Assembly: GCA_041690395.1 (NCBI GenBank)
Contig: JAWLHJ010000004.1
Span: 273,365 to 337,364, forward strand
Direction of reading: 5' to 3'
Length of the DNA stretch: 64,000 nucleotides
Origin: Longimicrobiales bacterium
GTDB lineage: Bacteria > Gemmatimonadota > Gemmatimonadetes > Longimicrobiales > Gaopeijiaceae
Shown here: positions 1 to 64,000 of the stretch, piece by piece
Layout of the letters: every line of letters begins with the position of its first letter
Position numbering within the stretch: position 1 is the first letter of the stretch
Notes under the pieces: generated by a model
Told to the model about the DNA's origin: nothing
Database searches by the model: none
The model's input: the letters and a program-made list of their open reading frames with translations, nothing else
Position numbers and translations under genes: made by a program

Positions 1-80
1 CCCCCAGCCCCCCGCCGGGGGGGGGGGGGGCCCCCCCCCCCCCCCCCCGCCCGTCGTCATCGGTCCAACGGTAGCCACCG

Positions 81-398
81 TCAGGCGTCCAGATCCTCCG
101 GATCCAGCATCAAGCCCTCGGGCATCTCCCGCAACGGCTCGGTTCCGGCGTACTCGGTCAGCAGCGTCACGATGTCGCGCTCGACCTTCATCACGCCACC
201 CGCCACGTGGAACGTGTCGCTTCCACCACCGGGCCGCTCGAGGCTCAGAGGCCCGACGCCCAGCAACGTCAGAAGCGGCGCGTGCCCCGGAAGCACCCCG
301 ACCTGGCCGTCCCACGACGGGGCGACCAACGCCGAAGCCGGTCCCTCGAACACGACCTTGCTCGGGGAGACCACCTGAACCTGGAGCGTGCCGGCCAC
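81..398 (-). CDS. atpC: F1Fo ATP synthase epsilon subunit (short; N-terminal beta-sandwich only)
   Basis: VVSPSKVVFEG...GQVGVLPGHAPLL motif; last gene of atp operon. Confidence 0.95.
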   Translation of the reverse strand: MAGTLQVQVVSPSKVVFEGPASALVAPSWDGQVGVLPGHAPLLTLLGVGPLSLERPGGGSDTFHVAGGVMKVERDIVTLLTEYAGTEPLREMPEGLMLDPEDLDA

Positions 399-400
399 CG

Positions 401-2714
<2,314 letters not shown>

Positions 2715-2730
2715 GTCTCGTCCCCCGCCC

Positions 2731-4302
<1,572 letters not shown>

Positions 4303-4336
4303 CTCTATTGGATCCTGAGTTCAGGGATCGTGCGGT

Positions 4337-4906
4337 TCATGGGCTGCCCACGGCTCCGGCGGGCAGCTCGGCGTTCAGCATGCGGCTCCGCATACCTTCC
4401 AGCCTCCTCCGTACCGATCCGTCGTAGATCGTATCACCAGTTCTAACGATGATCCCCCCGATGATCTCCGGCTTCACCCGGACATGGGGAATCGCCTGCT
4501 TGCCGAGCGCCGTCGACAGGCGCTCGCCGATCATGTCGCTCGTCTCTTGGTCCAGCGTTCGCGCGACCGTCACCTCGACGTGCTCCCTGCCGAGATGGTC
4601 GTCGACCAACAACGAATACTCCGAAGCGATCTGCCCCAGCAGCCTCTGACGGCGCTTGTCGATCGTGACCAGCACGAAGTTCAGCACGTGCTTTGGGATC
4701 TCGTCCCCGAAGACCTTCTTGACGAGCGCCTTCTTGTCCTCGTCGTCGATCCGCGGTGTCTCCAGGAAGAGCCGGAACTTCGGCTCCGCGTCGAGCTGCC
4801 CGGCCACGGAGCGCAGCGCATGGCCATACTGCTCGGCCTGCTGCTCCCGCACCGCCAGCTCGAAGAGCGTCTCGGCATACTTCCGGGCGACGGTCCCGTC
4901 CCTCAC
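4337..4906 (-). CDS. atpH: F1Fo ATP synthase delta subunit
   Basis: [10 protein letters not shown]-terminus, [21 protein letters not shown]-terminus; position in operon. Confidence 0.96.
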
Positions 4907-5499
4907 GACGACACGCTCCGCTCCGACACCAGCTCTGCCAGGTACCGCTCCACGACCTCACGGTCCTTCTCGCTGTCGAGCTTCTCCCGCAGCAGCCGCG
5001 AAGCCGCCGCAAGCGCGAGCTCCACCGACTCCCGACGCAGTGCGTCGAGCGCCTGGTCCCGCTCACGCTCGATCTCGGCCCGGGCACGCTGGATGAGCAA
5101 CTGCCCCTCCTCGCGCGCCTTCTCCTCGATCTCCCTGCGGAGCCGCTCGCCGGCGGCCTTGCCCTCGGCGATCAGCTCGTTGGCCTGCCTGCGTGCGTCG
5201 GCCAGCTGGTCCCGATGCTCCTGGAGCAACCGCTCGGCCTCGGCGTTGCGGGCCACGGCCTCGTCGATCGCGGACTGGATACCCTTCTCCCGCGACTCGA
5301 CGGCGGAAAGAATGGGCCCCCACGCGAACTTCCAAAGGATGCCGAGCAGGGCCAGGAAGACGATGGCCGTCCAGACCGTCGTCCCCAGATTCACGGTGAA
5401 GAGCGGCGTCGTGCCCTCCCCACCCTGAGCGGCCAGCACCGCTCCCGGGAATCCTGCGAGCAGGACCCCGAGCACGACAGCTACACGGCTCGTCCTCAT
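4903..5499 (-). CDS. atpF: F1Fo ATP synthase b subunit
   Basis: [23 protein letters not shown] followed by a long charged coiled coil; ATG 5499 chosen for upstream GGAG (5511 and 5535 are alternatives). Confidence 0.93.
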
Positions 5500-5560
5500 T
5501 GCGTTCTCCATTGCGGTTCTCGTCTCGTTCGGCACGCCTCCCGAGGAGGCGACGAAAGAC

Positions 5561-5815
5561 CTAGAACTTCAGGAACGCGAGGCCGAGACCGAAGAGCGCC
5601 GCACCCTCGATGAGCGCCGCGAGAATGATGGACGCCGTCTGGATGTTGCCGGCGGCCTCGGGCTGGCGCGCGATGCCGGACGCCATCTGGGCGCCGATCT
5701 GGCCGATGCCGATGCCTGCGCCGATCACCGTGAGGCCGATGGCGAGTCCGGCGCCCACGAGGCCGAGCCCACCCTGGGCGATTCCGTCTTGAGCAGCCTG
5801 GAACATGAGGTACAT
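5561..5815 (-). CDS. atpE: F1Fo ATP synthase c subunit (H+-type)
   Basis: GxGxGxxG helix, RQPE loop, ion-binding Glu in LIEGAALF with no adjacent Ser/Thr of the Na+ signature. Confidence 0.97.
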
Positions 5816-5901
5816 GATCTAATCCTCGAACGTTGTTGAGGGTGTTGCGTCCGTCTGGCGGACACGGTGGAGAATGAACGACTCCCGATGACTTCGCGGG
5901 C

Positions 5902-6819
5902 TCAGTGGGCGTGCCGGATGAGACCGATGAACACCGACGTGAGCATCGCGAAGATGTAGGCCTGGAGACATGCTACGAAGAGCTCCAGGACCATGATGAG
6001 GCTCATCACGAGCACCGATGCGCCTCCAACCACGAAGTTCTGGGTGACCAGGATGAGGCCGACGATGGCCAGGATGAGAATGTGGCCGGCCATCATGTTC
6101 GCGAACAGACGCACGGCCAGGGCGAACGGCTTGGTCAGCTTCCCGAGGAACTCGACCGGGGTCATGATCGCCAGGATGATCGGCTTCATGGGGCCCGGAA
6201 GCCCGTGGGGCAGATAAAAGATGGTCTTCGCGTAACCCGCCGGCCCGAGCGCCCGCCACCCCGCGATCTCGGTCGCGATGAAGGCGATGCCGGCCAGCGC
6301 GGCCGTGACGGACAGATTCGCCGTCGCCGTGATCCCGAACGGCGTGAGGCCGAACAGGTTCATGAACAGGATGAAGAAGAAGATCGTGAGGATGAACGGC
6401 GTGTAGCCGTCACCGTCCTTCCCGATGTTCGCCCGGACGATCTCGTCGCGGAAGTACAGAATGAGGGCTTCGGCGGCGTTCACGAATCCGCTCGGCGCGC
6501 TGCCCGAGCCGCGGCGCGCGAGCGAGCGGGCCACGGGAACGAAGAGCGCGATGCAGAGGAGCGCCGACAGGAAGATGAAGATCAGCTGCCGCGTCGGAGA
6601 CAGGTCGAGTGCGAGGCCACCGATGTGGATGGGCTCGAACGCGAAGGCTCCGAGGTCGAAGTGCATCCCGGCGAACTCGAAGGCGCGTGAGTCCTCGAGG
6701 TGGTGCGAGATGTAGTCCGGGATCTCGCTGATGGCATCGAGCCCGTACGCCCCACCCGCGCCCGCGCCCTGGGCCGCCGCATCGGCGGCGTAATCCTGTG
6801 CCGAACCCTGCATGGTCAC
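5902..6819 (-). CDS. atpB: F1Fo ATP synthase a subunit
   Basis: KPFALAVRLFANMMAGH, LQAYIFAML. Confidence 0.97.
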   Translation of the reverse strand: MTMQGSAQDYAADAAAQGAGAGGAYGLDAISEIPDYISHHLEDSRAFEFAGMHFDLGAFAFEPIHIGGLALDLSPTRQLIFIFLSALLCIALFVPVARSLARRGSGSAPSGFVNAAEALILYFRDEIVRANIGKDGDGYTPFILTIFFFILFMNLFGLTPFGITATANLSVTAALAGIAFIATEIAGWRALGPAGYAKTIFYLPHGLPGPMKPIILAIMTPVEFLGKLTKPFALAVRLFANMMAGHILILAIVGLILVTQNFVVGGASVLVMSLIMVLELFVACLQAYIFAMLTSVFIGLIRHAH

Positions 6820-7193
6820 CTGGCGTATTCGGTAGCCTGCCCGTTCCGGACGAGGAACACCGGCTCGAGCAGGAGGAATATGAAGAACAGCCCGACGGTC
6901 GACATGATCGCCACCGTGGGATCTACGGTATCGAAAAAGCGGATCGAAAGGCCGACGAGCGCGAGAACCACCATGCGTCCGAGCATCCCGAGCCCCCAGA
7001 AGGTCATGAAGCGGTTCGCGTCACCATGAGCGCCCACCAGAAGCGCGAAGAGCCCGATCTGGAGGGGCAGCGTAACAGCGGCGGCCAGTAGCAGCCCGGC
7101 CCTTCCGGACGAGTCCAGGAGGGGCAGCGCGACCAGGACCAGAAGGGCCGCGATCAGGCTGGAGACGACGGTGTAGCGCAGTAGCGCCTTCAT
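6816..7193 (-). CDS. ATP synthase accessory protein I-like, about 4 TM
   Basis: Hydrophobic 125-aa ORF (MKALLRY...) coupled by 4-nt overlaps to atpB and to the upstream small ORF. Confidence 0.7.
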   Translation of the reverse strand: MKALLRYTVVSSLIAALLVLVALPLLDSSGRAGLLLAAAVTLPLQIGLFALLVGAHGDANRFMTFWGLGMLGRMVVLALVGLSIRFFDTVDPTVAIMSTVGLFFIFLLLEPVFLVRNGQATEYAR

Positions 7194-7453
7194 CCGGACT
7201 TCTTCTTCTCTCGGTCTTCGGGGCGCGTCGTCAGGTGCATGTACAGACTGTAGAAGCCTGCCGCCGCGCCGATGAAACCACCCAGGAGCGTCAGGTATTC
7301 CTGGCCCCCGACCTTCGATCCGACCCACCGACCCAGGAAACCGAAAAGGAACGCCGAAACGACGACATTGAGTCCCAACCCGAGCACTTCCCCGGGCAGG
7401 CGCCTGAGCGCTGGATCCGACTCACCCTTCTTGAATCCGTCGTCTGGCGACAT
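7190..7453 (-). CDS. AtpZ/AtpI-family small membrane protein
   Basis: MSPDDG...LGLGLNVVV...GFLGRWVG...LLGGFIGAAAGFYSLY two-TM pattern; first gene of atp operon. Confidence 0.75.
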   Translation of the reverse strand: MSPDDGFKKGESDPALRRLPGEVLGLGLNVVVSAFLFGFLGRWVGSKVGGQEYLTLLGGFIGAAAGFYSLYMHLTTRPEDREKKKSG

Positions 7454-7485
7454 GTTTTTCGGCTCCTCAGGTCCCGAGCCCGCGA

Positions 7486-7514
7486 AGGATACAAGCTTGT
7501 GAAAAAAAGCGCAA
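7486..7514 (-). promoter_or_regulatory. Putative sigma70 promoter of atp operon (TTGCGC-N17-TATCCT) overlapped by a Rex-like box
   Basis: Minus strand TTGCGC tttttttcacaagcttg TATCCT; plus strand 7497-7514 TTGTGAAAAAAAGCGCAA resembles TTGTGAA-N4-TTCACAA. Confidence 0.55.
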
Positions 7515-7746
7515 GCGGCCTCCGACGGCCCGTCCGGACCCCGAGCCGACGCTTGACGGAGACCCCTCCGGCGCCGTCTATTCGGTTGGAGTCCGCGTGC
7601 CTGCCCCGGAACGCTTTCGAGGTGGACGCGCGCGCTCTCGCACGCTGGAAGGGAGGGGGACGGAGCCGGCTTCGGACCCGCTCCCGCCCCATGAGTGTAC
7701 GGCGAGCGGTCGCGTATCCCAACCAGACTCGCCAGAACCTTCTCGG

Positions 7747-8766
7747 ATGAATACACCCACCGACACGATCGCCGCGCACGACGAAGACATCGAGCTCCTC
7801 GAACGCGTGGCCGAGGTGTCCGACCACATGCGGCGCGAGGTCGCCAAGAAGATCGTCGGGCAGCGCGAGGTCGTCGACGAGCTCCTGACCGCGTTGCTCG
7901 CCAACGGGCACGCACTATTGGTGGGTGTCCCCGGGCTGGCCAAGACGCTCCTCGTCCAGACGCTCGCCCAAGCGCTCGACCTGGACTTCAGCCGCATCCA
8001 GTTCACCCCGGACCTCATGCCGACCGACATCACCGGCACCGAGGTCATCGAGGAGGACCGGACCACCGGACGCCGGGTGTTCCGCTTCGTGAAGGGTCCG
8101 ATCTTCGCGAATATCGTGCTCGCGGACGAGATCAACCGGACGCCCCCCAAGACCCAGGCCGCGCTCCTGGAGGCGATGCAGGAGCGCGCCGTCACGGCGG
8201 CGGGCCAGCGCTACGAGCTGGCCGCTCCGTTCTTCGTCCTGGCCACGCAGAATCCCATCGAACAGGAAGGGACCTATCCGCTGCCGGAGGCGCAGCTCGA
8301 CCGTTTCATGCTCGAGCTGCCGATCTACTATCCCTCCAGGGAGGAGGAAGAGGAGGTCGCGATGCGGACCACCGGCGCCGGCGAGACTTCGATCTCCCCG
8401 GTCGTCTCGGCCGAAGAGCTGATCGCCCTCCAGGGGCTGGTCCGCCGCGTTCCTGCAGCGCCTTCCCTCATACGGTTCGCCGTGCGGCTGGCGCGGTCCA
8501 CGAGGCCCGGGGACGAGGCGGCCGGCGTGACCGGTCGCTACGTGGCCTGGGGCGCCGGCCCCCGAGCCTCCCAGTTCCTGGTGCTCGGCGCCAAGGCACG
8601 GGCGGCCTCCCGCGGCTCTGCCATTCCGTCCATCGACGACGTTCGGAGCGTCGCGCCCGCGGTCCTGGCACACCGCCTGGTCCTCAACTTCGAGGCTGAG
8701 GCGGACGGACGAACGACGCGGGACGTCATCGCGGAGCTCCTGAAGGAGAGTGAGGGTTGGACGTAG
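7747..8766 (+). CDS. MoxR-family AAA+ ATPase
   Basis: GVPGLAKT, RIQFTPDLMPTDITG, ADEINRTPPKTQAALLEAMQE, EGTYPLPEAQLDRF. Confidence 0.95.
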   Translation: MNTPTDTIAAHDEDIELLERVAEVSDHMRREVAKKIVGQREVVDELLTALLANGHALLVGVPGLAKTLLVQTLAQALDLDFSRIQFTPDLMPTDITGTEVIEEDRTTGRRVFRFVKGPIFANIVLADEINRTPPKTQAALLEAMQERAVTAAGQRYELAAPFFVLATQNPIEQEGTYPLPEAQLDRFMLELPIYYPSREEEEEVAMRTTGAGETSISPVVSAEELIALQGLVRRVPAAPSLIRFAVRLARSTRPGDEAAGVTGRYVAWGAGPRASQFLVLGAKARAASRGSAIPSIDDVRSVAPAVLAHRLVLNFEAEADGRTTRDVIAELLKESEGWT

Positions 8767-8803
8767 ACCAACCTCCGAGTAGTCGGCCCGGCGGAGGCTT
8801 CCG

Positions 8804-10060
8804 GTGATCTGGGGAACCCTCGCCGTCGTCGGCTCGCTCCTGCTCCTCTCCGGCATTCTGACCGCCGGCGAGGTCGCGGCGTTCCAGGTCGGCACGTCGC
8901 GGCTCCGAACGCTCGATTCGGAAGGCTTCAAGGGCTCGGACGCTCTGAATCAGGTTCGCGCGCGCGAGCCGGGCGTCAGAGCGGGCGTGCGTCTGTCGAC
9001 TCGGGTGTTGAACCTCTCCGCGGTCGCCATCGCGACCGTGGGGGGCACGACCATCGGCTCGGTGGCCTGGTCCGCGGGGAGCATCGTGGTGGGCATCGTC
9101 CTCGTCGTGCTCATCGCCGACCTCGTACCCCACATGCTCGCCGCACGCCATCCGGTCCGTTTCGCACTGACGCTCGCGCCGTTGCTCCTGTTCGTTGCGC
9201 GGAACACGCGGCTCCTCACCGCCCCGCTCGAGCGGATCGAACAACGCGTGCGCTCCGGCAACGGTCCGGCACTCACGAGCGAGCAGCGCGAGCTCCGTGA
9301 GATGCAGGAGATCGGGCGTCAGGAAGGCGTGCTCGAAGCTTCCGAGAACCTCCTCGTGGAGCGTGCCTTCCGGCTCGACGAGCTCACCGCGTGGGACGTC
9401 ATGGTGCCTCGTGTCGACGTTTTCGCGTGGCGCGAGGACACCCCCATCAGCGAGATCATCGACGACCTTCCCGATGTTCCCTTCAGCCGCGTGCCGGTCT
9501 ACGGGGACTCGGTCGACGACGTCACGGGCATCGTGTACGTGCGAGAAGCGTATCAGCGCTACGCGCGGGGCGAGCACGGGCTCCTCCTCCGGGATCTCGC
9601 GCGCCCCCCCTTCTTCGTACCGGGCTCTCTCCCGCTGACGCAGCTCCTCACCGATTTCCAGGCGCGGCGCATCCACATGGGGATCGTGGCCGACGAGTTC
9701 GGGGGGACCGACGGGCTCGTGACCCTCGAGGACGTCCTGGAGGAGCTGGTCGGGGAGATCCACGACGAGACGGACGTGGAGGACGCGGGCATCGACCGGG
9801 TCTCGGCCGACGCGATCGAATGCGACGGCGGCGTGGACATCCGCGATCTCAACGCGCTCCTCGACGTCGACCTTCCGAGCATCGAGCACCGCTCCGTCAA
9901 CGGCTTCATCCTCGAAGAGCTCGGGCACGTGCCGTCAGCCGGCGACCGCTTGGAACGCGGGGGGGTCCGCATCGAGATCCTCGAGGCGACCGAGACCCAG
10001 GTGCTCCGGGCACGGCTCACCAGACTCGACGGAAACGGCTCGGAGCGCGAAGGTTCCTGA
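8804..10060 (+). CDS. HlyC/CorC (CNNM/DUF21-CBS-CorC) family membrane protein
   Basis: N-terminal TMs, VMVPRVD, FSRVPVY, DEFGGTDGLVTLEDVLEELVGEIHDETD, C-terminal CorC domain. Confidence 0.92.
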   Translation: MIWGTLAVVGSLLLLSGILTAGEVAAFQVGTSRLRTLDSEGFKGSDALNQVRAREPGVRAGVRLSTRVLNLSAVAIATVGGTTIGSVAWSAGSIVVGIVLVVLIADLVPHMLAARHPVRFALTLAPLLLFVARNTRLLTAPLERIEQRVRSGNGPALTSEQRELREMQEIGRQEGVLEASENLLVERAFRLDELTAWDVMVPRVDVFAWREDTPISEIIDDLPDVPFSRVPVYGDSVDDVTGIVYVREAYQRYARGEHGLLLRDLARPPFFVPGSLPLTQLLTDFQARRIHMGIVADEFGGTDGLVTLEDVLEELVGEIHDETDVEDAGIDRVSADAIECDGGVDIRDLNALLDVDLPSIEHRSVNGFILEELGHVPSAGDRLERGGVRIEILEATETQVLRARLTRLDGNGSEREGS

Positions 10061-10596
10061 TGGCCCTGATCATACCCTTCCGAGGCAAGACGCCGAACGT
10101 CCACCCGTCCGCGTTCCTCGCACCGACCGCCGTGCTCATCGGCGACGTCACGATCGGCGCGGAAAGCAGCGTCTGGTTCGGCGCCGTTCTCCGCGGCGAC
10201 GACCCGGACCACGGCATCATCGTGGGTCCGCGGACCAGCGTGCAGGACAACTGCGTCGTGCACGTCGGAGCGTGGGGCCCCACCGTGATCGGGACCGACG
10301 TCACGGTCGGGCACGGAGCGAAGCTCGAGAGCTGCGTGGTCGGCGACCGGACCGTGGTCGGCATGAACGCCATCATTCTCCAGAATGCCTCGATCGGGGA
10401 GGAGTGCCTCCTGGCCGCCAACACGGTGGTGCTCGAGGGGAAGGAGATTCCCGCCCGAAGCCTCGTGGCCGGCGTCCCGGGCGTCGTCAAGAAGACGCTC
10501 GAGGGGAATGCCGCCCGCTGGATCGAGGGGGGCGGCAGCCACTACGTCGAGCTCAGCCGGGAGTACCTCCGCGAGGGCATCGGATCTCCGGAATGA
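10060..10596 (+). CDS. Gamma-carbonic-anhydrase family protein (left-handed beta-helix)
   Basis: PSAFLAPTAVLIGDVTIG, VWFGAVLRGD, SVQDNCVVH, VTVGHGA, LVAGVPG; ATG overlaps upstream stop. Confidence 0.92.
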   Translation: MALIIPFRGKTPNVHPSAFLAPTAVLIGDVTIGAESSVWFGAVLRGDDPDHGIIVGPRTSVQDNCVVHVGAWGPTVIGTDVTVGHGAKLESCVVGDRTVVGMNAIILQNASIGEECLLAANTVVLEGKEIPARSLVAGVPGVVKKTLEGNAARWIEGGGSHYVELSREYLREGIGSPE

Positions 10597-10784
10597 GCGA
10601 CCGCGCCTCGGAGGCCCGCCACATGGACACCGAGGAGGGCGAGCACTCGCGGGACGCACGCGGCACCGGTCAATCGGACCTTTCGGGGCCCGTCTGCGAC
10701 CTGTGCGGCGCGCCCATGATCGACCGGCACTGCAAGCTCGCCTGTCCCGCCTGCGGATATCAGCGTGACTGCTCCGACCCCTGA
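10593..10784 (+). CDS. Small CxxC/CPxCG zinc-finger protein (63 aa)
   Basis: CDLCGAPM...HCKLACPACGYQRDCSDP; ATGA overlap with gamma-CA stop. Confidence 0.7.
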   Translation: MSDRASEARHMDTEEGEHSRDARGTGQSDLSGPVCDLCGAPMIDRHCKLACPACGYQRDCSDP

Positions 10785-11742
10785 CGGCCCCCTGATCGGC
10801 TCGGCGCCACGCGCCACCGCCGAGCAATTGCGGGAGGCGTACCGTGCCGGCACCCGGGCGACGATCACCGCCCTCTCGGTGAGCGGCGTGCTCGCGGTGG
10901 TGAAGATCACGGCCGGCTTCGCGGGGAACTCATTCGCCCTGGTCGCCGACGGTGTGGAATCGGTTCTCGACCTCCTCGGCTCAGTGCTCGTGTGGAGCGG
11001 GCTGAGAATGAGCTCCGAGCCGCAGACGCCGGAGTTCCCCTACGGCCGCGGCAAGGCCGAGCCACTGGCGGCCCTCGTGATCGCGACCATCCTGCTGGCC
11101 GCGGCCGCCGGCATCGCGTACGGCGCCATTCACGAGATCGTGACTCCACACACACCGCCCGCCGCGTTCACGCTCTGGGTGCTGATCGGGGTCGTGACCA
11201 CGAAGGAGATGGTCTTCCGCTACCTCACGCGGCAAGGGGCCGCTCTGGGAAGCCAGGCGATGCTCGCCGACGCCTGGCACCACCGCTCCGACGCGCTGAC
11301 GTCGATCGCGGCCTTCGTCGGGATCTCGCTCGCGCTCGCGCTCGGAGACGGCTGGGCGTCGGCCGACGACTGGGCCGCCCTGGCGGCCTGCCTGGTGATC
11401 GCGTGGAACGGGGTGCACCTCCTACGGAGCGGGCTCCGTGACGTCCTCGACGCGGCCGCGCCGGACGAGGTGACCGACCGGGTCCGTGCCATCGCCTCGG
11501 CGGTGCCCGACGTCCACGACATCGACGAGATCCGCGTTCGCCGGAGCGGGCTGGTCTACCTGGTGGACATCCACGTCGAGGTCGACGGGAGCCTCACGGT
11601 GCGAAGGGGCCACGAGATCGGGCACGAGGTGAAGGACCGGCTGATCGCCTCCGAGTTGCCGATCCTCGACGCGCTCGTCCATATCGAGCCGCCCTACCCA
11701 GAAGCGCGCGGCGGGCCCGACGACCCGCCGGGAGTGCCCTGA
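10765..11742 (+). CDS. Cation diffusion facilitator (FieF-like) transporter
   Basis: SFALVADGVES, PYGRGKAE, ADAWHHRSDALTS, DIHVEVD...GHEIG...LVHIEP. Confidence 0.93.
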   Translation: MTAPTPDGPLIGSAPRATAEQLREAYRAGTRATITALSVSGVLAVVKITAGFAGNSFALVADGVESVLDLLGSVLVWSGLRMSSEPQTPEFPYGRGKAEPLAALVIATILLAAAAGIAYGAIHEIVTPHTPPAAFTLWVLIGVVTTKEMVFRYLTRQGAALGSQAMLADAWHHRSDALTSIAAFVGISLALALGDGWASADDWAALAACLVIAWNGVHLLRSGLRDVLDAAAPDEVTDRVRAIASAVPDVHDIDEIRVRRSGLVYLVDIHVEVDGSLTVRRGHEIGHEVKDRLIASELPILDALVHIEPPYPEARGGPDDPPGVP

Positions 11743-11768
11743 AGGGCGGCTCCGCCCACGCGGGCCGG

Positions 11769-12578
11769 TCAGCCCAGCCCCACCACCCGGCCGAGGTACC
11801 ACTCGAGCATCCCGTCGCCCCATGCGTACGCGATCGCCGCCGCGGCCGCGAGGAAGACCCCAAGCGGGACGAGGCGCTTCGACATCGACGCGATCGGACC
11901 GAAGACCACGAGCGCCAGCAGCGAGCCGATGAAGAGCGTGATCACCACGCCCCAGGCGCCCAGGAAAGCACCGACCATCATCATCATCTTGATGTCCCCG
12001 CCGCCCATCGCCTGATCGACGCCGGCCTCCTCCAGCCGACCGGGCGTGATCTTCCGGATGATCCACGTGCCGGCCACCCCGACCAGCCACAGCACCCCGA
12101 AGCCGATCGCCGCGCCGATGAGCGAGTCCACGAAGCCGATACCACCCGGCAGGAGCGCGAGAAGCACGCCGAGCACCGTCCCGCCCAGGGAGAACTCGTC
12201 GGGGATGATGTAGAAGCGGGCGTCGGACATCGCGATGCCGAAGAGGATCGTCAGGAAGATCGCTCCCCGGGCGGCCTCCCACGTCGGTCCGTACGCGGCG
12301 AACACCCCCGCCCACATGAGCGCCGTGGCGAGCTCGGCGAGGGGGTACTGGACCGAGATGCGCTCGGAGCACCAGCGGCACCGACCCCGCAGCAGCAGCC
12401 AGCTGAACACCGGGACGTTGTCGTACCAGCGCACGGGCTCATCACAGCTCGGGCAGTGCGACGGCGGAGATACGACCGACTCGTCCACCGGCCAGCGCAA
12501 CGAGCAGACGTTCAGGAACGAGCCGAGCGTGAGCCCGAAGAGCCCCGCGACGATGGGAGCGAACCATGCTTCAACCAA
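11769..12578 (-). CDS. pilD: Type IV prepilin peptidase (A24A)
   Basis: GSFLNVC, SHCPSC...GRCRWC, catalytic Asp in MSD and MGGGDIKM. Confidence 0.95.
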   Translation of the reverse strand: MVEAWFAPIVAGLFGLTLGSFLNVCSLRWPVDESVVSPPSHCPSCDEPVRWYDNVPVFSWLLLRGRCRWCSERISVQYPLAELATALMWAGVFAAYGPTWEAARGAIFLTILFGIAMSDARFYIIPDEFSLGGTVLGVLLALLPGGIGFVDSLIGAAIGFGVLWLVGVAGTWIIRKITPGRLEEAGVDQAMGGGDIKMMMMVGAFLGAWGVVITLFIGSLLALVVFGPIASMSKRLVPLGVFLAAAAAIAYAWGDGMLEWYLGRVVGLG

Positions 12579-12584
12579 GTCTCA

Positions 12585-13382
12585 TCACCTGTCTCCCGAG
12601 ATGGCATAGAGGAGGATCGAGCCCGCGACCCCCACGTTGAGCGACTCCACCGACCCCTCCATGGGAACGGACACCCGCCGCCCGGCGACCCGGACCAGCT
12701 CGTCCCGCACGCCAGCCCCCTCGTTCCCGACCACGAGGGCGACCCGTCCGGCCGCCCCCACCCCCGCGATGTCCTCGCCGGACGCATCGGCGACCAGGAT
12801 CTCGACGCCCTCCGAGTCGCAGCGTGCGACCAGCGCGCCGACGTCGGCCCGCGCGACCGGCACCGCGAAGACGAGACCGGCCGACGCGCGTACCGCTTTC
12901 GGCCCCCAGAGGTCCACCGTGCCGTCGAGCGACACCACCCCGTCCACGCCGAACGCGGCCGCCCCCCGAACGAGTGTGCCGGCGTTCCCCGGGTCCTGGA
13001 CCGCGTCGAGGACGAGCCACCGCCCCGGCGGGAGGTCGGCCAGATCGGTCCGGGGCTCTTCGGCCACCAGCAGCACGCCCTGGGGCGTCTCGGTGTCCGA
13101 GAGCGCGGCGAGCTCGTCTTCCTCGACGGTTCTGACGTCCAGGTGGGCCGCGCGGAGGCGGTCGACCAGGAGTGTTCCCTCGGGGCGGTCTGCCAGCGAC
13201 GGCGCAATGACGGCGAAGCGGATGCGGGCCCCCGCGTCGAGGGCGGCCTCCGCGCAGCGGATGCCCTCGACCAACACCAACGCCTCGCGGACCCTTCCCT
13301 TCCGTGTCTTGAGCCGCTCGACGAGTCGCGTCGCGCGCTGGCTCAACGGGCCCGGCCCGTTCAGGTTATCGTTGCCGCTCAT
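12585..13382 (-). CDS. TrmH/SpoU family RNA methyltransferase
   Basis: [37 protein letters not shown] motifs. Confidence 0.92.
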
Positions 13383-13410
13383 CCGAGCCTCCGACCCACC
13401 AGAGCGAAGC

Positions 13411-14211
13411 ATGTCCACGCCGACCACCCCGCCGATCGCGCTCACCATCGCCGGAAGCGACTCCGGCGGGGGTGCCGGGATCCAGGCCGACCTCAAGACC
13501 TTCCACCGCTTCGGCGTCTTCGGAACCAGCGTGGTCACGGCGATCACCGCGCAGAACACCCTCGGCGTGTCGGCCGTGCACGCCGTCCCGCTCGACATCG
13601 TTCGTGCCCAGCTCGACCAGGTCGCGTCGGACCTGCCGCCCGTGGCCTGCAAGAGCGGCATGCTGGCGACCGCGGAGCTCGTCCGCGAGGTGGCCCGGGG
13701 GCTCGACCGGCACGGAATCCGTCGTTACGTGCTCGATCCCGTCATGGTCGCAACCAGCGGCGATCGTCTGCTCGACGAGGAGGCGGAGACGGAGCTGCGG
13801 GACAGCCTGGTCCCCCGTTCCGCCCTGGTGACGCCGAATCTCCACGAAGCGGGGATCCTGACCGGCCGGACGGTGCGCGACGAGGACGACATGCGCGAAG
13901 CGGCCCATGTGCTGGTGGACCTCGGCGCGGGGGCGGCGCTGGTGAAAGGCGGCCACCTCGAGGGATCGGCGGTCGACCTGCTTTGGGACGGATCGGAAGA
14001 GCGCGTCTGGCGGAGAGAGCGCATCCGCACCCGCCACACGCACGGAACGGGTTGCACCCTGTCGGCCGCCGTCGCCGCGGAGCTGGCCAGGGGCACCGCC
14101 CTGCCCGACGCCGTCGATCGTGCCCTCCGCTTCGTCGCGCGTGCGATCGAGACGGCTCCCGGGCTCGGCGCCGGCCATGGCCCGGTGAATCACTTCGCCT
14201 CCATCGACTGA
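13411..14211 (+). CDS. thiD: Hydroxymethylpyrimidine/phosphomethylpyrimidine kinase
   Basis: [39 protein letters not shown]. Confidence 0.97.
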
Positions 14212-15053
14212 GCTCCGGCGAGACGCTCGAGAGACGCTTCGAGGACCCGGGCGAGCCGGGCGCCCGCACGGGTGCCTACCTCCAGCACTTCCTCGTGGCT
14301 GAGCGGCGCGACCGACAGTCCCGCGGCACGGTTCGTGACCATCGATACCGCCACGCACCGCATGTCGCGGGCCCGCGCCGCGATCACCTCCGGCACCGTG
14401 GACATGCCGACCACGTCGACGCCCAGAGTCCGGAGCATGCGCACCTCGGCGGGCGTCTCGTACGACGGTCCGAGTACGGCGCCGTACACCCCGGACCGGA
14501 GTGTCTCGCCCAGCCGCGCGCCCGAAGCAGCAACGATCGCCCGCAACTCCGCGTCGTACGCTTCCGTCATGTCCGGGAAGCGCGTCTCGCCTTCCTGAAC
14601 GGGTCCCACGAGGGGGTTCAGTCCCGTCAGGTTGACGTGGTCCTCGATCAGCACGAGGGCCCCGGGCTCCAGGTCGTCCCGGATGCCGCCCGCCGCGTTC
14701 GTCGCCACCAGCACGGAAGCTCCGAGCTCGGCCGCGACCCGGACGCCGAGCGCCAGGACGGCAGGCGGATGTCCCTCGTAGGCGTGGAAGCGGCCCGACT
14801 GGAGGAGCACGGGGAGTCCTCCGAGGCGCCCGAGCACGAAGCGCCCGGCGTGGCCCACGACGGACGTCCCCGGCATACCGGGTATCTCCCGGAACGGGAC
14901 GACCATGGGATCCGTCACGCGGGTCTCCACCACGCCGAGCCCGGAGCCCAGCACGATCGCCGCCGCCGGCCGGACGTCGCTCCGCGCCCGGAGCGCCCGC
15001 GCGATCGACTCCGGCGTTCCGAGCGCGCCCGTCTCCACCGCGCGGTCGGTCAC
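14190..15053 (-). CDS. Purine-nucleoside phosphorylase (trimeric type)
   Basis: IVLGSGLG, GRFHAYEG, TNAAGG, GPSYETPAE, VGMSTVPE; GTG start overlaps rhomboid stop. Confidence 0.93.
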   Translation of the reverse strand: MTDRAVETGALGTPESIARALRARSDVRPAAAIVLGSGLGVVETRVTDPMVVPFREIPGMPGTSVVGHAGRFVLGRLGGLPVLLQSGRFHAYEGHPPAVLALGVRVAAELGASVLVATNAAGGIRDDLEPGALVLIEDHVNLTGLNPLVGPVQEGETRFPDMTEAYDAELRAIVAASGARLGETLRSGVYGAVLGPSYETPAEVRMLRTLGVDVVGMSTVPEVIAARARDMRCVAVSMVTNRAAGLSVAPLSHEEVLEVGTRAGARLARVLEASLERLAGAQSMEAK

Positions 15054-15772
15054 CAGCGTTCTCCGCTGGCCCCGGCACGACGCCGGACCGGGCGTCCGGC
15101 CCGAAATGGCCACACCAACATGAGCCCCGCCGCGAAGCCGCCCACATGGGCCATGTACGCCACACCGCCCGCCCCGGAGGGAGACACCGTCGACGCGATG
15201 AGCTGAAGCAGCATCCAGTACCCGAGCATGATCCACGCGGGGAGAGGCACGACCCGAACGAAGACGAAGAAGAAGAACAGTGTGTCGACCCGGGCCCTGG
15301 GGAAGAGCACGAGGTACGCGCCCATGACCGCGCTCACCGCGCCCGATGCCCCCACCATCGGGACCACGGAGCCCGGCGAAGCGGCGATCTGCGCCCCCGC
15401 CGCGACGACTCCCGTCAGGAGATAGAAGGCCAGGAAGCGGCCATGACCCACCTCGTCTTCGACGTTGTTACCGAAGATCCACAAGAACCACATGTTTCCG
15501 ATCAGGTGCATCCAGCTACCGTGCAGGAACATCGACGTGAGGCCGGCCTCCCATGTCTCGCCTCCCAGTGGACACGGTCCCTCCCCGGCGGTCCCCGTCC
15601 GGCCGGTGATCTCCGCGGGGATGACCCCGAACCGGCAGATCGACCCGGTCAGCGCCTCCTGGGAGAAGCCCCCTCCCTGCAGACGCCACCATACGACCGC
15701 GGTCACTCCGATGAGGAGCACGGTGGAGATCGGAAGGGACCGGGTGGGGTTGTGGTCACGAAGCGGAAACAA
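15050..15772 (-). CDS. Rhomboid-family intramembrane serine protease
   Basis: MFLHGSWMHLIGNM, VGASGA, VAYMAHVGGF. Confidence 0.95.
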   Translation of the reverse strand: MFPLRDHNPTRSLPISTVLLIGVTAVVWWRLQGGGFSQEALTGSICRFGVIPAEITGRTGTAGEGPCPLGGETWEAGLTSMFLHGSWMHLIGNMWFLWIFGNNVEDEVGHGRFLAFYLLTGVVAAGAQIAASPGSVVPMVGASGAVSAVMGAYLVLFPRARVDTLFFFFVFVRVVPLPAWIMLGYWMLLQLIASTVSPSGAGGVAYMAHVGGFAAGLMLVWPFRAGRPVRRRAGASGERW

Positions 15773-15826
15773 GCGGGCACTCTCGGATGGACCGTTCTCA
15801 CGTTCGTCGTGGAAGTTAGCAGGTCG

Positions 15827-15841
15827 CTGCCATAATGGCGG
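15827..15841. promoter_or_regulatory. Palindromic site CTGCC-N5-GGCGG in the rhomboid/dnaK divergent region
   Basis: CTGCCATAATGGCGG; near-identical site upstream of hslV. Confidence 0.45.
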
Positions 15842-15891
15842 CGGGTACGGCGAAACCCCGCCAATCCGGCGCGAAGTGGGCCGCCTCGTAC

Positions 15892-15907
15892 CGGCACGTC
15901 GCTTGCA
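15892..15907 (+). promoter_or_regulatory. Putative sigma54 (-24/-12) promoter of dnaK
   Basis: CGGCACGTCGCTTGCA: GG-N10-GC with GGCAC and TTGCA consensus. Confidence 0.7.
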
Positions 15908-16045
15908 CCCCTACCTCCTGGATCGGCGGGCTCCGCCCCGTCCAGCGGCCGGTCACGACCGGCCCTCCGTCAAACGAACGAGAACGATCGTCGCTCGAGG
16001 GTGCCCGTGGGGACCCGTTCGGGCCCCAACAACGTGAGGAAGTAC

Positions 16046-17983
<1,938 letters not shown>

Positions 17984-18000
17984 GAGGGACGGAACGATAC

Positions 18001-18035
18001 GTGGGAGGCGTCGGGCAACCCTCGGCGCCTCCCGC
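18001..18035 (+). terminator. GC-rich hairpin downstream of dnaK (no U-tract)
   Basis: GGGAGGCG...CGCCTCCC stem. Confidence 0.4.
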
Positions 18036-18139
18036 GCATCGAAGTCCGGTGAAGGCCGGGACCGCTCGTAGGCGCCCCGTGTATGGAGCGCGTATGAGCG
18101 CACCGCCCGACACCGCATCGAACCGAGGGAGATAGATAG

Positions 18140-19693
18140 ATGTACGATCCGCTCAGAGCCAAGACGAAGGTGGTCCTGCTGACCGGGACCGCGTTTCTGT
18201 TCGGCGTGGGACTCGCGGGAGGTCTGGGTTGGACGGGAGCCTCTCACGCCATGCCCGCCGTCACCGAAGCGCCGCAGGTGTCCGCCGAGGCCGTGCGCCC
18301 CGCACAGGACCTGAGCGACGCATTCACGAACCTCGCGGACGCGGTGACGCCCGCGGTGGTCCGGATCGAGAGCCGACGCACCGTGACGCGTACGTCGCAA
18401 CAGCAGGTTCCGGACGCGTTCCGCCGCTTCTTCGACATTCCCGAGGGGCAGGAGCCCCAGCCGCCGCAGGGCGCGATATCGGGCGGTAGCGGCTTCGTCG
18501 TGTCCGAGGACGGCTACATCCTGACGAACAACCACGTGGTCGAGGGCGCCGACGAGGTTCGGGTCTACTTCCCGGATCGGCGCTACTACGACGCGGAAGT
18601 GGTCGGCACCGACCCGTTCACGGACGTCGCGGTGCTCAAGGTGTCCGCGGGTGAAGCCCTGCCCTACATGTCGTTCGGCAACTCCAACGGCCTCCGGGTC
18701 GGCGAGTGGGTGCTCGCGATCGGGAACCCGGGCTTCGGCGCATCGACGCAGCTCGACTTCACCGTGACCGCGGGCATCGTGAGCGCTCGGGGTCGGGGGC
18801 TCCAGCTCCTGCAGCGCGACCTCTTCCAGAACCCGGAGTTCGGGCCCGAGCAGTCGCGCTGGGCGATCGAGGACTTCATCCAGACGGACGCCGTCATCAA
18901 CCCCGGGAATTCCGGGGGGCCGATGGTGAACCTCCAGGGCCAGGTGGTCGGCATCAACTCGGCCATCGCCTCCACGACGGGCGTCTACCAGGGGTACGGC
19001 TTCGCGATTCCGATCAACCTGGCCCGCCGGGTCATGGAGGACCTGATCGAGTACGGTAACGTGCGGCGGCCGCGGATCGGTGTGTCGATTCAGGACGTGG
19101 TCGCGGAGGACGCCGCGGTCTACGACCTTCCGTCCGTCTCGGGCGTGCTGGTCCAAACCGTCGATCCGCAGGGGCCGTCCGTCGGACAGCTCCAGTCCGA
19201 AGACGTCATCGTCGCGCTCGACGGCGACCCGGTCGGGTACGTGGCCGAGCTCCAGGCGAAGATCGCGGAGCGTAGACCCGGCGACCGGGTGGACGTCACC
19301 GTCTACCGTGACGGCCGACCCGTCGAACTGACGATCCGCCTCGACGAGGCGCCCATCACGGCGCAGCCGACCACCACCGCGAGCCGCGAGACGTTGGCGG
19401 CCGAGCGGTTGGGGATCCGGGTCGAGTCCATCGACGCGGATCTGGCCGAGGCCACCGGCTTCGAAGTCGGATCGGGCGTCGTGCTCACGGAAGTGGCGCG
19501 AGGCAGCGCGGCCGCCCGTCGCGGCGTCGACGGATTCCGCGGGATGCGGCTGGTCGCGCTCAACGACCAGACGATCAGGACACCGGAGGATGTCCGCTCC
19601 ACGCTGGAGGGCGTCGACGCCGGTGAGATCGTGTCGCTGCAGTTCGAGGACGCCGTGGGCGACCGGAGGGTCGTGAACGTCCGTATGCCCTGA
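18140..19693 (+). CDS. DegP/HtrA-family serine protease with two PDZ domains
   Basis: N-terminal hydrophobic signal, GSGFVVS, LTNNHVV, DVAVLKV, IQTDAVINPGNSGGP. Confidence 0.95.
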   Translation: MYDPLRAKTKVVLLTGTAFLFGVGLAGGLGWTGASHAMPAVTEAPQVSAEAVRPAQDLSDAFTNLADAVTPAVVRIESRRTVTRTSQQQVPDAFRRFFDIPEGQEPQPPQGAISGGSGFVVSEDGYILTNNHVVEGADEVRVYFPDRRYYDAEVVGTDPFTDVAVLKVSAGEALPYMSFGNSNGLRVGEWVLAIGNPGFGASTQLDFTVTAGIVSARGRGLQLLQRDLFQNPEFGPEQSRWAIEDFIQTDAVINPGNSGGPMVNLQGQVVGINSAIASTTGVYQGYGFAIPINLARRVMEDLIEYGNVRRPRIGVSIQDVVAEDAAVYDLPSVSGVLVQTVDPQGPSVGQLQSEDVIVALDGDPVGYVAELQAKIAERRPGDRVDVTVYRDGRPVELTIRLDEAPITAQPTTTASRETLAAERLGIRVESIDADLAEATGFEVGSGVVLTEVARGSAAARRGVDGFRGMRLVALNDQTIRTPEDVRSTLEGVDAGEIVSLQFEDAVGDRRVVNVRMP

Positions 19694-19769
19694 CGGCGAA
19701 GGCCGGCATGGGCGGAGACCGCGCACCGGCACTCCGGGGCGCGCGGCACGTCCGCTTCACCAAGCCGAG

Positions 19770-19801
19770 CGGCGCGGAGCCCCCGGGCTCCGCGCCGTTT
19801 T
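19770..19801 (+). terminator. Intrinsic terminator after degP
   Basis: CGGCGCGGAGCC-cccg-GGCTCCGCGCCG followed by TTTT. Confidence 0.75.
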
Positions 19802-19839
19802 CGTTGCCCCGGTACACACCCGACGCGCTTGGGGCGAGA

Positions 19840-19869
19840 TTGAATGGGTCTTCACCCCGGTTTTATCTT
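19840..19869 (+). promoter_or_regulatory. Putative sigma70 promoter for tRNA-Leu/tig
   Basis: TTGAAT-N18-TATCTT just upstream of the tRNA. Confidence 0.45.
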
Positions 19870-19880
19870 TTCTGGGCGGC

Positions 19881-19963
19881 GCGAAAGTGGCGGAATTGGT
19901 AGACGCGCGGGACTTAGGATCCCGTGGCCTCGTGCCGTGGGGGTTCGAGTCCCCCCTTTCGCA
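19881..19963 (+). tRNA. tRNA-Leu (anticodon TAG), CCA not encoded
   Basis: GCGAAAG/CTTTCGC acceptor stem, D-loop GGAATTGGTAGAC, CGGGA-CTTAGGA-TCCCG anticodon arm, long variable arm, GGTTCGAGTCC T-loop. Confidence 0.96.
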
Positions 19964-20008
19964 CTCGACTCCCGAGCCATCAGAACCCGAACTCGCAAAC
20001 CCAAGCAG

Positions 20009-21289
20009 ATGACCCTCGACGTATCGCGCCTGGAAATCACCGTCGACGAGCAGGACCGTTGGCGTCGCCGGATCAACGTGACCGTTCCCGCGGACTTCGT
20101 CCGTGACGAGGAGCGACGCGCCGCCCGCAACCTTGCCTCCCGTGCCAATCTGAAGGGGTTCCGCAAGGGACGCGTGCCGGCGCGCATGATCGAGGGGCGC
20201 TTCAAGGGCGCGCTTCGTCAGGAGGCCCTGGACCGGCTCATCGGAGACGCCTACCGCCAGGCGCTCCAGGCCCGCGAGCTGCGCCCGATCAGCGAGGGCC
20301 AGATCGAGGACGTGAAGTACGAGCCCGAAGCGGACCTCAGCTTCTCGGTCGCCTTCGACGTGGAGCCCACCGTCGAGCTCGAAAAGCTCGACGGCTTCGT
20401 GATCGAGCGGCCCGCCCCCAAGGTGGAGGACAAGCACGTCGACGACGTTCTGGACCGCATCCGGGAGCAGGCTGGCGTCTGGAAGCCCGCCGAGGAAGGC
20501 ACGCCGACGGACAAGGACATGGTTTCGGTCCACATCGTCCGTCTCGCCGACGTCGAGGAGGGTGACGAGGAGGGCCGTGACTACGACTTCGTGCTCGGCC
20601 AGGGCGACGCCATACCGGACATCGAGGACGCGATCCGCACGCTGGAGCCCGGACAGACCGGTGATTTCGACGTCGCGTTCCCCGACGACTTCCCGGACGA
20701 GTCGCGTCGCGGCCATTCCGAGCGCATCCGGATCACGCTGACCGCCCGCAAGGAGATGGAGCTCCCGGAGCTCGACGACGATCTCGCGAAGCAGGTCGGT
20801 GACTTCGAGACGCTGGACCAGCTCAAGGCGGAGGTCCGCGCGGACCTCGAGAAGGACGCCGAGCAGCAGGCCGAGTCGGTCGTGCGCGGCCGCCTCCTCG
20901 ACGCGCTGCTCGAAGCGAATCCGTTCGAGGTCCCGAGATCGATGATCGATCGCTACGCGGACTCCCTCATCGGTGAGCAGAAGGACGGCATCGACCCGGA
21001 GCGGCTCCGTGAGGTCCGGGAGCGTATCCGCCCCGAGGCCGAGCGCGTCGTGCAGCGCATCCTGATCATCGAGCGGGTCGCGGAGCTCCAGGGCCTCGCC
21101 GCCACCGACGACGATCTGGACGCCCGCATCGAGGAGATCGCGGCCCAGAACGACACCGAGCCGGCGAAGGTGTACGCGCAGCTGCAGAAGTCCGGGCGCC
21201 TCGAGGCGCTCGAGCGGGAGTTGACCGAGCGCAAGGTCTTCGACTTCCTCAAGTCACAGTCCGAGATCATCGAGGCCCCCGGGGCCTGA
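20009..21289 (+). CDS. tig: Trigger factor
   Basis: GFRKGRVP ribosome-binding motif, FKBP-like core, tRNA-tig-clpP-clpX synteny. Confidence 0.96.
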
Positions 21290-21320
21290 GCGCCCACGGG
21301 ATCCTCCCAAGCGAGATACC

Positions 21321-21965
21321 ATGTCGATATATCCTCCGTACGTCATCGAGCGCACCAGCCGCGGCGAGCGCAGCTACGACATCTTCAGCCGGCTCCTCAT
21401 GGACCGGATCGTCTTCGTCGGGAGCGCGATCGACGACAACGTGGCGAACATCATCGTGGCGCAGCTCCTCTTCCTGGACGCCGACGATCCGGAGCGGGAC
21501 ATCTTCATGTACATCAACTCCCCTGGTGGGAGCGTGTACGCCGGCATGGCGATCTACGACACGATGCAGCATCTGCGTGCCCCGGTCTCGACGTTCTGCG
21601 TGGGCATGGCGGCGTCGATGGGTGCCGTGCTGCTGACGGCCGGCGAGAAGGGCAAGCGCCATGCGCTCCCGAACTCCAGGATCATGATCCATCAGCCTTC
21701 GGGCGGATCGCGAGGCACGGCCGCCGACATCGAGATCGCTGCGAAGGAGGTCCTCTACATCCGGGAGAGCCTCAACAGGATCATCGCGAAGCACACCGGT
21801 CAGACGACGGAGCGCATCATGGAGGACGTGGACCGCGACCGCTTCATGAGCCCTGTCGAGGCGGTCGAGTACGGTCTGATCGACCGGGTGCTCGAAGGCC
21901 CGGTCCAGACCACCGAGGGCCGGCCGGCGGATTCCGACCATGCGGACCCGGATCAGGTAGATTAG
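21321..21965 (+). CDS. clpP: ATP-dependent Clp protease proteolytic subunit
   Basis: [29 protein letters not shown]. Confidence 0.98.
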
Positions 21966-22028
21966 AAACGGCTCGAGGGGCACGCTCGTGGTCGAGCCGC
22001 CCTGTCGCGCACGGAGCGAGAGACGAAT

Positions 22029-23261
22029 ATGACCAGTGACAAACACCTCCGGTGCAGCTTCTGCGGCAAGTCCAAGGAGAGCGTCAAGAAGTTCATCTCC
22101 GGACCCAACGTATACATCTGCAACGAGTGCATCTCGCTCTGTAACGAGATCCTTGCGGAGGAAGAGGAGCGCGAAGCCCAGGAACAGGTCGTTCCGAGTC
22201 CGACGCCCGAGGAGATCAAGGCCACGCTCGACCAGTACGTCATCGGTCAGGAGGCCGCGAAGCGCGCGCTGTCGGTATCGGTCTACAACCACTACAAGCG
22301 CGTCAATCATCACGGCGTGCTCGACGAGGTCGAGATCGACAAGGCGAACATCCTGCTCATCGGCTCGACCGGGGTCGGGAAGACGCTGCTCGCGCAGACG
22401 CTGGCGCGTACGCTGAACGTACCGTTCACTATCGCCGACGCCACGACGCTCACCGAGGCGGGATACGTCGGAGAGGACGTCGAGAACATTCTCGTCCGGC
22501 TGCTCCAGGCCGCCGACTTCAACGTCGCCGACTGCGAGCGCGGCATCGTCTATATCGACGAGATGGACAAGATCGCCCGCAAGTCCGAGAACCCGTCGAT
22601 CACGCGGGACGTCTCGGGCGAGGGCGTGCAGCAGGCGCTCCTCAAGATCCTCGAGGGCACGGTCGCGAGCGTTCCTCCACAGGGTGGGCGCAAGCATCCG
22701 CAGCAGGAATACATCCAGATCAACACCCGCAACATCCTGTTCATCTGCGGCGGCGCCTTCGACGGCCTCGAGAAGATCGTCGAGAGCCGGATCGGTCGTC
22801 GTAAGATCGGCTTCGGTGACGAGCGCGCCGGCGAGGAGCTCGAGACGCTCCTCGAGGCCGTGGAGCCGGAAGACCTGCAGCGCTTCGGGTTGATCCCCGA
22901 GCTCGTCGGTCGGCTGCCGGTCACGGTGCACCTCGACGACCTGGACGAGGAGGCGCTGGTGCGCATCCTCCAGGAGCCGAAGAACGCCCTGGTGAAGCAG
23001 TACCAGAAGATGTTCGAGCTCGAGGGGATCGGGCTGACCTTCGACCCCGCGGCCATCCAGGCGATCGCGCACAAGACGCTCGATCGCGGCACCGGTGCCC
23101 GGGGGCTACGCTCGATCATCGAGAGCGTCATGCGTGACGTGATGTTCGAGATTCCGTCCCGAACGGACGTGCGCGAGGTGGTCATCACGCCGGAGTCGAT
23201 CGACCACGGCGTGCCGCCGCTTCTCGTGCTCGACCCAGAGGAGCGCAAGAAGGAGGCGTGA
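22029..23261 (+). CDS. clpX: Clp protease ATPase subunit ClpX
   Basis: CSFC/CNEC Zn domain, [27 protein letters not shown] loop. Confidence 0.98.
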
Positions 23262-23274
23262 GCGGAGGCGACGG

Positions 23275-25686
23275 ATGGGCGAGCTGATCAGGGTCGACGG
23301 GCGGATCACGCTGCCCGAACGGCTCCCGGTCGTCGCGCTCCGTGACCTGGTCTTCTTCCCCTACGTTGCCCTTCCCATCCTGGTCGGACGCCAGCGTTCC
23401 CTCGCGGCGTTGGAGGAGGCCCGAGGCCAGCACGACGGGCTGGTCGTCCTAGTGGCCCAGAAGGACCCCGCCGTCGACGACCCCACGGCGAACGATCTCT
23501 TCAAGGTGGGTACGGTCGCGCGCGTGACCCAGATGTCCACCCTTCCGGACCGGACGTGCCGGGTCACGCTCGAAGGGCTCGGCAGGGTGCGCGTTCAGCG
23601 GCTCGCGGGATCGGCAGCCCCACTCCGGGCCTCCATCGAGCCGCTCGCTCCCGAGGCGGAGGACCGTCGGCACGCGGAGAACGAGAAGGTCGGGCTCCTC
23701 GCCGCGGAGGTCGTGCGCCTCTACCGCGAGTACGCCGAGATCCACGAGCGGATTCCCGACGATCTTCCCGACATGCTGGACGCGTCGGAGGACCGGGTGC
23801 GGCTCTCCCATCTGGTCGCGGGGCACGTCATCGTCCCGTCGCTGGAGAAGCAGGAGGTCCTGGAGGCGGAAGAGCTCGAGTCCGGGCTGGAGATGCTCCG
23901 GGAGCTCCTCACCCGTGAGCTGGAGATCCTCCGCATCGAGCGCAAGCTCAACCGCCAGATCCAGATGCGGCTCGGGGGCGACGAGCTCATGGACCTCACG
24001 ACGGAGTTCCGCACGGCACGCCGGGACGAGCGCGACGACCCGGACGAGTGGGCCGAGCTCGAGGAGCGCATCCGGGGCACGTCGCTCCCGGACGCGGTGC
24101 GCGAGCGGGCGGAGAAGGAGTTGGCGCGCCTGAGGAAGCTCAACCCCGTGGCGCCCGAAGCCGCGGTCATCCGCAACCATCTGGACTGGATCGTGGCGCT
24201 TCCGTGGTCGGAACGCTCGGTGGACAACCTCGACGTCCGCCATGCGTCCCGGATCCTGGAAGCCGACCACTTCGGGCTGGACGAGGTGAAGGACCGGATC
24301 CTCGACCACGTGGCCGTGCTTTCCATGGTCCGGGAGATGCGTGGCCCCATCCTCTGTCTGGCCGGACCTCCGGGGGTCGGTAAGACCTCCTTGGGCCGCA
24401 GCATCGCCAATGCGCTCGGGCGTGAGTTCGTGCGTGTCAGCCTCGGCGGGGTCCGGGACGAGGCCGAGATCCGGGGGCATCGGCGCACCTACGTGGGCGC
24501 CCTCCCCGGACGGATCATCCAGGGGATGCGCCGGAGTGGGACCAGGAACCCGGTATTCCTGCTCGACGAGGTGGACAAGCTCGCACGCGACTTCCACGGC
24601 GACCCCGGAGCCGCGCTCCTCGAGGTCCTCGACCCCGAGCAGAACCGCACGTTCACCGACCACTACCTCGAAGTCGAGTTCGACCTGTCGGACGTCCTTT
24701 TCGTGGCCACGGCGAATACGCTGCAGGACATTCCCGAGCCGCTCCGGGACCGGATGGAGATCATTCGCCTGCCCGGATACCTCGTGACCGAAAAGCGCCA
24801 GATCGCGACCCGCTACCTCTGGCCGCGACAGCTCGAGGGACACGGGCTCGACCCCGAGGTCGTGGCCGTGGCGCCCGAGGCCGTGGGTGAGGTCATCGAG
24901 CGCTACACCCGCGAGGCGGGCGTCCGCGAGCTCGAGCGCCGCTTCTCGCGCATCGCGCGCAAGCTGGCGCGGGCACACGCGGACGACGGACCGGCCCGCT
25001 CGGTCGTGCGCCGTGAGGACCTCAGGGACCTCTTGGGTCCCCCACCCTATCATCCGCCGGACCGGGACCAGGACGGAGACCGGGTCGGGATCGCGAACGG
25101 GCTTGCCTGGACGGCCACCGGTGGAGAGATCCTCGACGTGGAGGTGGCCGTCGTACCCGGAAAGGGGCAGCTGCGGCTCACCGGCACGCTCGGCGACGTG
25201 ATGAAGGAGTCGGCGCAGGCCGCCGTCACGTACGCGCGGTCGCGGTCGGCCATGCTCGGGCTCGACGCCGACTTCCACGAGCGTATCGACGTGCACATCC
25301 ACCTTCCCGAGGGCGCGACCCCCAAGGACGGACCCTCGGCCGGCATCACGATCGCGACCGCGCTCATTTCGGCGCTCACCGACCGGCCTACCCGCTCGGA
25401 GGTCGCCATGACGGGCGAGATCACGCTCAGAGGGCGTGTCCTGGCCGTGGGCGGTATCAAGGAGAAGGCGGTCGCGGCGCTCCGGAACGGCGTCCGGACG
25501 GTCGTCCTGCCCGCGGCGAACGCCACCGACCTGGAGTTGCTCCCCGCCGAGGTCACGGACGCGGTGCACTTCAAGCTCGTGCGCACCATGGACGAAGTGC
25601 TCGAGGCCGTGCTCGCCGGGCCCGTCGCCGGCCGCGCGACTCCTCGCACGTCGGGTGACGCCGGCCTCGCCCTTCCCCGCTCATGA
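23275..25686 (+). CDS. lon: Lon protease
   Basis: LON N-domain, [25 protein letters not shown] Ser and KEK Lys dyad. Confidence 0.97.
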
Positions 25687-26309
25687 AGATCGGGACCGTG
25701 GAGTATGCCGGAACGGTCGTCGACGCCGCGGCGCCGCCACCGGGCACCTTACCGCAGGTGGCCTTCTCGGGGCGCTCCAACGTCGGCAAGTCGTCGCTCA
25801 TCAACACCCTTCTCCGGCGCACCCGCGCGAAGATCGCCCGCGTCTCGGCCACGCCGGGGAAGACGCAGGCGCTCAACTTCTACCGGGTGAACGACCGCTT
25901 CTTCCTCGTCGATCTTCCGGGGTACGGCTTCGCGCGCGTTCCGCAGGGAATGAGGGACGCCTGGGGCAGGCTCATCGAAGGATATCTGGCCGGTTCCCGT
26001 CACCTGCGCGGCGTCGTGCACCTCGTCGACGCCCGTCACGCGCCGACGAAGCACGACCGACAGATGGTCGCCTATCTGGCGGAAATCGGCGTCCCGGCGC
26101 TGATCGTCATGAACAAGATGGACAAGCTGTCACGGAGCGAGCGCAAGAAGGCGCTGGACCGGGCAGCGGAAACGCTCGACGTCGATGAGGCTCAGCTCCT
26201 CGCGTTCTCCTCGAAGACGGGGGAGGGACGAGACGAGCTTCTCGAGGCGATCGAGTCGCTGATCGACACCGACGCGGAGGTCGCGGCCGGGGGAGGTCAG
26301 GGGGCGTGA
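25683..26309 (+). CDS. engB: Ribosome biogenesis GTPase YihA/YsxC
   Basis: GRSNVGKSS, TPGKT, DLPGYG, NKMDK. Confidence 0.96.
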   Translation: MKIGTVEYAGTVVDAAAPPPGTLPQVAFSGRSNVGKSSLINTLLRRTRAKIARVSATPGKTQALNFYRVNDRFFLVDLPGYGFARVPQGMRDAWGRLIEGYLAGSRHLRGVVHLVDARHAPTKHDRQMVAYLAEIGVPALIVMNKMDKLSRSERKKALDRAAETLDVDEAQLLAFSSKTGEGRDELLEAIESLIDTDAEVAAGGGQGA

Positions 26310-26947
26310 GGAGAGGGCTGACGGCCCTGTGTCTCGCGCTGACCGCCGGCTGCGCCCTGTCCTCCGGCCCGCCCCCCGGGACCCAGGACGGCCCCTCCAC
26401 GCTCGCCGATGGGCCACTCCCGCCTCCCGGCTACGGCACCTTGTCGCAAAGAGACGTGTCGATCACGCTGCGGAGCGGCGACCTCCAGCTCATGGTCACG
26501 CCGCTCGCGCCGTCCGTGCTGGTGGCCACCGCGCCGGACACCTACCGACGCCTCGACGCCCTGGCGGCGCCCCATCGCGCACGGCCGGAAGCACCGTCCC
26601 TCTTTCTCGTCTCCTTCTTCTCGGATCGTCCGGACGTCCGCTTCGTGCCGGAGGAGGTCCAGCTGGTGTCCCGGGGCATGCGCGCACGTCCGGTCGAGAT
26701 CCAGCCGATCACGCCCGGATGGGGGACCGGGCGGGTGGCCCAGCGCGACACGGAGACGGCGATCTACATGTTCGATCAGGCCATCGACCTGGAGTCGGAC
26801 CTCGTCCTCCACTACGGGCTCGAGCAGGTCTCGACCTGGGCCGTGACGCTCACGCGGATCCAGGCGGAGCGGGCGCGGGCACGAGCACGCGCGACGGGGG
26901 GCTCCCGAGGTCAGTCTTCGAGCTCGTACTTCGAGATCTTGCGGTAG
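26306..26947 (+). CDS. Hypothetical lipoprotein
   Basis: MRRGLTALCLALTAG-C lipobox; GTGA overlap with engB. Confidence 0.7.
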   Translation: MRRGLTALCLALTAGCALSSGPPPGTQDGPSTLADGPLPPPGYGTLSQRDVSITLRSGDLQLMVTPLAPSVLVATAPDTYRRLDALAAPHRARPEAPSLFLVSFFSDRPDVRFVPEEVQLVSRGMRARPVEIQPITPGWGTGRVAQRDTETAIYMFDQAIDLESDLVLHYGLEQVSTWAVTLTRIQAERARARARATGGSRGQSSSSYFEILR

Positions 26948-28599
26948 AGGGTCCGCTCCCCGATGCCGAGGAGCTCGGCAGCCTTTCGCCGGTTCCCGTC
27001 CACCTCTGCCAGGGCCGCCTCGATGGCGCGCCGCTCCATCTCCTCGATCGTCATCCCCGGACGGTAGACTACCTCCCGCCCATTCGCTTCCAACGCCCGG
27101 TCCGCGTCCTCTGGAGCATCCTGGCCGGCTTCCTCCGGGCCCGGTACATCCGCGGCGCCCACGGCCTCGTCGTCTTCGGCGGGCCGTCCGCGCGAGTAGG
27201 GGCCGATCTCCAGACCGCGCCGCCCCTCCCCGGACAGGCCCTCGGTCTGGAGCCTGCCGCCGAGCCGACCCAGGACGGCCTCACCGACCTCACCGAGGGC
27301 CGGATGCTCGCTCCGGTACGCTTCGAACTCCCGTCGCAGGTCGTCGACGTCGACCCGGAGCTCCACGAGCGTACGGAACACGAACTCGAGCTCCGGACGC
27401 ACGCCTCGTGAGCCGGGAGCGTCGTCAGGGCGGCCACCGCCACCCCCCGCCCGGGGAATGGGCGCGGGCAGCAGCGACGCACCCCTGCCCTCGCGGACCT
27501 CGTTCGGAATGTCCTCGGGACGGATCACCTTGCCGTGCGCGAGCACGACCATCGACTCGACCAGATTCCGGAGCTCCCGTACGTTTCCCGGCCAGGTGTA
27601 GGCCCTCAGGATCTCCATGGCCTCCGACGTGATCCCTGGGAAGTCGAGGTCGTGCGTCTCCGACACCTCGCGGACGAAGGCCTCGATCAGAAGCGGGATG
27701 TCGTCCCTGCGCTCACGGAGCGGCGGAAGCTCGATGCTGAGCACGTTCAGCCGGAAGAAGAGGTCCCGCCGGAACTCTCCGATGGCGACGAGCTGACGGA
27801 GATCCTGGTTCGTCGCGGCCACGATGCGCACGTCCACCTTGATGGACTGCTCCCCTCCGACGCGGTGGAACTCTCGCTGCTCCAGGACACGTAGCAGCTT
27901 GGTCTGTGTCGCCAGCGGCATCTCCCCGATCTCGTCGAGGAAGATGGTTCCCCCGCTGGCCAGCTCGAACAGCCCCCGTCTGGAATCGATCGCGCCGGTG
28001 AACGCGCCCTTCTCGTGACCGAAGAGCTCGGACTCGAGCAGAGTCTCGGACAAGGCGGCGACGTTCACCGCGATGAACGGCTTGTGGCGGCGCGGCGAAA
28101 GGGCATGGATGCCACGCGCGACCAACTCCTTGCCGGTGCCGGATTCGCCGGTGACGAGCACCGTCGAGCCGACCGGCGCGATCTGCACGACGCGCTCCAA
28201 CACCTGGTGCATGGCATCGGTCTGGCCGACGATGCCGGTGACCCGGCGGAGCCGTCTCCGTTCGACGACGCCCCGGCCGACCAGCACGATGTCCTCCACA
28301 GGCGTCGAACGCGAGAAGACCTCGTCGAAGCCGGGCCGCTGGGCCGGCCGAAGCCGGTCCTGGTCGGCCACCACGAAGACCGGGATGTGCAGACGGTCCC
28401 GCGCGAATGCGGCCAGGCCTTCCCGTCCTTGCTCGGGCATGTCCGTCAGCACGAGGAGCTCCGCTCCTTCGACGCCGTCCACGTCCTCGGCGGGCGTGAC
28501 CAGCTCGACCGGATACCCCGCGTCGCGGAAGCCGTCACGCAGCTTTCCCGCGAGTGGGAGGTCGTGCGTGGAGACGAGAATCCGTTCCTGCCGCTTCAC
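26911..28599 (-). CDS. Sigma54-dependent activator (degenerate receiver-like domain, AAA+, Fis-HTH)
   Basis: [53 protein letters not shown] start overlaps mog stop. Confidence 0.92.
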
Positions 28600-29102
28600 C
28601 GGCCGTTCTCCGAAGCCTCGTGCGCGGTGTCCTCGCCCCGCAGCATCCTGACGACGTGCGGGAGGATCCGTCCGAGCACCTCCAGCCCGTCGTCCACCCC
28701 GGAGGTACTTCCCGGAAGGTTCACGATCAGGCTGCGGCCGCGCGTGCCGGCCACGCCGCGCGACAACGCCGCGAACGGGGTCGAGCCGAGACCGTGCAGG
28801 CGAAGCGCCTCGGCGATCCCGGGCGCCTCGCGCTCGAGCACCGCGCGAGTCGCCTCCGGCGTGACGTCTCGTGGCGTGAGCCCCGTGCCCCCGGTGGTCA
28901 GGATGACGTCCGGCGCCAGCGCGTCGGTCCACGTCGCGAGCGTGCCCGCGACCCGGTCAGTCTCGTCCGGCACCACGTCCCTGGCGACCACGTCCGCGCC
29001 CACATCCCGACACCACGCGACGATGCGCTCCCCGCTGAGGTCCTCGCGGGTCCCGTGCGCGCAGCCGTCGCTGACGGTCAGAATGGCCACCGTCGTACTC
29101 AC
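28596..29102 (-). CDS. MogA/MoaB molybdopterin adenylyltransferase
   Basis: ILTVSD, EDLSG, TTGGTGLTPRDVTPEAT, NLPGS. Confidence 0.93.
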   Translation of the reverse strand: MSTTVAILTVSDGCAHGTREDLSGERIVAWCRDVGADVVARDVVPDETDRVAGTLATWTDALAPDVILTTGGTGLTPRDVTPEATRAVLEREAPGIAEALRLHGLGSTPFAALSRGVAGTRGRSLIVNLPGSTSGVDDGLEVLGRILPHVVRMLRGEDTAHEASENGR

Positions 29103-30205
29103 CGCCGGATCGACCCCTCCCGGTAGAAGGGGGGGCGGGTCACGGTGGCGGCCAGCTTGCGACCGCGCGCGTCCACCTGGAGCGAGGTGCCCTCGGCCGC
29201 GAGCTCCAAGGGCACGTATCCGAGCGCGATGCCGTAGCCCAGCGAGGGGCTGACGGTGCCGCTCGTGAGGACGCCCACTTCTTCACCGCCCGACACGACC
29301 GCATATCCCGGACGCGGAAAGCCCCGCTCCTCGAGCTTCAGCCCCACCAGCTTCCGCTCGAGCCCCGCCTCCTTCTGCCGGCGCAGCGCTTCACGCCCGA
29401 CGAAGTCTCCCTTGTCGAGCTTCGTGATCCATCCGAGGCCCGACTCGAGGGTGGTATGCTGGTCGTCGAGGTCGTTGCCGTAGAGGGGGTATCCCACCTC
29501 CAGTCGGAGGGAGTCGCGGGCGCCGAGCCCGGCCGGGGCGACCCGGTCGCCGCCGGCGCTCAGGATCTTCCGCCAGAGCTCCGGGGCGTCGTCTGCGGCC
29601 AGGTAGAGCTCGAAGCCGTCCTCGCCGGTGTATCCGGTGGCGCTGATCATGGCCGACGCGCCGGCGACAGTGCCTTCGCCGAAGCGGTAGTAGCGGATGT
29701 CGTCGAGATCGAGGTCCACGAGCGGCCGCAGCACGTCGCGTGCGGCCGGCCCCTGGAGCGCCAGGAGCGCGGTCTCGTCCGAGACGTCCTGGACGTCGAC
29801 GTCGAGCCCCTCGGCGTGCCCGCGGATCCAGTCGAGATCCTTGTCGAGGTTGGCCGCGTTCACGACCAGCATGTAGCGGTCCGCGAAGCGATACACGATG
29901 AGGTCGTCCACGACGCACCCCGACTCGAAGCACATCGCCGAGTACTGGGCCTGACCCACCTCGATCTTCGCGGCGTCGTTCACCGCCACCTTCTGGATGA
30001 GCGCCAGCGCGTCGGGGCCGGTCACCATGAACTCACCCATGTGCGAGACGTCGAAGAGTCCGGCCCGCTCCCGCACGGCCTTGTGCTCGGCGGTGATTCC
30101 CGTGGGGTACTGGACCGGCATCTCGAAGCCGGCGAAGGGGACCAGCTTGGCGTCGAGCCGGACGTGCTCCTCGTGGAGGGGCGTGCGCTTCAGGGAGTCG
30201 GTCAT
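29099..30205 (-). CDS. gcvT: Glycine cleavage system aminomethyltransferase T
   Basis: [39 protein letters not shown]. Confidence 0.97.
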
Positions 30206-31122
30206 GTCATCAGCTCCAACAGGATGGCTTTCTGCACGTGCAGCCGGTTCTCGGCTTCGTCGAAGATCCGCGACCGTGGTCCGTCGATCACGCTCGCGGA
30301 CACCTCCTCACCCCTGTGGGCGGGGAGGCAATGGAGAAAGATCGCTTCGGCGCGGGCGGCCGCCATGAGCGCGTCGTCCACGATGAAGCCATCGAACGCC
30401 GCGCGGCGCGCCTGGGCTTCCTCCTCTTGTCCCATGGACGCCCAGACGTCGGTCGTGACCACGTCGGCGCCTTCCACGGCTTCATGGGGATCACGCGTGA
30501 GGATCACGCGCCCCTCCGTCGAGGCCCGCTCGAAGATGGCCGGGTCGGGGTCGTACCCCTTGGGGCACGCGAGCCTCAGCTCGAAGCCGAGCCTCTCCGC
30601 CGCGTTCAGCCACGAGTTGGCCATGTTGTTTCCGTCCCCGACCCAGGCGACGACGCGGCGGTCGTGGTCGTCACCGAACGACTCGGCGATCGTCTGGAGA
30701 TCGGCCAGCACCTGGCACGGGTGGAGGAGGTCCGTCAGCGCGTTGACGACTGGCACCTCGGCGTACTCGGCGAGCTCGACGACCTCCTCGTGCTCGAAGG
30801 TCCGGATGACGATCCCGTCGACCATGCGGGCCAGCACGCCCGCCGTGTCCCGGATCTCCTCGCCCCTACCGATCTGGCTGTCGCGCTCGGACAGGAAGAG
30901 CGCATGGCCGCCGAGCTGGGTCATGCCGACCTCGAAGGAGACCCGGGTCCGGGTCGAGCTCTTCCGGAAGATCATCGCCAGGCTCTTACCGGTCAGCATC
31001 GCCGGGTCCTCACGCCTCTTCAGGCGTCGGGCGCGGTCGAGCAACGCGACCAGCTCGTCCCGGCTGAAGTCCGTGATCGCCAGAAAGTCCCGGTGATCAC
31101 CGCCCCTGGGGCCAGCCTTCAC
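30202..31122 (-). CDS. argF: Ornithine carbamoyltransferase
   Basis: [33 protein letters not shown]. Confidence 0.96.
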
Positions 31123-32600
31123 AGGATGTACCGGCTCAGGTCTTCGTCCTCGGAGACCTTCATGAGGCGATCCCGAACGAATGCCGCGTCGACCACGAAG
31201 CGCTCGGACGCCCTGTCCGGAAGGTCGAAGAGCACGTCCTCGAGGAGCGTGGTCATGACAGTCTGGAGTCTGCGGGCACCGATGTTTTCCATGCGATCGT
31301 TGAGCCGCATGGCGATACGCGCGATCTCGTCGATCCCGTCCTCGGTGAACTCGATGTGCGCGCCTTCGGTCTCGATCAGCATCCGGTACTGCTCGAGCAG
31401 GGCGTTCTTCGGCTCCTTCAGGATTCGCACGAAGTCCTCTTCCTTCAGGCTCCGGAGCTCGACCCGCACCGGAAAGCGCCCCTGCAGCTCGGGAATCAGG
31501 TCCGACGGCTTCGAGACGTGGAACGCACCCGCGGCGATGAAGAGGATGTGGTCGGTGCGCACGAGACCGTACTTCGTGGCGACCGTGGATCCCTCGACGA
31601 TCGGGAGCAGGTCGCGCTGGACCCCCTCACGGCTCACATCGGGGCCGTGGCCTCCGCGCTCGCCCGCGATCTTGTCGATCTCGTCGAGGAATACGATTCC
31701 CATCTCCTCGACCCGATAGAGCGCTTCGTTCACCACCTCGTCCATGTCGACGAGCTTCTCCAGCTCGTCCTGCAGCAGGATGCGGCGCGCTTCGCTCACC
31801 GAGACCGTGCGGCGCTTGGTCCGCTTCGGCAGCATGTCCTGCAGCATCTCGGTGAAGTTGTGATCGAGCCCCTCACCGCCCATCGGGAGCATCATGCCGT
31901 CGATGGATGTGGACTGCGTGACCTCGATCTCGACCTCGCGCTCCTCGAGCTTCCCGTCGTCGAGCAGCTTACGGAGCTTCTCACGCGTGCGCTTCCGCCG
32001 CTCCTGAACCTCCTCGGTGCCCCGCTGGATGCCCTCGGGGCCGGCCACGTAGACCTGGGGCCGCTCGTCGTCGTCCTTCGGCGGCTCGGGATCCGGGTTC
32101 GAGGCCGGCAGGAGCAGGTCGAGGAGGCGCTCGACCACGCGAGCCTCCGCGATGTCCTGTACCTCGTACTCGCGGTCCGCCCGCACCAGGTTGATGGCGA
32201 TGTCGACGAGATCCCGGATCATGGACTCCACGTCGCGCCCGACGTACCCGACCTCGGTGAACTTGGAGGCCTCGACCTTCAGGAAAGGCGCCCCCGCGAG
32301 CCGTGCCAGCCGGCGGGCGATCTCGGTCTTTCCGACGCCGGTCGGACCGATGAGGATCAGGTTGTTCGGGATGATCTCCTGACGCATCTCCTCATCGACG
32401 CGCTGCCTGCGCCACCGATTGCGGAGCACGATCGCCACGGCCTTCTTGGCGGCACTCTGACCGACGATGTACTTGTCGAGCTCGGCGACGATCTGCCGCG
32501 GGGTCAGCTCGTCGAGCCACGCCTCCACGTCCTCCGGGTTGTCCGAGGTCTGCGCCGGCGGTTCCGGAGGCGTCCCCTTCTCAACGATCTCTATGCTCAT
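31119..32600 (-). CDS. hslU: HslU ATPase
   Basis: [46 protein letters not shown]-terminus. Confidence 0.98.
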
Positions 32601-33160
32601 CCCGCTCCCTCCCCTTCATCGCCGAGTTCGAGCACGACGATGTCCTTGTTCGTATAGATGCAGATGTCCCCGGCGATCTCGAGCGCTTTGCGGACGATGT
32701 CCCTGGCGACCAGGTCCGAGTTGTCCTTCAACGCCCGCGCGGCGGCGAGCGCGTACGAGCCGCCCGAGCCGATCGCGATGACGTCGTCGTCCGGCTCGAT
32801 CACGTCGCCGGTGCCGCTCACGAGGAACAGATGGTCGTCGTCGGCGACGGCGAGCAGGGCGTCGAGCTTCCTCAGGTACCGGTCCAGACGCCAATCCTTC
32901 GCCAGCTCCACGACCGCGCGCGTCAGATTGCCCGGGTAGCGCTCCAGCTTCTCCTCGAGCTTCTCGAAGAGTGTGAAGGCATCGGCCACCGCCCCGGCGA
33001 AGCCCGCGATGATCCGGCCGTCCTTCAACAGCCGGACCTTCCGGGCGGAGCCCTTCACCACGGTATCTCCCATGGTGACCTGGCCGTCGCCGCCCATGGC
33101 GACCCGTCCGTGCTTCCGGACGGCGAGGACGGTGGTGGCTCGAACATCGGGCAGCGGCAT
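32597..33160 (-). CDS. hslV: HslV threonine protease
   Basis: TTVLAV N-terminal Thr, GDGQVT, IGSGG, ICIYTN. Confidence 0.97.
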
Positions 33161-33269
33161 GAGGCGGTTCGCTCCTGACGGCTGGAAAGGTATGGAAAGC
33201 GGTGAGAACACGAGGTCGGCCACGCGGAACGCAGGCTCCTTCGCGGGGGCTCCGAATCTAACGGCAACG

Positions 33270-33284
33270 CTGCCGATATGGCAG
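33270..33284. promoter_or_regulatory. Palindrome CTGCC-N5-GGCAG upstream of hslV
   Basis: CTGCCGATATGGCAG overlapping a possible minus-strand CTGCCA-N18-TAGATT promoter. Confidence 0.45.
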
Positions 33285-33330
33285 GCGGCGAGAGAATCGC
33301 CCCAGGCCCGGTGGGCTTCGTCTCGCAGCC

Positions 33331-34254
33331 TCAGTCCGACCGGGGATGGGCGTCCCGGTAGACGCGGAGCAGCCGCTCCTTCGTCGTATGCGTGTAGATC
33401 TGCGTGGTCGAGAGGGACACGTGCCCGAGGAGCTCCTTCACGGCGAGGAGGTCCGCGCCCGCCTCCAGGAGGTGGGTGGCGAAGGAGTGCCGGAGGGAGT
33501 GGGTGGAAAGCCCGTGCGCCGCGGACACCGTCTCCAACGCGTCGTGGACCGACTGCTGGATCGACCGGCGCGAGAGCCGACGTCCCGCGGCGTTCACCAG
33601 GAGCGCGTCCGTCCCGGATTCGACCACCTCCGCCCGCCGGGGGAGATACCGATCGATGGCGTTCAGGGCGGCCTCCGTCACCGGCACGATCCGCTCCTTC
33701 CGTCCCTTGCCCAGCACCCGCACCTGCCGCCGTCCCCGCTCGATGTCCGGGAGGTCGATGCCGTGCAGCTCGGCCAGCCGGAGGCCGCTCCCGTACAGGA
33801 GCTCGAGCACGACCAGGTCACGCGTGCCCTTGAGCGTGTTCTCGGCCGCCCGGAGCTCTACCGCCTCGAGAACGGCGCGAGCGTCCGGCTCGGCCAGATG
33901 TCCGGGCAGGCGCTTCTCCGTCTTCGGCGTCCGGACGGCCCGGGTGGGGTCCGCCGGGATCCGGTCCTCGAGGTGCAGGAACTTGAAGAACGTCCGCGCC
34001 GCGGAGAGCTTTCGCGCGGCCGTCCGGCGGGAGAGGCCTCGCCGCTCACACCAGCCCAGGAATCCCCGGACGGCGAGCCGGTCGATCTCCGGGTCGTCCC
34101 AGTGCCACTCCGACCCTCCGAGGTAGTCGGACAGGAACGTCTCGAGCTGCCCGAGGTCGCGCGCGTACGCTTCGACCGTGTGCGGCGAGAGGCCCCGCTC
34201 GTCCTCGAGGTGGCCCAGGAAGTCGGCCAGCTCAGGACGCGGTGACGTGGCCAT
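33331..34254 (-). CDS. xerC: Tyrosine recombinase XerC
   Basis: [34 protein letters not shown]; trmFO-xerC-hslVU synteny. Confidence 0.9.
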
Positions 34255-34263
34255 CCCGTGCGG

Positions 34264-35628
34264 CTACGCGCCCGGTGTCGCGGTCACGGCCACCGGAGCG
34301 CGGGTCTCGAGGCCGTGCTCGGACATCCAGGAGAGAAAGTCCGCCTGGGCCCGCTCGGCGAGCATCTCCCGCTTGCGACGCTTGTCCTTCACCCGCCGGT
34401 CGAGTGGATCGACCAGGCCCCAGTTCGAGTTCATCGGCTGGAAGTGTCCCGGCCGGGCGTCCCGCAGATACCGGTACAGCCCGCCCAGCATCGTCGTGGG
34501 CGGCGGCACCACGGGGTCGAGACCGTCGAGGATGCGGGCCAGATTCACGCCGGCCAGGATGCCGCTCGCCGCCGACTCCGTGTACCCCTCCACCCCGGTC
34601 AGCTGGCCCGCGAAGATCAGATCGGGCCGGTCCTTCAACGAGCCGTGGGCGCTCAAGCGCTCGGGGAAGTTGAGATAGCTGTTGCGGTGGATGGAGCCCC
34701 ACCGCAGGAACTCGGCGTCGCCCAGCCCGGGGATCTGCGTGAAGATCCGCTTCTGCTCTCCGATGCGGAGCCGCGTCTGGAAGCCGACCATGTTCCACAT
34801 CTGGCCGGCGCGGTCCTCGCGCCGGAGCTGGACCACGGCGTGCGGACGCTCTCCGGTGCGCGGATCCACCAGGCCGATGGGCTTCATGGGTCCGAAGCGC
34901 AGGGTATCCACCCCGCGCGACGCCATGACCTCGATCGGGAGGCATCCCTCGAAATAGGGCACGGCGTCCCAGTCATGACCCGCGTGCGCCTCGCCTCCCA
35001 CGACGGCTTCGATGAAGCGCGTGTACTCCTCCTCGGACATCGGGCAGTTCAGGTAGTCGGCGTCCTCGTCGAAACGACCGGCCGCGAAGACGATGTCGTC
35101 GTCCAGGCTGTCCCGGTGCACGATGGGGGCGATCGCGTCGAAGAAAGCGAGCCCGCCGTCGCCCAGCGCCTCTCCGATGCGCTCGCCGAGACCTTCGGAC
35201 GTCAGCGGTCCCGTGGCCACGATGGCCGGCCCCTCGGGTAGCCGCGTGCACTCCTCGCGCACGACCTCGATGGACGGCGACGACGTGACCGCCTCGGTCA
35301 TGGCCTCGGCGAAGAGATGCCGATCGACGGCCAGCGCCGAGCCGGCCGCGACCTTCGTCCGGTCCGCCGCGCGCAGGAGGAGCGAGCCCAGGGCGCGCAT
35401 CTCGCGCTTGAGCTGACCGTGGGCGTTCTCCGGCCCCTCGCTCTTGAACGAGTTCGTGCACACGAGCTCGCCGAGCCGGTCGGTCTGGTGCGCCGGCGTG
35501 GCACGAACGGGCCGCATCTCGACCAGGCGGACGGCGTACCCGCGGTCGGCCAGCTGGAGAGCGGCCTCACACCCCGCGAGGCCGCCTCCGACGACGGTCA
35601 CCCGTGCGTCGGGTCCGGCGCCGCTCAC
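34264..35628 (-). CDS. trmFO: tRNA (U54) methyltransferase TrmFO
   Basis: GGGLAGCEAA, ELVCTNSF, FFDAIAPI, FGPMKPIGL, AGQLTGVEGY. Confidence 0.96.
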   Translation of the reverse strand: MSGAGPDARVTVVGGGLAGCEAALQLADRGYAVRLVEMRPVRATPAHQTDRLGELVCTNSFKSEGPENAHGQLKREMRALGSLLLRAADRTKVAAGSALAVDRHLFAEAMTEAVTSSPSIEVVREECTRLPEGPAIVATGPLTSEGLGERIGEALGDGGLAFFDAIAPIVHRDSLDDDIVFAAGRFDEDADYLNCPMSEEEYTRFIEAVVGGEAHAGHDWDAVPYFEGCLPIEVMASRGVDTLRFGPMKPIGLVDPRTGERPHAVVQLRREDRAGQMWNMVGFQTRLRIGEQKRIFTQIPGLGDAEFLRWGSIHRNSYLNFPERLSAHGSLKDRPDLIFAGQLTGVEGYTESAASGILAGVNLARILDGLDPVVPPPTTMLGGLYRYLRDARPGHFQPMNSNWGLVDPLDRRVKDKRRKREMLAERAQADFLSWMSEHGLETRAPVAVTATPGA

Positions 35629-38150
35629 GACTTCTTCTTTCCTCGCCCGCCCTTCTTCGCGGGCTTGCGACCGCCTCTCTTGGCGCCGCGTCGGCCGCGA
35701 CCGCCGCCCTTGGCCGCCTTCTCGTCGATGAGCTGTACGGCGGTCTCGAGATCGACGTCCTCCGGCTCGGTCCCCTTGGGGAGCGTCGCGTTCACGTCGC
35801 CGTCGGTCACGTAGGGGCCGTATCGGCCCCCGTGGACGGTGAGGTCGGCCCCGGTCGTCGGGTGCTTCCCGAGCTCCTTGAGGGGGACCCGCTTGCCCGA
35901 CTTCTTCGCCTCGATGAGCTCCGAGGCCTTCTCGATGCTCACGTTCCAGAGCGCGTCGTGGTTCGGCAGACTCGCGAAGATCTTCCCGCGCCGCACGAAC
36001 GGTCCGAAGCGGCCGATGCCCGCCACGATCTCCTCGCCCGTCTTGGGATCCTCGCCCACGGTCCGGGGCAGCTCGAGCAGCTTGACCGCGTAGGCGAGGT
36101 CCACGTCCGCCGGCTGCATGCCGTCCGGCAGGCTCACCCGCTTCGGCTTCGCGTCCTCCTTCTCGGCGTCCATCTCCACGTACGGACCGTACGGACCGAC
36201 CTTGAGACGGACGTCGCGACCGGTGTCGGGGTGCTCGCCCAGCTCCTCGCCTTCCGGGTTGATGCCGTCCAGGGAGCGCGTGCTCTTGCACTCCGGGTAT
36301 CCGGAGCACCCGAGGAAGCGCCCGAACTTGTTCCACCGGACGAGCATCGGACGGCCGCACTTGTCGCAGACCTCGCCCTCGGCCGCGAGGATCTCCTTGA
36401 TGATCTCGTCCGAGTTCGTCTCGCCCGCCTCGATGCGCTCCAGGAAGCCCGGGTAGAACCCGCCGAGCAGGTTGCGCCACTCGACCTCGCCCTCCTCGAC
36501 CCGGTCGAGCTCCGTCTCCATCCGGCTCGTGAACTCGACGTCGAAGATGTTCGGGAAGAGGCGCACCAGCAGCTTCGCCACGACCTCACCCAGGTCCGTG
36601 GGCTGGAAGCGGCGCTTCTCGAGCTCGACATAGCCGCGGTCGACGATGACCGAGATGATGCTCGCGTAGGTGGACGGCCGGCCGATGCCGAGCTTCTCGA
36701 GCTCCTTGACGAGGCTCGCCTCGGAGAAGCGGGGCGGCGGCTGCGTGAAGTGCTGCCTGGGCTCGATCGACTCGAGGTCGCTGGTGTCCCCCTCCTCGAG
36801 CTCGGGAAGCGGATCCATGTCGTCGAACTGACGCGCGTCCCCTTCCTCGGTGGCCTCCTGGTAGAGCTTCGTGAAGCCCGGGAACTTCAGGATCGAGCCG
36901 GTGGACCGGAACAGGTAGGCGACCCCGGACTCCGCCCGCAGATCGAAGTCGATGGTCGTCGTGTCGTAGACGGCCGGCGGCATCTGGCTGGCGACGAAGC
37001 GGAGCCAGATGAGCTCGTACATCCGGGCCTGGTCGGGCTCCAGATAGCGGGACGCTTCCGTCGGGTCGATGGTCACATCGGTCGGACGGATGGCTTCGTG
37101 CGCGTCCTGCGCGGCCGGCGTGTTCCCGCCGCCGTAGAGGTTCGGCGACTTCGGCACGTAGCTGCTGCCGAACTTCTCGCCGATCCAGTCGCGGGCCTGT
37201 CCGACGGCGGTGGGCGACACACGGGTGGAGTCGGTACGCATGTAGGTGATCAGACCGATCTGACCCCGACCGCCGATCTCCTGACCCTCGTAGAGTCGTT
37301 GGGCCGTCGACATCGTGCGCCGGGCCGAGAAGCGGAGGCGCTTCGCCGCTTCCTGCTGCAGCGTCGACGTCGTGAACGGCGCCGACGGATTCTTCCGGCG
37401 CTCGCTCCGCTTGACCTCGGTGACCGCGAACGGCAGCGGCTCGACGTCGGCGAGCACCTTCTTCGCGGCTTCCTCGTCCCCCAGCGTGAACGACTTCCCG
37501 TCGATCTGGTGGAGCTTCGCCGTGAAGCCGATCTCCTGAGCCTTCAGGTGCGCCGTGATCGACCAGTACTCTTCCTGGACGAACGCCCGGATCTCGTCTT
37601 CGCGCTCGCAGATGAGGCGCAAGGCCACGGTCTGGACACGTCCGGCCGAGAGCCCGGGGCGGATCGGCTTCCAGAGCATGGGGCTCACCTGATAGCCGAC
37701 GAGCCGGTCCAGGATGCGGCGGGCCTGCTGGGCCTCGATCTTCTTCAGATCGAGGGGGCCCGGATGCTTCAGGGCCTCCTGCACCGCGCCCTTGGTGATC
37801 TCCCGGAACGTCACGCGCTCGAAGCGGGTGCTGTCCTTCTCGTAGCCGAGCTGTTCGGCGACGTGGTAGGCGATCGCCTCGCCCTCACGGTCCGGGTCCG
37901 TCGCGAGAATGATCCGGTCGGCGTTCTTCGCCTTCTTCTTGAGATCCGTGATGATCTTTCCCTTGCCACGGATCGTCACGTACTTGGGCTCGAAGCCGTG
38001 CTCGACGTCGACCCCCAGCTCCTTCGGGGGCAGATCCCGGACGTGCCCGACGGACGCGGCCACCTCGTACCCCTTCCCGAGGTACTTTCCGATGGTCCGG
38101 GCCTTCGCCGGGGACTCCACGATCACGAGGTTCTTTTCGGCGTCGCTCAT
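35625..38150 (-). CDS. topA: DNA topoisomerase I
   Basis: IVESPAKA, ATDPDREGEAIA, SAGRVQ, ITYMRTDS, GIGRPSTY. Confidence 0.98.
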   Translation of the reverse strand: MSDAEKNLVIVESPAKARTIGKYLGKGYEVAASVGHVRDLPPKELGVDVEHGFEPKYVTIRGKGKIITDLKKKAKNADRIILATDPDREGEAIAYHVAEQLGYEKDSTRFERVTFREITKGAVQEALKHPGPLDLKKIEAQQARRILDRLVGYQVSPMLWKPIRPGLSAGRVQTVALRLICEREDEIRAFVQEEYWSITAHLKAQEIGFTAKLHQIDGKSFTLGDEEAAKKVLADVEPLPFAVTEVKRSERRKNPSAPFTTSTLQQEAAKRLRFSARRTMSTAQRLYEGQEIGGRGQIGLITYMRTDSTRVSPTAVGQARDWIGEKFGSSYVPKSPNLYGGGNTPAAQDAHEAIRPTDVTIDPTEASRYLEPDQARMYELIWLRFVASQMPPAVYDTTTIDFDLRAESGVAYLFRSTGSILKFPGFTKLYQEATEEGDARQFDDMDPLPELEEGDTSDLESIEPRQHFTQPPPRFSEASLVKELEKLGIGRPSTYASIISVIVDRGYVELEKRRFQPTDLGEVVAKLLVRLFPNIFDVEFTSRMETELDRVEEGEVEWRNLLGGFYPGFLERIEAGETNSDEIIKEILAAEGEVCDKCGRPMLVRWNKFGRFLGCSGYPECKSTRSLDGINPEGEELGEHPDTGRDVRLKVGPYGPYVEMDAEKEDAKPKRVSLPDGMQPADVDLAYAVKLLELPRTVGEDPKTGEEIVAGIGRFGPFVRRGKIFASLPNHDALWNVSIEKASELIEAKKSGKRVPLKELGKHPTTGADLTVHGGRYGPYVTDGDVNATLPKGTEPEDVDLETAVQLIDEKAAKGGGRGRRGAKRGGRKPAKKGGRGKKKS

Positions 38151-38160
38151 CAACGACCTA

Positions 38161-38727
38161 TCAAGCCTTGCTGCGAGGAACTTCAGGGTACTTCCGTCCG
38201 AGGATCCCGAGGATCTCGGACGTGACATCTTCTACGGAGCGGCGGTCCGTGTCCACCACACCGCCCGCTCGACTGTAGCGCGGCTCTCGCTCCGCGAGAA
38301 GCCGGCGGGCGCGTCCCAGGGGGTCGTCTCCCGCCAGCAGCGGTCGGGTTCCGGGCCTCGCCGAAGCGCGGCGCACCGCCTCTTCGGCCGAGACGCGTAG
38401 CCAGAAGGTCTCGGTTCCCGCCGGTGCTTCGTCAAGTCGTCCGGGAACCGCGCCCCACCCTCCGCCCGCGGCCAACACGACCTCGTCCCGCCCCAGCAAC
38501 CGTCGTCCCACGCGGGCCTCGAGCTCCCGGAACGCGGCCTCTCCGACCGTCTCGAAGATCTCGGGCACGGTCATGCCCGCGGCCGCAGCCACCTCGTCGT
38601 CGAAATCGACGAAGCGCCATCGCAGCGCGCTCGCGACTCGCCGCCCGACGCTCGACTTACCGGCTCCCATGAAGCCGACCAGCAGGACCCGGCGCAGCCG
38701 GGCAGGCGCGTCGGGGTCACCGCTCAC
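38161..38727 (-). CDS. aroK: Shikimate kinase
   Basis: GFMGAGKSSVG, GEAAFRELE, GGG, RPLL, REPRY. Confidence 0.92.
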   Translation of the reverse strand: MSGDPDAPARLRRVLLVGFMGAGKSSVGRRVASALRWRFVDFDDEVAAAAGMTVPEIFETVGEAAFRELEARVGRRLLGRDEVVLAAGGGWGAVPGRLDEAPAGTETFWLRVSAEEAVRRASARPGTRPLLAGDDPLGRARRLLAEREPRYSRAGGVVDTDRRSVEDVTSEILGILGRKYPEVPRSKA

Positions 38728-39922
38728 CGAAGCCGCGCTCTTCCAGATGCGTGACGTACCCGTCGAAGTTCCGGCGGATCTCGGCGAGCGAGTCTCCCCC
38801 GAACTTCTCGAGGAACGCATCGGCCAGCACCAGCGCCACCATCGCCTCGCCGACGACCCCGGCCGCCGGCACGGCGCACACGTCGCTCCGCTCGACCGCG
38901 GCGTCACCCTCCGACCCGTCCCGCATGTCGACGCTCGGCAGCCGGCTGCGGAGGGTGGCGATGGGCTTCATCGCGCCGCGAACCAGCAGCGGCTGGCCGG
39001 TGGTCACGCCTCCCTCCAGCCCTCCTGCCCGGTTCGAAGCCCGCCCGAACCCACCGGCCCGGGCGTTCTCCGGCGCGCGGACGATCGGATCGTGCACCCG
39101 CGAGCCCGGTCGTGCCGAGCCCTCGAAGCCGATCCCGATCTCCACGCCCTTCACGGCCTGGATGGACACCACCGCACCCGCCAGCCGCCCGTCCAACTTG
39201 CGGTCCCACGAGACGTGGCTCCCCAGCCCGACCGGCAGGCCGGTCGCGACGACCTCGAAGACGCCACCGAGCGTGTCCCCCCGCTCCTTCGCCGCGTCGA
39301 TCTCGGCCATCATGCGGTCGGCCGCCGCGGCGTCCAGGCAGCGCACGGGGTTGGCGTCGGTGACCGTGTTGAGATCCGTCGGGACCTCCTCGACGTCGGC
39401 GCGCACGTCGCCGATGGACAGGATATGGCTCCCGATCTCGATGCCGAACTCCCCGAGCAGCCGCTTCGCGACGGCCCCGGCCGCCACCCGGGCGGCGGTC
39501 TCCCGGGCGCTGGCGCGCTCGAGCACGTCGCGCACGTCGCGCCGGTCGTACTTCAACGCGCCCGCGAGGTCGGCGTGCCCGGGCCTCGGCAGGTAATGGG
39601 GCCGCAGCGCCTTCGGGTTCACGTCCTCCGGCGGGGCCTCGTGGGCCATCGCCGTGGTCCAGTTATCCCAATCGCGGTTCCAGATGGCCATCGCGATGGG
39701 CGATCCCAGGGTCTCACCCAGGCGTACGCCCGAGATCAGATCCGCCCGGTCCGACTCGATCTGCATCCGTCGGCCCCGGCCGTACCCACCCTGGCGGCGA
39801 GAGAGCTCCGGATCGACGTCCCGTTCCATGGAGAGGGGGACGCCGGCCGGCATCCCCTCGACCAGCGTGATGAGGCCTCGGCCGTGCGACTCGCCGGCCG
39901 TATGGAAAGTGAAGCGCTTCAT
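38717..39922 (-). CDS. aroC: Chorismate synthase
   Basis: TAGESHG, RPGHADL, ERASARETA, NRAGGLEGG, ERSD. Confidence 0.98.
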   Translation of the reverse strand: MKRFTFHTAGESHGRGLITLVEGMPAGVPLSMERDVDPELSRRQGGYGRGRRMQIESDRADLISGVRLGETLGSPIAMAIWNRDWDNWTTAMAHEAPPEDVNPKALRPHYLPRPGHADLAGALKYDRRDVRDVLERASARETAARVAAGAVAKRLLGEFGIEIGSHILSIGDVRADVEEVPTDLNTVTDANPVRCLDAAAADRMMAEIDAAKERGDTLGGVFEVVATGLPVGLGSHVSWDRKLDGRLAGAVVSIQAVKGVEIGIGFEGSARPGSRVHDPIVRAPENARAGGFGRASNRAGGLEGGVTTGQPLLVRGAMKPIATLRSRLPSVDMRDGSEGDAAVERSDVCAVPAAGVVGEAMVALVLADAFLEKFGGDSLAEIRRNFDGYVTHLEERGFGER

Positions 39923-40055
39923 GTCGTTCTCTGATTCACTGGGGACTCCCGCCGAGTATGGCGGCGCGAGGCATTATAACCAAACGGGATAACCGAACGG
40001 GCCGGCCCGCCGCTCATGCGGCGAACCGGCCCGGTCGGGTCGCTGTGACGAACCC

Positions 40056-40086
40056 GGCGGAGGGGGCGCCGAAGCGCCCCCTCGCC
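40056..40086 (-). terminator. Hairpin with C(UUCG)G tetraloop immediately after pilQ
   Basis: Minus strand GAGGGGGCGC-TTCG-GCGCCCCCTC. Confidence 0.6.
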
Positions 40087-40089
40087 ACT

Positions 40090-41808
40090 TCAGCGCGTCG
40101 AGCTGCGGACGATGTGCGGCGTGACCAGGATGATCAGGTCCTGCTGGGTCTCCTGGTAACGCCGGACGCGGAAGAGCGCACCCACGAACGGAAGGTCCAT
40201 CAGCACCGGAATCCCGGTCCGCACCTCGTTCCGCTCGTTCTGGGTCAGACCACCGATGACGACCGTCTCCCCGTCTCGCACCAGCACGCGCGTCTGGGCG
40301 CGCTGGGTCCGGAAGATGAAGCCCGCATCGGAATCGGCGAGCTCCGCGGCCGAACGCTCCGCCTCGAGCTCGAGGAGGATCTGATTGCCGTTGGTCACGT
40401 GCGGCGTCGCCCGCAGGATGATACCGGTCTCCTGCTGCTCGACCTGTGCCGTCGGGAACTGGCCACCGCCGGCTCCCCCGCCTGCGTCGATCGTCCGGAT
40501 CGGCGTGAGCTCACCGACGTGGATCTCCGCCTGCTGGTTGTCGAGCGTCGTGATCTGAGGCTCGGCATGGACGTCACTGATGTTCACCGACGAAAGCGCG
40601 TCGATGAAGTTGATCAGCGTGTGACGGCCGATCACCAGCGAGGTGAGGAACTGGATGCTGGGCGAGACCACGCGCGAGTTCGCGTTGCCGAGCGCCGCGA
40701 TGGAGCTGCCCCCCAGCGAGACGACCGACGTCCCCTGCTCGACCGGGTCGAGCGTGCCGTCACCGTCCGTGTCCGCGAAGCCCGACGAAAGCTGATTGAA
40801 CTGGTTCCCCTCGGTGTCCTTGAGCTCGTACGTCACACCCAGCTCGTTGAGCGCCGAGCGGTCGACGAAGATGATCTTCGCGCTGATGGACACCTGCGGC
40901 GTCTCCACGTCGAGCTGCTGCAGGAGCTCGGTGACCGCGTCCTGGACGCGCTCGATGTCCGACACGATGAGCGTGTTGGTTCCGAGTCCCACCGTCACCT
41001 GGCCACGGGCGGACAGCAGCGGCTGGATCGCGGTCTGCAGCTCCGTGGCGGTCGCGAACGAGATGCGGTGCGCCTGCGTCAGGATCGGCTCGATCGACTC
41101 GCGATCGTTCAGGTCGGTGATGTTGTCGACCCGGATGATGCCGTACTCGTCCTCTTCGGCCCGCAGCCCCTGGGTCGCGAGGATCGAGTTCAGGGCGACG
41201 TCCCACGGACGGTCGTTGATGGTGGCCGTCACGAAGCCGGTCACGTTCGACCCGGGCACGATCGACTTCCCACTGAAGGCCGCGAAGGCCTGCAACACGT
41301 CGTTGATGGGAGCCGCCGTCCACGTCATCGAGATCCGCTCGGCCTGCGCCTGCTGCGGGACCTGGGCCGCCATGGCCGTCGGACGCGCCAGCTCGGCCAT
41401 GCTCCGGGCGCTCACCGAGCCACCGGAAGACCAGGGCTCGAACGCGCCGCCCGGGTTGTCCAGGGTGATGAGCAGACCGGCCTCGGTCGGCACCGCCGTG
41501 TACCCGAGCTCCTGATCGAGCTCGAACACGACGCGCACGACGTCGTCCGAGTACTGGCTGCTCCGGACCGCCCGGATGCCGCCCCGGTCGATGGAGGTGT
41601 AGTTCTCGAGGGGAAGCGCGTGCCGTGAGCCCAGGAAGTCCACGACCAGACGGTGCGGGCCCTCCATGGTGAACTCACGGTAATCGACGTCCCCGTCGAC
41701 GGCGATCAGAACGCTCGTGCCAGTAGCCATCGGAGTGATCGTCACCTCGGTGACGGGTCCTCCGAAGGCCAGGAGCGCTCCCGCCCACAGAGCGAACATC
41801 GACGTCAT
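40090..41808 (-). CDS. pilQ: Type IV pilus secretin PilQ (AMIN + N domains + secretin)
   Basis: AMIN-like PHRLVVDF/VRVVFEL, PWDVAL, PQITTLDNQQA, VRDGETVVIGGL, GIPVLMDLPFVGALF, LIILVTPHIV. Confidence 0.95.
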   Translation of the reverse strand: MTSMFALWAGALLAFGGPVTEVTITPMATGTSVLIAVDGDVDYREFTMEGPHRLVVDFLGSRHALPLENYTSIDRGGIRAVRSSQYSDDVVRVVFELDQELGYTAVPTEAGLLITLDNPGGAFEPWSSGGSVSARSMAELARPTAMAAQVPQQAQAERISMTWTAAPINDVLQAFAAFSGKSIVPGSNVTGFVTATINDRPWDVALNSILATQGLRAEEDEYGIIRVDNITDLNDRESIEPILTQAHRISFATATELQTAIQPLLSARGQVTVGLGTNTLIVSDIERVQDAVTELLQQLDVETPQVSISAKIIFVDRSALNELGVTYELKDTEGNQFNQLSSGFADTDGDGTLDPVEQGTSVVSLGGSSIAALGNANSRVVSPSIQFLTSLVIGRHTLINFIDALSSVNISDVHAEPQITTLDNQQAEIHVGELTPIRTIDAGGGAGGGQFPTAQVEQQETGIILRATPHVTNGNQILLELEAERSAAELADSDAGFIFRTQRAQTRVLVRDGETVVIGGLTQNERNEVRTGIPVLMDLPFVGALFRVRRYQETQQDLIILVTPHIVRSSTR

Positions 41809-42302
41809 TAGGTGCCTCCCTCGCGCCGGGAATTGAATACCAGGGTACGTCGGTCCATGAGACCGAACTCTTCTACGTCCACCACCACCCGCTCGGGGTG
41901 GATCTCCACGATCGTCACGTTTCCGATGCGCTGTCCGACGCGCAGGTAAAACGCGTCTCCGTCCACCGGCGACACCGTCCCGTCCTCGGCCACCGAAACG
42001 CCGCCCGTGCTCAGCACGGCGACGCTCGCCGAGGGCGTCTGCGAATACATGATCCCGATCACGCTCAGCTGCTCGAATCGCGGGCCGGAGCTGTCGTCGT
42101 CCAGCGCCACGAACGGATTCGGGCGCGTGAACGACGGGTACTGGAACACTTCGCGCTCGAACACGAGCTCCGTTTCTTCGGCGGGCGGAGGAGCCTGGGC
42201 TCCTCCCGGCGCGGGCGCCTGAGCACGGGCCGAGCCCGGGATCGCGACGATCGCGGCGGCGAGGGCGAGCGCGACGAGCGCGCGGGATTCACTCATGATC
42301 AT
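41808..42302 (-). CDS. PilP-like pilus assembly protein
   Basis: Signal peptide, RPNPF motif, YLRVGQRIG...IHPERVVV beta domain; between pilO and pilQ. Confidence 0.75.
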   Translation of the reverse strand: MIMSESRALVALALAAAIVAIPGSARAQAPAPGGAQAPPPAEETELVFEREVFQYPSFTRPNPFVALDDDSSGPRFEQLSVIGIMYSQTPSASVAVLSTGGVSVAEDGTVSPVDGDAFYLRVGQRIGNVTIVEIHPERVVVDVEEFGLMDRRTLVFNSRREGGT

Positions 42303-42307
42303 CCTCT

Positions 42308-42916
42308 TCACCCTCCTTCGGGTCCGGGCGCCGGAGCGGCGTTCGGATCGGGAAGGACGTAGGTCTGGATCCGGAACTGGGCCTGCACGGGCGCTTCCAT
42401 GTCCGGGAACAGGTTCGGCTGCTGGAACAGCTGCAGGTCGAGCTCGATCGGCGTCACGATCCGCGAGAGGCTCGCGATGTCGGTCAGGAAACGCGCCACG
42501 CCGTGGTACTCGCCGACGACGGCCATGCTGTACGTGGACTGGTCGTAGTACGTGCCCGGCTGACGGGGCTCGGGGACCATACGCTGGAGCTCGACGCCAC
42601 GCTGTCGCGCCTGATTGGCGATGTCGTCCGCGAGGATGGCCACCTCCTCGGCCGCCGGAATCAACTGCTCGAGCCGGGCCACGTGCCGCTCGTAGAGCGC
42701 CATGCGTTCCTCGAGGTCGCCCCCTCCCTGCGCGGCGAGCACGGAAGCGCGGCGGTTCTGGGTCTCGAGCGCTTCGAGCCGGTCCCCCATCTCCTGGTTC
42801 TCCGCCTCCCTGGGCGCCAGGTAGTACATCCGGAACGGCACGATGAGCAGCAGCGCCAGAATGCCGGCGACCATCCAGTTGCGCTGGGTCGGGTCGGTAG
42901 GGTTGTACCAAGCCAT
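42308..42916 (-). CDS. pilO: Type IV pilus assembly protein PilO
   Basis: TM plus coiled coil, LIPAAEEV, GEYHGVARFL...LSRIV. Confidence 0.9.
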   Translation of the reverse strand: MAWYNPTDPTQRNWMVAGILALLLIVPFRMYYLAPREAENQEMGDRLEALETQNRRASVLAAQGGGDLEERMALYERHVARLEQLIPAAEEVAILADDIANQARQRGVELQRMVPEPRQPGTYYDQSTYSMAVVGEYHGVARFLTDIASLSRIVTPIELDLQLFQQPNLFPDMEAPVQAQFRIQTYVLPDPNAAPAPGPEGG

Positions 42917-42918
42917 GC

Positions 42919-43644
42919 TTAGTTCCCTCCCGACGCGGGGGCCGCGGTCTGGGTCGAGAGCGAGCCGTCGAACAGTGGCACGGTCTGGAGCTCCTCGATC
43001 GGCGGCGTGTCGTAGGTCATCAGCAGCTCGAAGACGTACACCAGGTCCTCGGCGTTCGCCTCGGACGGGACCTGCTCCGCACGGTCCATCTGCACGGCGC
43101 GGAGGAACTCGGAAGCCTCGAGCCGACGCATGAAGTTCGTGATCGCGTAGATGCTCCCGGCACGCCCGTTCACTCTGACCTGCACAGGGTCGCCGCCGGC
43201 GTACACGACCTCACGCAGCCAAGTGTAGTCCGGTACCGCCGCCGCGACCTCGTCGAGGATATGCGGCCAGACGTAACGTCCTTGGTCGATCTCCTGGATG
43301 ATCGCGACGCGCTGTGCGATGGAATCGTTGCGCGCCGTGAGCAGATTCGTCCGCTCGATGAGATCGGCGAAGCGCGTCGAGTCCTGGACTTCTTCTTCGA
43401 TGCGCACCTGGAGCTCTTCCCGTGTACCGTTCACGCCCGAGTACGCCCAGAAGATGTATCCGATGGCAATGCTGAGCGCGACCGCGAAGAAGGCCATGTA
43501 GGGGTCGACCGCGGAGCCTCCTCCGCCGCCTCGACCACCACTGCCGCCGCCACGGAGTCCCTTGAACGCGGCCACGAGGCCGGCGAGCGGGCCTCCGCCG
43601 GACGCGCCCTTCTTACCGCCGGGTAGGAGATTGACTTCGATCAC
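42919..43644 (-). CDS. pilN: Type IV pilus assembly protein PilN
   Basis: IEVNLLP PilM-binding motif, TM, WPHILDEVAAAVPDYTWL. Confidence 0.9.
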   Translation of the reverse strand: MIEVNLLPGGKKGASGGGPLAGLVAAFKGLRGGGSGGRGGGGGSAVDPYMAFFAVALSIAIGYIFWAYSGVNGTREELQVRIEEEVQDSTRFADLIERTNLLTARNDSIAQRVAIIQEIDQGRYVWPHILDEVAAAVPDYTWLREVVYAGGDPVQVRVNGRAGSIYAITNFMRRLEASEFLRAVQMDRAEQVPSEANAEDLVYVFELLMTYDTPPIEELQTVPLFDGSLSTQTAAPASGGN

Positions 43645-43662
43645 GGCTCGGCCGTCCTCGTC

Positions 43663-44697
43663 CTAGGCGCGAAGTGCCAGCCCGAGCGGCAACAGCAGCA
43701 TCGGGGCAGCTTCGTCGATGGAGAAACCGCTCGCCGCGTTCGGCTGTACCGGGACGCGTTCGAACGGGTTCACGAGCTCCGTTTCCACGTTCATGCGCTG
43801 TCCGAGGGCACGGGCCATCCCGGGAATCCGGGCGCCCCCGCCGCTCAGGAAGATGCGCCCCACCGAGGCCCCGTCGTCGCGGGTCATCAGGAAGGCGCTC
43901 GCGCGCTCGATGCCGACCGCCACTTCCTCGGCCGACTGGCTGACGAAGATGTCCAGGTCGTCGATCATCTCACGGGCCTGCACCACGTCCTCGGCCTGCT
44001 CGGCGGTGAGACCGCGCTCACGCTGCAGGTCCTCACGGATCTTCCGCGACCCGAACGAGATGTCCCGGGTCAGGATCGGCACACCGTCCTCGAGGATGTT
44101 CACGTTGGTCGTCTCGTGACCGACGTTGACCAGCGCGATGATCCCGTCCCGGTGATCCGGGTAGTTGTGCTCGAAAGCGTTGTGGAGCGCGAACGCGTCG
44201 ACGTCGATGACCCGAGACGAGACACCCGCGTCCTGGAGCAGCGCCACCTTGTTGTCCACCAGCTCCCGCTTCGCCGCCACGAGGAGGACCTCCATCTGGA
44301 GACCGTCGTCGTGCGGGTTCAGGATCTGGAAGTCCAACTCGACGCTCTTGATGTCGAAAGGAACATGCTGCTCGGCCTCCCACCGGATGACCTCACGCGC
44401 GTCGGATTCCTTCATCCGGTCCATCTGGATCTTCTTGATGATCACGTCGTGGCCGCCGACAGCGGTCACCACGTCGACCCCCTTCAGCCCCGTCTCCTGG
44501 AAGAGCCCGCGCACCGTATCCGCGACGAGACCGTAGTCCATGATCTCGCCTTCGACGATGGCGTCGGGGAGGAGCTGCCGCATGGCGACACGAACCACCT
44601 CGGGCTGGTCGCCCGAGTGATCGACCTCCACCACCTTGACGAAGCCGGAGCCTATGTCGAGGCCGATGGAGGAGCGTTTACGTCCGAAGAGGCCCAT
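43663..44697 (-). CDS. pilM: Type IV pilus assembly protein PilM
   Basis: IGLDIGSGFVKVVE, EAEQHVPF, FLSGGGARIPG actin-like fold. Confidence 0.95.
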   Translation of the reverse strand: MGLFGRKRSSIGLDIGSGFVKVVEVDHSGDQPEVVRVAMRQLLPDAIVEGEIMDYGLVADTVRGLFQETGLKGVDVVTAVGGHDVIIKKIQMDRMKESDAREVIRWEAEQHVPFDIKSVELDFQILNPHDDGLQMEVLLVAAKRELVDNKVALLQDAGVSSRVIDVDAFALHNAFEHNYPDHRDGIIALVNVGHETTNVNILEDGVPILTRDISFGSRKIREDLQRERGLTAEQAEDVVQAREMIDDLDIFVSQSAEEVAVGIERASAFLMTRDDGASVGRIFLSGGGARIPGMARALGQRMNVETELVNPFERVPVQPNAASGFSIDEAAPMLLLPLGLALRA

Positions 44698-44754
44698 GCG
44701 CCGCCTTCATGCAAGGGAGTGGGGAAAGAGATTTTCCCGTGAAAAGTCGAGTCC

Positions 44755-44784
44755 AGCTTACCATCGAAAGTCGAGCCTTGTCAA
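44755..44784 (-). promoter_or_regulatory. Putative sigma70 promoter of pilMNOPQ
   Basis: TTGACA-N18-TAAGCT with extended TGn -10. Confidence 0.65.
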
Positions 44785-44843
44785 GAAGAAATTGGCTTCC
44801 TGTCCCATTCGAATATTTGGTAAACATTTGACGTCATCTTGAG

Positions 44844-44884
44844 CGTGAAAGGCCGGTCGCGCAAGGGCACGACCGGCCTTCACG
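44844..44884 (-). terminator. Hairpin terminator after minor-pilin cassette 1
   Basis: AAGGCCGGTCG...CGACCGGCCTT stem, followed by a short T run on the minus strand. Confidence 0.6.
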
Positions 44885-44887
44885 ATG

Positions 44888-46048
44888 TCAATTCAGGACC
44901 GCGGAGAGGTCGATCCAGCTGCGGTGCTCCAGGGGCCTGGCCCGAGAGAGCGAAGCGTTGTTGAGGATCGCTCGCTGCACGCCGCACGACGAGTACTGGA
45001 TGGTCGACCCGCCGACATATCCCTGCATGTCCATGTCCAGGTTCGACGCCATGACGGCGCCGACGATCCGGTTTCCAGAGCCCTGGGTCTCGAAGGTGCC
45101 CTGGACGATGATGATCCCGTAGAAGACGAAGCTTCCTCGGAGGTCCAACGTGCCGTCCACAAGTAGAATGCCCTGGCCGACCCCGCCGGACTGAATCGTC
45201 AGGGTGGGACCAGGGTGATACATGAGCGGGAAGTACGAACCACACGGATCGGTGGGATTCTCCGGGTCACCCCAGTTGGCGAGCACAGTCTCGTCACAAC
45301 GCCCGGAGCCGTCCAACACCGGCCCCGTGCTGTTGATGTTCGATCCCGCCGACGTGAGATCCTTGCCCTCGAGCTGGGCGAGATCGGAGAGTTCGTCCCA
45401 GTCCAGGTCTCCGAACTGCGTGAAGGTCTCATCCACGATCGTGGCGTCCTCCGCTGCAGGAGGGGTGCCAAGGATCTCGCCGCCGCCGGACGTACTCACC
45501 TGCGACACGTCGTTCGTCACCACGCCGGGCTTATTGGTAACCCCGCTGCAATAGGCCCCCCATCCGGTCGGGGCCGCATCATCACCGAGAATCGACGCGC
45601 TACCCTTCACGGACACCTTCCCCCGGGTCGTGAGCGCGCCCGGTGGATCGATGTCGGCGTAGATGAGACGGGTCACGATCCCGATGTTCCGCGTCGCTCC
45701 GCCCCAGGCCTCGCCCTGGGTGATCTCCCCCGTAGCGTCCAGATAATAGATCACGTTGTTGGTGTTCGTGATGTTCACCGTCCAGATGCCGACATCGGTC
45801 GTATCGACGATGGTCGTGTCTCCCCACATCGGAATGTTGCCGAGCTGGTAGCCGTTCCAGTTCGCCATCACCTCGTTCGAGCCGGCCTGAGCGACGTTGA
45901 CCGCCATGTTCGCGTAGTTGCTGGCCACGCCGATCCGCAGCTCCTGGCGGGCCATGTAGAAGCCCGCGGAGACCAGGGCGGCCATGATCACCAGCGCGCC
46001 GATGGCGGCCGGCATCGCAAAGCCTCGTCTGTCCATATGTGTTTTCAT
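44888..46048 (-). CDS. PilX-like minor pilin with C-terminal beta-solenoid-like domain (cassette 1)
   Basis: RRG/FAMPA class III signal lacking E5, AxxxAQAG helix, GQGILLVDG...FYGIIIVQG repeats. Confidence 0.8.
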   Translation of the reverse strand: MKTHMDRRGFAMPAAIGALVIMAALVSAGFYMARQELRIGVASNYANMAVNVAQAGSNEVMANWNGYQLGNIPMWGDTTIVDTTDVGIWTVNITNTNNVIYYLDATGEITQGEAWGGATRNIGIVTRLIYADIDPPGALTTRGKVSVKGSASILGDDAAPTGWGAYCSGVTNKPGVVTNDVSQVSTSGGGEILGTPPAAEDATIVDETFTQFGDLDWDELSDLAQLEGKDLTSAGSNINSTGPVLDGSGRCDETVLANWGDPENPTDPCGSYFPLMYHPGPTLTIQSGGVGQGILLVDGTLDLRGSFVFYGIIIVQGTFETQGSGNRIVGAVMASNLDMDMQGYVGGSTIQYSSCGVQRAILNNASLSRARPLEHRSWIDLSAVLN

Positions 46049-46100
46049 GATGGCTCCTCGCCCACGCGGCCATGGTACGGCCGGCCGGGCCTCGTCCTGG

Positions 46101-46916
46101 TCAGTTGCGCGTGTAGATCCACATGTCCAGCGAATCGGAGACCATGTCTCCCCCCGGACCCATGACTCGCTCTCCCGTCCGGATCCGAACCTCGATCTGC
46201 CGTACGTCGGTCGGAGTCGACGTGATGTTGCCGAGGGCGTCACGATAGATGAACTGCAACCCATCGGTCCCGGGATAGCGGAGAGGACCCGCGATCGGCG
46301 TGCCGTCCCGCGTCAGGTAAGGCGTGGTCGGGTACAGCCAGAGCCCCGTCCCATAGGTGAAGTACTGGTAGGCACGAACGGGCGCTCCGACACGAACCGT
46401 GTCGTTGACGAAAAGCCCGCCGGCCGTATCCACTTCGAGATCCATCGCCGGGCGACCGAGACATGTCACGGTATTGTCGACGTCGACGAGACCGACCCGG
46501 AGCCACCTATCGTCGCTTCCCGTAGCCTCACGATTGTCCGCGAATACGAGAACCGTGTCGTCGGCGACCGCGAAATCATCACCCGAATTGTCGAGCACCC
46601 GAATCCGGGGGGGGCTGGCGGTCGGACCCACATCGATTTCGCATGCGATGCCGAACTTGCGCATCAAGCGGACCCGCAGGTTCGACGGACCCATCGAGAG
46701 AATGTCACCGTCCGCCGGACTCAACTCCCTGAGCTCGTTGAACATCACCTCGATAGCCATTCGGCTGGCCTGCTGCCCCTCGATGGCGGCACTCTGCGCG
46801 GTGAAGGTCCTCTGATTGGTGATCAGCACTTGAAGCGCTGCCGAGAGGACGATGACACCGAGGACCGACACGACGATCAGCTCGACGAGTGTGAAGCCGT
46901 CACGATTCCTGGTCAT
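46101..46916 (-). CDS. PilW-like minor pilin (cassette 1)
   Basis: RDG/FTLVELIV class III signal, NELRE, LQFIYRD...VRQIEVRI. Confidence 0.85.
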   Translation of the reverse strand: MTRNRDGFTLVELIVVSVLGVIVLSAALQVLITNQRTFTAQSAAIEGQQASRMAIEVMFNELRELSPADGDILSMGPSNLRVRLMRKFGIACEIDVGPTASPPRIRVLDNSGDDFAVADDTVLVFADNREATGSDDRWLRVGLVDVDNTVTCLGRPAMDLEVDTAGGLFVNDTVRVGAPVRAYQYFTYGTGLWLYPTTPYLTRDGTPIAGPLRYPGTDGLQFIYRDALGNITSTPTDVRQIEVRIRTGERVMGPGGDMVSDSLDMWIYTRN

Positions 46917-46919
46917 CGT

Positions 46920-47321
46920 CTATTGCCTCAGAATGCGGAAGACGAACGTGTCGGCTACGGCTGGCGCGAGGTTGCCCATACCGCCCGGGCTCAGACCCGG
47001 CCCGACGGTGACCACGGTCAGGATCTTCGACTGCGGACCGTCATCCTCGGCGTCCCAATTCACCGCGAAGATGCCAACGGAATCTGAGCCGTCCACCACG
47101 TTGTCGTACGGGAGCGACTGAAGCCGATCGATGATCGTCTGCGAAGCGAACGTTCGCTCCGTGAGCAGGTCGCCGAGCGTGACTGTCCGCACGAGGTAGC
47201 CCGTGGAGCCGGCGAGGCCCAGGAGCCCAATGGTCAGGATGACGATGGCGATGATGATCTCGACCATCGTGAACCCGGCTCGGGCATGCGTCGGCACGGC
47301 CGGCGAAACAGTGTCATTCAC
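46920..47321 (-). CDS. PilV-like minor pilin (cassette 1)
   Basis: RAG/FTMVEIIIAIVILTIGLLGLAG; start codon uncertain (GTG 47321). Confidence 0.82.
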   Translation of the reverse strand: MNDTVSPAVPTHARAGFTMVEIIIAIVILTIGLLGLAGSTGYLVRTVTLGDLLTERTFASQTIIDRLQSLPYDNVVDGSDSVGIFAVNWDAEDDGPQSKILTVVTVGPGLSPGGMGNLAPAVADTFVFRILRQ

Positions 47322-47329
47322 GGAGCGGC

Positions 47330-47794
47330 TCACTGGTTGAGCAGGAGCTGGCCCAAGGGCATGGCCCACAGGTTGGTCACCTCGGCGCCCTGATGGAAGT
47401 GCAGGCGCATCAGGGTGCCGGGCGTGCTGCAACTGAGATCGGCGTACCCGCGCGGGCTGAAACAGATCGTGTATTCGGTCAAGCTGCTCGGCAGTGAGAT
47501 CCTCATGTCCAGATTCTCGTCGCCGAAGCGGATGATCTCCAGGATGTCCCCGTCGTCCTCGATCCACACGGAATCCCCCGTCACGTCCGCATGCAACATG
47601 ACGTTCCGGCCCTTCTCGATGCCATGTACCCGCGCCCGGTAGTGGATCGCGGCGTATGTCGTCTGAGCCCCGCGGACCGCGATGCGGGTCTGTGCGCCAC
47701 TGATCTGATTCAGCGCGATCGTCGTCAGGATGCTCCCGATGACGATAGCGATGATCAGCTCGATCATCGTGAAGCCGGTGCGCGTGCGGTACAT
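47330..47794 (-). CDS. FimT/GspH-like minor pilin (cassette 1)
   Basis: RTG/FTMIELII, RAR..GI, ICFSPRG, MPLG. Confidence 0.82.
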   Translation of the reverse strand: MYRTRTGFTMIELIIAIVIGSILTTIALNQISGAQTRIAVRGAQTTYAAIHYRARVHGIEKGRNVMLHADVTGDSVWIEDDGDILEIIRFGDENLDMRISLPSSLTEYTICFSPRGYADLSCSTPGTLMRLHFHQGAEVTNLWAMPLGQLLLNQ

Positions 47795-47841
47795 GATGCC
47801 GGGGTAGCTCAGTGTTCGGGGGGTGTGCCGACTCTGTATGG

Positions 47842-47857
47842 ACCAAGTTCCGTGCCA
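47842..47857 (-). promoter_or_regulatory. Possible sigma54 promoter of minor-pilin cassette 1
   Basis: TGGCACGGAACTTGGT: perfect -24, variant -12 (TTGG). Confidence 0.5.
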
Positions 47858-48070
47858 GAGGTGCGGGGTATGCGGGGATGGGACACTCGGGGCCCGCTCT
47901 CGCCCGGCAACGGCGTGGCTACGGTAATTTGGGCGCAATATCGGGTGCGGAGCCGTCCGAGGCAAAGGATTCCGAGAGCCACCTTTTACCGGGATCGGCA
48001 AGGAGTTCCGGCGGCGGGGTGGTCGTGGGGACGATCCGTGTGACGGACGCGGGCGCGCGCACTCCCCGCT

Positions 48071-48098
48071 TTGAAGGGGGGGCGGCATGGCGTATGCT
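48071..48098 (+). promoter_or_regulatory. Possible sigma70 promoter of the spermidine-synthase-like gene
   Basis: TTGAAG-N16-TATGCT. Confidence 0.4.
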
Positions 48099-48187
48099 CT
48101 GCTCTCGATCGACGCTACCACGCCTCACCCACGGCCTCGCCGCCCCCGCGGGCGCGTACCGTCCGAGACTGTCATGGATCGCGCAAA

Positions 48188-51100
48188 GTGAGACAGAGAC
48201 CCGCACTTTACATCGCTTTCGTCGTGTCCGGGATGGCCGGGCTCGTGTACGAAGTCCTGTGGAGCCGATACCTGGCCCTCTTCGTCGGACACGGCGCCTT
48301 CGCCCAGGTGCTGGTCCTCTCCGTCTACCTCGGAGGGATGGCGGTCGGCGCCTTGGCCGTGTCCGACATCTCGCGCAAGCTCGACCGGCCCCTTCTGGGA
48401 TATGCTGCGCTGGAAGTGGCTCTCGCCGCCTTCGGGCTGCTCTTTCACCCGATGTACCAAGCCGTGACGGGGCTCGGGTACGACGTGATCTTCCCCGCCC
48501 TTGCCGATCCGAATCTGGCCGGCGCGGTCCGCTGGGGGCTGGCCGGAATCATCATCCTCCCTCAGGCGATGCTGCTCGGCGCCACCTTCCCGCTCATGGC
48601 CGCGGGCCTCGTGCGTATGGCTCCGGACAGACCGGGCGGCGGCGTCGCCACCGCGTATCTGCTCAACACCCTGGGTGGAGCGGCCGGAGTCCTCGTGGCC
48701 GGATTCCTCCTCATCGGCTGGTTCGGCTTCGCGGGCACCTCGGTGGCCGCCGCGACCCTGAATCTCCTCGCGGCCGGGCTGGTCTGGAGCTCCGTGCGGG
48801 GATTCGCGGGCCCCTCGCTCGCTGCACCGGTCGACCGCGAGAAGGACGGTGCAGCCCCTCCCGAAGCACGTGCGCTCAGCCTCGTGCTCCTGCCGGTGGC
48901 GTTCGGGACGGCGCTCGCGTCGTTCGCGTACGAGATCGGTTGGATCCGCATGCTTTCGCTCCTGCTCGGGAGCGCCACGCATGCCTTTGAGTTGATGCTG
49001 TCGGCGTTCATCCTCGGGCTCGCGATCGGAGCGTGGCTCGTCCGCGGCGCTGCCGACCGTTCGCGGGAGCCCATCGCGGCGCTCGGCTGGGTCCAGGTCG
49101 CCATGGGGCTGGCGGCGCTGATGTCGATCCCGGTGTACGGGTCCTCGTTCGATCTCGTCGCCGCCATGGTCGAGGGTACCAGCGGTCGTCCCGGTGGATA
49201 CGCGCTCTTCAACATCGGGCGCTACACGCTCGCGATGACCGTCATGCTTCCAGCGACCGTCCTCGCGGGCATGACCCTTCCGCTGCTCACGGCGGCCCTG
49301 CTGCGCGCCGGGGCCGGCGAGCGAGCGATCGGCCGGGTGTACGCGGTCAATACCGTGGGCGCGGTTTCCGGCTCGGTCCTGGCCGGGCTGGTCCTGCTCC
49401 CCATCCTCGGCTTGAAGGGCCTGCTCGTGGCGGGCGCCGGGCTCGACACCCTCCTGGGCCTGTGGCTCCTCGCCTGGTCGGCCCGGATGGCCCGTGCCCA
49501 TGGGGCGAGCCCGGCTCCGGGCGGATTCGCCCGTTGGGGGCGAAGGGTCGTCGTTCCGGCGGGCGCGTGCCTGATCGCGTTCACCGGGGTCGGGCTCGGC
49601 GTCGACCTCGACCGGGTGGTCATCACGAGCGGCGTGTTCCGCGACGCGTTGGTCCCGGAGGCGTCGTCCCGGACGATGCTCTACTACCAGGACGGTAGGA
49701 CAGCGACGGTATCGGCGCACGTCGGGGCGGAGGAAGGCGTCACGGTACTGTCGACCAACGGGAAGCCCGACGCTTCGGTCGGACCCCTCTGGCGGATCGA
49801 GGGACGTGACACCATCCCCGAGACACCGATCCCGAGCGGCAGCGACTTCTCGACGCAGATGCTTTCTGGGGTCGTCGGGCTCGGGCACCGACCCGACGGC
49901 GGGTTGGTGGCGAACGTCGGACACGGCTCCGGCATCACGGGCGCGACGCTGCTCACGAGTGAAGACGTCGACCGGCTGGTCACGGTCGAGATCGAGCCGT
50001 TCATGGTCGAAGCCTCACTCGTCTTTCTTCCCCTGAACGAGGCCGTGTTCGCGGATCCGCGCTCCAGCTTCGTGTTCGACGACGCCAAGTCGTTCTTCTC
50101 GTACAGCCGCGAGCGTTTCGACCTGATCGTCACGGAGCCCAGCAACCCATGGGTGAGCGGCACCGCGTCGCTCTTCACGAGGGAGTTCTACGACCAGGTC
50201 GGGGACTTTCTCGCGGACGACGGTGTGCTCGTCCAGTGGATGCAGCTCTACGAGCTGACCGACGAGCTCTTCCTGACCGTGCTCGCCGCGCTGGATACGG
50301 CGTTCGAAGCCTACCGGGTCTACCTGGTGGGCGACGCCGACCTCGCGATCGTGGCTTCCCGGCGCGGGCCCCTTCCCACCCCCGACTGGTCGGTCGCGTC
50401 TTCACCCGCGATGAGGTCATTCACTGCCGGCATTCCCGAGATCAGGCCGGCGCACTTGGAGTCCTTGGCCCTCTTCGACGAATCGACACTCCGTCCGTTG
50501 CTCGACCGTGGGCTCCCGGCGAACTCGGACTTCGATCCGATCCTCGACCTCGGTGCCGAGCGCGCTCGGTTCGATCGGGCCTTCGCCCACGGTGCGTTCA
50601 GCTTCGCGACCAGCCCCCTGGACCTGGCGCGGCTCCTCAGAGAGGAGGCCCGTCCGCCGATTCCCCACACGCCGCCGCCCGCTCGCGGCCCCATCTCGCT
50701 GGTGCGAACCGAGCGCGGAGCCTGGCTGAGGGAGGCCATCGGCGAGGGCGGCGCGTACGCTCCGGACGCCTTCCCGGAGTGGACGGAGGCCCTGATCCAC
50801 TTGCAGACCTTCCTCTTTCTGAGCTCCGGTGACGCACAGCTCGGGTCGTGGGACACCTGGGGCGAGGGCTTCAGCCGGGCCGCGGGCGACCTGCACTGGG
50901 GCACGACCGGGTGGGCCGACACGACCTTCTACCGAGCCGCGCGGAGCTTCCTCGACCGGTCCGATGCCCCTGCCGAGGCGCGGGCCGTCGTCGATCTGCA
51001 CGAGGCGGTGTCGCTCCTCGACTGGGGGAGGGCGGCTGGCGCTGCAGACCTGCTCGTCGATCGCGTCGCCGCCGGAGAGCGTTGGGTGCCTCCGGCTACC

Positions 51101-51253
51101 CTGCTGGACGCAGCCGTGCTCGCCTATCTCCGTGTCGATCGGCCCGAGGCCGCGCGTAACGCGCTCGAGGCGCTGGCGCATGGCACGGGTCGCCCGGCAG
51201 GTCATCTGCGTCACCGTGTGCTCGACGCCTGGATCGCGGACGCGGGTGGATAG
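48188..51253 (+). CDS. Multi-TM (MFS-like) protein fused to a spermidine-synthase-like SAM-fold domain and a C-terminal helical region
   Basis: Two repeats of SG..L.YE..W.R and YxxNTxGG/GA; NGKPDAS, VGHGSGIT, VEIEP, DDAK, DLIVTEPSNPWVSG..SLFTREFY. Confidence 0.85.
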   Translation: MRQRPALYIAFVVSGMAGLVYEVLWSRYLALFVGHGAFAQVLVLSVYLGGMAVGALAVSDISRKLDRPLLGYAALEVALAAFGLLFHPMYQAVTGLGYDVIFPALADPNLAGAVRWGLAGIIILPQAMLLGATFPLMAAGLVRMAPDRPGGGVATAYLLNTLGGAAGVLVAGFLLIGWFGFAGTSVAAATLNLLAAGLVWSSVRGFAGPSLAAPVDREKDGAAPPEARALSLVLLPVAFGTALASFAYEIGWIRMLSLLLGSATHAFELMLSAFILGLAIGAWLVRGAADRSREPIAALGWVQVAMGLAALMSIPVYGSSFDLVAAMVEGTSGRPGGYALFNIGRYTLAMTVMLPATVLAGMTLPLLTAALLRAGAGERAIGRVYAVNTVGAVSGSVLAGLVLLPILGLKGLLVAGAGLDTLLGLWLLAWSARMARAHGASPAPGGFARWGRRVVVPAGACLIAFTGVGLGVDLDRVVITSGVFRDALVPEASSRTMLYYQDGRTATVSAHVGAEEGVTVLSTNGKPDASVGPLWRIEGRDTIPETPIPSGSDFSTQMLSGVVGLGHRPDGGLVANVGHGSGITGATLLTSEDVDRLVTVEIEPFMVEASLVFLPLNEAVFADPRSSFVFDDAKSFFSYSRERFDLIVTEPSNPWVSGTASLFTREFYDQVGDFLADDGVLVQWMQLYELTDELFLTVLAALDTAFEAYRVYLVGDADLAIVASRRGPLPTPDWSVASSPAMRSFTAGIPEIRPAHLESLALFDESTLRPLLDRGLPANSDFDPILDLGAERARFDRAFAHGAFSFATSPLDLARLLREEARPPIPHTPPPARGPISLVRTERGAWLREAIGEGGAYAPDAFPEWTEALIHLQTFLFLSSGDAQLGSWDTWGEGFSRAAGDLHWGTTGWADTTFYRAARSFLDRSDAPAEARAVVDLHEAVSLLDWGRAAGAADLLVDRVAAGERWVPPATLLDAAVLAYLRVDRPEAARNALEALAHGTGRPAGHLRHRVLDAWIADAGG

Positions 51254-51275
51254 CGCCCTTCCGGAGCCCGTTCCA

Positions 51276-52343
51276 TCACGGGCTGACCGGTGGAAGTCGC
51301 GGCACCGGCGTCGGTGACGGCATCCACTCGGTCGCACCGGCGCGCAAGGCTCGCGCCGCCCAGCATGCCGAGCCCCGCACGGTCGCGCCGGCGCCGACGA
51401 TCAACCCGCCGTCCGCCACGACCATCCCATGGAGCTCACTGCGGTCCTCGAGCGTGACGACGCCGCTGGCCACCACCATGCCGTAGAGGCGTGCGTCGCC
51501 GGACAGTTGCAGGTCCCCGTCGACCACCAGCATGGCCTGTCCGGATCCACCGGCGACGTGGAGCGTATCCGCGGTACGGCGGACGGCGATGTGCGCCCCA
51601 CACGGACCGGTCGGCCGCTCCGGGTCCCCCCAGTTCCACGGCTCGTCGGTCGAGCACACGCCGGCCCACTCGCTCGGGAACGGTACGCCCGTTCCAGCGA
51701 TCCCGACCGACGTCCCGGCCACCAGATCCTCGAAGCTCAGGAGACCGAGCGCGGCCGCAGACCCATCGGCCCCCGTCGCCACGGCGTCGGGAACGACACC
51801 CTCGAACGCGGGCCCGACCTCCGGATCGCAGGTCGCGGCATCGAGCGGTGCCTCCGCCAGCCCGAACCCGAGCCGGTCGATGCTGCCGTCGATCCGTACC
51901 AGGGCACCCTGGCCCACCGTCACGACCGCGCCCAGGGCCCGTATCCGGCTTACCGGATCCAACCACCAGAGGAGCAGCCCCGAGGTCCCGATGCGCCGGG
52001 AGCCGCCATCCAGCGCCGCCCGCTCGAGCCACCAGCTCTCGGGGCCGACGCGCCTCACACGGAGCGGTTGCCAGGCGGGGTCGGTCGGCTCGACGCCTTC
52101 CGCTTGGCCCCCGACCGCGGCAACGTCCCAGATAGGCAGGCGCATAAGGTCGCTGTCGAGGCCAGCCGCCAGGGCCTCGTCCCTCCGGGCCCGGAGAGCC
52201 GCCTTATCCTCGAGGGCTCCAGCGTACGCGCGGGAGGCGTTCAGCTCTGCACGCGCGACCAGCAGGGTGCCGTGCGCGAGCGCGGTGGCGGTGAGGAGCA
52301 GTAGCACGACCGCAAGCATGGCCGCCCCTCGCCTCCCCCTCAC
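51276..52343 (-). CDS. PilX-like minor pilin (cassette 2)
   Basis: RRG/AAMLAVVLLL signal; NWGDP..P..PCG and GQAMLVVDGDL...LYGMVV shared with cassette-1 PilX; GTGA overlap. Confidence 0.72.
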   Translation of the reverse strand: MRGRRGAAMLAVVLLLLTATALAHGTLLVARAELNASRAYAGALEDKAALRARRDEALAAGLDSDLMRLPIWDVAAVGGQAEGVEPTDPAWQPLRVRRVGPESWWLERAALDGGSRRIGTSGLLLWWLDPVSRIRALGAVVTVGQGALVRIDGSIDRLGFGLAEAPLDAATCDPEVGPAFEGVVPDAVATGADGSAAALGLLSFEDLVAGTSVGIAGTGVPFPSEWAGVCSTDEPWNWGDPERPTGPCGAHIAVRRTADTLHVAGGSGQAMLVVDGDLQLSGDARLYGMVVASGVVTLEDRSELHGMVVADGGLIVGAGATVRGSACWAARALRAGATEWMPSPTPVPRLPPVSP

Positions 52344-53077
52344 GGCGCCCCCCCGCCGAGCGGTACACGCCACCGGCGTAGCGGACCCGGCCCGGTTCCG
52401 GTGATGGCTCCGGGGACCGCCCCGACCCGCCACACGAGCTCGGCACTCAGCCGTCCGTCCGCCAGGCCCCAGCCACTCTCCCGTTCAAACAGCTCGGGCG
52501 TAAGGGGCTGTCGGCCACCGGCACCGCGCCGGTAGCGGAGCGCCCGCCCGGACAGGGAATACGCTCCCCGCTCGAACACTCGTGCCAGCACGCCCCCTGG
52601 CGGAAACGCTCCGCCGAGCTCGAGGGCAAGGCCTCCCTCCAAGAGCGCGCCCCAACAGGTGGACGGACCCTCGGCGACACCCGTCAGGGCAAGCACGGCC
52701 CTGGCCCCGTCGGCGTAGACGACCTCGATCGAGTCCTTGGTCGGATCCGGGCGCCGGTAGCCGCCGTACGATACGACGAGGCGCTCCGGAGCCTCGTGCT
52801 CGCCGCAGACCAGTCCCGTTCCCCGGTACGCGCGCAGCGCCAGCGAGTCGTCAGCCACGGCCCAGTCGACACCGGCGCGGCCAGCGGCCGTCTCGGCCCG
52901 CAGCAACGCCCCGGTGAGGCGCACCGCTGACAGGGCGTCGGCCCGCTCCATGGCCCGCGCGTGAGCGAGGCGGGTCCGACCGACCGCGGCCATGCCCGCC
53001 TGCATGAGAAGGAGCCCGAGGAGGAGGGCCACCAACGTCTCGACCAGCGTGGCGCCGCCTACCTGCCGCCCGGTCAC
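52340..53077 (-). CDS. PilW-like minor pilin (cassette 2)
   Basis: GG/ATLVETLVALLLG, LRAE, RQPL; GTGA overlap. Confidence 0.72.
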   Translation of the reverse strand: MTGRQVGGATLVETLVALLLGLLLMQAGMAAVGRTRLAHARAMERADALSAVRLTGALLRAETAAGRAGVDWAVADDSLALRAYRGTGLVCGEHEAPERLVVSYGGYRRPDPTKDSIEVVYADGARAVLALTGVAEGPSTCWGALLEGGLALELGGAFPPGGVLARVFERGAYSLSGRALRYRRGAGGRQPLTPELFERESGWGLADGRLSAELVWRVGAVPGAITGTGPGPLRRWRVPLGGGAP

Positions 53078-53388
53078 GGGCGCGCCGCCTCGAGCCGGAC
53101 GAGGGTATCGCCGTGCGCGTCGGTGGCGACCACGACCGCCCGGCCTGGATCCAAAGCGGCCTCCCACCGCACGACTCCGCCCGGGAAGGAGTCCACGCCC
53201 GGACCCATGAAGCCGTGCGCTTCCAACGAATCGGCCGCCATGGCCGTCGCCGCGGCGGCCCGGGTCGTCAGCTCGGCCTCAGTCAGCGTGCGGGCGGCGA
53301 GCAACAGGGTGCCCACCACGCCCAGTACGCCGATCTCGAGGAGAACCAGCGCGACGACCACCTCGATCAGCGTGAAGCCCCGGCTCAT
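53074..53388 (-). CDS. PilV-like minor pilin (cassette 2)
   Basis: SRG/FTLIEVVVALVLLEIGVLG. Confidence 0.8.
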   Translation of the reverse strand: MSRGFTLIEVVVALVLLEIGVLGVVGTLLLAARTLTEAELTTRAAAATAMAADSLEAHGFMGPGVDSFPGGVVRWEAALDPGRAVVVATDAHGDTLVRLEAARP

Positions 53389-53807
53389 TCACGCCTCACA
53401 CGTCCGAACGACGAGATGATCAGGCGTGTCCGGGACGATCCGGCCACCAACTCGATCGTCTCGTTCGCGAACACGCCGATGCCGAGCCCGTTGAACGGGA
53501 TCTCGGTGCGGTCGCGTCCGGCTCCCAAGGTCAGCCGGACCCCACCGTCACCGGGCACCGTCGAGCGAAACGTCGTCGAATCGCCCACGGCGATCCGGAT
53601 CTCGCCGTCCGCACTCAGGTGGAGGCTCGCCGCGCCCGCGCGCACGGCCTCGGTCCGCGTCCGGTGCAGCGCCGCCACGATCTCCTCGCGCGCGGTGAGC
53701 ACCTCCATGCGATCACCGAACCGGCTCGCGGCCGGCACGACCGCCGTCGACGCGGTGGCGAGCAGCGCGAGCGTCGCCGTCATCTCCAGGAGTGTGTACC
53801 CGTTCAT
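53385..53807 (-). CDS. FimT/GspH-like minor pilin (cassette 2)
   Basis: NG/YTLLEM, RTRTEAV, IPFNGLG, ISSFGRVR. Confidence 0.78.
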   Translation of the reverse strand: MNGYTLLEMTATLALLATASTAVVPAASRFGDRMEVLTAREEIVAALHRTRTEAVRAGAASLHLSADGEIRIAVGDSTTFRSTVPGDGGVRLTLGAGRDRTEIPFNGLGIGVFANETIELVAGSSRTRLIISSFGRVRRE

Positions 53808-53861
53808 GCCCTCGACGATGGTCCCGGGACCGGGACGAGGGCATGGCGCTACGGGCCGTGC

Positions 53862-55216
<1,355 letters not shown>

Positions 55217-55220
<4 letters not shown>

Positions 55221-56329
55221 GTCGCCTCCGGGCGGGCGTCCGGGCCAGGGGTCTTTGCGGCTGGAAGCCTAATAGTAAAGCGTGCGCCCGCTTCTGGCGC
55301 GTTCGCCGCTTCGATGCGCCCTCCCATCCCCTCGACCAACCGTGCGCAGATCGAGAGTCCGAGCCCGGTCCCGCGGCCGGGCTCCTTGGTGCTGAAGAAC
55401 GGATCGAAGATCTGTTCGAGGTCGTCCTCGGGAATGCCCGGACCCGTGTCGGTAACGTCGATGATCGCCACCCGCTCGGCCAGGAACACGGGGTCGACGC
55501 CGCGTCCACCGTCGTCCCGCGAGATCCGGCGCCGATGCATGTAGTTCACGCCCGGCGGGTCGTCCTCGCGACGTGTCGGGAGATCCGCGACTTCGCCACG
55601 CGCGGCATAAGCCCTGACCCGGATGATCCTCCGAGGAGACGATTCCATCGCGTCGAGCGCGTTCAGGAGGAGGTTGACGAGTACCTGCTCCATCCGGTGC
55701 GCGTTCATGAGCACGTCCGGGGTGTCCGGTGCGACGTACCAGTGGGTCTCGACGTCGGAGAGCTTTCCCTGATGGTCGAGCAGCCGCCGGACCCGGGCGA
55801 CAACCGCACCGATCGCCTCGGGGGCCAGCCCCTCCTCTCTGGGTCGCGCATAGTTGAGGAGGCTCTTCACGATCCGGTCGATGCGCTCGGCCTCTTCCCG
55901 AATCGAGTCGAGGATCTCCGGCTCCGCCTCGCCCTTCCGGGCTCGAGCCCTGGCCACGTCGACGTAGCCCATGATGGCCCCGAGCGGGTTGCCCACCTCG
56001 TGGGCGATGCCGGCGGCGAGGGTCCCGACCGACGCGAGCCGCGCGGCACGCACGATCTCGGCACGGGCTTCGACCAGCTCCCGGTTGGTCCGGTCCAGTG
56101 AGGCGACGTTGCGCTCGAGGAGCTCGCGGTCCGGCGCCATCCAGCGACGGGCCAGCCAGGTCAGGCCGAGGGCACCGCAGACCACGCCCACGACAGCGAG
56201 CAGGATGGCCGGTATCGAAGCGCCCGGCCGGGCGAGGTGGAATCCGAGCGCGAGGAGGAGGAGAGAGATCGCGGCGGAGGCCGCGACGAACGCCCGGGAT
56301 GCCGGCGGACCGGCGGGGGTGGTGATCAG
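55217..56329 (-). CDS. PilS-like sensor histidine kinase with two TM helices
   Basis: AHEVGNPL H-box, NLLLNA, DTGPGI, FDPFFSTK, GTGLGL; frame open upstream of GTG 56191 encoding hydrophobic helices, CTG 56329 proposed as start. Confidence 0.85.
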
Positions 56330-56712
56330 TAGTTGCAGGTGATCATGCTCTCCACGGTCGCCGGGCTGACCTGCGTGGCGTTTCCGTGATAGAGCGCGCA
56401 GGTGACGGACGGGAGGCCTGTGTGGACCGCGGACGCGGACCAGCCCTGCCCCGTCGCTTCACCGATGGTGACCGTGACGCCGTCCGAGCGGGTGAACCCC
56501 AGCGCATCCTGATCGGTCGAGTAGGTGAAGTTCGCGTTGTGATAGACTTCCTGCAGGCTGGCCAGGTTCCGGAGATCGGCGGTCATCGCGGATACGAAAG
56601 CCCGCTCACGTGTCGCCGAGAACTTGGGAATCGCGATCGAGGCCAGGATCCCGATGATGACGACGACGATCAGGAGCTCGATCAGGGTGAAGCCTTCGCG
56701 CTTGGTGGACAT
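56326..56712 (-). CDS. Type IVa pilin, second paralog
   Basis: REG/FTLIELLIVVVIIGILASIAIPKF; C-terminal Cys pair. Confidence 0.95.
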   Translation of the reverse strand: MSTKREGFTLIELLIVVVIIGILASIAIPKFSATRERAFVSAMTADLRNLASLQEVYHNANFTYSTDQDALGFTRSDGVTVTIGEATGQGWSASAVHTGLPSVTCALYHGNATQVSPATVESMITCNY

Positions 56713-56776
56713 GAGGTCACCTCGAGTGAGCGAGTCTTCCGGATCGGTTCGAGAGAAGGTTGAGGAGGGGGCGGGT

Positions 56777-56808
56777 GGCCGGCCCGGGCCCGGAGGCCCG
56801 GACCGGCC
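56777..56808 (-). terminator. Hairpin with C(UCCG)G loop between the two pilin genes
   Basis: GGCCGGTCCGGGCC-TCCG-GGCCCGGGCCGGCC followed by a pyrimidine-rich tract. Confidence 0.6.
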
Positions 56809-56864
56809 CTTCCGCTTCAGTCACACCCGCACCGTAATGCGGGGCCCTGCTACATCATGGTTCG

Positions 56865-57266
56865 TTACGGCGTGCAAGCGAGCTCGCCGGACTGCGCCGG
56901 CGACCCGAGCAGGGTCGGCGCAGAGGCAAAGTCGCCGTAGAAGATGCCGCAGCCCTCGGTGGTCGTAAGCGCGTCGTGGGTCGCCTGAGCCTGCCAACCG
57001 GTATTCGACGGCGCGGCGGGGAAGGTGACGTTCACGCCCTCGGACGAAACGAAGCCGAGGTTGGTGGTGTTGCTGGTGTAGGTATAGTGGTCCGAGTAGT
57101 AGATCTCCTGCTGGCTAGCCAGGTTCTTCAGGTCGGACTTCATCGCGGCGAAGTAAGCCCGCTCACGCGTGGCGGAGAACTTCGGAATGGCGATGGCCGC
57201 CAGGATGCCGATGATCACGACCACGATCAACAGCTCGATGAGGGTGAAACCCTTGTTGTCCCGCAT
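56865..57266 (-). CDS. pilA: Type IVa major pilin
   Basis: NKG/FTLIELLIVVVIIGILAAIAIPKF, Cys pair; GGAG RBS; directly behind a sigma54 promoter. Confidence 0.93.
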   Translation of the reverse strand: MRDNKGFTLIELLIVVVIIGILAAIAIPKFSATRERAYFAAMKSDLKNLASQQEIYYSDHYTYTSNTTNLGFVSSEGVNVTFPAAPSNTGWQAQATHDALTTTEGCGIFYGDFASAPTLLGSPAQSGELACTP

Positions 57267-57316
57267 TGGAATGCTCCAGGTGTGAAGTGAAACCGGGTTG
57301 TGCGACCAAGATATGG

Positions 57317-57331
57317 GCAAGCTCTGTTCCA
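57317..57331 (-). promoter_or_regulatory. Sigma54 promoter of pilA
   Basis: TGGAACAGAGCTTGC (GG-N10-GC), about 50 bp upstream of the pilin ATG. Confidence 0.75.
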
Positions 57332-57474
57332 CCTGTGCCACGCACGACATAAGCTACTGCAATAAAACGTGTTAAGGCGCTCTCGACAGCCCAGCCCCAT
57401 GACGTCTGCCAGCGCTCTATCTGGGATTCTGCAAGGCGCCATGCCTTGTGCGATACTGTGCAGTACCGAGACGC

Positions 57475-59403
57475 TCAGTCGCCGTCAGGCGGCTTCGGCC
57501 GGCTCGGCTCGGCTCCAAAGTCGTAGACGAGGAGCGAATCGAGGCTTGTTCGTCCTGATGCGGTCGAGACGGTCGCCCGGGCCGAATCGAGTGCAGCCTG
57601 CATCGCCGCATCGTCACCGGCCCGCCGCGCGACCCAGGCGTCGTAGATCCAACGCTGCCAGAACTGAGCGACGGCGCTACGCTCGTCCGCCCGAGCACGC
57701 ACCTCGGCGGCCTCTTCCCAAGCCCCCCGGGCAGCGAGTGCCCACGCGAGCACGTGTAGCCGTGCGGCGTCTGTGCCCGATCCCTGAACGGCGAGTGCCA
57801 CCCGTGCGTAGCGCTCGGCCTCGCGAGGGTTCCCGAGCTCCGCGTGGATCCCTGCCCGAATCCCGTATGCAAGCGGATGATCGGGCCGTTCGCGGGTGGC
57901 GATCGCGAGAAGTCGGTCCGCGCTCTCCGGTCGTTCGAGATTCACCAGGGTCTGTGCCACGTGGACCAGCAGGCCGTAGTGTGTTCCTACGAGGTTGATC
58001 GCCGCCCGATAGGCGAACAGCCCCTGGCTGATCTGCCCCTGTCGGATGAAGTGGTCACCCAGGGACCATTGGGCCCTTCCCGAATACGGATGGTCCCGCA
58101 TCAACACCGCGAAGACCGTGTTATGGGTCCGCCAGTCGGGATTCCGCGTCCAGGTGCGGACGGACCCGGCGAGGAGCACCACCAGAAGCACGGCGGGAGC
58201 CATCCTGGGCCGATCTCGCGCCATCCGAACGAAGAGCCACCCCACGGCGGCCGCGAGCCCGGCCGATGGGAGGTAGAGCGTTCGCTCCGCCAAGATCACG
58301 CCAGTGAGAAAGAGAGTGTTCGAGATCGGCGAGATAGCGATCAGGAACCAGACGATCCCGAACGCCGCCACTCTGGCGGAGCGTGACCCAGGTCCGAGAT
58401 CGGCGCGCCGCCAGGCGAACCATGTGCCAAGGAGGACCACGAGTCCGAGCACCACGCCCGTCACGTTGGTCGCGTTCCAACCGAGGGAGACCGGGATGAC
58501 GTTGGGCGTGTAGTCGGACGAGAGGTCCAGCGGGAAGACCCAAAGCCGCACATAGTGAGTCCAGACCTCCCCGAGTGTCCAAATCTTGGGCACTTCGTAG
58601 AGAAGATCGAAACCGGCCGGCCCGATCGGCGCGCCAGCCCCCTGAAGGACCGTGGCCCGCGCCGTCAGCATGCTCACCGCAACGACGAGCATCACGAAAT
58701 AGACGCGCCAGCGCCGGGCGACGTAGGCCTGAAGCTCTCGGAATCCGATGCGCTCCTGGGCCGCGTCGACCAAGAACACGAGTCCGGCGAGCGTCACCGC
58801 CCCCTCCTTCGCGCCGAAGCCGACCGCGTACAGAACCCCGACGGCCAGCGCGCGTCGCCATCCTGTGCGAGGTCCGCTCCCGAGGTGGATGGCGAGGGCA
58901 GCGAGCACAGCGAGGGCCGCCGTGATCTCGGCCTGACCGACCACGTTGGCTACCGCCTCCGTGTGCACCGGGTGAACGGCGAAGACCAACCCCGCCACGA
59001 ACGCGATGCCGAGCGTCATGAGGCGAGCGAGAACCAGGACCAGGAGGCCCGAGACGGCCGCGTGAAGTGCGACGTTGACGAGATGGAACGGAAGTGGCGA
59101 TCCACCGCCGATCAAATACTGCAGTCCGAACAGTCCTGTCGTTACCGGCCGCCAGAGCGCGAGCTCTGGGCCCGCGGGGCCCGGCCAGTAGGGGGCCAGC
59201 AAGGCACCTGGAAGCCGGTCCCAGCTCTGGATGGTCGGGTTCCTCTCGATGATCGAAACGTCATCGTATGCGAAGCCGTTGAGCAGCGAGTTCGCAAAGA
59301 CGACTACCGCGACTCCGACGACAATCAGAACAGCTCGCCGAAGGGTTAGGGCGCGCAGCCAACCGGCAAACGCCCGCTCCGTCATCCGCATCGAGTCCCT
59401 CAC
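57475..59403 (-). CDS. TMTC/DUF1736-like GT-C glycosyltransferase with C-terminal TPR-like helices
   Basis: NGFAYDD, WRPVTT, FHLVNVALHA, FAVHPVHTEAVANVVGQAE, KE, PLDLSSDY, LAERTLYLPS, RNPDW then TPR-like repeats. Confidence 0.8.
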   Translation of the reverse strand: MRDSMRMTERAFAGWLRALTLRRAVLIVVGVAVVVFANSLLNGFAYDDVSIIERNPTIQSWDRLPGALLAPYWPGPAGPELALWRPVTTGLFGLQYLIGGGSPLPFHLVNVALHAAVSGLLVLVLARLMTLGIAFVAGLVFAVHPVHTEAVANVVGQAEITAALAVLAALAIHLGSGPRTGWRRALAVGVLYAVGFGAKEGAVTLAGLVFLVDAAQERIGFRELQAYVARRWRVYFVMLVVAVSMLTARATVLQGAGAPIGPAGFDLLYEVPKIWTLGEVWTHYVRLWVFPLDLSSDYTPNVIPVSLGWNATNVTGVVLGLVVLLGTWFAWRRADLGPGSRSARVAAFGIVWFLIAISPISNTLFLTGVILAERTLYLPSAGLAAAVGWLFVRMARDRPRMAPAVLLVVLLAGSVRTWTRNPDWRTHNTVFAVLMRDHPYSGRAQWSLGDHFIRQGQISQGLFAYRAAINLVGTHYGLLVHVAQTLVNLERPESADRLLAIATRERPDHPLAYGIRAGIHAELGNPREAERYARVALAVQGSGTDAARLHVLAWALAARGAWEEAAEVRARADERSAVAQFWQRWIYDAWVARRAGDDAAMQAALDSARATVSTASGRTSLDSLLVYDFGAEPSRPKPPDGD

Positions 59404-61538
59404 GGGGCCACCAAGCCAGCCAAAGCAGCGTCTGAGCCGATATCCGGACTCCAGATCAATCGCTCCCCCTCGAGGTACGGCATCGCGCGGGGAGCGCCGT
59501 CGGGCGTCGTCGAGGCCAGAAGGTACGGCGTCCGCTCTGGGAAGGCCTCCATTACCGCCCGATTGCGGCGGGGGCCAAGATCACGCACATACATCGCCCG
59601 GTCGCCGGTCTCCAAGCCCGGCAACTCCCCCTTGAGTAGCAGGGGAGCCAACGAGACCATCCCGAACCGGTCCGCCTGGAGATGCCGCGCGCATTCGGGG
59701 GTCAGTCGCTCCCCTGGGACCATCCGGACGTTGAGTGCCATGCTGGGAACCGGTCTCTGGCGAACGCCGGGCGCCGTGCCGGGCTCCTGACGGAGATCGA
59801 TCACCGGCAGTTCAGCCACCCCATAATCACTCCGGGCGGCTGCGGCTCGCGCCTCCGCGTACTCGTGCACCCGGCAAGTCGAGTTCCGGCGCAGCACCGA
59901 GACGATGGTGTCCGATCGCATACCGCCCTCTCCCTGGAGGACTGCACTCATACGCTCGTACCAGCCGGCGTGGACGAAAACCAGGGCCCCGTCCGCCCCC
60001 ATCTCCTCGATCGTGGGCGGCGTGATTCGGCCCAAGGTCTCCTCGGTCCACCTATGACTCTCCACCAACCGGGGAACGCCCCACGTCACGGCGACGACCA
60101 GCGCCAAAGCGGCCGACCAGACAGCGGTGTCCGGCCCTCGCCACGAAACGCTCGCGAACCGCGAGGCCGTTTCCTGCTGAGGGGGGCGGCGTGTGAGGTG
60201 AACGGTCCCGAGGACTCCCAGAGCAAGCCAGGCCGGCGCGCCTTCGTAGATCATACGGGTCGTGTGGAACCAGTATCCGGCGTTAGCGATCAGGGGCAAC
60301 GTGGCCCACATGACAAGGAAACCGGCTCCGCGGGGCAATGTCCGCGCGGAGAGGAGGTACAGCCCGACGACCGCGGTAAGGGGAACCGGCGTCTCGAGGA
60401 AGCGGATGCCGATCTCGAGGAAGTCGGTGGAGGTGAAGCCCAACGCCTCGGCAGGGCCATAGGGGGCGCCCCATGGGTCCATGTGGAAGCCGAGCCCGTG
60501 TCGATCACCGTATGCCGCTGAATAGCCCAACGTCAACGGATCGCCGAACAGCCGCTGGTTGTACCATCCGAGGAAGAGGGCGAAGGGCATCCCCCCCATG
60601 GCCGTGGCGAAGCATCGGCGCGCCAGACCATGAACACCGAACTCGGGCCGAGCCGGGATCCAGATGCCGAGCGTGAAGAGGGTGCCCAGAGCCACTCCTT
60701 GCAGAGGGCGGGACATGACGGCGAGTCCGATCGCCACGCCGGCGAGCACGGCCCAGGAGGCGGATCCGTCGCGGGCCCTCAGGGAACTATAGAGCGCCAG
60801 AGTCAGAAAGAGGCCCGCCGTGAGATGGCTGAGCGCTCCGCCCCCCAGAAGGACGACGAAGGGGCTGATCGCAAACAGAAGCGCAGCCAATCGAGCCTCG
60901 GTATCTCGCTCGGGGAGGAGCCGCGGCAACGACAGCACCAGCAGGAACGCCGTAGCGGCCACGCAGAACGGGCCCAGCAGGCCCGGCACGCCCAGGCGGA
61001 CGAGCAGGGCCATCACCACAAGATGAGATGGTGGGTATTGGGAGACCCAGCCCTCCTCCACCATGAGCGTGTTGGGGAACAACCAGGCAGCCGGCGTGGC
61101 TGGAAGCGGTCCCGCCAGCCGGCCTGCGGCCAGATACCGGGCATGCACCATCGACGCGATTTCGTCGACGTTGGTGTAGTGCCCCTCGTATAGGATCGTC
61201 CACGCCAGGAACGCGAGGCCACCCGCCAAACCGGCCGCCAGGAGACCCAGGGCCGGCCGTGACGGTGCCCGGGCGGCCTTCGCAAGGCTTTCCACCCACC
61301 CACGGATCCGATCCGCGGGCAGGAACCACGCGAGAACGGCACCGGCGAGGACGATCGTGATCGTGCCCCAGAGCGCCAGATCGAGGTTGAGCTCGCCGAA
61401 TAGAAAGCTGGCCTCCCGGAACGAGCTTCCCCCTGCCGAGCCTCCCAGGATCCGATAGATCGGAAGGAACGCCAGGGCCAGGAACACAGCTCCCAACCCC
61501 CGTCGCACCACCGTCGTCGCGCGGGCCAGCCCGCTCAT
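59400..61538 (-). CDS. PMT/ArnT-like GT-C glycosyltransferase (multi-TM)
   Basis: TNVDE acidic motif in first extracytoplasmic loop, SQYPP, ISPF...LSH, SRP, YNQRLFGDP; ATGA overlap. Confidence 0.72.
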   Translation of the reverse strand: MSGLARATTVVRRGLGAVFLALAFLPIYRILGGSAGGSSFREASFLFGELNLDLALWGTITIVLAGAVLAWFLPADRIRGWVESLAKAARAPSRPALGLLAAGLAGGLAFLAWTILYEGHYTNVDEIASMVHARYLAAGRLAGPLPATPAAWLFPNTLMVEEGWVSQYPPSHLVVMALLVRLGVPGLLGPFCVAATAFLLVLSLPRLLPERDTEARLAALLFAISPFVVLLGGGALSHLTAGLFLTLALYSSLRARDGSASWAVLAGVAIGLAVMSRPLQGVALGTLFTLGIWIPARPEFGVHGLARRCFATAMGGMPFALFLGWYNQRLFGDPLTLGYSAAYGDRHGLGFHMDPWGAPYGPAEALGFTSTDFLEIGIRFLETPVPLTAVVGLYLLSARTLPRGAGFLVMWATLPLIANAGYWFHTTRMIYEGAPAWLALGVLGTVHLTRRPPQQETASRFASVSWRGPDTAVWSAALALVVAVTWGVPRLVESHRWTEETLGRITPPTIEEMGADGALVFVHAGWYERMSAVLQGEGGMRSDTIVSVLRRNSTCRVHEYAEARAAAARSDYGVAELPVIDLRQEPGTAPGVRQRPVPSMALNVRMVPGERLTPECARHLQADRFGMVSLAPLLLKGELPGLETGDRAMYVRDLGPRRNRAVMEAFPERTPYLLASTTPDGAPRAMPYLEGERLIWSPDIGSDAALAGLVAP

Positions 61539-63667
61539 ACGGTGGCGCCTCGCGACTCCATCGTCCCACTCCGGCGCGCGAGCCAGAACACGACCAGATA
61601 GGCTGCCACCGCTCCGAGGCTCAGCATCCGCAGGCCCACGGCCATCGACGTGAACTCCAGAAGGCCGCCGGCCACGGCGCCCAGGAGGTTCCACCCGAAG
61701 GCCACCCCGACAGACTCCCGCGTCCGAAAGCGGAGGGCGAAGCATGCCGCCGCGAAGAAGATGGGCGTGCCCACCAGAAGCACGGAAAGAGCCAAGCGGA
61801 GCGGGACCGGGTGGCCTACGAGAGCGCCCGTCGGTACGACGAACGTCACCAGGAGCGACGCCACGAGGCCCACGGCGGCGGTCCGGAAGCCCATCGGCTT
61901 GAGCTCCATCAAAACGGTCCCCACCAGAATCATGGCAAGGATGGAGCCGAACACCACCGCGCTGGTGACCCATGTCGCGCCCCACACCAGGCTCATGGCC
62001 GTGATGAACTTGGTCTCGATGACGAGGAACGCGACGCCGAAGAGGAACATCTCCCAGTCGGCGCCTCCACTGCGCCCGAAGGCACGACGCATGTCCGGTG
62101 ACGCGAAGAGCACGGCCAGGACCGAGAGGGCCATGAAGACCGCCATGAGGGACAGGTAGAAACCACTCACCCCGGGCCCCGGAAGATAGAGGTAGGGCCA
62201 GTCGTCGGTGGGCATGCGCCCCACACCGACGGCACGTGCATCCTCCCCGGACACTCGGGTGAGGATCGGCCCGGCGTCCGAAACGTCTTCGAACGCCGGC
62301 CCCGTCATGTAGACGTAGTTGAACATCATCCAGTCGTCCGCCGCGACGAGAGGAGGCTCCCCGAAAGCAGACTCCAGAACAGCGGTGAGGTGCCGGTGGA
62401 TGTGTTCTTCCCCACCCACCATGAAGTACATGACGAGGCCCCCATCGGGGGCGAGGCGGCTCCGAGCCGCGTCTATTGCCTCCCTGGTGTACACGAAGTT
62501 GTCCAGCCGTACGTTCGAGAGCGCGGACAGTCGTGTCATGGAATCCAGCGTCCCGAACACCACCAGGTCGTACAACTCATCCGTGTCGTTCAAGTGTGAC
62601 CGGGCGTCCGTGTTGAGCACCGTCACCCGCGGAGAGCTGTATGGGTCGTCGGGATGGAGCTCGCGTCCGATACGTTGGATGATCGGGTCGATCTCGACCG
62701 CGTGAATCTCCGCCGCTCCCTCGTCGAGTAGGGTTGCAACGTCGTTGCCCGTCCCGGCACCCAGTACGAGAACTTTCCCGAGAGGTCGGTCCAGGAGTCG
62801 GTACGGGAGGTGGTATCCGTCACGTGTTTTCTGAAGCGGGTCGTTCCGCGGTCGCCCCAGTGAGTCCGCAGCCGCCACACCGAAGGCGAGCTGATGAAAC
62901 GATCCGTTCGTGTATACCCCGATGCCCTCCCCATCCCCATGCCATTGGCGCACGGAGAGCGAATAGTACGGACTGTAGATCTGGCCGCGCTCCGACCCGC
63001 TGACCAGAACCAGCAGCAAGACCATGAAGCCGGCGTACGCCAGCCCTGTTCGTCGTCCCCGTACGAAGAGGACGGCCGCGACCGCACCGAACAGAGCGAA
63101 CCAAACGGCAGGGAAGGTCCTTGTGAAGGAGGCTACGGCGAAGCCGATCACGCCGAGGAGTGAACCAACCAGATCGATGGAGTAGCCCCACAGTGCGCTG
63201 GACTGAGCGCGAAAGACGTCGAGACGTTGCGCGATCAGCTGTCCCAGTGGCACGAAAGAGACGGCGCTCAGGACGAAGAGCACGACGAGCGGCAGGCGCA
63301 CTCCGTCCACCACAGGGGCTCCTGGCCCGAGGTCGAAGTAAAGAAGCCACAGATGCTCACCCACCCCATTGTCGGTGAAGGCGATCCCGCTCATCAGCAC
63401 AGCGGCCGACACGACCGCGATGAGAGCCGGCGGCCATACCCACAGGAGAGAGCGACCGTGGGAGCGCAGCGCCCCGACGCCCAGGCCCAGGAACGCGCTG
63501 ATGAGGATCAAGTTCGGGAAGTATGCGACTACCCGAACCTGTACCGGGAGCCATCTGATGAGGGCCAATTCCTGGAACAGGACGACGAACGATGCAGCGA
63601 GAAGCTGGAGGCCCGCGAGACGAAGGGACACTCCCCCGCTCGGCCCCGTCTGGGTCTCCTGGCTCAC
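61535..63667 (-). CDS. Membrane protein with central spermidine-synthase-like SAM-dependent transferase domain
   Basis: LFQELALIRW, YSIDLVGS, YSPYY, VLVLGAGTGND, AVEIDP, DARSHL, TDDWPYLY, FGWNLLGAVAGG; GTG start overlaps GT2 stop. Confidence 0.8.
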   Translation of the reverse strand: MSQETQTGPSGGVSLRLAGLQLLAASFVVLFQELALIRWLPVQVRVVAYFPNLILISAFLGLGVGALRSHGRSLLWVWPPALIAVVSAAVLMSGIAFTDNGVGEHLWLLYFDLGPGAPVVDGVRLPLVVLFVLSAVSFVPLGQLIAQRLDVFRAQSSALWGYSIDLVGSLLGVIGFAVASFTRTFPAVWFALFGAVAAVLFVRGRRTGLAYAGFMVLLLVLVSGSERGQIYSPYYSLSVRQWHGDGEGIGVYTNGSFHQLAFGVAAADSLGRPRNDPLQKTRDGYHLPYRLLDRPLGKVLVLGAGTGNDVATLLDEGAAEIHAVEIDPIIQRIGRELHPDDPYSSPRVTVLNTDARSHLNDTDELYDLVVFGTLDSMTRLSALSNVRLDNFVYTREAIDAARSRLAPDGGLVMYFMVGGEEHIHRHLTAVLESAFGEPPLVAADDWMMFNYVYMTGPAFEDVSDAGPILTRVSGEDARAVGVGRMPTDDWPYLYLPGPGVSGFYLSLMAVFMALSVLAVLFASPDMRRAFGRSGGADWEMFLFGVAFLVIETKFITAMSLVWGATWVTSAVVFGSILAMILVGTVLMELKPMGFRTAAVGLVASLLVTFVVPTGALVGHPVPLRLALSVLLVGTPIFFAAACFALRFRTRESVGVAFGWNLLGAVAGGLLEFTSMAVGLRMLSLGAVAAYLVVFWLARRSGTMESRGATV

Positions 63668-64000
63668 GCCGGATGTCCTGTCTCGGCACTGGACGATCGT
63701 CCATCCGGCCGCGCCGGCCCCCGCCCCTCCCACGGATCCACCTCGGGTACCGTCCACCGCGGCACCCGCGGCGGGAACACGTTGTACTTGAAGATCGCCC
63801 AGAGCGCCGACACCCCGTCCTTCCAGCCGATCTTCTTGCCCTCGGCGTAGGAGCGTCCGTGGTAGCTGATCGGGAGCTCGTAGATGCGGGCTCCGGCCTG
63901 GGCCAGGCGTGCGGTGAGCTCGGGCTCGATACCGAACCGGTTCGCGGACAGGGGGAGGCTCTGGAGGAGCTCCCGCCTGACCATTTTGTAGCACGTCTCC
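63664..64000 (-). CDS. GT2 glycosyltransferase, Dol-P-Man/polyprenol-P-sugar synthase-like (C-terminal part; truncated by window edge)
   Basis: ETCYKMVRRE...RFGIEPELTARL...IYELPISYHGRSYAEGKKIGWKDG. Confidence 0.85.
   Translation of the reverse strand, partial: ETCYKMVRRELLQSLPLSANRFGIEPELTARLAQAGARIYELPISYHGRSYAEGKKIGWKDGVSALWAIFKYNVFPPRVPRWTVPEVDPWEGRGPARPDGRSSSAETGHPA

Follow-up and report, generated by a model that had tools for sequence, protein, structure and literature searches.

A TfpW- and TMTC-related glycosyltransferase gene beside pilA in Gemmatimonadota points to probable pilin O-glycosylation

The 64,000-nucleotide stretch of contig JAWLHJ010000004.1 that we analysed (the window) ends in a run of four minus-strand genes that leads into two type IV pilin genes. 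The run begins with a gene for a GT2 polyprenol-phosphate-sugar synthase-like protein, of which the 3′ part lies in the window (63664–64000). Following the contig past the window edge, as the initial annotation had proposed, takes this gene to window-equivalent position 64512 (contig coordinates 337031–337876), completes a protein of 282 aa that has no TM segment, and places pilR-like and pilS-like genes directly upstream. Next come a 710 aa, 14-TM protein with a predicted MFS fold and a spermidine-synthase-fold SAM domain (MFS-SAM; 61535–63667), a 712 aa accessory GT-C glycosyltransferase-like protein (59400–61538), and a TMTC/TfpW-type GT-C and TPR protein of 636–642 aa, a likely pilin glycosyltransferase (TMTC-like; 57475–59403). 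The coordinates confirm the four-nucleotide overlaps originally described, GTGA (63667–63664), ATGA (61538–61535) and GTGA (59403–59400). The last of these requires the GTG at 59403 as the start of the TMTC-like gene; alternative in-frame ATGs lie at 59391 and 59385, downstream of GAGGGA. The TMTC-like gene is present in a single copy in the source genome and abuts pilA, with 208 bp between its stop and the pilA1 start (about 200 bp in the initial annotation).

PilA1, the major type IV pilin (56865–57266, minus strand; N_methyl and PilA-like matches), shares 56% identity with PilA2, a second major-type pilin (56326–56712, minus strand; N_methyl match), and both are candidate acceptors. Their description as Ser/Thr-rich holds up, with Ser+Thr at 25/127 residues of mature PilA1 (20%) and 25/121 of mature PilA2 against 10.8% for the family loci when every called protein is counted. 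The Ser/Thr content of pilins changes little with TMTC presence (0.24 with TMTC, n = 40, versus 0.20 without, n = 18; within-genus contrasts 2 to 1), a contrast too slight to decide on the substrate that, if anything, speaks against pilin glycosylation. A sigma-54-type (−24/−12) promoter-like site of pilA1, TGGAACAGAGCTTGC, lies on the minus strand at 57331–57317. At 31 of 40 loci (source locus counted), its pattern, TGG-N8-YKGC, occurs no more than 130 nt from pilA, versus a shuffled mean of 1.4; this pattern replaced a stricter first one that gave 4/40. Since pilA has its own promoter-like site, co-transcription with the TMTC-like gene is not implied.

The predicted model of the TMTC-like protein (pLDDT 93.4) matches both GT-C structures (AglB, Z 20.4; STT3, 18.2; ArnT, 17.9; Pmt1/2, 17.4) and TPR proteins in VIA-align, in agreement with the fold first assigned to it. 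Foldseek with the whole model returned TPR proteins only, and the GT-C match needed VIA-align. PDB sequence searches with the protein and with its homologue alignment likewise gave TPR matches only among the matches listed, a PDB search with a second alignment (A2) gave no match, and the NCBIfam matches listed included none to the TM domain. Residues D41-D42, R79-P80, K193-E194, D291 and E367-R368 are invariant in 60/60 homologues. Pfam DUF1736 does not match the protein itself and matches 8 of 84 homologues at E ≤ 0.05 (best 1e-8); the Atlas feature match to a eukaryotic DUF1736 cluster is 0.93. The stretch LFAVHPIHT of TMTC3 (PMC7801869) has its match in VFAVHPVHT. Two query sequences retrieved no plasmid homologues.

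TfpW of Pseudomonas is a demonstrated pilin O-glycosyltransferase of 646 aa with 11 TM segments, a TPR domain and DDX and YX6PFX7P motifs, encoded by a gene that adjoins pilA (10.1101/2020.04.19.049825). As a stand-in for it we used a sequence that shares a 90% cluster with AAM52060.1, the entry named TfpW. HHalign aligns the TMTC-like alignment with this stand-in over 448 columns (99.0%, E 8e-18) and with the TfpW clade over 530 columns (100%, E 3e-48); a TM-only profile built with TfpW left out scores TfpW at 167 bits, and direct identity is 26% over 246 aa. By these comparisons, the TMTC-like protein is a full-length TfpW homologue in both its TM and TPR domains. The DDX motif of the first periplasmic loop, D41-D42 in 60/60 homologues, aligns to the TfpW DD. 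The proline motif reads YX6PLX7P here; the strict YX6PFX7P occurs in 1/60 homologues and the F-or-L form in 33/60, versus 35/48 of the TfpW clade. In a quick tree of 125 rows, drawn midpoint and containing no eukaryotic TMTC, the Gemmatimonadota proteins fall outside the TfpW clade, the two forming separate branches (SH-aLRT 97 and 100, respectively). Full-length homology to TfpW together with TMTC motifs suggests that ‘TfpW-like’ and ‘TMTC-type’ describe one superfamily. The initial annotation had set a TMTC-type enzyme against TfpW, a contrast that dissolves because TfpW is itself homologous, with the same layout and motifs.

The neighbouring enzymes may supply or extend the sugar. The best PDB match of the GT2 is the Dol-P-Man synthase 5mlz (E 6e-23), followed by ArnC and sll0501, so its closest solved relatives are polyprenol-phosphate-sugar synthases, as its original DPM1-type label implied; NCBIfam AglJ/ArnC/PpgS-like matches are every one below cut-off. 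The GT2 thus resembles Dol-P-Man synthase and likely makes a polyprenol-phosphate-sugar donor. Searches of the source genome (98% complete) with PF04138 and PF04030 found no GtrA flippase and no DprE1-like ALO domain, these being proxies rather than DprE1/E2 searches. Given a DPM-like GT2 and neither domain found, the sugar is probably not Araf. The 59400–61538 protein matches Pfam PMT_2 narrowly (26.8 bits; cut-off 26.1) and carries a DE motif at residues 125–126 in its first outer loop (D125 in 20/20), and this match and acidic motif favour its annotation as a GT-C; two invariant Cys lie in its soluble C-terminal domain. In 25 of 41 genomes, a gene for this accessory GT-C lies within 15 kb of a TMTC-like gene.

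The MFS-SAM model (pLDDT 90.7) has a SAM domain inserted after TM7 and followed by a second 7-TM block. The initial annotation had called this protein a membrane SAM-transferase; the SAM-fold domain stands, and what was missed is that the whole protein models as a complete two-bundle MFS fold, its SAM domain sitting on the outer face. The model aligns to NorA with Z 23.8 (316 residues, rmsd 3.8; many MFS rows tie) and its SAM domain to SpeE 1uir with Z 20.4, and positive-inside counts predict that this domain faces the periplasm. Residue G372, in 105/105 homologues, aligns to the first Asp of the SpeE DxxD motif, which is catalytic in aminopropyltransferases. The acid of GxG(D/E)G, a criterion for aminopropyltransferases (PMC10349129), is replaced by T306 (T in 95, S in 10 of 105 homologues). 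With both acids replaced, spermidine synthesis by this protein was rejected. Near-invariant acidic residues in the TM helices (E33, D165, E551 and E671) suggest a cationic transport substrate. The protein probably acts as a methyltransferase that faces outward, and its target may be something other than a pilin glycan. No pilin was found by HMM at 80 MFS-SAM family loci, many of them on short contigs; one carries a truncated pilA-like gene by BLAST.

Across genomes, the linkage of the TMTC-like gene to pilA stands far above chance. Within 1.5 kb of it, a pilin is present at 40/40 family loci, at 27/40 loci from other Gemmatimonadota families (7 divergent) and at 8/77 loci drawn mainly from other phyla; chance would give about 1% (0.9% of the source genome). 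The adjacency is kept through inversion in 7/40 family loci. In Gammaproteobacteria, the pilin is linked in 17/20, 24/30 and 5/29 cases of three sets that were selected in different ways and share some members, often in the order pilS-pilR-pilA-TMTC-GT2 with an AglJ/DPM-like GT2. Adjacency also appears in records from Acidobacteriota, Nitrospirota, Methylomirabilota and Syntrophobacterales, and SCL_0906 of Sulfuricaulis limicola is a TMTC-like gene in a cultured carrier, where the gene order is pilS-pilR-pilA-TMTC-TMTC-GT2. Compared across related genomes, as the initial annotation had proposed, the four-gene block is conserved in its core but not as a whole, the SAM gene being present in 0/40 family and 0/40 other-family loci. 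The second GT-C varies from locus to locus as an accessory, and the MFS-SAM gene was inserted here recently as a lineage-specific addition. TMTC-like matches occur in 86 of 151 family genomes, pilA in 131 and GT2 in 137. Genomes that keep GT2 and pilA have frequently lost the TMTC-like gene, which argues against pilin glycosylation. In TMTC-less pilA loci, the GT2 still directly precedes pilA in 14/20, so it is not dedicated to the TMTC-like enzyme.

We conclude that the locus probably directs periplasmic pilin O-glycosylation from a polyprenol-phosphate-sugar by a TfpW/TMTC-superfamily enzyme encoded beside pilA. From the layout, the fold and motif matches, the TfpW homology and the linkage counts, we infer each reaction as well as the sugar and its acceptor. 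Weighing against this reading, besides the losses noted above, are the branch position apart from TfpW and the negative searches for GtrA and a DprE1-like ALO domain. The GT2 would load a hexose-type sugar onto polyprenol phosphate on the cytoplasmic side, and a flippase would turn the product outward. The TMTC-like enzyme would then bind membrane-held PilA, probably through its TPR domain, and its DD/KE/D/ER site would transfer the sugar to Ser/Thr of PilA; the second GT-C may be an optional extender or serve another acceptor. The pili are likely sugar-coated because the enzyme whose gene lies next to the main pilus gene is related to TfpW and the human TMTCs.

The TPR domain might instead pick several exported proteins for general periplasmic O-glycosylation, with the pilin at most one client. 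Many genomes do carry 2–7 TMTC-like copies, some distant from pilins, eukaryotic TMTCs modify non-pilin proteins (PMC7801869), and the absence of a pilin at 62/77 loci of other lineages indicates that the superfamily has other clients. We nonetheless consider this quite unlikely at a locus whose single copy abuts pilA, given an adjacency that survives inversions and spans phyla, and given that TfpW, the sole characterised bacterial homologue found, acts on pilin. It is more doubtful still that lipids or surface polysaccharide are what the genes modify, and that they lie near pilA only through a conserved pilS-pilR-GT2-pilA neighbourhood. Such inertia would account for the GT2 in TMTC-less loci, for the unrelated sodA, dinB and LysM genes that are equally syntenic across the family, and for ArnT, a lipid A modifier, among the fold matches. 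It fails to explain the same trio in another order in Gammaproteobacteria, or the pilin adjacency in the other lineages named above, and both the TPR domain and the homology to TfpW favour a protein as acceptor.

A fuller pathway, building on that of the initial annotation, is additive to pilin glycosylation: the MFS-SAM protein would export SAM and, once the two GT-Cs had acted, methylate the pilin glycan on the periplasmic side. Its gene sits between the GT2 and GT-C genes with four-nucleotide overlaps, its SAM domain is predicted to lie outside, where the glycan would be built, and GT-C, GT2, GtrA or TMTC genes neighbour 13/80 MFS-SAM family loci (hand tally). Several other pilin-GT loci carry small SAM methyltransferases or a related fused MFS/SpdSyn gene, and in fungi a 7-TM SpeE-fold methyltransferase (NHMT, A. 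nidulans AN4663) acts on secreted proteins (PMC10349129). Against it, an orthologue occupies this slot at 0/80 related loci, the family loci yielded no pilin by HMM, and their neighbours are mostly unrelated housekeeping genes; we think it unlikely. The related fused MFS/SpdSyn gene (48071–51253) was rejected as a fixed partner, since only 6/21 genomes have it within 15 kb of a TMTC match among those listed. There is a rather small chance that TfpW and the human TMTCs mark the extremes of a single ancient GT-C/TPR family that glycosylates pilins in many bacterial phyla and, jointly, that the pilin glycan here undergoes extracytoplasmic methylation by an enzyme that is part of its own SAM-exporting MFS transporter.

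If pilin glycosylation is the correct reading, TfpW-type modification would be widespread, with various lipid-linked sugars, rather than a Pseudomonas rarity. In P. aeruginosa, such modification is reported to block pilus-specific phages (10.1101/150227). Structural and mechanistic studies would then also gain compact bacterial homologues of the human TMTCs for which a candidate substrate is evident, useful because the PDB matches listed held no TM-domain sequence match. An outward-facing SAM domain embedded in an MFS protein would place methyl-transfer chemistry in the periplasm.

The locus can be compared with several known systems. Three-component extracytoplasmic glycosylation combines a polyprenol-phosphate-sugar synthase, a flippase and a GT-C (e.g. 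PMC11127046). A synthase-like GT2 and GT-C enzymes likewise share a single gene run here, whereas the acceptor is likely protein and the genome search for a GtrA flippase was negative. The MFS-SAM protein resembles NHMT (AN4663, PMC10349129; likened by description) and the fused MFS/spermidine synthase of NCBIfam NF037959 in having seven TM helices and then a SpeE-fold domain without the GxG(D/E)G acid. It differs in the second 7-TM block, which completes a full predicted MFS fold, and NF037959 does not match it.

Eukaryotic TMTC1–4 protein O-mannosyltransferases (PF08409), which belong to CAZy family GT105, share the layout of GT-C followed by TPR. Compared through the motifs M1–M7 as published (PMC7801869) rather than by direct alignment to eukaryotic sequences, the TMTC-like protein keeps M1 DD (D41 D42), M4 KE(T/Q)xxT (K193 E194 T198), M7 ERxxY (E367 R368 Y371) and the acid of M5 (D291; DY in place of DW). 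M2 SHKSYRP becomes LWRP, keeping RP and lacking HKSY; M3 RxD becomes QAE, keeping the acid and lacking R; and M6 PxxP becomes AISP, keeping the second P and lacking the first. The TMTC-like label thus fits by layout and most motifs, DUF1736 apart. Relative to TfpW (P. aeruginosa group IV / P. paraeruginosa, AAM52060.1), a pilin D-arabinofuranosyl transferase, the gene here lies upstream rather than downstream of pilA, is paired with a DPM-like GT2 and variable accessory GT-C genes, and belongs to a genome in which neither GtrA nor a DprE1-like domain was found. The two proteins are alike in length, in combining a TM domain with a periplasmic TPR domain, in their aligned DD, RP, HP..E, KE and ER motifs, in the proline motif if read loosely as YX6P(F/L)X7P, and in being encoded next to pilA.

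The locus lies on the minus strand of the contig in the order pilS-like, pilR-like, GT2, SAM-fold membrane gene, GT-C, GT-C/TPR gene, pilA1 and pilA2, then another kinase/sigma-54 regulator pair and finally minor pilins. GT2 (282 aa, minus strand) runs beyond the window edge and is followed on the same strand by the SAM-fold membrane gene (61535–63667, 710 aa), the second GT-C (59400–61538, 712 aa) and the GT-C/TPR, or TMTC-like, gene (57475–59403, 636–642 aa). All three 4-nt overlaps described in the initial annotation were confirmed on re-reading the sequence, as was the gap of 208 bp before pilA1; the third overlap holds only with GTG as the TMTC-like start codon. GC3 is 0.79–0.80 in the three inner genes versus 0.84–0.92 in eight neighbours. 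A sigma-54-type site of PilA1 lies at 57331–57317, and 31 of 40 loci carry the same pattern (1.4 in shuffled sequence). The second pair, a sensor kinase with a sigma-54 response regulator, lies downstream of pilA2 (53862–56191, minus) and is kept in most loci of the family Gaopeijiaceae, so that one kinase/regulator pair stands on either side of the pilins. Two successive minor-pilin-like sets (fimT/pilV/pilW/pilX-like; 44888–47846 and 51276–53807, minus) lie ahead of pilM-Q.

The GT-C fold proposed for 57475–59403 is borne out by a structure model built from 60 family sequences (pLDDT 93.4). Residues ∼10–430 match the GT-C structure AglB (Z 20.4, rmsd 4.5, 327 aligned), as well as STT3 (Z 18.2), ArnT (17.9) and Pmt1/2 (17.4), with TPR matches beyond. 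Judged by the TMTC motif table of PMC7801869, 60/60 family sequences have DD, KE, ER, RP and the D of DW, while this protein lacks HKSY of M2, the R of M3 and the first P of M6. A domain search did not detect DUF1736 in the protein, and 8 of 84 homologues match it. Because the motifs are only partly kept and DUF1736 was undetected, we describe the pilA-proximal protein, from its sequence, as TMTC-like, yet do not class it as a TMTC. The accessible text of PMC7801869 mentions prokaryotic TMTC homologues and does not contain the word pilin.

The TMTC-like gene is often close to pilA in related genomes. It has a match in 86 of 151 family genomes; when the best match was taken in each of 40 positive genomes spread across genera, 40/40 loci had a pilin no more than 1.5 kb away, against a chance background of 0.9% of the source genome. 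Among the other families of Gemmatimonadota (matches in 83 of 151 genomes), a pilin is no more than 1.5 kb away in 27 of the 40 loci taken (39 genomes) and no more than 5 kb away in 30, the TMTC-like gene being divergent from pilA in seven. These counts, and those given below for other lineages, cover related, non-independent genomes, and the locus sets are not random samples. The four-gene block does not hold as a pilA-linked unit: the SAM gene is in 0/40 family and 0/40 other-family loci, and the second GT-C is variable. GT2 is in 38/40 family loci and the second GT-C in 15/40, located upstream of pilS and encoded on the opposite strand; the other-family loci have GT2 in 23, the second GT-C's family in nine and, in 15, a different GT-C-like family. 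In 25 of 41 genomes listing both, a full-length member of the second GT-C family is no more than 15 kb from a TMTC-like match, a count that uses 51 of 77 GT-C rows, drops partial matches and most second copies, and draws on an incomplete TMTC list. A second-GT-C paralogue in the same genome (contig C3, 590260–592344, 46% identity), away from any pilin, is nearer to the window copy than is a congener's GT-C upstream of pilS. Three tandem TMTC-like paralogues surround GT2 and pilA in nine loci (L039, L040, L041, L045, L062, L072, L077, L081, L112), possibly reflecting a stepwise or site-specific division of labour; the catalytic motifs are invariant across the 60 aligned family sequences.

Of 77 loci drawn mainly from other phyla, eight have a pilin no more than 1.5 kb away and 15 have one somewhere in the locus, including Acidobacteriota, Nitrospirota, Methylomirabilota and Syntrophobacterales records. 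In Gammaproteobacteria, loci are pilin-linked in 5/29 top-scoring cases, in 17/20 mid-scoring ones (picked for long contigs; four genomes common to the top-scoring set) and in 24/30 of a lower-scoring set from 38 genomes. Many follow the order pilS-pilR-pilA-TMTC-GT2, and AglJ/DPM-type models are the best match for three of four GT2s tested. The SCL_0906 region of the cultured Sulfuricaulis limicola has pilS-pilR-pilA, two TMTC-like genes and GT2, annotated as hypothetical. Two records, one from Proteobacteria (L193) and one from Methanosarcinales (L268), have six and seven TMTC-like genes in a row and no pilin.

The most probable reading is that the TMTC/TfpW-type enzyme O-glycosylates the pilin. 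We infer every catalytic step: GT2 would make a polyprenol-P-sugar, and the enzyme would move the sugar from polyprenol-P to the pilin. The claim that GT2 is DPM-synthase-like is supported, its closest solved relative being a Dol-P-Man synthase. Arabinofuranose (Araf) is probably not the donor, since a domain search, which serves as a proxy, found no GtrA flippase or ALO domain in the source genome (98% complete). GT2 (137/151 family genomes) and pilA (131/151) both occur in many more genomes than the TMTC-like gene, and of 20 pilA loci that lack it (L270–L289), 14 have GT2 immediately ahead of pilA, a clean TMTC-like gene loss; GT2 would therefore also serve other acceptors. In one genus among these loci pilA is relocated, and five of six genomes yielded no GT2 match. 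General protein glycosylation by the TMTC-like enzyme is an unlikely alternative, and positional inertia with a non-protein acceptor is more improbable still. The pilin Ser+Thr fraction after residue 30 is 0.24 ± 0.03 with the TMTC-like gene (n = 40) versus 0.20 ± 0.04 in loci lacking it (n = 18 of 20 extracted); of the within-genus contrasts, two agree and one is reversed.

As an addition to pilin O-glycosylation, the MFS-SAM protein might methylate the pilin glycan, which we consider doubtful. Glycosyltransferase-type neighbours occur in 13 of 80 SAM-family metagenome loci (hand tally; 112 of 188 neighbours scanned); an HMM found a pilin in none of the 80, and the SAM gene is in 0/80 TMTC-like loci. 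Strong orthologues occur in 4/40 relatives; in G022 the gene and GT2 are on different strands, ∼6.5 kb apart. Of the proposed SAM-transferase step, the gene for a SAM-fold membrane protein is indeed at the locus, as a local insert that may or may not belong to the pathway. Its family is large (at least 1789 clusters, several phyla). The product is modelled as a whole MFS fold (residues 13–704) with an inserted SpeE-fold domain, predicted to follow TM7 on the outer face because Lys+Arg loop counts in 105 sequences alternate as for 14 TM helices (inside loops 1.2–3.3, short outside loops 0–1.0; helix limits drawn by hand from the model); the flanks of the SAM domain itself have 2.1 over 24 residues. 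Both aminopropyltransferase acids are missing, as in the fungal 7-TM methyltransferase NHMT (PMC10349129), and we infer an outward-facing methyltransferase supplied by its own transporter. No paper on an MFS/spermidine-synthase fusion appeared in the literature searched, which contained few subscription papers. A second MFS/SpeE-fold fusion (48071–51253, plus, about 1000 aa), convergent to the minor-pilin genes, has 13 hydrophobic segments ahead of its SAM domain and GHGSG and LIVTEP where the aminopropyltransferase acids would be; a similar fusion lies near a TMTC-like gene in 6/21 genomes.

In the literature searched, which left out most subscription papers and included PMC11841053, PMC11127046 and 10.1101/150227, we found nothing relevant on bacterial pilins with TMTC, on TfpW together with TMTC or on Gemmatimonad type IV pilus glycosylation, no account of the TMTC kinship of the pilA-linked enzyme or its Gemmatimonadota spread and, beyond TfpW, no description of a pilA-TMTC-type pairing. 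TfpW, as described in 10.1101/2020.04.19.049825, has 646 aa, 11 TM helices plus TPR, motifs DDX and YX6PFX7P, and a gene adjoining pilA. A TM-only profile (A6) matched 129 of 400 genomes of the class of a Gammaproteobacteria record (one, G346, is unpublished; no other result depends on it), and one match has the strict YX6PFX7P motif. Querying with that protein returned a 646-aa P. aeruginosa-group protein, in the same 90% cluster as AAM52060.1 ‘TfpW’, and P. indica and A. beijerinckii proteins whose accessions are given in that preprint. HHalign of the TMTC-like family alignment (A1) gave 99.0% (E 8e-18) against TfpW and 100% (E 3e-48) against the TfpW clade; pairwise BLAST gave only 26% over 246 aa. 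By these profile comparisons the pilA-proximal protein is homologous to TfpW as well. A quick tree built on 125 TM domains (67 rows of A6 plus subsets of A1 and of further alignments A7 and A8) has three separate branches, one with TfpW, one with another group from Gammaproteobacteria and one with the Gemmatimonadota proteins, without resolved order among them. In the TfpW system, as at the Longimicrobiales locus, pilA stands beside the gene of a GT-C/TPR enzyme, and the pairing itself is thus already known through TfpW.
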